Positions 1 to 24,803 of a stretch of 24,803 nucleotides of DNA are shown in pieces (the stretch's first letter is position 1; every line of letters starts with the position of its first letter). The notes under the pieces were generated by a model. The model saw only the letters and a list, made by a program, of their open reading frames with translations. It was not told the DNA's origin and made no database searches. The DNA lies in NCBI GenBank assembly GCA_015661205.1, contig JACVXV010000025.1, positions 1 through 24,803 of the forward strand. Reading direction: 5' to 3'. Both the position numbers and the translations under genes were made by a program. Source of the DNA: Candidatus Brocadiaceae bacterium. GTDB taxonomy: Bacteria; Planctomycetota; Brocadiia; Brocadiales; Brocadiaceae.

Positions 1-108
1 CTCTTATGCCTAAAATAAACCCTGGGGTCTGGGGCAAAGCCCCATCCTTTAGTAGCTTATTTTAAATTTGAAAATTCCAATTCACGGTGAACCAACACAG
101 AACAGTCC

Positions 109-834
109 ATGCCCGACGGCGGGATAATCAAATTGTCCGCTGAAAACGTTACCGTCGATGCCGAAAGTAACGTCCCCATAATGCAGGGGAAATACGTTAA
201 AATAACGGTTGCCGATACGGGCGTGGGCATTCCGGAACAACACCTCACCAAGATATTCGACCCCTATTTTACCACGAAAGAAGGCGGAAGCGGGCTGGGG
301 CTTGCCGTGGTGTATTCCGTTATTAAAAAACACGCCGGCTACCTTTCCGTGGAGTCGAAGGCGGGCGTTGGAACCATGTTCTATATCTATCTTCCGGCGT
401 CAAACGAAGAAGCTATTCCCACAAAGTCCATTGACAACAAACCCATCTTCGGGAAGGGAAGAATCCTGATTATGGACGACGAAGAACTTATCAGAGACGT
501 ATGCGGAAGGATGTTGGCCAAATTGGGATATGAGGTAGGGTATGCCCTGGATGGGCAAGAGGCCATTGATTTATACAAGAAAGAAAAAGACGCCGGACAT
601 CCCTTCAACGCGATCATTATGGACCTGACAATTCCCGGAGGAATGGGAGGAAAAGAGGCCATTAAGAAACTCCACGAGATTGACCCGAAGGTGAAGGCCA
701 TCGTTTCCAGCGGCTACTCCGAAGACGCAGCAATGTCCGATTTCGGAAAATCGGGATTTAAGGCCGTCATTGCAAAACCCTACCGAATCACCGATCTCAG
801 CGAAACCGTGCATCAGGTATTGAGTGAGGGGTAA
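109..834 (+). CDS. 5'-truncated hybrid sensor kinase remnant: distal part of HATPase_c fused to a CheY-like receiver domain
   Basis: The ORF opens right after an in-frame TGA (85-87). The first residues, MPDGGIIKLSAEN, correspond to the segment that normally follows the N-box of GHKL kinases. G1 (VADTGVGI) and G2 (GGSGLGLAV) boxes are present. No DHp/H-box or N-box is encoded upstream in any frame. Receiver motifs: ILIMDDEE, IIMDLTIPGGMGG, IAKP. Confidence 0.75.
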   Translation: MPDGGIIKLSAENVTVDAESNVPIMQGKYVKITVADTGVGIPEQHLTKIFDPYFTTKEGGSGLGLAVVYSVIKKHAGYLSVESKAGVGTMFYIYLPASNEEAIPTKSIDNKPIFGKGRILIMDDEELIRDVCGRMLAKLGYEVGYALDGQEAIDLYKKEKDAGHPFNAIIMDLTIPGGMGGKEAIKKLHEIDPKVKAIVSSGYSEDAAMSDFGKSGFKAVIAKPYRITDLSETVHQVLSEG

Positions 835-890
835 TGGTGGGGATTTAATTATGCAGTTTTTTATAAGGTAAGATTGGGAGGGCCATTCCA

Positions 891-1034
891 ATGCCGGTAA
901 TCGCAAAACGGGTTAACAGACTTGAACATATCGTAGAAGATTTTGTTGCCAGCGTTGGCGTCGAATATAACAAGCTTTGCAATTCTCAGATGCGCAGGGA
1001 AAATGGGATTTCTGGTGCTTTCGGTCGGGGATGA
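891..1034 (+). CDS. possible small ORF (47 aa), unknown function
   Basis: The ATG at 891 is preceded by TGGGAGGG (875-882) at about 8 nt spacing. It is below the ORF-track length cutoff and I recognise no family. A G4 run at 1027-1030 separates it from a second short frame that ends at 1083. Confidence 0.2.
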   Translation: MPVIAKRVNRLEHIVEDFVASVGVEYNKLCNSQMRRENGISGAFGRG

Positions 1035-1090
1035 AATAATGGAAGTGAAGAATCCCAAGGGATTCAAACCGAAGGAGTGGTAACTTTAGC

Positions 1091-1340
1091 AAAAAAAACA
1101 AGGTATCTTTTTTTGTAATAATTTAGTTTTTTGAAAAAACCCTGAAAAAGCTCCGGTAGGAGCGGTATATTAATAGAATAAAGAAGCTACACCAATGCTA
1201 AGCTCCAGAGGAGCGGCATAGAAGGCGCGTAAATCATATATCGCTCCTCTGGAGCTTTATTATCGTGTTTGGTGTTTTAGCTATTAATATTTCACCCCTC
1301 CGGGGTTATTTTTCAAAAAACGAAAATGTTACCTTTTTTT
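1091..1340. repeat. nested composite palindrome (REP/MITE-like), about 250 nt
   Basis: Perfect 16-bp inner stem at 1200-1215 / 1242-1257 (AAGCTCCAGAGGAGCG) with a 26-nt loop. ATATTAATAG at 1167-1176 pairs with 1281-1290. A 13-nt perfect inverted repeat GTTTTTTGAAAAA lies at 1126-1138 / 1309-1321. The outer arms are A-run+AGGTA(T/A)C at 1091-1107 and 1328-1340. Confidence 0.8.
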
Positions 1341-1396
1341 AATTCATTGTGTCTTTGTGTGATTACTTCTCTTATTGATAGAACCGATAAAACAAC

Positions 1397-1813
1397 ATGG
1401 ATAACAACACAAAAAATCAAAATGAAGCCCTGTCCTGGTTTCAAGAAGGATTGAGGTTTGAATGCCGGCGGTGCGGCAGGTGTTGCAGGGGCGAACCTGG
1501 CGCCGTGTGGGTTAACAATAGTGAGATGGGCGATATCGCCTCTTTTCTCGGTATTACCCAGGCTGCATTTGCAAAAAACTATGTGAAGAGTATTAACGGC
1601 CGGTTAAGTCTCTTGGAACATGGAAACGGCGTGTGTGTGATGTACGACGGGGGCTGCAAGATATACGGCGTCAGGCCGGGACAGTGCAGGTCATTCCCCT
1701 TCTGGACGTCAAATCTGGAGAACCGTGAGGCTTGGGAAGAGTTGCAAAATACCTGTCCGGGATCCGGCAAAGGGAGGTTACATACAACGGCAGACATAAC
1801 GCCGTTGCTGTAG
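1397..1813 (+). CDS. YkgJ-family cysteine-cluster protein (CxxCxxCC, putative Zn/Fe-S binding, PF03692-like)
   Basis: CRRCGRCCRG motif near the N-terminus, and a distal GCKIYGVRPGQCRSFPFW motif typical of the family. ATG start; 138 aa. Confidence 0.8.
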   Translation: MDNNTKNQNEALSWFQEGLRFECRRCGRCCRGEPGAVWVNNSEMGDIASFLGITQAAFAKNYVKSINGRLSLLEHGNGVCVMYDGGCKIYGVRPGQCRSFPFWTSNLENREAWEELQNTCPGSGKGRLHTTADITPLL

Positions 1814-1902
1814 CTCAAACCTTCAGGTTTGATGGACGTTGCACTCGGTATGAGTGCAAGCATTTTACGTGTGGCTTCCAGCGTGACATGCAATGCCGGA
1901 GT

Positions 1903-1925
1903 CCATCAGGGCTGAAGCCCTGAGC
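1903..1925. repeat. 23-nt GC hairpin element, copy 1 (CCATCAGGGCTGAAGCCCTGAGC)
   Basis: Identical 23-mer at 8895-8917. It contains a 7-bp stem TCAGGGC/GCCCTGA with loop TGAA. It sits between the two YkgJ paralogs. Confidence 0.85.
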
Positions 1926-1951
1926 CACATAAATATTTTGGATTTGCGCAA

Positions 1952-2386
1952 ATGAAATACGTTTCAGAACTAAACCTTGACGCCGGGTTGACGGCCATAT
2001 ACCGGCAACTGGAAAATGAACTGGCGCAATTAAATCCCGGTTGTAATGGCTGCGGGACGTGCTGCAATTTCGGCGACTTTGACCACGTCCTTTATGCGAG
2101 CGGCGTAGAAATTGATTTTATCGTCAAGCACGCACACGTCCCCGACTTTGCCGTTTCAGACAATATATGCCCCTTCCTGAAAGACAACAACTGCTCTATT
2201 CGTGAGTTTCGAGCGCTGGGATGCCGTGTCTTTTACTGCAATCCCCACTATCAGGAAGTTTCTCATGAAGTGTACGAAAAATATTACCGGATGATAAAGG
2301 AACTCTACAACAAACACGCCATACCCTGGAAATATCAACCATTCCTCAACCAATTGAAAGAAGCGCCACGTAAACGGTTACCGTGA
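1952..2386 (+). CDS. YkgJ-family cysteine-cluster protein, second paralog
   Basis: CNGCGTCCNF (CxxCxxCC) plus distal CPFLKDNNCSIREFRALGCRVFYC. 144 aa, ATG start. Confidence 0.8.
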   Translation: MKYVSELNLDAGLTAIYRQLENELAQLNPGCNGCGTCCNFGDFDHVLYASGVEIDFIVKHAHVPDFAVSDNICPFLKDNNCSIREFRALGCRVFYCNPHYQEVSHEVYEKYYRMIKELYNKHAIPWKYQPFLNQLKEAPRKRLP

Positions 2387-2624
2387 ACCCTGAAAGAACG
2401 AATTTCCAGCGAAACGATATTTGCCATATATCGTGTTGGCTTGAGCGCCATGGTAATGGTTAATTTTGCGTTAGGCTTTCTTACAATAACTGTGATAAAA
2501 TACTGACCTTATTTCAAATAGCAGACCCGGCATAATGGTGTCCTATGAGTAAAATAGCCGCAATTGCAAATGGACTAAAGGTCTTCATAATTTTACGCTG
2601 CCAAAGTTTTATTTAAAATCTATT

Positions 2625-5486
2625 ATGAACCCCCTGGAACGAGTAAAAGCTACGTTACGATGTGAGAGGACTGACCGCATCCCGGTTATTCCCGAGGTGG
2701 CTGCGGTTACCGCAAGGTTACGGGGTAAAAACGTCAGAGAGTACGTAAGCAACGGTGAAGTCCTTGCCGAATGCCAACTGGCCGCACAGGAGACATTCCA
2801 GTATGACGCGGTAATTGCCTTTGCAGACCTTTGCGTCGAGGCTGAGGCCATTGGCTGTGAACTGGTATTTCCTGCCGATAATTATCCACACGTTAAACGG
2901 CCTGCCATACAATCCATCAATGGACTGAGCGCCCTTTCTGTGCCAAACCCCCTCAAAGACGGCAGGATGCCGGAACTCATCAAGGCAGTGCATATCCTGA
3001 AGGATAAATCTCTCGGCAGGATACCGGTTGTAGCCCACGCGCTTGGCCCCCTTACGATTGCCTCCCGTATTATGGATCTAGAGAAAATGCTCTATATGAT
3101 TGTTGATGAGCCGGATAATTTCAAGAAACTGCTGGCTTTTACCCTGGAGGTAGCCCTTGTTTTCATAAGGCATCTGTTAGCGGCAGGCGCTGATTGTATT
3201 ATTATGTTTAATCCTTCGGCCTCTCCCGCCGTGCTCCCCGCAAAAATATTCAAGGAATTTGAACTTCCAAACCTGAAAAAGATATTTTCTTTTATCAAGG
3301 AATTCAATCCTGAGGCCATTACTTGGTATAGCGTGGCCGGGGCAGTTCAGGACATTATCAAAGAATTGGAAGACGTAAACATCGACATTATGACCATCGA
3401 TTATCTCGTTCCGCTGGACGTCGCTTTCGGTATTTCCTCTTCCCTGTGTTTTAACGGCAACATAAAATCCATCTCCTTTGTCAATGAAAAGCCGAAGGAG
3501 ATTTTTTCCCAATCAACGGCGCTTTTACAAACCTCGCTGGAACGTGGAAGATTTATCCTGGGTTCCGGGTGTGAGGTGCCACCGAACGCCAGGCTGGATA
3601 CTATTCAGGCGCTTGTCAATGCATCCATCGACGTCTCAAGGAATTTTAAGGTGTACGGGAATGGGGTAGAAGCAACGAAGTGCGTTTCGATTTTTCCCTT
3701 TCAAAGGAAGGTTCACGTGCATGAAGGGATCGATGTTATTGAGGCTGCCGCCCAGGCCGGTGTTCAAATCCACAATTTGTGCAATAAGGCCGGGGTATGC
3801 GGTTCCTGTATTATTCAAGTGGGGAAGGGGGTTACCGGTGATTACTCAAGAAAGGAGTCGATAGTTTTAACTCCTGAGCAAAAAGAGAAAAATTACCGGT
3901 TTGCCTGTAAGGTTAAAGTGGCGTCCGATATGGAAATTTTCGTTCCGCGGGAATCGAGAATAAAAAATGAATATCGGGTTTACCAGAAAGACCATGCTCA
4001 GGAATCAATTGGCGAGCAGTACGGCTTAAATCCCTCTATCTGTGCAATCAAGATGCCGCATAGGCAAAAAACCGATGATAAGCACACGGATTTAGAAATA
4101 ATTCAGAAGGCTATCGGCAATCACACCGAATTTTTCCACAGTGAGCTTAGAAAATTGCCCGATATGGTAAGACATGACAAGGAATTCTATTGTATCATTG
4201 ACACAGAAAAGGGAAGGGCGCTTGACCTGTGCCATTCCCGGGAAATACTGGGCGTGGCTGTGGATATCGGAACAACCACCATCGCAATATACCTCCATGA
4301 CCTGGAGACCGGAAAGATAATCACCTCCGGCTCTCTTCTGAACCCGCAGTTTCAATTTGGCGACAATATTATGACCAGGGCGGAACGGTATCTCTGTGGG
4401 ACAGCAGAGCGGACGGAACTCCGGAACAGTCTTATCAAAGGAATTAACACCCTTCTCTTGAAAATTGCCCAGGACAAGGGTATCTCTTACAGCCATATCT
4501 ATAAAATGGTTGTCGTTGGGAACTCGGTTATGCACCATATATTCCTGGACATGGATTTGCAGTATCTGGTCAGGGCGCCTTTTACCCCGGTCTTTTCAAG
4601 CGCATACACGTACGTCAACAAGGATAAGGGCGGGGGGCAGAAGCTTACTATGAACGAAAATGGGTTGGTTGTGTGTCCTCCTCTCCTGAATGGCTTTGTG
4701 GGGTCAGACGCGGTTGCCGGGATACTGGCACCCAGCCTTTACCGGTCGGAAGAACCCGTTCTCTTGGTGGACCTTGGCACAAATGGGGAGATCGTCCTGG
4801 GTAATAAAGAAAAAATCCTCGTCACTTCGGCTGCCGCGGGGCCGGCGTTTGAGCGATTTTCCGCTATGTCCGGGAAACTTGCGGCCTCCGGCGCTATTTA
4901 CCGCGTTGACATAGACGAAGATTTTCACGTTATCTACAAGACCTTTGACAACAAAAAACCAACGGGTTTGTGCGGAAGCGCCATTGTTGATACCATTGCC
5001 GCGTTTTTGCGTTTGGGTATCATAGACAGGCGGGGACGTTTTGTCAGAAACCCACGCTGCAACAGCCTGAGAGACAGCGGGTATATCCTGGTTCCTCGGC
5101 AGGACACGGCAATCTTTCAACCCGTGGTGATAACTGCCCGTGACATAGAAGAGGTTCAAAAGGCCAAAGGGGGAATAATGGCGGGGATTGCTATTATCAT
5201 GAGGGAATACGGAATTACCCCCAAAGGGCTTGGCAAGGTGGTTTTAACCGGCGGATTCGGCATGAATATCAACGTGGGCAATGCCATCCGCATTGGTTTG
5301 ATCCCGGAAGTTCCCGTGGAAAAGGTCGGTTTTATTTCAAATGCCGCCGGGGTTGGCGCCCGATTGTATTTGCTTTATAAGGATGCGGTAAGGGACGTGG
5401 AAGAGATTGCCGGAAAGATCAGACATATCAACGTGGCAAACGACGCTGCATTTAACAACATTTTCATAGATGCCATGCTGTTTTGA
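2625..5486 (+). CDS. fusion protein: UroD/MtaA-family methyltransferase-like barrel + [2Fe-2S] ferredoxin domain + RACo-type ASKHA ATPase (corrinoid reductive activator-like)
   Basis: One uninterrupted 953-aa ORF. The N-terminal ~345 aa show the UroD/MtaA pattern (RIPVIPEV, FADLCVEAEAIGC, ILGSGCEVPPNA). C386-x5-C392-x2-C395-x32-C428 (CNKAGVCGSC...FAC) matches RACo [2Fe-2S] spacing. ASKHA motifs: LGVAVDIGTTT (aa 542-), LLVDLGTNGEIVLG, TSAAAGPAFE. Confidence 0.85.
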   Translation: MNPLERVKATLRCERTDRIPVIPEVAAVTARLRGKNVREYVSNGEVLAECQLAAQETFQYDAVIAFADLCVEAEAIGCELVFPADNYPHVKRPAIQSINGLSALSVPNPLKDGRMPELIKAVHILKDKSLGRIPVVAHALGPLTIASRIMDLEKMLYMIVDEPDNFKKLLAFTLEVALVFIRHLLAAGADCIIMFNPSASPAVLPAKIFKEFELPNLKKIFSFIKEFNPEAITWYSVAGAVQDIIKELEDVNIDIMTIDYLVPLDVAFGISSSLCFNGNIKSISFVNEKPKEIFSQSTALLQTSLERGRFILGSGCEVPPNARLDTIQALVNASIDVSRNFKVYGNGVEATKCVSIFPFQRKVHVHEGIDVIEAAAQAGVQIHNLCNKAGVCGSCIIQVGKGVTGDYSRKESIVLTPEQKEKNYRFACKVKVASDMEIFVPRESRIKNEYRVYQKDHAQESIGEQYGLNPSICAIKMPHRQKTDDKHTDLEIIQKAIGNHTEFFHSELRKLPDMVRHDKEFYCIIDTEKGRALDLCHSREILGVAVDIGTTTIAIYLHDLETGKIITSGSLLNPQFQFGDNIMTRAERYLCGTAERTELRNSLIKGINTLLLKIAQDKGISYSHIYKMVVVGNSVMHHIFLDMDLQYLVRAPFTPVFSSAYTYVNKDKGGGQKLTMNENGLVVCPPLLNGFVGSDAVAGILAPSLYRSEEPVLLVDLGTNGEIVLGNKEKILVTSAAAGPAFERFSAMSGKLAASGAIYRVDIDEDFHVIYKTFDNKKPTGLCGSAIVDTIAAFLRLGIIDRRGRFVRNPRCNSLRDSGYILVPRQDTAIFQPVVITARDIEEVQKAKGGIMAGIAIIMREYGITPKGLGKVVLTGGFGMNINVGNAIRIGLIPEVPVEKVGFISNAAGVGARLYLLYKDAVRDVEEIAGKIRHINVANDAAFNNIFIDAMLF

Positions 5487-5531
5487 ATGTCATGATAAAA
5501 CGGGAGGAATCCGATTAAAAACATACTGTTA

Positions 5532-5837
5532 TTAATTCTTTTGGCTGATAGTAACCAACATTTGGATTACCGTGCCGATCCTTTGGTTTAGCGGCCCTAT
5601 CTCTCCTTTTAACTGCCCAATTTCGTTCTTCATTTCGCTTCGCAATTGCCCAATCTCGCCTCTTACACTCCCGATATCCGCATCAATTTTTTGCACCAGA
5701 TATCTGAAATCTTCCTCCTGACGTTTTTTCAGTTCACCTATTTGGGTTGTTATTTCTTCCGTGCGGTCATTGACTACCTGGTAGATTAAATCTAGTGTCA
5801 CCTTTTTTATAGCTGACGTAAAAAATTCTTTTACCAT
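5532..5837 (-). CDS. hypothetical coiled-coil protein (about 101 aa)
   Basis: The preferred start is the internal ATG at 5837 (MVKEFF...), preceded by AGGAGGG about 9 nt upstream on the minus strand. The sequence has heptad-like repeats (EIGQLRSE / EIGQLKGE / EIGPLNQ). No family recognised. Confidence 0.55.
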   Translation of the reverse strand: MVKEFFTSAIKKVTLDLIYQVVNDRTEEITTQIGELKKRQEEDFRYLVQKIDADIGSVRGEIGQLRSEMKNEIGQLKGEIGPLNQRIGTVIQMLVTISQKN

Positions 5838-5947
5838 GGGGAAATACCCTCCTGTAAACATGAAGTTTTTAGCAATACATTTAGCGTATTTTAGCAAGTC
5901 ATTGGTAAATGTACAAGAATTATCTCTCCGGAATCAGGCCATTTTCC

Positions 5948-5977
5948 TTGACACCTATATAACCAATGGGTTATATT
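5948..5977 (+). promoter_or_regulatory. putative sigma70-type promoter of the toxin-antitoxin operon, possibly giving a leaderless mRNA
   Basis: TTGACA (5948-5953), an 18-nt spacer, then TATATT (5972-5977). The toxin ATG at 5983 lies about 6 nt after the -10. The spacer contains a short inverted repeat, ATAACC-n4-GGTTAT. Confidence 0.4.
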
Positions 5978-5982
5978 CGAAT

Positions 5983-6288
5983 ATGGTAATCAAATTACTA
6001 AGGCAGGTTAGTGCTTATATAGATACATTACCCAAAGAGCAGCGTGCCATAATATATGCTGTCTTGGAAGATATAAAACAATACGGACTGCAAGCCCCAT
6101 TGGTATCCATGAGGCAGATTAAAGGTAAATTATGGGAGGTCAAGATTTCTCAGATTAGAATATTCTATGTCGTTATCGAGAAAAACACCATGGTTCTCCT
6201 CCATGTCTATAAAAAGCAGAGCCAAAGGGCGCCGCAACATGAAATTGAAACTGCGCTCCGTCGTATGAAGGATGTACTTGAAAATTAA
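5983..6288 (+). CDS. type II toxin, RelE/ParE superfamily, Gp49/HigB-like (PF05973-like)
   Basis: The pattern LPKEQRAIIYAVLEDIKQYGL...GKLWEVKISQIRIFYVVIEKNTMVLLHVYKKQSQRAPQHEIETA matches the Gp49-like toxin consensus (G.LyElR...yRi.Y....ivll..f.KK.qk.P..ei..A). The start is chosen at the internal ATG (M50 of the track ORF). Confidence 0.8.
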   Translation: MVIKLLRQVSAYIDTLPKEQRAIIYAVLEDIKQYGLQAPLVSMRQIKGKLWEVKISQIRIFYVVIEKNTMVLLHVYKKQSQRAPQHEIETALRRMKDVLEN

Positions 6289-6307
6289 AAAGAAGGGGAT
6301 TGCTTCT

Positions 6308-6640
6308 ATGAAAACGCATGCCAACAGGGACGATATTTATCACCTGAAAGATACTATTGACAAACATGAAAAAGACCCTGAATTTAAAATCCTGCTGGAC
6401 AAAGCCAGATTAAGGGTTGCGATTGCAAGACAAATTAAGATAGCCAGAGAAGAAGCAGGACTCTCACAATCAGCGCTCGCAGACGCTCTCGGCATAAGCC
6501 AGCCCATGATAGGCCGTCTTGAGGGATTAAAAGACTATCGCCTGCCCAGTATTGAATTACTGACAAAAATTGCCTCTATAACAAAAAAGAAGCTGGTAGT
6601 AAATCAGCCGGGGTTTCACCTGGAATTGACATGTATGTAG
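6308..6640 (+). CDS. XRE-family helix-turn-helix antitoxin (HigA-like)
   Basis: The HTH segment is LSQSALADALGISQPMIGRLEG. The ATG at 6308 is preceded by GAAGGGGA. It lies 19 nt after the toxin stop, giving a toxin-first (HigBA) order. Confidence 0.75.
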   Translation: MKTHANRDDIYHLKDTIDKHEKDPEFKILLDKARLRVAIARQIKIAREEAGLSQSALADALGISQPMIGRLEGLKDYRLPSIELLTKIASITKKKLVVNQPGFHLELTCM

Positions 6641-6668
6641 GGCAAGGCTTCAGCCTTGCCTTTTAATT
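6641..6668 (+). terminator. rho-independent terminator after the antitoxin gene (possibly also serving the convergent TPR gene)
   Basis: The stem GGCAAGGC (6641-6648) / GCCTTGCC (6653-6660) has loop TTCA and is followed by TTTTAATT. It begins directly after the TAG at 6638-6640. Confidence 0.75.
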
Positions 6669-6678
6669 GGATGAGACG

Positions 6679-8382
6679 TTACTCGCGTCTGTGCGTATTA
6701 ATACGCATTTGAAGTGATTTTAACTTTCGGTGTATGGCAAATTCCGATTCAGCCTCAATGTGCATACCCTTTTTTTGGTAAAGGAATCCCAAGTTTTTAT
6801 GGATGTTGGCGTCATCGGCATCAATATCCAGCGCCTTTTTGAATGCGTTGATGGCGTCATCCACCTTGCCGATGCCCTGATAAACAACGGCAAGATTATA
6901 ATAGGCGTCAACGTAAGCAGGGTTTATCTTTGTCGCTTTTTCCCAACAAGCAACAGCCGACAAATACATATTTTTTTTCGCGTAAGTGTTACCCAACTTA
7001 TAAAATATATCGGAACGGTCAGGGTAGAGTTCGGTAGTTCGCTCCCATGTTTGTATTGCCTTATCCAACAAGCCCTTTGAATAATAAATATCCGCAAGAC
7101 CGGTTAGCGCTCCATAATCATCAGGGTTAATTTTGACAGCCTTGTTCCAGCACGAAATGGCCTTACTCTCGTTCCCCAGATTAAAATATGCAACCCCCAG
7201 ATTATAGTAGGCGTCCGCCTTTTGAGGGTTTAGCTCTATCGCCTTCTTCCAGGCTTCGATAGATTGCTCCCTCTCCCCCTTAACGGCGTAAAGCTCCCCA
7301 CAGTTATAATACGCATCCGCATAATCCGGTTTAAAGCTGATAGCCCATCGGTAGTACGACAACGCCTCGGATTCCCTGTCATTTTCCGCATAAACCTCAC
7401 CCAGGGCAAAATAGGCCTCGGCCATTTTAGGATTTATTTTAAGCGCTTGTTGCAAGGAAAAGACCACATCCTGGAATTTATCGCCTTCACGGTAAACCAT
7501 CCCCAGATTATAGTAAGCCTCCACAAAGTTAGGCGACAACGTTACGGCCTTTTTGAGGGCATCTGCGGCATCCTTCAAATCACCCTTTGCATAATAGGCG
7601 ATACCGAGGTTGTTAAATGCTTCCGCATAGTTTTTATTATACTGCACGGCCAGTTGATGTTCGGCGATTGAATTTTCAAAATCACCGCGCCCATAATACA
7701 ACATACCGAGAAAATTATGCGCCTCCGCGTCATCTTTTTTTAAGTTGATTACCTGCCTGAATTCCCTTTCTGCGTTTTCAGGCAAATTCTTTTTAAAGTA
7801 CACAACCCCCAGCATGAAGTGAACGTCTGCATCTTTCGGATCGAGGCTAACGGCCTTTTCCAAAAAGGCAGCGGATTCGTTCAACTTGTCTTTTTCATAA
7901 GAAAGGACGCCCAGATAGTAATTGGTATCCACCTTTAACGGATTTAGCGCAAGGCTTTCTTTGTAGGCAGAAAAAGACTCCGAAAGCGACTTTAGGTATT
8001 TGTAGGTCAGTCCAAGGTCGCTATAAGCTTCCGCCTTTTCCTCTACCCGGTCAGGGTTATAAAATGATATTGCCGCGAGAAATTCGGGGATGGCTTCCTG
8101 CAGTTTATCCAGCTCATAGTAAGCCTTCCCCAAGTAGTGGTGCAGTTCTGCGTCGCCTCTTGCCCTTTCAGAGGCAATAATTAACTCCTCAACGGCGTCT
8201 TCCAGCATACCCTTTTTATAATACGAAATCCCCTGCGCCTTATTGCTCATGGGCGACTGGGAGTCGTCAGCGCCGCTTTGAGTCCCTTTTTTCATTACCC
8301 ATTTCGCCGCCAGCGCGGTTTGGCATATCAGCAGCGCTGGTATGAGGAATAAAACTATATACATTTGTTTTTTCATTATCAT
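6679..8382 (-). CDS. exported tetratricopeptide-repeat (TPR) protein
   Basis: N-terminal signal-like segment MIMKKQMYIVLFLIPALLICQTALAAKW. About 14-15 consecutive 34-aa TPR units follow, with recurrent A.YNLG..Y...G....A...%.KAL..P motifs. Confidence 0.85.
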   Translation of the reverse strand: MIMKKQMYIVLFLIPALLICQTALAAKWVMKKGTQSGADDSQSPMSNKAQGISYYKKGMLEDAVEELIIASERARGDAELHHYLGKAYYELDKLQEAIPEFLAAISFYNPDRVEEKAEAYSDLGLTYKYLKSLSESFSAYKESLALNPLKVDTNYYLGVLSYEKDKLNESAAFLEKAVSLDPKDADVHFMLGVVYFKKNLPENAEREFRQVINLKKDDAEAHNFLGMLYYGRGDFENSIAEHQLAVQYNKNYAEAFNNLGIAYYAKGDLKDAADALKKAVTLSPNFVEAYYNLGMVYREGDKFQDVVFSLQQALKINPKMAEAYFALGEVYAENDRESEALSYYRWAISFKPDYADAYYNCGELYAVKGEREQSIEAWKKAIELNPQKADAYYNLGVAYFNLGNESKAISCWNKAVKINPDDYGALTGLADIYYSKGLLDKAIQTWERTTELYPDRSDIFYKLGNTYAKKNMYLSAVACWEKATKINPAYVDAYYNLAVVYQGIGKVDDAINAFKKALDIDADDANIHKNLGFLYQKKGMHIEAESEFAIHRKLKSLQMRINTHRRE

Positions 8383-8413
8383 TGTCCTGTTCGTTCGATA
8401 ACGGCTATTGAAT

Positions 8414-8468
8414 TAAGCCTTTGGCAACTTTTAGCAGCGTAGTGGCAAGGCGCGCCTTGCCACTACAC
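8414..8468. repeat. 55-nt structured repeat, copy 1, containing a perfect 28-nt palindrome
   Basis: GTAGTGGCAAGGCGCGCCTTGCCACTAC at 8439-8466, with the leader GCCTTTGGCAACTTTTAGCAGC. A near-identical copy (about 6 mismatches) lies at 17847-17901. Confidence 0.9.
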
Positions 8469-8499
8469 GTGTATTTGAAATTCCTGTACGTTTAATTAG

Positions 8500-8627
8500 G
8501 CATTCGGCAACTTTTGTGTAGAGCGAAGAGGCTCTTCGCTCTACAACAGGCCCGAAGGGCTGAAAGTATATAGCCAGGGTTGAAGCCCCTGGTAAAGGGA
8601 ATAATATAACAAGCCCTGAAGGGGCGA
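8500..8627. repeat. composite REP-like module, copy 1 (leader + 27-nt palindrome + three GC hairpins)
   Basis: GCATTCGGCAACTTTTG, then GTAGAGCGAAGAGGCTCTTCGCTCTAC (8518-8544), then ACAGGCCCGAAGGGCTGAAAG...ATAGCCAGGG...AAGCCCTGAAGGGGCGA. It is collinear with 19539-19697. Confidence 0.85.
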
Positions 8628-8730
8628 CAGAAAAGGATGCTGAATATGGCTGGGACACGTATCTTTCCTAAAATTTACCATTGTTTTGTTCCTGAAAACA
8701 AAATGAAGCAGGAGCTTCTTGCGCAGACAC

Positions 8731-8754
8731 GTTCCCAAGCTTGAGCTTGGGAAC
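8731..8754. repeat. 10-bp-stem hairpin GTTCCCAAGC-TTGA-GCTTGGGAAC
   Basis: A perfect inverted repeat seen directly in the sequence. It translates as VPKLELGNE in the spurious ORF 8719..8907. Confidence 0.8.
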
Positions 8755-8894
8755 GAGGCGAATGTCCCTTTCGACAATCATTATCCTGTGATTTTATCAG
8801 TAATTTCAAGGCATTCAAGAGAATTTACTTCTTGTATGGTTGCGGGGATAGCGCCGGGACTGGCGGATTCCGGCGTGCCGGGTTACGCTGGAGG

Positions 8895-8917
8895 CCATCA
8901 GGGCTGAAGCCCTGAGC
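8895..8917. repeat. 23-nt GC hairpin element, copy 2
   Basis: Identical to 1903-1925. It abuts and overlaps by 1 nt the TAG stop (8917-8919, minus strand) of the large radical SAM gene. Confidence 0.85.
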
Positions 8918-11829
8918 TACGGGGCTAATCGCTCCACGCTGCACGCAAGGCATTGGCGGTCTTCAAGCGGTTGGCCGAAAAGAAAGGTCTCGTTGACGCT
9001 GTCGCCACAGCAAATGCACTTTTCATGTTTTTGCAGCAAGGGGTATCTGCCATAATATCCCAGGGCTTCCATGTAGGTACAAACAAACTCACGCCTTTTC
9101 CCAACGCCATAACAGATTTCCAGAAAAGCCTGGAGGTCAAAACGTGCCGCCACGGCCATTATAATGGAAAACCCCGCTTCCGGCACCTGCGATGCGCCGG
9201 TTTTACCGACCTTTGCATATACGACTACGGCGTTTTTTTTGCTTTTTGTATCGACTTTAAAAATCGTCTGGCCGTTTCTTTTTAATAACGTATACTTCAC
9301 GTAACTGCCCCGCAGGTACTCTTCCAGTTTCTGCTCTACTAAAGGCCGGGTAAATTCCTTGCCGAACTGAAAACGGTACAACACGTATTTAACCTCTTGC
9401 CCATCGACCGGATTTAAGATAAATTCCTTTACCTTGAATCCCTGACATAGCGTCTGTATCGCGCTATGTTTTTGGGACAGCGACGCGCTGCTTAACAATT
9501 CCAGAGACCTGTCATTTGAAAAGAAGGTCAGATTATACACGTTGACGCCGTAAATAAAATCCGCCGGGGTTTTCTCGCCATTGAATTCACTAAGGTAACC
9601 GGACACGTTCTTATAATAGGGAACGATTTCCGGCATGGCCATCATAATCGCACGCGCCAGGACTACACCGACAAACTGCTTCGGAGCCAGCCGAAGGGAT
9701 GCGTCAATCTCAACAACGACGCTGAGGGTAATCGTGTTTTGCTTGCTCCGGGCAATCTTATGAAGTTCTTCCATGAAAAAAGGCGGTTGCATCTTGTGCT
9801 GCGTGAGGTTTTTCCTATGGTCCGCGGTCGGGCACGCGCCGCAGCCCAGGCATTTTACGTCTACGTGCGGGCGCCCCAGGCAGTATTCACGTTCGGCAAA
9901 ATCAAGAGAACGCTGATATTCTTCCCATAAATATCGCTTCGGAACGCCCGTATCGATATCATCCCAGGGGAAAGCACACTGTTCCCCTTTTTCGCTAAAA
10001 TAGTCTTCTTCGGTTAACGCCAAATCGGCCAGGTAGCCACGCCAGTTCCTGAGCGCCTGCTTGGGAATGACGTTGTAATAAAGTATCCCATCCTCAATTG
10101 ACGAACGGATAAGCGCCGGCGTGAGCCGTCTGTCGCCCTTAGCGAGCAACTGCGTCAACCACATTTCTTCAAATGAAGCGCTTTCCCTGAATTCCATACC
10201 ACCAGACTTGCAGGCGCGCTCAATCGACTTTTTTATGTTTTTTATGTCCCCAAGTGACGTAAGGCAGGCATGAAACTGCAATGGGGTGTGTGGTGGATAA
10301 TACAGAGGAGTCAGACTGAAAATAATGCGCACGTGGCTGTCTGACATACTCTTTAAACTTTCCAGGCTCTTGACAAACCTTTCAAATTCAACAAAATCCT
10401 CACCCTGCTCCAACCCCGTGGCGATTAAAAATATCTTCAGTTCCCTGATGCCCCTTTTAAACAGCGATTCACAGGCCTTGTAAATCTGCACTTCCGTCAG
10501 GTTTTTGTGGAGACGGCGGCGTAACCGGTCACTAATGCCTTCCATCCCGCAACTTACCGTAGTCTTTCCAATCGTTTGCTGCACTTCCGCAAGGAAACTG
10601 TCGCCGGCGAGCAGGTCGAATCGCTGGCTTTTCAGGCTTACGTTGTCCATTTCACGGTAAAGCGACAATATCATGGGATACAGTTCCGCGTGGGTATTAA
10701 AATTGAAGCTTAGGAGGTTCACCGTATCAAGCCCCTGGCACGCCTTTGCCGTTTTCAGGCTTTCAGAAATCCTTGACAGAGAACGCTCACGATAGGGTTT
10801 GCGCTCCCAGCTTTCCGCACAAAAGGCGCAAAAACAAGGGCATCCGGTACTGATCTGCACGCTTCCCAAACCCAGGCTTTCCGTATCGTACCACACGGGG
10901 CATGACTCCATGGCGCGAACCTTGTCTAGCTCGTGTACCACGGCGCTTTTTACCGGAAAGGACACGTATGTCTCTTTTGGTGTGATTTCCCGCAATTCGC
11001 TTTTTCCCTTCAAAGCAACTCCCACAACCCCTTCACTTTCAGCAAGAGGCAACCCTTCCACTGCTATTGGGAGGGGAGCGCCGATTGGTGTGGAAACTTC
11101 ATATCGGTGTTCATATTTATCCGGCTCGTAAAATCCATCCACCTTCCCGTGGCAGGCATTTAGGATTTCTTTTTTGCTCCAGCCCTGTAACCTGCCTAGT
11201 TTAACCATCTCCAGAAATTGTTTGATGGAATATTCCCCTTCGCCAATAAATACGGCATCCACAAGCCCGTAATGCCCATCCGCCCCTTGTTCTTCCAGGG
11301 TACCATGCAGGACAGAGGTAACTCCGGAGCTGGCGCCCCCCAGGATGATAAAAGGAACGTCCTCGCGAAGCATACGCTCCGTTTTAAAAAGGGGAATTCC
11401 GGAGAGATGTAGAAGCTTTGGGAGGTTAAGCAATTCCAACACAAAGGAGTTGCTGATCCCCAGGACGTGAAATGCGGTGGGCGGCTCTTTAGTAGTCGTT
11501 CCCACCCAAGGCGGTATACGTGAAGCAGCCATGAGATCAATGTCCCTGGGCGGCGGCAAAAAGGCGAAGTCGGTAAAGACGCCTTCAACTTCCCTGGCAA
11601 TCTGGGCTATGAGAGAATGAGAGATGGAGGTCGATACGTCACGATAGGTGGATAACCTGCATATAAGAAATCGCAGTTCTGCCTGAGAAAAAAGGGCAGG
11701 GTCCATGGTATTGGGTTCTCCCCCTTTTAACCATAGGCCGGACAAGGAAAGCAAGTAGTAATTTTGGTCGTACCATTGTCTGATTTCCTGTGAAGATTTT
11801 AAACAGTCGTAGGGGTTGATGTTGAGCAT
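8917..11829 (-). CDS. B12-binding-domain-type radical SAM protein (TIGR03960-like) fused to a radical-SAM-linked DUF2344/TIGR03936-like C-terminal region
   Basis: CxxxCxxC appears in STGCPCFCAFCAES. The N-terminal pattern (FLICRLSTYRDVSTSISHSL..., FHVLGISNSFVLELLNLPKLLHLSGIPL, PFIILGG...DAVFIGEGEYSIKQFLEMV) matches the TIGR03960 layout as I recall it. The last ~270 aa are only loosely DUF2344-like and end in a Cys-rich tail, CICCGD...CLAC. An alternative start is M42 (11706). Confidence 0.75.
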   Translation of the reverse strand: MLNINPYDCLKSSQEIRQWYDQNYYLLSLSGLWLKGGEPNTMDPALFSQAELRFLICRLSTYRDVSTSISHSLIAQIAREVEGVFTDFAFLPPPRDIDLMAASRIPPWVGTTTKEPPTAFHVLGISNSFVLELLNLPKLLHLSGIPLFKTERMLREDVPFIILGGASSGVTSVLHGTLEEQGADGHYGLVDAVFIGEGEYSIKQFLEMVKLGRLQGWSKKEILNACHGKVDGFYEPDKYEHRYEVSTPIGAPLPIAVEGLPLAESEGVVGVALKGKSELREITPKETYVSFPVKSAVVHELDKVRAMESCPVWYDTESLGLGSVQISTGCPCFCAFCAESWERKPYRERSLSRISESLKTAKACQGLDTVNLLSFNFNTHAELYPMILSLYREMDNVSLKSQRFDLLAGDSFLAEVQQTIGKTTVSCGMEGISDRLRRRLHKNLTEVQIYKACESLFKRGIRELKIFLIATGLEQGEDFVEFERFVKSLESLKSMSDSHVRIIFSLTPLYYPPHTPLQFHACLTSLGDIKNIKKSIERACKSGGMEFRESASFEEMWLTQLLAKGDRRLTPALIRSSIEDGILYYNVIPKQALRNWRGYLADLALTEEDYFSEKGEQCAFPWDDIDTGVPKRYLWEEYQRSLDFAEREYCLGRPHVDVKCLGCGACPTADHRKNLTQHKMQPPFFMEELHKIARSKQNTITLSVVVEIDASLRLAPKQFVGVVLARAIMMAMPEIVPYYKNVSGYLSEFNGEKTPADFIYGVNVYNLTFFSNDRSLELLSSASLSQKHSAIQTLCQGFKVKEFILNPVDGQEVKYVLYRFQFGKEFTRPLVEQKLEEYLRGSYVKYTLLKRNGQTIFKVDTKSKKNAVVVYAKVGKTGASQVPEAGFSIIMAVAARFDLQAFLEICYGVGKRREFVCTYMEALGYYGRYPLLQKHEKCICCGDSVNETFLFGQPLEDRQCLACSVERLAP

Positions 11830-12638
11830 GGTTGTTGAAAAACTTTCTGAATAATTTCAAGCATTTCTGCGTGTACGCCGCCGGAACCGGCAATAACGTT
11901 GCCGGATTTTAAAAAAAGATTGCCGCCTGTAAAATCAGTGACCACCCCACCTGCCTCTTTGACGATAAGGGCGCCTGCTGCTACGTCCCATGGGGAAAGA
12001 CCGATTTCAAAAAAACCACCAAAGACACCATCAGCCGTGTACGCAAGGTCGAGACAGGCCGACCCGCACCTTCTAATGCCGGTGGCGCGCATAAACAACC
12101 CCCGAAACGCCTTCAGGTAGGTATCAATGACGTCTTTTATCCTGAAGGGAAAACCGGTAGCGATAAGTGACGCACTCAAAACACCGGTGCTTGAAACTTG
12201 CATCCGGCATCCATTTTTGAATGCGCCCATATCTTTTACCGCCGAATAGACGATTTCCCTGAGCGGCTCATAAATAAGCCCCACCGCCAGCTCCCCTTCT
12301 ATTTCCAAGGCAATGGAGATGGCGAAACTCGGCAGGCCGTGGATATAATTCAGGGTGCCGTCCAGCGGGTCGATGATCCATCGGAAAGGGGATGAATTCC
12401 TTTCCGGCGTAGATTCCTCGGCAAGGATGTCGTGATCCTTGAAATGAGAGCGAACGAGGTTTTTGATGATTGCCTCGGATTTTTTATCGACATCGGTAAC
12501 GTAATCATTCTTTGCCTTTTCGTTAATCATGGAAGGACTCACCTTGCCAAAGTGTTCTTTAAGAACAACTCCGGCCTGAAGCGCGGCCTTTTGTGCAATT
12601 TCAAGAAACGGTTTTAAATTGTTTCGATTCATTGGCAT
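11799..12638 (-). CDS. inositol monophosphatase family protein (SuhB/ImpA-like)
   Basis: WIIDPLDGTLNYIHGLP (the DPxDGT metal motif), EESTPE, and WDVAAGALIVKEAGG. It overlaps the downstream radical SAM start by 31 nt. Confidence 0.85.
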   Translation of the reverse strand: MPMNRNNLKPFLEIAQKAALQAGVVLKEHFGKVSPSMINEKAKNDYVTDVDKKSEAIIKNLVRSHFKDHDILAEESTPERNSSPFRWIIDPLDGTLNYIHGLPSFAISIALEIEGELAVGLIYEPLREIVYSAVKDMGAFKNGCRMQVSSTGVLSASLIATGFPFRIKDVIDTYLKAFRGLFMRATGIRRCGSACLDLAYTADGVFGGFFEIGLSPWDVAAGALIVKEAGGVVTDFTGGNLFLKSGNVIAGSGGVHAEMLEIIQKVFQQPCSTSTPTTV

Positions 12639-12931
12639 TTTAGCGGTTTTTGTTGTTTTCTAAACAAACACATAAATAATCAGGTTGTATGTGTACTGGA
12701 ATTATTACTTGTGCCACTCCATCCCCATACCCCCCGCCAGCGGGAGACAGTGGCCAGCAACGCCTTCGGTCACTTTTATACCGTTGTGAGCCACAAACAG
12801 GCACGGGCTAACCGTGAATACAAAGAAAACCTACAAATGGCTCATTTATTATTGAAACTTACAAAACGGTGAAACTACAACGTGAAAAAGGGATTGAGTT
12901 TGTGAAACAAACGAGGTCTTTGACGAAGGCG

Positions 12932-14176
12932 CTACACCTTGCCTAAGATGATCGCGGCGTTATGGCCGCCAAAGCCAAATGAATTGGAAAGCACGGTCGT
13001 GACTTTCTTTTCACGGGCGACGTTGGGGACAAAATCCAAACCTGTACATTCGGGGTCCGGTGTTTCATAATTAATCGTCGGCGGGATAATTCCTTCATTG
13101 ATTACAAAAGCGCATATAATTGCCTCAACGCTTCCCGCCGCTCCGAGTTGATGACCAAGCATCGACTTTGTGGAACTAACGGGAATCTTTGACGCATATT
13201 GCCCAAAAACATTTTTTATCGCAATGACCTCAATAGAATCGCCAATAGGGGTCGAAGTTGCATGGGCATTAATGTATTGTATGTCTTCGGGGTTACACCC
13301 GGCATCCTTCATGGCGCTTTTCATACATCGTATAGCCCCGTCACCGCTGCCCTCCGGCGCGGCAATGTGGTACGCATCCGTATTAAGCCCATAGCCCAAA
13401 ACCTCCGCATAAATATACGCCCCACGCTTCTTTGCAAATTCCATGTCTTCAATTACAAGAATGCCTGCCCCTTCTGATATAACAAACCCGTCACGGTCTT
13501 TGTCAAAAGGGCGGCTGGCTTTTTGCGGGGCGTCATTACGGGTGGAAAGCGCCTTCATGGCGCTGAACCCTCCAACGCCCAAGGGAGTAATTACCGCTTC
13601 CGAGCTCCCAACCACCATTGCATCCGCTTCACCTCGCTGAACCATACGCGTGGCCTCCCCGATGGCGTTGCCGCCCGTAGTACATGCAGATACCAGGGCG
13701 TAATTAGGCCCCTTTAATCCGAACCGGATCGCTACCTGTGCCGAAGCGGCGTTTACCATCAATTTTGGCACCATCAGGGGCGATATCCTTGATGGACCTT
13801 TGTTCATAAGATTACCGTGTTGGGTTTCGAGCTCCTGCAAACCACCCATGCCAGAACCAATTAAAACGCCTATCCTCGTTGGATCATAACCGCACGTACT
13901 TAGTTGAGCGTCCTCCACGGCACGGATAGCAGCGGCAAGGGCAAACTGCGCAAAACGATCCAGGCGGCGCGCCTCTTTAACGTCAAACCACTTGGCCGGA
14001 TCAAAATCACTGGCCTCGCCTCCAAAATGAACGCCATGCAATGAGCTGTCGAAGGAGGCTATAGGCTTGATACCGCTCTTTCCCTCACACAATGAAGTCC
14101 AAATCTGCCGCTTTTCAATCCCTAAAGAGGTAATAGCGCCAACACCGGTAATAACAACCCTTCTCCGTTCCAGCAT
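12932..14176 (-). CDS. fabF: 3-oxoacyl-ACP synthase II (KAS II)
   Basis: Active-site Cys in ALVSACTTGGNAIG. His residues in NAHATSTPIGD and MLGHQLGAAG. C-terminal SNSFGFGGHNA. 414 aa. The ATG directly abuts the acpP stop. Confidence 0.93.
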   Translation of the reverse strand: MLERRRVVITGVGAITSLGIEKRQIWTSLCEGKSGIKPIASFDSSLHGVHFGGEASDFDPAKWFDVKEARRLDRFAQFALAAAIRAVEDAQLSTCGYDPTRIGVLIGSGMGGLQELETQHGNLMNKGPSRISPLMVPKLMVNAASAQVAIRFGLKGPNYALVSACTTGGNAIGEATRMVQRGEADAMVVGSSEAVITPLGVGGFSAMKALSTRNDAPQKASRPFDKDRDGFVISEGAGILVIEDMEFAKKRGAYIYAEVLGYGLNTDAYHIAAPEGSGDGAIRCMKSAMKDAGCNPEDIQYINAHATSTPIGDSIEVIAIKNVFGQYASKIPVSSTKSMLGHQLGAAGSVEAIICAFVINEGIIPPTINYETPDPECTGLDFVPNVAREKKVTTVLSNSFGFGGHNAAIILGKV

Positions 14177-14410
14177 TTATTTATGTTCCTCAATATATTT
14201 AATCGCGTCTCCCACGGTACGTATCTTTTCCGCATCTTCGTCCGGAATGTTCATATCAAACGCATCCTCAAATTCCATAATTAACTCCACCGTATCAAGG
14301 GAATCCGCTCCGAGATCGTTAATAAATGAAGTTTCTTTTGCAATTTGCTCTGTTTTTACCCCAAGCTGCTTGGTAATAATCTCTTTTACTTTTTGTTCAA
14401 TTGCTGACAC
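14177..14410 (-). CDS. acpP: acyl carrier protein
   Basis: 77 aa with the phosphopantetheine site [19 protein letters not shown] start preceded by AGGAGG. Confidence 0.93.
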
Positions 14411-14438
14411 GCTCTTTCCTCCTTTTTCATGTTTAAAA

Positions 14439-15386
14439 TTAGTTTGAACTCATACTATTTTCAAAAGCCTCTACCGTATCAATATTTTTGATTTTTTGCG
14501 CAGGGTCGATTCTTTTCATAAGCCCTGACAATGTTTTTCCGGGTCCGATTTCATAGAATTGATTAAAACCGTCCCGAATAAGCGTGTGAATCGACTGGTG
14601 CCATCTCACGGGGCTATTGAGCTGCCTGGCCAAAGAGGTCTTTATTTCGTCCGGTTCACTCACGTATCCCGCATGGACGTTCGCTACTATCGGAATACTT
14701 GGTTTGGAAAAGGGCGTCAAATCCAGTTCCTTTGAAAGCTTGCTACCCGCCGGGGACATCAATTCGGAGTGGAACGCCCCATCCACCTTGAGAGGCACGA
14801 CCATCCTTGCCCCGCGTTCTTTTGCCAGTAGAGACGTCTTTTCCAGCACCGTCTTTTCACCCGAAATAACCACCTGCCCCGGACTATTGTAATTAGCCGC
14901 GCAAACAACACCATGCACGGCCATTTCCTTGCAAATTTGTTCTACCTTTTCGTCGTCTAACCCTATAATGGATACCATCCCCCCCTGCGTGGAGTCACAC
15001 GCCTCTTGCATAAACACCCCCCGCTTATAGACAAGCCTTACGGCATCGGCAAAGGACAGGGAACCGGCCGATACGTGCGCCGTGTATTCTCCCAAACTAA
15101 GCCCTGCCACGGCAAGGGACGCATCTTTCCACAACGAGGAGTTCTTCCTCAAGACTTCCAGAATTGCGATGCTGGTGACCAATATCGCGGGCTGGCACAT
15201 TGAAGTTTTGTTCAACTCCTCCTGGCTTTTAGAAAAGCAGAGCGCGGGAACGTCAAAACCCAGAACTTCACTTGCCCGATCAAATACCTCCTGCGACTCT
15301 TTAAATTTTACGTAAAAATCCTTTCCCATCCCCACATATTGTGTTCCCTGTCCGGGGAAAAGGAGCGCAGCTTTTTTGTTTACCAT
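14439..15386 (-). CDS. fabD: malonyl-CoA:ACP transacylase
   Basis: [12 protein letters not shown], nucleophile motif GLSLGEYTA, and [10 protein letters not shown]. The start overlaps the fabH stop. Confidence 0.92.
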
Positions 15387-16369
15387 CTAATAACCGAAAC
15401 CCCCCAGGTAAGTCCACCGCCAATCGCTACCAGCAGGAGTATATCGCCTTTGTTAAGGCGTCCTGCTTTTCTAGCCTCATCCATTGCGATGGGAATAGAG
15501 GCAGAAGAGGTATTACCGTATTTATCGATATTAACAAATGTCTTATCCATCGGCAGGTCCAGCCGATCCATAACCGCCTCAATAATTCTTAAATTACTCT
15601 GATGGTATATAATCAGCCCGATGTCCGTCAGTTCGATGTTATTTTTTACCGCTGTTTCCCTGACCATGTTCGTTACGATATTTACGGCCGATTTAAATAC
15701 TTCCCTGCCTTTAAACTGTATATAATGCATTCGCTGTTGAACTGACTCTAAAGATGCAGGGTTCTTTGCCCCCCCGGCCTGCATAAAAAGCGAGTCCCAT
15801 TGAGAGCCGTCGGCATGCAGGGTCGTAGAGAGGATTTCGTGCTTCGTTTGGCTTTTTTGCACAACAACGGCGCCTGCGCCGTCACCGAACAAAATGCACG
15901 TGGTGCGGTCCGTATAATCAGTAACCTTGGACAAACATTCGGCGCCCACGACCAAAACGGTTCCCACCGTGCCCGAATTCACAAAACTTTGACCGACTGA
16001 AAGCGCGTAAACAAACCCGCTGCAAGCGGCAAGAATGTCAAATGCACTTGCCCTCGTCGCCCCGATCTTATGCTGAACCTGGCACGAGGTAGAAGGGAAA
16101 AAGTAGTCAGGTGTTATGGTCGAGGTAATAATCATATCAATATCTTTCGGTGTAACCCCGGCGTCTTCCATCGCCATATTCGAGGCTTGTACCGCAAGAT
16201 CTGACGTTACCATGCCGTTTTCAACGATACGGCGTTCTCTAATGCCTGTTCGCTGGATAATCCAGTCATCGGTCGTATCAACCATCTTCTCTAAGTCATA
16301 ATTTGTCAGAACTTTACCGGGAAGATACGACCCTATGCCGGTAATAGACGCTCTTTGATTTTGTTCCAT
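15380..16369 (-). CDS. fabH: 3-oxoacyl-ACP synthase III (KAS III)
   Basis: Cys in AACSGFVYAL, His in YHQSN, Asn in YGNTSSASIP, and C-terminal GGGLTWG. Confidence 0.92.
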   Translation of the reverse strand: MEQNQRASITGIGSYLPGKVLTNYDLEKMVDTTDDWIIQRTGIRERRIVENGMVTSDLAVQASNMAMEDAGVTPKDIDMIITSTITPDYFFPSTSCQVQHKIGATRASAFDILAACSGFVYALSVGQSFVNSGTVGTVLVVGAECLSKVTDYTDRTTCILFGDGAGAVVVQKSQTKHEILSTTLHADGSQWDSLFMQAGGAKNPASLESVQQRMHYIQFKGREVFKSAVNIVTNMVRETAVKNNIELTDIGLIIYHQSNLRIIEAVMDRLDLPMDKTFVNIDKYGNTSSASIPIAMDEARKAGRLNKGDILLLVAIGGGLTWGVSVIRW

Positions 16370-16462
16370 TTATAAGCAATAAACCTTGATAACCGTGAGG
16401 AACTTAAACCCTCTATTGGAGACATATCTCCGCCATTGCGCCAAGTTCTGAAAAAATAAAGA

Positions 16463-17479
16463 TTACATAGCGTTTTCTGAAAACCCGTCAGCCTTTTCCA
16501 TCGCGGAAATTATGTGTTCGTTAACCTTGTTTTTCGCTATCTGCAACGCCATTCTTATAGCGTTGTAGATAGCCCTGGAATCGGATCTACCGTGGCAGAT
16601 AATACAAACGCCGTTCACCCCCAATAAGGGAGCTCCGCCATATTCGGCAAAATCCATCTTGTTCTTTAAAACCATAAAAGGCGGCTTGCACAACCACAAA
16701 CCCACCTTTGTCCAGAAGCCCTTCATTGCTTCATCCTTTATGGTGGATAAAAGGCTCACAGCCAGCCCCTCTGCAAATTTCAGTATTACATTCCCTACAA
16801 ATCCCTCGCAAAGCACGATGTCTGCCTTATCATCGAATATTTCACGGCCTTCCACATTTCCCACAAAGTTCAAATTTGAGTTGGAAAGGAGCAGAAACGA
16901 TTCCTTTGCAAATTCATTGCCCTTTGCATCCTCTTCTCCGATGTTCAGCAGCCCAACCCTTGGTTTTTTAATGCCATAGGCATACTCGCTGATAACCGTA
17001 GCCATTACCCCGTATTGTAAAAGATGCACGGGCTTGCAGGCAATGTTTGCCCCCACGTCCATAATGAGACACATGCCATGCCGGGTAGGAAGCCTGGTGG
17101 CAATGCCAGGGCGATGAATACCTTTGATCGTACGCATACAAAGAGTTGATGCCGCCACGGTAGCGCCGGTATGCCCCGCACTGACGACGGCGGACGCTTC
17201 TCCATTTGCAACAAGCTTGACGCTTCTCGTAATAGAAGAATCGGATTTCTGTCGTATAGAATAGGTTGCGGGGTCGTCCATACCAACAATTTGGGACGCA
17301 TGGTGAATGGTGACATTCCTGGGAACATCTTTTAACGTACCCAGTTCTTGCTGAATCTTTTTTTCATCACCAACCAGAAGCATTTCGTCATCGGGAAACC
17401 GCTGTGCGGCAATAACAGCACCCTTGACGGTCTCGTGTGGAGCTTTATCTCCACCCATAGCGTCTACTGCAATTTTCAT
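16463..17479 (-). CDS. plsX: phosphate:acyl-ACP acyltransferase
   Basis: MKIAVDAMGGDKAP at the N-terminus, plus SAGHTGA and GAPLLGVNG. The ATG at 17479 is preferred over the track's GTG at 17515, which would overlap rpmF. Confidence 0.9.
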   Translation of the reverse strand: MKIAVDAMGGDKAPHETVKGAVIAAQRFPDDEMLLVGDEKKIQQELGTLKDVPRNVTIHHASQIVGMDDPATYSIRQKSDSSITRSVKLVANGEASAVVSAGHTGATVAASTLCMRTIKGIHRPGIATRLPTRHGMCLIMDVGANIACKPVHLLQYGVMATVISEYAYGIKKPRVGLLNIGEEDAKGNEFAKESFLLLSNSNLNFVGNVEGREIFDDKADIVLCEGFVGNVILKFAEGLAVSLLSTIKDEAMKGFWTKVGLWLCKPPFMVLKNKMDFAEYGGAPLLGVNGVCIICHGRSDSRAIYNAIRMALQIAKNKVNEHIISAMEKADGFSENAM

Positions 17480-17483
17480 AGAT

Positions 17484-17711
17484 TTATCTTTCGACGGAGA
17501 CAACCTGCTCACCACGGTAATAACCGCAGTTATGACAAATCGTATGGGGTTGGTTAACCTGCTTGCAATGGGTGCAGATATAACGTTTAGAACGGACGCC
17601 GGTACCTCTTCCTAAATTCGCATCAAGGGGAATGATGGGCGGGGTTAATTTATCGTGGGTGCGTCTTTTACGGGTTCTCGCGTTGGAAAACCTTCTCTTT
17701 GGATTAGGCAT
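17484..17711 (-). CDS. rpmF: 50S ribosomal protein L32 (long form with CxxC...CxxC zinc ribbon)
   Basis: MPNPKRRFSNARTRKRRTHDKL N-terminus, CTHC...CHNCGYYRG, an RBS GAGGTGA upstream, and the canonical position in front of plsX. Confidence 0.88.
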   Translation of the reverse strand: MPNPKRRFSNARTRKRRTHDKLTPPIIPLDANLGRGTGVRSKRYICTHCKQVNQPHTICHNCGYYRGEQVVSVER

Positions 17712-17758
17712 GTATCACCTCTGTAAAATTTCTATAATATGTATATTCTAAAACTTTA

Positions 17759-17787
17759 ATGTTATATAGATAAAACAACATTGTCAA
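17759..17787 (-). promoter_or_regulatory. putative promoter of the rpmF-plsX-fab operon
   Basis: Read on the minus strand: TTGACA (17787-17782), a 17-nt spacer, then TAACAT (17764-17759), about 45 nt upstream of the rpmF ATG. The -10 is weak. Confidence 0.3.
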
Positions 17788-17846
17788 GCAAAAACAGGAC
17801 AAGTCCATACATTTTATTGTTTTTTGCCGAAAATCCACTCGTAGAT

Positions 17847-17901
17847 TAGGCCTTCGGCAGCTTTTAACAGCGTAGTGGCAAGGCGCGCCTTGCCACTACA
17901 C
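17847..17901. repeat. 55-nt structured repeat, copy 2, with the same perfect 28-nt palindrome
   Basis: GTAGTGGCAAGGCGCGCCTTGCCACTAC at 17872-17899. It lies 9 nt downstream of the radical SAM stop (17910) and upstream of the rpmF promoter region. Confidence 0.9.
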
Positions 17902-17909
17902 ATACGAAA

Positions 17910-18932
17910 CTATCGGAATATCCTCTTCCCCGCCTTGCGTCTCATCGACATAAAAAGCTCTCGTATCATAAGCCATTTGTCCTCAAGCGCCCACAGGTGA
18001 AAGGGCAGGACGCAACCGCATCGCAGGCAGTCCGCCTGGGGACCCATCATGCAGGGTTTTTTCACCTGTCCATGGGGGTCAAGGCAAAAGGCCACCTTTT
18101 TAAAGAGACAGTTTCTCGTAATTTCTTTACACTTATCCGACTTCATCAGCTTCAGCACCAGACTCGGCACACCGATAAAGTCCCCATACTTCTCCTCCTT
18201 CAGTGCAAGCAGTTTATCCAAAATCTCATCCCGTAACTGCCAGCCGGGCCAAAGGTCGTCATTTTTTAACCCTTTTATCGGGGTGTGTATCTGAAAGAGA
18301 CATCCCTTTACCCCTACTTCCTTCCACTCTTCTAAAAAACGCTCAACCTCCTGATAATTCAGCTTGTTAATGACCATTGACACCATTATCTTAAGTTCAG
18401 GCCTGTTGGCGTGCTTCTTAATTTTATCATGACAACCCTTGCCCCGTATGGCGTCATGCGTGTCTTTCAGGCCATCAACAGAGATGTAGAAGTTGACGTC
18501 TGGCCAAGGGGGAAGTTCTATGGTGCCGTTTGTCGCAACGACGTTTGACTTAAAATATTTCATCCCGCGCTCTATCAAATCCTTCCGAAGCAACGGTTCA
18601 CCGCCAATCCAGGAGCATTGATAAAACGGAAAGTCCGTATCCTTCAAACTCTCCAGCTTTTCTATCCACTCATGGTCGCTAAGTTCCGGTTTTTCCTCGT
18701 AATCATGCGCGTAAAAGTAGCAGTGCTTGCACCGTAGGTTACAACGGTTAGTGATGTCTATCGCCCCAATGGCCCCATAGGGTTTGCCAAAAAGGTCAAA
18801 CCTGCCCAAGTCGTAGAGCTTGAAGAAAAACTTGGTGCGTTCCTTTCCGATCTTTTTACTGGAATAATCGAATAACTTGTCTCTAAACGTCCTTTTCGGA
18901 CCAAAGGTTCTTTCGGTGGTAGTGGCAATCAT
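17910..18932 (-). CDS. radical SAM enzyme with Cys-rich C-terminal (SPASM/twitch-like) extension
   Basis: IDITNRCNLRCKHCYF (C64-x3-C68-x2-C71), GGEPLL, and seven Cys in the last ~80 aa (CKEITRNC...FCLD...PCMMGPQADCLRCGC). ATGA start/stop overlap with the upstream gene. Confidence 0.85.
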   Translation of the reverse strand: MIATTTERTFGPKRTFRDKLFDYSSKKIGKERTKFFFKLYDLGRFDLFGKPYGAIGAIDITNRCNLRCKHCYFYAHDYEEKPELSDHEWIEKLESLKDTDFPFYQCSWIGGEPLLRKDLIERGMKYFKSNVVATNGTIELPPWPDVNFYISVDGLKDTHDAIRGKGCHDKIKKHANRPELKIMVSMVINKLNYQEVERFLEEWKEVGVKGCLFQIHTPIKGLKNDDLWPGWQLRDEILDKLLALKEEKYGDFIGVPSLVLKLMKSDKCKEITRNCLFKKVAFCLDPHGQVKKPCMMGPQADCLRCGCVLPFHLWALEDKWLMIRELFMSMRRKAGKRIFR

Positions 18933-19501
18933 TTTATATCTGAAAAGTCAATCTTGTACCGCTTTTCGTCCTTTCGTGTCTTGACTATGATGGTGGTGTT
19001 TGACCTGGGATTGATTTTATCTTGCAGAAAGGTAGCGTCAATGCTTTGCTTATAATCCTTGCGCTTCATCCCCAACTCAGTTTTTTGAGGCAGGGTATTA
19101 TTCGTCCCCTGCGCCAAAACAATTTGCACGTCCTCCGGAGTCTTTGCCTCTTCCTCGGAAACGATCACAATCACTTTAAACGTTGTTAGTTCATCGATTT
19201 CCTTTAGTTTCTCTTCCGTAACGGTTTTGTCCTTTAAGTTCATCATGGCGGAAATGACTACCGCATGTATATACTTGCTCATGACGATCCCCCCTTCACC
19301 ACCGGGATAACCGCCAAAGCAAGCCTGTTTTACCACCGTGCTTCCAAAGACGTCGGTTCCTTTGTACTTAGCGCCGTATTCAGCGGCCTCTTTCATTTGT
19401 TCCGGCGTCAATTTGGTATCAAACGCGCCTGACATCGCCGGCAATCCCGCTAATGCCACCACTATGCAGGCCGGGATGGTCCACCATTTTGCCCATTTCA
19501 T
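18929..19501 (-). CDS. exported hypothetical protein (190 aa)
   Basis: Signal-like N-terminus MKWAKWWTIPACIVVALAGLPAMSGAF. RBS GGGGGGA upstream. Translationally coupled (ATGA) to the radical SAM gene. No family recognised. Confidence 0.65.
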   Translation of the reverse strand: MKWAKWWTIPACIVVALAGLPAMSGAFDTKLTPEQMKEAAEYGAKYKGTDVFGSTVVKQACFGGYPGGEGGIVMSKYIHAVVISAMMNLKDKTVTEEKLKEIDELTTFKVIVIVSEEEAKTPEDVQIVLAQGTNNTLPQKTELGMKRKDYKQSIDATFLQDKINPRSNTTIIVKTRKDEKRYKIDFSDIK

Positions 19502-19538
19502 AATTGATTTCCCCCCCCTAATGACTATGCTAAACTAA

Positions 19539-19697
19539 GTCTTCGGCGACTTCCACTTGTAGAACGAAGTGGTACTTCGTTCTTTAACCGTGTCTTTTCA
19601 AAAGAGAGCGTATAACCTCTTCGTTCTACAACAGGCCAGAAGGTCAGAAAGCACATAGCCAGGGGAATAAAATAATATACAAGCCCTGAAGGGGCGA
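19539..19697. repeat. composite REP-like module, copy 2 (with an internal ~30-nt duplication/insertion)
   Basis: GTCTTCGGCGACTT..., GTAGAACGAAGTGGTACTTCGTTCT, then CTCTTCGTTCTACAACAGGCCAGAAGGTCAGAAAG...ATAGCCAGGGG...AAGCCCTGAAGGGGCGA. It is collinear with 8500-8627. Confidence 0.85.
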
Positions 19698-19875
19698 AAT
19701 AGCTTAGCCCAAGGCAACGCCCTGGGAATATTACAAAAACCACCAAGCCCTGAAAGGGTGAAATACGGAATGGGACATTTTTCACACCTTATGTCACCCC
19801 TTCAGGGCTTGTTTTGCTCATAATGCTAAACCCAGGGCGTTGCCCTGGGCTATCTTATTGCGCCCCTTTGGGGCT
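19681..19875. repeat. 195-nt mirror-symmetric composite palindrome built from three GC-hairpin modules per arm
   Basis: 19681-19696 pairs with 19861-19875. 19707-19726 pairs with 19831-19850 (CCCAGGGCGTTGCCCTGGG type). 19746-19760 pairs with 19795-19809. The symmetry centre is near 19778. Confidence 0.85.
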
Positions 19876-20004
19876 ATTATTGCAAATACAATCAGACCGA
19901 TTTTATGCGTTTTTCGTTTCTTAACTTAACACCTATGGGCTTCCCCCCCGCTATATCCTGTCGGCCTGCGAAGCGCCTCACCAAGTATTTAAAGCAGGCG
20001 GAAC

Positions 20005-20361
20005 CTACTCACCGCACATCTTAAGCTCTTTACCGGTAATTGCGCTGATCTTTTTACCGAGATTTTTCATTTCCTTAAGACCACCGCGACTTGAGGACTC
20101 GCCAACCTCATCCACAACCACCTTTTTCCCATCGGTCAGGTGGAGCAATACTAAATATCTCATATAGTTACTTGGCGCTGAATCCAGTTCTTCCGTTGCA
20201 ACCTCTACCTTTTTTATCCTGGAAAACGGGAAACTTTCCTCATCGTCAAAAAAGAGCGTCCTTCTCACACCGGTTGTTACCTGTTCAGCCTTTCCATCAA
20301 TGGTAATTAGCTTGAAAAAGGAACTCAATACAAGTTTATTTGTATCTTTACTCTTCACCAT
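20005..20361 (-). CDS. hypothetical protein (118 aa)
   Basis: ATG preceded by GGGAGGA with good spacing. No recognisable motifs. Confidence 0.6.
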   Translation of the reverse strand: MVKSKDTNKLVLSSFFKLITIDGKAEQVTTGVRRTLFFDDEESFPFSRIKKVEVATEELDSAPSNYMRYLVLLHLTDGKKVVVDEVGESSSRGGLKEMKNLGKKISAITGKELKMCGE

Positions 20362-20541
20362 TTTTTTCCTCCCTTTTCAATTTCAACAAAGACATAACCA
20401 TGGACAAATTACGTTGATTTTAGTTATACAACTACCGGAACAAACCCTTATCGTAAAGGGTCACACAAAAGCCGCTTAACATACCACCTTCCAAACACAC
20501 GTCGGTCTATTGCAAGTACTAAGGAATATACCACATACGGT

Positions 20542-21474
20542 TTAGATAGTCAAAGCTATTATTCCGACCATTACTTTACTTTCTCTCCTTGCTTTGAAGT
20601 ACTTTTGGGCGCTCCCCTGATTAACAGATATCTCCAGATACCCCGTGCTGCCAATGATAGCCAGCGGCCTTCCCTTGCCTACGTCCATATATGAGGCGCA
20701 TAAACCGATAATTTTTTCTTTCCCGATAACTGTTTCGAATTTCAAGTTTCGAGTCTCAAGTTTCGGATTTCGGATTCCGAGTTTCGAGTTTTGGATTTCG
20801 GATTTCGGGTTTCGGGTTTCGGGATTATTTTTTGTTGGACCATACAGGAATTGGAGGTGGTCTCTGGTGATATTGGTGATAAGGTTGCCAAACCGGTCGA
20901 TGTGCATCACCTCGCCGACCAGTTGGCCGGACTTCCCCATCACGGGAGCGGAAATGTTCAACCGTTCCAGCCGGTCAATCTTGCCACCCAGACGCTGCAA
21001 TTTTACGCCTAGCGACATATATGCCGCCAGGGGGGCAAAGACGTCCCTTCCATGAAAGGTGTTGCTGGTTGACGGCAGGAAATACCTGGTGTTTGTTGCC
21101 CTGACTATGCGACGCGGCGACTCTTGCTGAATAACAAAACTAAGGATGCCATTATCCGGAACAATAAAAACACAATCCCGGAATTCAACACATACAATAT
21201 CTCTCTTACTCCCGACACCGGGATCGACAACCGCCACATGGATCGTCCCCTTGGGGAAATACTGATAGGCGGTAGAAAGGAGGTAGGCGCCGCCAAAAAC
21301 GTCCTGGGGCTGGACGTCGTGGCAGATATCAATAACCGTTGCGGAAGGATTGATACTGGCGACAACACCCTTCATAATGCCGATATATGCGTCCTGATAT
21401 CCAAAATCCGTCAGGAGGGTAATCACCGGTACGCGGTGTAACGCCTTCTGTTCTTTTGCACGCTGTATTTTCAC
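20542..21474 (-). CDS. SAM hydrolase / SAM hydroxide adenosyltransferase family protein (DUF62, fluorinase/chlorinase-like fold) with a repeat-encoded insertion
   Basis: ITLLTDFGYQDAYIGIMKGV, VVDPGVGS, HGRDVFAP, HIDRFGNLITNI and IIGSTGYLEISVNQGSA match the DUF62 family. GTG start 12 nt after the upstream gene's stop. Confidence 0.85.
   Translation of the reverse strand: MKIQRAKEQKALHRVPVITLLTDFGYQDAYIGIMKGVVASINPSATVIDICHDVQPQDVFGGAYLLSTAYQYFPKGTIHVAVVDPGVGSKRDIVCVEFRDCVFIVPDNGILSFVIQQESPRRIVRATNTRYFLPSTSNTFHGRDVFAPLAAYMSLGVKLQRLGGKIDRLERLNISAPVMGKSGQLVGEVMHIDRFGNLITNITRDHLQFLYGPTKNNPETRNPKSEIQNSKLGIRNPKLETRNLKFETVIGKEKIIGLCASYMDVGKGRPLAIIGSTGYLEISVNQGSAQKYFKARRESKVMVGIIALTI
20732..20822. 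repeat. tandem heptanucleotide repeat, 13 units (plus-strand consensus RTTTCRR; coding strand YCGAAAY), inside the DUF62 CDS
   Basis: Units: GTTTCGA ATTTCAA GTTTCGA GTCTCAA GTTTCGG ATTTCGG ATTCCGA GTTTCGA GTTTTGG ATTTCGG ATTTCGG GTTTCGG GTTTCGG. They encode PETRNPK SEIQNSK LGIRNPK LETRNLK FET. Confidence 0.9.
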
Positions 21475-21486
21475 TTAAAAATGTCC

Positions 21487-22539
21487 CTACTTCTGCGTCT
21501 TGATAGCAATAATATCATCCGTGATTTTGTCAAATACGTCAACCAATTCCGGGTCAAAATGTGAGCCTTTATTCGATTGGATATACTTTACGGCATCACT
21601 CATATTCCACTGTTCTTTATATGAGCGCACAGACGTTAATGCGTCAAAGCAGTCGGCCACGGCAGCGATTCTGGCCGGCAATGGGATTTCAGCGCCTTTT
21701 AAACGGTGCGGATACCCGGCGCCATCCCACCGCTCATGGTGCGACAGCGCGATTTCTCTTGCCATATACATAAGCTGTGACGACGGATTGTCCAGCAATT
21801 TAGCCCCAATCAGCGTATGGGTCTTTATAATTTCATACTCATCCGGTTCAAGTTTACCCGGTTTCAAGAGGATGTTGTCCGGTATCCCCAGCTTCCCGAT
21901 ATCATGCATGGGGCTTGCGTTGAGCAACAAGTCCGCTTCCTGATCTGACATGCCAAACGACCTGCCGATTAATTCACACATTTTACTCATACGGATAATG
22001 TGAAGTCCGGTCTGGCTGTCTTTATATTCAGCGGCAAGACTCAGGCGGCGAATGATCTCCAACCGCGAATAGTGCAACTCCTGGGTGCGTGCCTCAACCT
22101 TTTGCTCCAAAAGGGTATTTTGATAGGCAACCTGCTTATGAAGGAATTTTGTTTCTAACATATTCTGTATCCTGATCAGCGCCTCGGTCTGGTCAAAGGG
22201 CTTTGTCAGGAAATCCTTCGCCCCTTCATGAAGCGCGCGGTAGCAGGTTTCTTTATCTTGCTGTGCGGTAAGCACGAGTATGGGCAGGTACGCGTCCTTT
22301 TTGGCTTCATTTATTTTTTCCATAACCTGGTAGCCGTTCAGATGCGGCATGTTGATGTCGAGGAGGACAATGTCCGGTTGAAAGCTTTCGTAAATACCCA
22401 TCACCTCACGGGAGTCCGTAATACCCAGCACCGAGGTATATCCGGCAATATCCAGCATTTTTTCAAGCATAGTGACATTGACCTGGGTATCATCAATGAT
22501 CAAAATTCTTGCATCCAGAACCTCTTGATTGGGTATCAT
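21487..22539 (-). CDS. response regulator with HD-GYP phosphodiesterase domain (RpfG family)
   Basis: Receiver motifs ILIIDDTQVN and VLLDINMPHLNG. HD-GYP motifs HDIGKLGIPDNILLKPGKL and HHERWDGAGYP. ATGA overlap with the upstream kinase gene. Confidence 0.9.
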   Translation of the reverse strand: MIPNQEVLDARILIIDDTQVNVTMLEKMLDIAGYTSVLGITDSREVMGIYESFQPDIVLLDINMPHLNGYQVMEKINEAKKDAYLPILVLTAQQDKETCYRALHEGAKDFLTKPFDQTEALIRIQNMLETKFLHKQVAYQNTLLEQKVEARTQELHYSRLEIIRRLSLAAEYKDSQTGLHIIRMSKMCELIGRSFGMSDQEADLLLNASPMHDIGKLGIPDNILLKPGKLEPDEYEIIKTHTLIGAKLLDNPSSQLMYMAREIALSHHERWDGAGYPHRLKGAEIPLPARIAAVADCFDALTSVRSYKEQWNMSDAVKYIQSNKGSHFDPELVDVFDKITDDIIAIKTQK

Positions 22540-24803
22540 CTTGCCGTCTCCTTCAAAACATCGTCCACTACTTGTAGAAAATGACTCACATTGATGGGCT
22601 TGGTAATATAGTTCAAAAAGCCGGCAACCTTACCCTTTTCGACATCTTTTAACATCGCATTGGCGCTTATGGCAATAACGGGAATTTTCTTCGTTTCGTC
22701 GCCATCCCGTAATATCTCTAATGCCTCATATCCGCTTATCCCCGGCAGGTTTATATCCATTATAATAATGTCAGGCCGCTTTGCCCTGGCAATCGCTATC
22801 CCTGATTCAGCATTTGCAGCGCTCAACAATTCAATTTGGGGACGACGTTTAAGGATACTCTGAACAAGCATAAGATTGGCAGGATTATCTTCTACGTAGA
22901 GTATCGTTCTGTTCTTATAATTTTTTGTCTTCTGAGACTCTTGCATCGTGGTAATATCTACCATTTCCATAACAGGTTTCTGCACCCTCTTAAAATCAAC
23001 ATAAAACATGGTGCCCTTTTCAACAACACTTTCAACGCCAATATGACCATCCATCAGCTCCACAAGACGCCTTGTAATAGTCAGGCCGATGCCCGTGCCC
23101 TCTATGTTCGTTAACTCCTTTCCAAGCCGGTTGAAGGGTTGAAACAACAGGCCAAGTTTATCCTCCGCAATACCATAGCCGGTATCCTCAACTTTTATAC
23201 GCAGCATGTCGTTGTCCCGAAGCTCGTACGACACAATTACAGAGCCATTTTTACGATTGTATTTTACCGCATTTGTCAGTAAATTCGTCATAACCTGCTT
23301 TAATCGTGTGCGGTCTGCCATGATATACACACCGCTTTGGACAAATTTGACCGTTACCGTTACACCATATTTTACTGCAATAGATTTAATAATGGCGACA
23401 ACCTCTTCAATAACGGAATCAACCAAAATGATTTCGGGTGATATGGAAAGCTTGCCCGTTTCTATGCGAGAAAGATCAAGGATGTCGTTAATAAGCTCCA
23501 GCAGATGATCTCCAGAACTTAATATCAGTTCCACCGATTGACGTTGCGTAGCCGTTAGCGGGACGTGAGGATCGTTTTTGAGTACTTGCGCAAAGCCGAG
23601 TATTGAATTCATTGGCGTCCTTAATTCATGACTCATACTTGAAAGGAATAAGGATTTTGCCTCATTTGCGCGATTTGCCTCGTCAATGGCCTTGTGGAGT
23701 TTTTCCGTCATCGTATTGAAACTGGCTGCAAGTTCACCAATTTCATCTTGGTTTTTCACTTGCACCCGCCGCCACAGTTCACCTAATACAATTTTTTGCG
23801 CTGTGCGTTTTAATTTGTTAATTGGCCGTGAAATCGATAATGAATACAGGATTCCCGCTACAACAACCAGTACAACGCAGATAGCGCTTACCATAGATAC
23901 AATCACGCCAAGCGAGGTTAACGGGGCAAACAATTCTGCCTTGTCCACTTCAGCAACCAAAAGCCATTCATATTCCGGCATATTAATAGATACACCGAAA
24001 ACCGGCACACCCCGGTAATCCGGGTATATGCCTGCCATTCCCTGCCCGGACGTTATTGCCAATTGAACGGGTTTTGTATCAACGATCAGATTCAACGGCG
24101 CATGTTCAAGAAAACGGGAAGGGGTAATCATCCTTTTTTCCCTGTTTACCAGATAGACCTCCCCGGTCGCCCCCATTTGCACATCTGTTTTCATCACGTC
24201 ATGTAAAATAGCCAAATCATAGCAGTTTATAATAATGCCAAGCTTCTCCGCACTTGCAGACCTCCGGGAGGTAAGGGGCGCCGTAATATAAATGCTGTTT
24301 TTCTTGCTAAACACGCAAAACAACGGTTGATGAACCGTGGCGTTTCCATACGAGGCCTTCATCCCATGAGTAAAAAGTGGGGTGTTGGCATAACCCTGTC
24401 CAATCCACCGTTGATTTGTCGAAGCAACAACAACGCCGATAGTATTCAGCACGGCAATATCGGAAATGTACGTGTCTAATGGTCTTTTGTATTTTGTTAA
24501 ATGTTGATTTAAGGATTTAATCAACCTATCCCTGTTGCGATTATCTTCGTTTATTTTTTCCAGCGTGTCTCTTATAAAACCATCAGAACTAAAGTCAACG
24601 ATTCGCCCCCTTTTCGCATTTAACGCGGTATGTAAATGAGTCTTTTTCGATTCAACAATCAATGACAACTTACCCACCTGATGTTCTCTCAGTGCGGTGT
24701 AACCCTTGACGCAATAAACAACCGTGATAACCGCAACAGGTATCAGCGAAAGGCTGAGGCAGAAGAAGAGCAATTTGCTTCTGATTGATTTGAACAGTAC
24801 CAA
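22536..24803 (-). CDS. hybrid sensor histidine kinase (TM - Cache-like periplasmic domain - TM - HAMP - HisKA - HATPase_c - REC); the 5' end lies at or just beyond the window edge
   Basis: N-terminal TM segment LLFFCLSLSLIPVAVITVVYCV and a second TM segment VIVSMVSAICVVLVVVAGILYSL. HAMP region RPINKLKRTAQKI...DEIGELAASFNTM. H-box SHELRTPMNSILG. N, G1 and G2 boxes NLLTNAVKY, DTGYGI, GTGIGL. C-terminal receiver ILYVEDNPAN...IIMDINLPGISG. The reading frame runs to the last base of the window and the first in-window codon is TTG. Confidence 0.88.
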   Translation of the reverse strand: MVLFKSIRSKLLFFCLSLSLIPVAVITVVYCVKGYTALREHQVGKLSLIVESKKTHLHTALNAKRGRIVDFSSDGFIRDTLEKINEDNRNRDRLIKSLNQHLTKYKRPLDTYISDIAVLNTIGVVVASTNQRWIGQGYANTPLFTHGMKASYGNATVHQPLFCVFSKKNSIYITAPLTSRRSASAEKLGIIINCYDLAILHDVMKTDVQMGATGEVYLVNREKRMITPSRFLEHAPLNLIVDTKPVQLAITSGQGMAGIYPDYRGVPVFGVSINMPEYEWLLVAEVDKAELFAPLTSLGVIVSMVSAICVVLVVVAGILYSLSISRPINKLKRTAQKIVLGELWRRVQVKNQDEIGELAASFNTMTEKLHKAIDEANRANEAKSLFLSSMSHELRTPMNSILGFAQVLKNDPHVPLTATQRQSVELILSSGDHLLELINDILDLSRIETGKLSISPEIILVDSVIEEVVAIIKSIAVKYGVTVTVKFVQSGVYIMADRTRLKQVMTNLLTNAVKYNRKNGSVIVSYELRDNDMLRIKVEDTGYGIAEDKLGLLFQPFNRLGKELTNIEGTGIGLTITRRLVELMDGHIGVESVVEKGTMFYVDFKRVQKPVMEMVDITTMQESQKTKNYKNRTILYVEDNPANLMLVQSILKRRPQIELLSAANAESGIAIARAKRPDIIIMDINLPGISGYEALEILRDGDETKKIPVIAISANAMLKDVEKGKVAGFLNYITKPINVSHFLQVVDDVLKETAR

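Follow-up and report, generated by a model that had tools for sequence, protein, structure and literature searches.

A polypeptide joining a zinc-site-less MtaA-like methyltransferase domain to a complete RACo-type activator, and the association of its gene cassette with signal transduction proteins

In the 24,803-nucleotide stretch of Candidatus Brocadiaceae DNA analyzed here (the window), one conserved polypeptide combines a predicted corrinoid methyltransferase, MtaA-like and without a zinc site, with a complete RACo-type activator whose activity is likewise predicted from sequence and a structural model. Comparison of homologous loci indicates that the fusion arose once, from two neighboring genes of a widespread cassette encoding a corrinoid protein (CP), a URO-D methyltransferase and a RACo activator. 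The same comparison indicates that a signal transduction protein is nearly always encoded together with this cassette, parts of which are sometimes physically fused to such a protein. The fusion protein is deposited as MBF8275710.1 (“2Fe-2S ferredoxin-type protein”) from a Candidatus Brocadiaceae MAG, and no published description of the fusion was found in the literature.

An earlier, sequence-only reading of the window had described a single 953-aa reading frame without internal stops in which a URO-D/MtaA barrel is joined to a complete RACo activator. The frame was confirmed, and the composition found strong support in profile HMMs, in matches to PDB entries and in an AlphaFold model. The URO-D, Fer2, Raco_middle and RACo_C_ter profiles were all placed on the protein (Table 1). 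The N-terminal domain scored 224.9 bits against PF01208 (Pfam gathering cut-off 23.9), and PDB sequence searches matched it to MtaA (4ay7, 2.5e-23) and the C-terminal part to RACo (3zyy, 5e-88, approximately 30% identity, residues 8-603 of the 605-aa query). The AlphaFold2 model (pLDDT 86.3) superimposed in Foldseek on 4ay7 with a TM-score of 0.90 and an rmsd of 2.2 Å and on 3zyy_Y with a TM-score of 0.85; UroD structures gave approximately 0.8. The URO-D domain resembled the MtaA/CmuA HMMs more closely than HemE, and it remained below all NCBIfam cut-offs: 149.4 bits for MtaA/CmuA (TIGR01463, cut-off 235.4), 132.2 for MtaA (NF040654, cut-off 400) and 100 for MtbA (NF041608, cut-off 600).

Table 1. 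Features of the fusion gene and of its upstream region in the window.
Feature	Position (nt)	Strand	Evidence or remark
Hybrid histidine kinase 3' remnant: half HATPase_c + receiver	93..834	+	
YkgJ/CxxCxxCC cysteine-cluster protein	1397..1813	+	Pfam; conserved context
Second, weaker CxxCxxCC protein	1952..2386	+	conserved with the first in the Brocadiaceae clade
Fusion ORF, 953 aa	2625..5486	+	ATG to stop, 0 internal stops
URO-D / MtaA-like TIM-barrel methyltransferase domain, aa 4-333	2634..3623	+	Pfam PF01208, E 1.9e-66
W234-Y-S236-V-A238-G; S-V-A at the position of the MtaA zinc motif H-x-C	3324..3341	+	invariant in the fused family
C316 (GSGCE), third zinc-ligand position, kept	3570..3572	+	invariant in all URO-D relatives examined
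[2Fe-2S] ferredoxin domain, aa 361-432	3705..3920	+	Pfam Fer2, 1e-07; 3zyy alignment
Variable linker, aa 433-541	3921..4247	+	poorly conserved, lower pLDDT
RACo middle domain, aa 542-707	4248..4745	+	Pfam PF17651 (Raco_middle), 5e-45
Phosphate-1 motif VDIGTTT, aa 546-552	4260-4280	+	within RACo middle domain
RACo C-terminal ASKHA domain, aa 710-952	4752..5480	+	Pfam PF14574 (RACo_C_ter), 3e-73
VDLGTNGE, aa 715-722	4767-4790	+	within ASKHA domain
SAAAGPAFE, aa 735-743	4827-4853	+	within ASKHA domain

Residues 359-952 share the full layout of RACo, AcsV and bacterial-type Ram/RACE proteins (3zyy, 4c1n), that is, a four-Cys [2Fe-2S] ferredoxin followed by middle and ASKHA domains with nucleotide-binding motifs; the fusion differs from RACo and AcsV by the additional 345-aa N-terminal methyltransferase. 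The RACo-like spacing of the ferredoxin cysteines (C386-x5-C392-x2-C395-x32-C428) had been read correctly, and all four residues were invariant among 49 homologues. In the ATPase part DxGTT, DxGTNGE and GPAFE are all intact, and the motifs VDIGTTT and SAAAGPAFE, reported earlier, were recovered at residues 546-552 and 735-743. The top NCBIfam match of the protein was AcsV (NF040756, 375.8 bits, cut-off 800). RamA (TIGR04270, 108.8 bits, cut-off 500) matched the ASKHA part alone, and its cluster domain is of the [4Fe-4S] type, whereas that of the fusion is a [2Fe-2S] ferredoxin.

The N-terminal half has the TIM-barrel fold of MtaA, MtbA and CmuA (4ay7) and keeps the distal C316 and the VEAEA motif, but it carries S236 and A238 in place of the zinc-binding His and first Cys. 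The sequence-only reading was right about the loss of these two ligands and the retention of C316; its register (Y-S-V) was off by one, since H-I-C of MtaA falls on S236-V237-A238 in the HMMER alignment. The S-V-A replacement was invariant in the 49 fused homologues, none of which has the H-x-C...C zinc signature, and the middle zinc Cys was missing in 70/70 sequences of the cassette clade, while the outgroup retains H-I-C. With WYSVAG, the window sequence fits the clade pattern W-x-[SHNQ]-[IV]-[AT]-G, and it nested within the fused clade in a neighbor-joining tree calculated without bootstrap support. The loss of the H-x-C ligands is evidence against a CoM- or thiol-type acceptor, as had been argued from the sequence, and CoM metabolism is not expected in the fusion-carrying bacteria. 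The URO-D-fold enzymes CdmB (chloromethane:corrinoid methyltransferase) and MtvB (Moorella O-demethylase) likewise have no functional zinc site (PMC13222342). Since zinc-free MTI enzymes of this fold are documented, the zinc loss is less odd than was first assumed.

Approximately 49 full-length homologues, down to 31% identity, have the same architecture, which is carried by 25 species-level MAGs; of the RACo-like clusters at 50% identity, numbering more than 5000, about 10 contain it. The architecture is therefore rare, not unique. The 90%-identity cluster of the fusion has 17 members with several independent 953-aa copies, and together with the 49 homologues this rules out an assembly artefact joining two genes. 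The window's fusion gene is under purifying selection, with dN/dS values of 0.10-0.21 over its full length, 0.31 or less in every part and 0.17-0.21 within its clade, and the URO-D domain is the best-conserved section of the protein. Record titles place the carriers in groundwater, at hydrothermal vents, in the deep water of lakes, and in anaerobic sediments or reactors; most hosts of the cassette are Nitrospinota.

Genomic context was determined with our own ORF calling and phmmer seeds, and the following counts refer to informative loci outside the window's own clade. A 220-aa B12-binding corrinoid protein is encoded directly upstream of the fusion at 26/26 loci, so that the corrinoid partner, which had been considered unknown, can be named at the level of the family. 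Its DxHxxG...SxL...GG motif is canonical, and it is nearest to the MtbC/MtaC/MtgC corrinoid proteins. Directly downstream of the fusion a PAS-HisKA-HATPase kinase is encoded (25/25), often with overlapping stop and start codons, and in most Nitrospinota loci the gene of an NtrC/AtoC-type sigma-54 regulator directly precedes the B12 gene. The Nitrospinota cassette genes are flanked by regulator and kinase with stop and start codons overlapping.

Unfused relatives, with 37-48% identity in the URO-D domain, show the order B12, URO-D, RACo and then a signaling protein, which is a GAF-like kinase, a GAF kinase plus sigma-54 regulator, a PAS hybrid kinase or a GGDEF protein. Because the URO-D and RACo genes adjoin in one cassette when unfused, the fusion is of the Rosetta-stone type, and this agrees with the functional coupling of methyltransferase and activator suggested earlier. 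B12::URO-D fusions (P0059, P0106, P0108) and Fer2::GAF-like::HisKA-HATPase in one reading frame (L053, L041) were also found, and with URO-D::RACo three pairwise fusions link the components. Variants without RACo retain B12, URO-D and kinase (L035, L046, L052, L061, L082, L083, L085), so that of the two partners the kinase is more constant than the activase. The PAS domain of the fused clade and the GAF-like domain of the unfused cassettes are unrelated (hhalign probability 0.6%); with a presumed reader domain that is not conserved, no single docking domain supports direct read-out. Methyltransferase, corrinoid-binding and, for MetH, reactivation modules on one chain have precedents in MetH, CmuA and MtsD/F/H. 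CmuA and MtsD/F/H join the methyltransferase to a B12 domain, whereas the fusion joins it to the activase, and the MetH reactivation module is of the SAM/flavodoxin-dependent type, whereas that of the fusion is an ASKHA ATPase.

The ties of the cassette to histidine kinases, sigma-54 regulators and GGDEF proteins point to signaling rather than, or besides, catabolic methyl transfer. We hypothesize, and give it an even chance, that the fusion protein sets and maintains the state of a corrinoid-protein switch whose output goes to signal transduction. A low-potential electron would enter the RACo half via the [2Fe-2S] cluster, and ATP would be spent on reducing Co(II) to Co(I) on the 220-aa His-on (DxHxxG) corrinoid protein, while the tethered URO-D half would move a methyl group to or from the cobalt of that protein. 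As the thiol-activating zinc site is gone, the methyl group would most likely move in the MTI-like direction, with Co(I) receiving it from a non-thiol donor. Whether the cobalt is present as Co(II), Co(I) or CH3-Co(III) would be the signal, read by the adjacent PAS or GAF-like histidine kinase and passed to the sigma-54 regulator, or alternatively read by a GGDEF protein. With the fusion as “writer and repairer”, the switch would report methyl-donor availability, cellular redox or O2 status, or both, and in Nitrospinota genes for cyt bd-like oxidase and for cytochrome maturation may be among its targets. More tentatively, CP, URO-D and RACo together could constitute an unrecognized class of cofactor-based sensory input that drives histidine-kinase/sigma-54 and c-di-GMP signaling.

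To our knowledge, corrinoid methyltransferase systems have been treated as purely metabolic, and the accepted B12-based sensors are only light sensors and riboswitches. If the proposed switch is real, the oxidation and methylation state of cobalt would be regulated and reset with ATP, a new role for B12 chemistry, and the reductive activator would belong to a signaling cycle and not to the repair crew. It would also provide a candidate redox, O2 or methyl-donor sensor for uncultured Nitrospinota and anammox-related bacteria. In CarH/LitR and AerR the cofactor state of a B12 protein controls gene regulation, as proposed for the cassette. These proteins, however, sense light via Co-C photolysis and act on DNA-binding proteins, with no reset by methyltransferase and ATP-dependent reductase and no separate carrier feeding a histidine kinase. 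Also on a conservative reading, the three pairwise fusions are clean Rosetta-stone evidence of working partners, and the zinc-less S-V-A clade delimits a new subfamily of URO-D-fold methyltransferases that is open to testing and whose cognate corrinoid protein is known.

The main rival to the signaling role is a catabolic or assimilatory system, which we regard as unlikely. The URO-D half would then be the MTI that demethylates a substrate, for example a methyl halide or an aryl methyl ether, and loads the methyl group on the corrinoid protein, which the RACo half would keep active. A remote MTII would pass the methyl group to tetrahydrofolate, and the two-component system would be a local transcriptional regulator. 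The Wood-Ljungdahl pathway of Brocadiaceae could take up methyl-H4F, the domains are catalytically intact by motif, and kinases commonly adjoin catabolic genes, so that adjacency alone is no proof of signaling. By analogy with MtsA-type bifunctional methyltransferases, a single methyltransferase could support net methyl flux. Methyltransferase, corrinoid protein and activase are also the standard components of O-demethylase and chloromethane systems (PMC13222342; PMC10418091). The CdmB and MtvB systems, as described, resemble the cassette in that a small corrinoid protein and an activating enzyme that depends on ATP work with the methyltransferase, but MTII and activase are separate proteins there, the systems are catabolic, and no link to signaling is reported for them (PMC13222342). 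Type 1 mlp clusters, which comprise the paralogues Mlp2 and Mlp3 with a corrinoid protein and Ram/RACE, are, like the cassette, without an H4-folate methyltransferase and yet thought to be metabolic (Kountz & Balskus, PMC10418091). They are mostly from Firmicutes and unfused, with at least two distinct Mlp paralogues, and associate with sulfur, selenium and methionine genes, not with kinases (PMC10418091); judged on gene count, the cassette, with one URO-D gene at all loci examined, is not a type 1 mlp cluster. Against a catabolic role, neither a pterin-type MTII nor an MtaB/MttB-type gene was present in any Pfam-annotated neighborhood, each having one methyltransferase only. GGDEF proteins are moreover among the outputs, the ferredoxin domain is fused straight to a kinase in two loci, and the Nitrospinota genes overlap at their stop and start codons between regulator and kinase. 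The hosts are mostly Nitrospinota, among which we know of no methylotrophs.

It is improbable that the fusion protein is a general repair factor for corrinoid enzymes, with the RACo half reactivating CoFeSP or short MetH and the URO-D half acting as a docking or priming module. DUF4445 proteins do reactivate MetH in several bacteria (PMC5764234), DUF1638, which is tied to MetH reactivation, lies within one unfused cassette (L038), and the window copy has no adjacent corrinoid partner. AcsV is the top NCBIfam match (376 bits), but far under the 800-bit cut-off, and, unlike the genes of RACo and AcsV, the fusion is not beside CoFeSP/acs genes. No acs or metH gene was found near any locus, in the window or in relatives, where the cognate partner is a small MtaC/MtbC-like protein that adjoins in every informative case. 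The URO-D part is the most conserved of the protein.

B12-binding domains also serve as photoreceptors, as in CarH and AerR. The cassette might be a regenerable methylcobalamin light sensor in which light cleaves the Co-C bond, the fusion re-reduces and re-methylates the cobalt, and the kinase reports the photolysed state. Resetting such a sensor would need exactly a methyltransferase and an activase, and solved structures join B12-binding domains to GGDEF proteins (8j2y match). We nevertheless consider this quite improbable: the source environments are largely dark, the partner scored only 29-30 bits against the CarH NCBIfam model (cut-off 400), and its nearest relatives are methyltransferase corrinoid proteins.

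In the window itself the cassette is in pieces, dispersed by mobile elements, while the fusion gene is intact. As the sequence-only reading had stated, there is no B12-binding gene in the window, and no remnant of one was detected (Pfam; tblastn best E 0.76). Downstream of the fusion a HigB/HigA-like toxin-antitoxin pair takes the place of a signal transduction gene, and IS elements also surround the locus. The upstream kinase remnant matches, at approximately 96% identity, the end of a 931-aa kinase that is full-length in a sister genome (L119), and nt 1-92 of the window are unrelated to the kinase and contain in-frame stops; this hybrid kinase differs in type from the cassette kinases. Across the window's own clade, the fusion is without an adjacent B12 gene or dedicated kinase, and a sister lineage (L014/L120) carries a 1-nt frameshift in the fusion gene and also an IS630 insertion. 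An intact orthologue of the partner corrinoid protein (MBF8275030.1, 84% identity) bears the same organism label as the window and an accession near MBF8275710.1, and judging by label and number it is probably encoded on another contig of the same MAG. Given the broken cassette, the function of the fusion may differ or be decaying in this organism. That the gene is left over from a disrupted cassette and lacks working partners, as the truncated kinase, the toxin-antitoxin and IS elements and the sister-lineage frameshift might suggest, is very improbable in view of the intact 953-aa frame with every motif present, the clade dN/dS, the several independent full-length copies and the intact partner in the same accession series. 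At every Brocadiaceae-clade locus with upstream sequence, the gene of the YkgJ/CxxCxxCC protein directly precedes the fusion gene in the same orientation.

The fusion gene of the window is a single open reading frame that starts at ATG and runs for 953 codons to its stop, as the sequence-only reading had described, and profile searches placed both proposed halves clearly in their superfamilies, URO-D at the N-terminus and RACo/ASKHA in the remainder (see table). Matches to the NCBIfam models were below the cut-offs for both AcsV (aa 359-950, 376 bits vs. 800) and MtaA/CmuA (aa 1-334, 149 bits vs. 235), and neither half is therefore an orthologue of a named family. When compared with solved structures, the N-terminal domain ranked MtaA (4ay7, 2.5e-23) above true uroporphyrinogen decarboxylases, and the C-terminal part aligned end to end with RACo (3zyy, 5e-88). 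An AlphaFold2 model with 49 homologues as input (mean pLDDT 86.3, pTM 0.61) was matched by Foldseek to 3zyy_Y (TM 0.85) and to 4ay7 (TM 0.90, rmsd 2.2 Å). The previously quoted cysteine spacing and ASKHA motifs were recovered exactly. Nei-Gojobori dN/dS values for the fusion gene were 0.21, 0.17, and 0.10 when compared to the related loci L009, L014, and L005, respectively, and ≤0.31 for each of its three parts. The ASKHA phosphate-1, phosphate-2, and adenosine motifs are degenerate in 7 of the 49 fused representatives (proteins P0047, P0050-P0052, and P0054-P0056), so that activase function is dispensable in some lineages; WYSVAG, GSGCE, and the Fe-S cysteines are nonetheless invariant in these seven. 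Membership in the mlp cluster, AcsV, RamA, or CarH groups was rejected, as each failed on a defining feature.

An assembly artefact or chimeric reading frame was rejected on the basis of many independent full-length copies and deep homologues. The deposited protein (exact match MBF8275710.1, a "2Fe-2S ferredoxin-type protein") lies on a 25,135-bp contig of a Candidatus Brocadiaceae MAG, and its 90%-identity cluster holds 17 members from several assemblies, several of them of 953 aa. A word-indexed search returned 56 clusters with the identical four-domain architecture at identities down to 31%, named in the database only as "DUF4445" or "ASKHA domain-containing protein". HMMER searches of 1.84 billion 50%-identity representatives (E≤1e-30) yielded approximately 10 fused representatives among more than 5000 RACo-like matches. 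Scanning one genome per GTDB species gave 25 fused loci, all from MAGs, with hosts that are mostly Nitrospinota or labelled "Nitrospirae" and a few that carry Deltaproteobacteria, Planctomycetota, or Brocadiaceae labels. The four-domain architecture is rare, not unique. Neighbour joining of 83 URO-D domains (no support values) groups the fused family into one clade, sister to unfused S-I-A-type cassettes, and a protein at locus L035 that consists of URO-D only, its RACo part gone, nests within it. This topology indicates that the fusion arose once and that the RACo part was lost at least once. Four RACo homologues (P0378, P0484, P0509, and P0374) carry other N-terminal extensions of 230-370 aa; P0374, of 961 aa, is 30% identical to the window protein, with a match over query aa 69-952. 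Fusion of the RACo scaffold to other partners may thus have happened repeatedly.

In the HMMER alignment, the MtaA segment "vtvlHiCgn" lies over "itwySvAga", and the zinc His and Cys correspond to S236 and A238. The loss of H-x-C proposed from sequence thus stands, whereas the register, previously given as Y-S-V, was one residue off and reads S236-V237-A238. The distal Cys is kept as claimed, C316 occupying the third zinc-ligand position. S236, V237, A238, and C316 are invariant in the 49 fused homologues. Within the fusion protein's clade of the URO-D tree, the middle zinc Cys is replaced by Ala or Thr in 70/70 members (motif W-x-[S/H/N/Q/A]-[I/V/T]-[A/T]-G); H-I-C is kept by the outgroup. 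CdmB, a URO-D-fold chloromethane:corrinoid methyltransferase, is zinc-free and does not require zinc, and the same is stated for the Moorella O-demethylase (2026; PMC13222342). We agree with the earlier argument that loss of the site speaks against a thiol acceptor of the CoM type; it leaves room for an MTI-type reaction, the methylation of Co(I) by a methyl donor.

Gene contexts were counted with phmmer seeds over all ORFs of the fetched loci, using our own ORF calls and Pfam labels. Outside the window's clade, a B12-binding protein of ∼220 aa is encoded directly upstream of the fusion in 26/26 loci with enough upstream flank, and a PAS-HisKA-HATPase histidine kinase directly downstream in 25/25 with enough downstream flank, often with overlapping stop and start codons at the fusion-kinase junction. 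Most Nitrospinota loci have an NtrC/AtoC-type sigma-54 response regulator just before the B12 gene, and this adjacency defines a four-gene unit of regulator, corrinoid protein, fusion, and kinase. The corrinoid partner has the canonical DxHxxG...SxL...GG motif and is nearest to the methyltransferase corrinoid proteins MtbC/MtaC/MtgC, with scores under their cut-offs. Its cap carries an invariant, family-specific motif, K-C-T-x-E-x-F-x-L-L, which is missing from 1y80, the closest solved corrinoid protein. The invariant Cys of this motif may be a cobalt ligand, a methyl acceptor, or a component of a metal site shared between this protein and URO-D C316. Two neighbours recur beside the Nitrospinota cassette: a cyt bd-like oxidase together with c-type cytochromes (12 loci) and a Redoxin/FGE-sulfatase/CcmH/DsbD cluster (11 loci). 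Five of the 12 oxidase loci have sigma-54-like -24/-12 boxes 264-305 bp before the oxidase gene, including a perfect box, TGGCACGCTTGTTGCT, in L024, and a sigma-54 promoter search for a regulon revealed no consistent boxes beyond this gene. The oxidase neighbourhood and the boxes hint weakly at a regulon for respiration or redox. In Nitrospinota loci L016-L035 the gene before the sigma-54 regulator often encodes a second dCache kinase (∼585 aa).

Nitrospirota, Desulfobacterales, Acetobacterium sp., and Endomicrobiales encode stand-alone URO-D proteins that share 37-48% identity with the window N-domain. In the unfused cassette the B12 protein, URO-D, and RACo (Fer2 + Raco_middle + RACo_C_ter) are separate genes, followed by a signalling protein. 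Another 80 loci came from a metagenome scan; RACo or URO-D is followed by a kinase, a GGDEF protein, or a protein starting with the domain U181 in at least 25 distinct loci. U181 is a conserved domain of ∼150 aa without significant Pfam match (weak GAF matches, E∼0.01) and with invariant Q-Y, D, G-F, P, and Y-L..A-G-L, and it precedes HisKA/HATPase or GGDEF in unfused cassettes. One conserved "reader" domain across the kinases was rejected, U181 and the PAS domain of the fused clade being unrelated (hhalign probability 0.6%). RACo is absent, with B12, URO-D, and kinase kept, in L035, L046, L052, L061, L082, L083, and L085. At L053 and L041 the RACo ferredoxin domain lacks the ATPase and continues in frame into a GAF-like domain and kinase, a direct physical link between an electron-transfer module and a signalling protein. 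Three kinds of pairwise fusion thus tie the components together: URO-D::RACo, B12::URO-D (P0059, P0106, and P0108), and Fer2::GAF-like kinase. No second methyltransferase was found in the Pfam-annotated neighbourhoods of fused and unfused cassettes. One unfused cassette (L038) has a DUF1638 gene between URO-D and RACo. In Phaeobacter, genetic evidence links DUF1638 to the B12 reactivation of split MetH, and DUF4445 proteins have been implicated in reactivation of MetH (PMC5764234).

We propose that the cassette is a sensor in which the cobalt state of the corrinoid protein is the signal. The RACo half would use ATP to bring the cobalt of the partner from Co(II) to Co(I), the tethered URO-D half would methylate or demethylate the cobalt, and the PAS or GAF-like kinase, or the GGDEF protein, would read the cobalt state. 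What is sensed could be a methyl donor, redox/O2 status, or both; redox/O2 is considered because Co(I) is extremely sensitive to oxidants. The main rival is a catabolic function, with the methyltransferase carrying out MTI-type demethylation of a substrate. Linkage to a kinase has to be read with caution, as catabolic genes commonly adjoin regulators, and the sensor domains of the kinases are non-homologous between subfamilies, a further caveat on the sensory role. A lone methyltransferase can load or unload the corrinoid but, other than a bifunctional enzyme such as MtsA, gives no net methyl flux by itself. Taken with the variable output domains and the fusion of Fer2 to a kinase, this speaks for a switch rather than a pathway. 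On balance we give the sensory role roughly even chances and the catabolic one about half that.

Taken singly, the components are familiar: RACo/RACE activators, URO-D-fold corrinoid methyltransferases, and MtaC-like corrinoid proteins. Of described gene sets, the nearest are O-demethylase and Cdm systems, with MTI, corrinoid protein, MTII (the second methyltransferase), and a separate activase, and mlp clusters, which combine at least two Mlp paralogues with a corrinoid protein and Ram/RACE (PMC10418091). Neither these nor the DUF4445 proteins of MetH reactivation show such a fusion or a tie to kinases. A full-text literature search of non-exhaustive coverage found no published description of the fusion or of a kinase-linked corrinoid-methyltransferase-RACE cassette. 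Confirmation of the sensory role would make the cassette a new kind of signalling input.

Positions of the features discussed (nt unless marked aa; L numbers are fetched loci of relatives)
Feature	Locus	Position	Remark
Fusion gene	window	2625-5486 (+)	
URO-D	window fusion protein	aa 4-333	Pfam E 1.9e-66
Fer2 [2Fe-2S]	window fusion protein	aa 361-432	Pfam 1e-07
Raco_middle	window fusion protein	aa 542-707	Pfam 5e-45
RACo_C_ter (ASKHA domain)	window fusion protein	aa 710-952	Pfam 3e-73
Truncated hybrid kinase	window	93-834	same strand as fusion, upstream
Two YkgJ/CxxCxxCC cysteine-cluster proteins	window	1397-1813, 1952-2386	same strand, upstream
Gp49/HigB-like + HTH toxin-antitoxin pair	window	5836-6640	downstream of fusion
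Toxin-antitoxin modules (HigB/HigA-like, RHH/PIN, MNT/HEPN), IS630 transposase	window; L009; L119; L120	5836-6640; 851-1261; 1410-2032, 5131-5995; 9049-10300	
Hybrid kinase, 931 aa	L119	2178-4973	
Split fusion	L014; L120	294-3154; 10335-13195	
URO-D only	L035	1546-2583	
Corrinoid partner with cap motif	L001; L005; L007	9281-9943; 2780-3442; 9315-9977	
Sigma-54-like boxes (examples)	L024; L028	∼1126; ∼1485	Nitrospinota L016-L035
Signalling protein after RACo	L036		181-aa unannotated protein + GGDEF
Signalling protein after RACo	L037		PAS hybrid kinase
Signalling protein after RACo	L038		GAF kinase + sigma-54 regulator
U181	L036	9640-10185	
U181	L037, L040, L045-L048, L052, L053, L058-L061, L064, L065, L067-L069, L078		kinase N-termini
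RACo ferredoxin domain::GAF-like kinase	L053; L041	8146-9687; 1824-2315	
DUF1638 gene	L038	8017-8571	
fab + radical-SAM cluster	window	8917-19501 (-)	
Signalling genes	window	20542-24803 (-)	

In the Brocadiaceae clade the cassette is scattered. The window fusion is intact, behind YkgJ genes and toxin-antitoxin modules, and further downstream are a TPR protein, a 970-aa radical-SAM protein, and fatty-acid synthesis genes. The sequence-only reading had found no B12-binding gene here and called the partner unknown. The absence was borne out by Pfam searches of all ORFs ≥80 aa, which revealed no gene or remnant in the window, and tblastn of the window with four cassette B12 seeds gave no match (best E 0.76). 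At family level the partner can no longer be called unknown, since relatives have a dedicated one and a probable unlinked orthologue was identified: MBF8275030.1, a corrinoid protein of the cassette type that shares 84% identity with the L005 partner and is deposited under the label "[Candidatus Brocadiaceae bacterium]", on a 49-kb contig. Its accession number is close to those of the window proteins (MBF8275708 to MBF8275718), and from organism label and accession series we infer that it derives from the window's own MAG. The "missing" partner thus probably exists in this genome, unlinked to the fusion. No gene of the genome could be singled out as a dedicated kinase.

The sister genome L119 has, in order, a hybrid kinase, an MNT/HEPN toxin-antitoxin module, two YkgJ genes, and the fusion. 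From nt 93 to nt 896 the window matches the 3′ end of this kinase gene at 96% identity, and nt 1-92 are unrelated; the abrupt start of similarity shows that the kinase is cut off in the window assembly, by either a rearrangement or a chimeric contig end. That it represents the cassette kinase is unsupported: the full-length L119 version shares just 22% identity with the L005 cassette kinase, and its architecture (REC-REC-PAS-PAS-HATPase-REC) differs. The YkgJ pair lies directly upstream of the fusion in the window, L009, L010, and L119, the members of the clade with upstream sequence, and in no other clade; it may serve as an electron donor or partner peculiar to this clade, or be a mere hitch-hiker. 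The L120 locus begins with MetK, AdoHcyase, DUF1015, and the corrinoid protein; next come what is left of a PilJ-type kinase (a short N-terminal piece), an IS630 transposase, and the fusion, split into 564 + 342 aa. L014 and L120, two assemblies of a sister lineage, share an identical 1-nt deletion at ORF nt 1686, just past the phosphate-1 motif, that splits the fusion into 564 and about 342-371 aa. Toxin-antitoxin modules and IS630 surround the fusion in this clade and are the probable cause of the break-up of the cassette.

Elsewhere in the window, a minus-strand cluster contains plsX, fabH, fabD, fabF, an inositol monophosphatase, the 970-aa radical-SAM gene (Radical_SAM_N2 + Radical_SAM), and a second radical-SAM gene. 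It is conserved in L119 and presumably resembles the fab and radical-SAM clusters proposed for ladderane lipid synthesis. The last genes, also on the minus strand, encode a SAM hydroxide adenosyltransferase (SAM_HAT_N/C), an HD-GYP-type (HD_5) response regulator, and a dCache-HAMP hybrid kinase, and look like a signalling unit unrelated to the fusion.

Follow-up and report, generated by a model that had tools for sequence, protein, structure and literature searches.

When slipped-strand mispairing adds or removes a unit of a tandem repeat, the reading frame shifts unless the unit length is a multiple of 3. Contingency loci serve surface, restriction-modification, and virulence functions in host-adapted pathogens, and their tracts, which are long and pure, lie in promoters or in 5′ coding sequence (PMC2651432, PMC8262952, PMC11868660). 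The closest precedent for the repeat described here is the heptanucleotide variable-number tandem repeat (VNTR) of neuO, the O-acetyltransferase gene of the CUS-3 prophage in Escherichia coli K1, which has 3 to 53 pure AAGACTC units at its 5′ end and is OFF in 65.6% of 64 genomes (PMC13001214). Heptamers are reported to be the most abundant class of long-unit simple sequence repeats (SSRs) in most prokaryotic genomes (PMC4679880; PMC4692102). In the Beggiatoaceae, TAACTGA arrays bring stops into all forward frames and are mostly intergenic, just upstream of start codons (PMC4679880). DUF62 enzymes, the family that concerns us here, are (R)-SAM-specific salvage hydrolases, and two archaea from which they had been deleted showed no growth phenotype in standard conditions (bioRxiv 10.1101/2025.08.29.672840).

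The window, by which we mean the whole 24.8-kb stretch of DNA that was analyzed, contains a DUF62 gene with a heptamer array in the middle of its conserved C-terminal domain. Unit number varies among close relatives, and one relative carries an OFF allele; we therefore favor, with a probability of roughly 0.6, an active coding microsatellite of heptanucleotide units (a VNTR) that occupies a permissive surface loop of that domain, is tolerated by the gene, and has switch-like side effects. The gene and its domains are as follows.

20542 to 21474, minus strand: DUF62/SAM hydroxide adenosyltransferase (SAM hydrolase) gene, 310 aa, GTG start (open reading frame list, Pfam, PDB sequence matches, Foldseek)
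20986 to 21423, minus strand: N-terminal SAM_HAT_N domain, residues 18 to 163 (Pfam PF01887)
20572 to 20916, minus strand: C-terminal SAM_HAT_C domain, residues 187 to 301, interrupted by the array (Pfam PF20257, split HMMER match)
20545 to 20731, minus strand: C-terminal 62 codons, residues 249 to 310, lost or misread in out-of-frame alleles (homolog alignment, L146)

A reading of the letters alone, hereafter the sequence-only reading, had named the gene a DUF62 SAM hydrolase, and the Pfam matches agree. Residues 18 to 163 cover positions 1 to 145 of the 145 in the SAM_HAT_N profile (PF01887; E = 1.3e-55), and residues 187 to 301 align with positions 1 to 83 of the 84 in SAM_HAT_C (PF20257; E = 1e-20), this stretch of the 310-aa protein covering just 83 profile positions with the array as an insertion. 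Its sequence matches in the PDB (2zbu, 2wr8, MJ1651, and others) are solved DUF62 SAM hydrolases, chlorinases, and fluorinases, and all 40 of the 40 Foldseek matches with E ≤ 0.001 are DUF62, SalL, or fluorinase chains, the best being 2zbu (2.3e-20); TM scores to the solved homologs are low (0.42 to 0.53, about 0.45) because the structure model is of modest quality. D84, R91, and H141, candidates for the conserved Asp-Arg-His catalytic triad proposed for hydroxide activation in the PH0463 literature, are invariant in a 30-sequence alignment and aligned with the PH0463 chain. After the loop, 15 further columns are invariant among the aligned Brocadiaceae homologs (n = 30): G257, Y262, D264, G268, P270, L271, G275, S276, L280, E281, N285, Q286, G287, A289, and F293. 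Hydrolysis of SAM to adenosine and methionine with specificity for the (R)-epimer, demonstrated only for homologs, is predicted here by analogy with them. A radical-SAM enzyme is encoded two genes downstream. Around the SAM hydrolase gene, no terminator-like site was found and promoter-like sites were not in excess, and Rfam has no family overlapping the array.

Within the gene, the array and its surroundings comprise the following features.

20732 to 20822, minus strand: 13-unit heptanucleotide array (YCGAAAY), residues 218 to 248, encoding a 7-aa periodic peptide (Tandem Repeats Finder, unit parse)
20753 to 20759, minus strand: unit 10 (TTGAGAC), whose TGA inside the array is reached after a one-unit gain upstream (simulation, L146)
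20739 to 20745, minus strand: unit 12 (TTGAAAT), whose TGA inside the array is reached after a one-unit loss upstream (simulation)
20828 to 20833, minus strand: A6 homopolymer, 6 nt upstream of the array, possibly a second slippage-prone tract (ends of P0123 and P0129)

Tandem Repeats Finder places the array at 20732 to 20822 with periods of 7, 14, 21, and 28 (top score, 105) and found no second period-7 array in the rest of the 24.8-kb window; together with a unit-by-unit parse, it bears out the 13 tandem YCGAAAY heptamers that had been noticed by eye, and the parse likewise recovers exactly two pairs of identical neighbors. A two-unit pattern has 12 overlapping matches in the array and 3 weak ones elsewhere in the window, a total reached in 0 of 100 shuffles. 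On the coding (minus) strand, units 1 to 7 read CCGAAAC CCGAAAC CCGAAAT CCGAAAT CCAAAAC TCGAAAC TCGGAAT and units 8 to 13 read CCGAAAT CCGAAAC TTGAGAC TCGAAAC TTGAAAT TCGAAAC. These 91 nt, or 30 codons plus 1 nt, begin at nucleotide 653 of the 933-nt coding sequence, within the C-terminal domain, with the DRFGNLITNI motif on one side and the IIGSTGYLEISVNQGSA segment on the other; they encode PETRNPK SEIQNSK LGIRNPK LETRNLK FET, the same 7-aa periodic peptide that had been proposed earlier. The last unit, TCGAAAC, encodes the E-T of an ET.IGK segment that most homologs keep. Since this unit supplies native residues, the description of the array as an insertion is right as to the extra residues relative to homologs and does not hold for all 91 nt. 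Degenerate units are many, the longest run of identical units being 2 in the window and 3 to 4 in relatives, and the array lacks the long pure tract of SSR contingency loci. The core units CCGAAAT, CCGAAAC, and TCGAAAC are stop-free in all six frames, which explains how coding sequence can tolerate the array. The TTCGAA core of the repeat is palindromic.

Simulated changes of unit number in the window gene reveal a simple frame rule. Adding one unit at any of units 1 to 10 yields a 241-aa product ending in ...SET or ...LET, and removing one at any of units 1 to 11 also yields 241 aa, ending in ...LRLET or ...PKLET. Changes of one or two units in either direction truncate the protein, both alternative frames meeting a TGA inside the array, and gain or loss of three units gives proteins of 317 and 303 aa, respectively.

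The same lengths occur in nature. Among the closest homologs, lengths of 303, 310, 317, and 323 aa occur, with the best protein matches labeled Candidatus Brocadiaceae or Planctomycetota, and we examined the DNA of 13 orthologous loci (L001 to L013) from independent ENA, JGI, NCBI, and Logan assemblies. In these orthologs the array begins at one constant position of the coding sequence, following caaaaaataatc. There are 10 units in L003, L004, and L011, 13 in the window and L005 to L009, 16 in L001, and 17 clean units, equal to about 19 by length, in L002; a sister group (L010, L012/L013) has 5 to 8 units behind another, nonrepetitive loop segment. Thus, orthologs 80 to 97% identical carry 10, 13, 16, or about 19 units and encode proteins of 303, 310, 317, or 323 aa, and further 303-, 310-, and 317-aa alleles are found among the members of the protein cluster. 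The unit number n is 1 mod 3 in every main-type in-frame array, full length being confined to one residue class of n mod 3 as in a NeuO-type VNTR. About 13 of 14 main-type arrays are in frame, an excess that is partly an effect of ascertainment because the alleles were gathered by protein similarity, which favors intact genes; the allele counts are not independent events either, since the alleles are related by descent.

With the 14-unit allele described below, close relatives (orthologs 80 to 99% identical) differ in having 10, 13, 14, 16, or about 19 units, and arrays of 13 and 10 units occur among proteins that are ∼95% identical. The unit-number polymorphism for which the sequence-only reading had advised looking in relatives is thus present, and its preference for a decayed and now stable insertion is wrong for this clade, given unit numbers of 10, 13, 16, and about 19 and a 14-unit frameshifted allele. 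On the other hand, the most degenerate allele (L005 to L009) is identical across five independent samples, as L003 is to L004; the five-sample identity fits slippage that depends on repeat purity. Altogether, the array was found in >15 independent assemblies from four sources, with lengths of 70 to 133 nt.

A single example of a unit-number OFF allele in an otherwise intact gene comes from locus L146, on a 34-kb contig, which encodes P0124, a 241-aa member of the cluster that contains the window protein (cluster 1). Its upstream flank matches the window at 647 of 652 nt (99%) and its downstream flank at 356 of 367 nt. The array has 14 units (+7 nt), and translation stops at the TGA of its TTGAGAC unit after 241 aa, the length predicted by the one-unit simulation; the 69 codons that follow (LETVIGKEK...GIIALTI*) are preserved in the +1 frame. 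The alignment to the window extends over 10.9 kb at 97.1% identity, the 7 extra nucleotides are its sole coding-region indel, and the neighboring genes have normal lengths, which makes the 14-unit allele, a MAG consensus and one clean out-of-frame case, credible. L146 and the window differ by 7 mismatches plus the indel in the 91 nt of the array and by 5 mismatches in the 652 nt of the upstream flank, an array turnover ∼10-fold faster than that of this flank by a count from the unit strings.

A second candidate OFF allele, L147 (P0127), was rejected: within 400 nt it has lost single bases at seven places, although it is 99.92% identical to L001, which points to an artefact. Two other truncated cluster members, P0123 and P0129, both end in ...YGQQK* directly before the array, adjoining the A6 run.

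The array peptide coincides with a part of the protein that solved relatives have in a much shorter form. HMMER splits the match to Thermotoga maritima 2zbu, aligning residues 18 to 205 with 2 to 190 and residues 253 to 297 with 211 to 255, so that residues 205 to 253 correspond to 190 to 211 of 2zbu and ∼27 extra residues fall at the array site. The sequence-only reading had stated that only a short stretch separates the two flanking segments in other family members, and the solved homologs, which are ∼27 residues shorter there, agree. An AlphaFold2 model built on 30 homologs, modest in quality (mean pLDDT, 66.8), places a helix at residues 204 to 210, a segment with pLDDT of <50 and no secondary structure at 213 to 242, and a strand at 244 to 250. 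The array peptide (residues 218 to 248) largely overlaps the low-pLDDT segment, and its consensus, P/S-E-T/I-R-N-P/S-K, is polar. The prediction that the array encodes a disordered surface loop inside the C-terminal domain is moderately supported, the structure model being modest. A repeat-born loop had also been suggested earlier, and this part of the suggestion is right, in view of the overlap with the low-pLDDT segment and the short connection in homologs; its other part, that the loop is fixed, fails for the window's clade.

The site itself has a longer history. In other Brocadiaceae genera (L014 to L016; 55 to 60% identity), a constant 56 residues separate the two conserved anchor motifs, and the loop DNA retains a weak residual 7-nt periodicity, e.g., CAGGAAT CGGAAGC CAGGAGT CAGAAGC. 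The equally long, nonrepetitive loop that, if present across the lineage, was to refute the sequence-only reading is found in these genera, with decayed periodicity, and not in the window's clade. Some Brocadiaceae homologs of 267 to 268 aa (P0098, P0106, and P0115) have no insert. Because other genera keep the decayed periodicity and a few homologs are without the insert, the loop site is an old, permissive hot spot at which the repeat is frozen in some lineages and still active in the clade of the window. Without exception, the arrays terminate at GAAAC, which encodes the E-T at the start of the next strand. The unit resembles these E-T codons after the loop, and from this resemblance and the shared end point we infer that native sequence may have given rise to the array in place.

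YCGAAAY arrays are not peculiar to this gene. They occur at ≥120 loci in species-representative genomes of many phyla, and among the matches listed, 53 of 133 lie in open frames with ≥60 codons on either side. Essential genes are among the carriers, and five hosts with in-frame arrays were confirmed by Pfam: an IleRS-type tRNA synthetase, PheT, Mfd, DnaE, and methylmalonyl-CoA mutase. The idea of YCGAAAY as a special motif shared across phyla, possibly a mobile one, was rejected: in viral contigs the target unit gave 44 stretches versus 10, 87, and 48 for composition-matched permuted units, and since permuted units are about equally frequent, nothing sets this motif apart. Arrays of heptamers are common in general and do enter coding loops. 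No genome-wide YCGAAAY family was seen in ∼60 kb of unique sequence of the lineage. A dispersed TTCGATA element of L011 is absent from the window, and Rfam gives no family for it.

How, then, would an active microsatellite behave in this gene? Unit-number polymorphism, the frame rule, and one OFF allele are the established steps. Judging from their pattern and from what is known of SSRs, unit-number changes probably arise through slipped-strand mispairing. Alleles with n = 1 mod 3 (10, 13, 16, and about 19 units) make full-length enzymes in 7-aa steps, and a 14-unit allele meets the in-array TGA and loses the 62 conserved residues at the C terminus. Purifying selection for this C-terminal segment would clear most out-of-frame alleles, so that the population would mainly show a disordered polar loop of varying length with the frame kept; occasional OFF alleles with one unit more or less would persist because the DUF62 family is probably dispensable under benign conditions. 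The three-unit steps may be single 21-nt events or serial 7-nt events via OFF intermediates. The repeat would then be tolerated mutational baggage with switch-like side effects and no tuned switch. Frame-preserving alleles dominate, which argues that selection keeps the enzyme intact; the in-frame excess points to purifying selection over a free-running switch, and the impurity of the units agrees.

The alternative that survives best is an adaptive contingency (phase-variation) switch, in which the array has been selected for high-frequency ON/OFF bet-hedging of the SAM hydrolase, as with neuO. We consider this unlikely. In its favor, the units are of nontriplet length, close strains are polymorphic in unit number, both alternative frames contain a TGA inside the array, and the natural OFF allele with one additional unit has an intact downstream frame and is therefore reversible in principle. 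To our knowledge, there is no obvious fluctuating selective agent for a SAM hydrolase switch. The precedent of neuO, which is ON only if its unit number is divisible by 3, lends the idea weight; however, about 13 of 14 main-type arrays here are in frame, against the 65.6% of 64 neuO genomes that are OFF (PMC13001214). The impure repeats, with their short identical runs, predict low slippage rates, the tract lies mid-gene in a conserved fold rather than at a 5′ end or in a promoter, and the product is a metabolite-salvage enzyme rather than one with a surface or restriction-modification function. Our literature search found no report linking anammox bacteria with phase variation. The switch that the sequence-only reading had offered as one of its two options is thus upheld as a mechanism, because an OFF allele exists, and not as the dominant behavior, because almost all alleles are in frame.

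A fuller version of the same idea, in which a selected switch toggles an (R)-SAM salvage hydrolase in a chemolithoautotroph that is free-living and grows slowly and the in-frame length alleles also tune the enzyme, is more doubtful still. If a selected switch were real, it would toggle the quality of the SAM pool for methyltransferases and for the radical-SAM enzyme encoded nearby, and contingency-locus biology would reach far past host-adapted pathogens and surface structures.

Tuning by length alone, with the number of heptads adjusting activity, stability, or oligomer contacts and the in-frame alleles being adaptive, would account for the discrete 7-aa steps from 303 to 310, 317, and 323 aa, and by analogy it could draw on NeuO, in which the length of the repeat region raises catalytic activity (a result cited in PMC13001214). 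It is nonetheless quite improbable, given that the loop is predicted to be unstructured and its sequence drifts freely between alleles, that sister lineages (L010, L012, and P0011) work with 0 to 8 units or an unrelated loop sequence, and that the three Brocadiaceae homologs mentioned above are wholly without the insert.

That the loop is a fixed, decayed insertion, old and repeat-born and now unchanging, is very improbable. Such a history is suggested by the degeneracy of the units, with identical neighbors in two pairs only, by the constant 56-aa loop with residual 7-nt periodicity in other Brocadiaceae genera, and by the identity of the most degenerate allele in five samples, but it is contradicted within the window's clade by the difference of 13 versus 10 units among ∼95% identical proteins and by the one-unit difference from L146 next to an upstream flank that is 99% identical. 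Finally, repeats are error-prone in metagenome assembly, as the artefactual look of L147 illustrates, but that short-read misassembly made the array or its copy-number differences is barely credible, with the array in >15 independent assemblies from four sources, the same alleles (L003 and L004; L005 to L009) recurring across samples, arrays of 70 to 133 nt being shorter than or comparable to typical read lengths, and L146 free of any other coding indel in 10.9 kb.

We therefore return to the reading of the array as an active but tolerated coding microsatellite. The mechanism itself, SSR-mediated variation in frame and length, is not new, and an adaptive role is unproven; what gives it interest is mainly its unusual host, its place within a domain, and the presence of both outcomes in natural populations. 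SSR-driven frame switching has been studied almost wholly in host-adapted pathogens, in surface or restriction-modification genes, and here an uncultured anammox bacterium shows the known mechanism in its natural populations, with the repeat placed midway through a conserved metabolic enzyme. Both outcomes are visible at the one locus, as frame-preserving 7-aa length alleles and as a one-unit OFF allele. The locus is a concrete example of a nontriplet repeat turned protein loop, with selection on frame filtering microsatellite mutation, and the array is usable as a strain-level VNTR marker for groundwater anammox populations.

Compared with the solved DUF62 enzymes (T. maritima 2zbu, Pyrococcus horikoshii PH0463, and Methanocaldococcus jannaschii MJ1651), the host protein has the same two-domain architecture and conserved motifs, but it has 48 residues at a site where they have ∼21 and no repeat. 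Like the Beggiatoaceae TAACTGA arrays, the array consists of tandem 7-nt units, and YCGAAAY, too, is found in intergenic as well as genic positions in many phyla. Unlike them, it is open in six frames, translated, and intragenic, and it does not belong to the TAACTGA family. With classical SSR contingency loci, such as the tetranucleotide and heptanucleotide tracts of Haemophilus influenzae, it shares nontriplet unit changes that alter expression or frame; unlike those loci, it resides in a metabolite-salvage enzyme of an environmental chemolithoautotroph. The nearest resemblance is to neuO: heptanucleotide units translated within the coding sequence, a 7-aa periodic peptide, full length dependent on frame, a unit number that is polymorphic between strains, and a one-unit change that produces an OFF allele. 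The array differs from neuO in its degeneracy, in its position away from the 5′ end, mid-gene and in a conserved C-terminal domain, in having nearly all alleles in frame, and in belonging to an unrelated protein family (Pfam SAM_HAT) of a free-living anammox bacterium.

Within the region described for the DUF62 gene neighbourhood (window 17910-24803), a 12-nt gap separates the DUF62 gene from the preceding histidine kinase and response-regulator/HD-domain gene. Throughout the window's clade, the DUF62 gene is followed by conserved genes encoding a 118-aa protein, a 190-aa protein, and a radical-SAM protein; beyond the radical-SAM gene, most loci continue with fatty-acid synthesis genes (FA_synthesis, ACP synthase III, acyltransferase, ACP, and ketoacyl synthase). 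The surroundings of the DUF62 gene differ in other Brocadiaceae genera, where ALAD, cold-shock, and VWA/OmpA genes are found. At L014, from one of these genera, positions 3940-6564 contain one bAvd-family gene along with two genes that have Lcl_C domains. These genes lie upstream of the DUF62 gene at a distance of ∼4-6 kb, and their organization may be like that of a diversity-generating retroelement.

In the window, the gap separating the 190-aa gene from the 118-aa gene holds an inverted pair of Acido-Lenti-1 RNA motifs. The pair is also present in the related locus L010, located elsewhere in the genome than the window's pair:

Window 19682-19726, minus strand, Acido-Lenti-1 RNA motif (Rfam)
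Window 19831-19875, plus strand, Acido-Lenti-1 RNA motif (Rfam)
L010 1866-1910, minus strand, Acido-Lenti-1 RNA motif (Rfam)
L010 2016-2060, plus strand, Acido-Lenti-1 RNA motif (Rfam)

In the window, the two motifs score 47 and 43 bits, both exceeding the Rfam gathering score of 37. Given its different position in L010, the pair resembles a small mobile (MITE-like) element in its behaviour within this anammox lineage. The stretch that holds the pair also contains many indels between the window and its near-identical relative L146.

L010 and L146 are two contigs of one MAG, GCA_040960315.1, and cover one syntenic region. Their DUF62 alleles differ, with a product of 308 aa in L010 versus a frameshifted one of 241 aa in L146, which makes the bin a mixture of two related populations. 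In another truncated relative, L147, seven single-base deletions are clustered at 893-1276, starting where the array ends and extending over the following 400 nt. Apart from this cluster, the contig is 99.92% identical to L001, an orthologous locus; the deletions are probably a local artefact of assembly or sequencing.

Short in-frame YCGAAAY arrays of 4-5 units, encoding the peptide ...KSEIRNPKSEI..., were also found at L088, L090, L126, L136 (two arrays), and L086. Their Pfam-confirmed host genes encode an IleRS-type tRNA synthetase, PheT, Mfd, DnaE, and methylmalonyl-CoA mutase, and the MAGs carrying arrays in these five gene types belong to unrelated phyla. A permuted-motif control run on viral contigs suggests that such in-gene arrays across phyla reflect generic heptamer-SSR abundance and not a special motif. 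Two further arrays lie in long ORFs of different Verrucomicrobiota MAGs:

L077 6387-6414, YCGAAAY array, peptide ...PKSEIRNPKS GDWVLLTNGIGGMAR
L103 3600-3634, YCGAAAY array, peptide ...KSEIRNPKSEI VLLTNGIGGMAR

The array site is identical in these seemingly orthologous ORFs, and this suggests that the in-frame heptamer insert was inherited.

Other heptamer arrays were observed on further contigs. On L023, a GC-rich bacterial contig with features at 3000-3142 and 5342-5595, (TCCGAAA) x20 stops a few bases upstream of the ATG opening an ORF. The contig has two more long arrays, built from different heptamers (AATGCAC x20.6 and CATTCCG x14.6), and heptamer SSRs of several kinds seem abundant in this genome. 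L022, from a Baltic Sea metagenome, encodes a distant homolog of DUF62 (45% identity) and carries GAATGCG x4.6 and AAATCCG x3.6 (2816-2847 and 2965-2989) immediately upstream of that gene's start codon. The whole of L024, a 5.2-kb metagenome contig (1-5180), consists of ∼740 ACCCGAA heptamers, and on metagenome contig L025 (1348-2469) related heptamers of several types (AACCCTG, AAACCAT, and CCCGAAA) form arrays with a telomere-like appearance. Both contigs resemble satellite DNA and may be of eukaryotic origin.

The orthologous locus L011 carries a dispersed intergenic element:

L011 325-361, 489-530, and 6882-6930, 7-nt periodic TTCGATA-type units

No Rfam family matched this element, and it was not found in the window. 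Two of its copies form an inverted pair farther upstream; the third occupies the gap immediately upstream of the L011 DUF62 gene, which spans 145 nt, compared with only 12 nt in the window.
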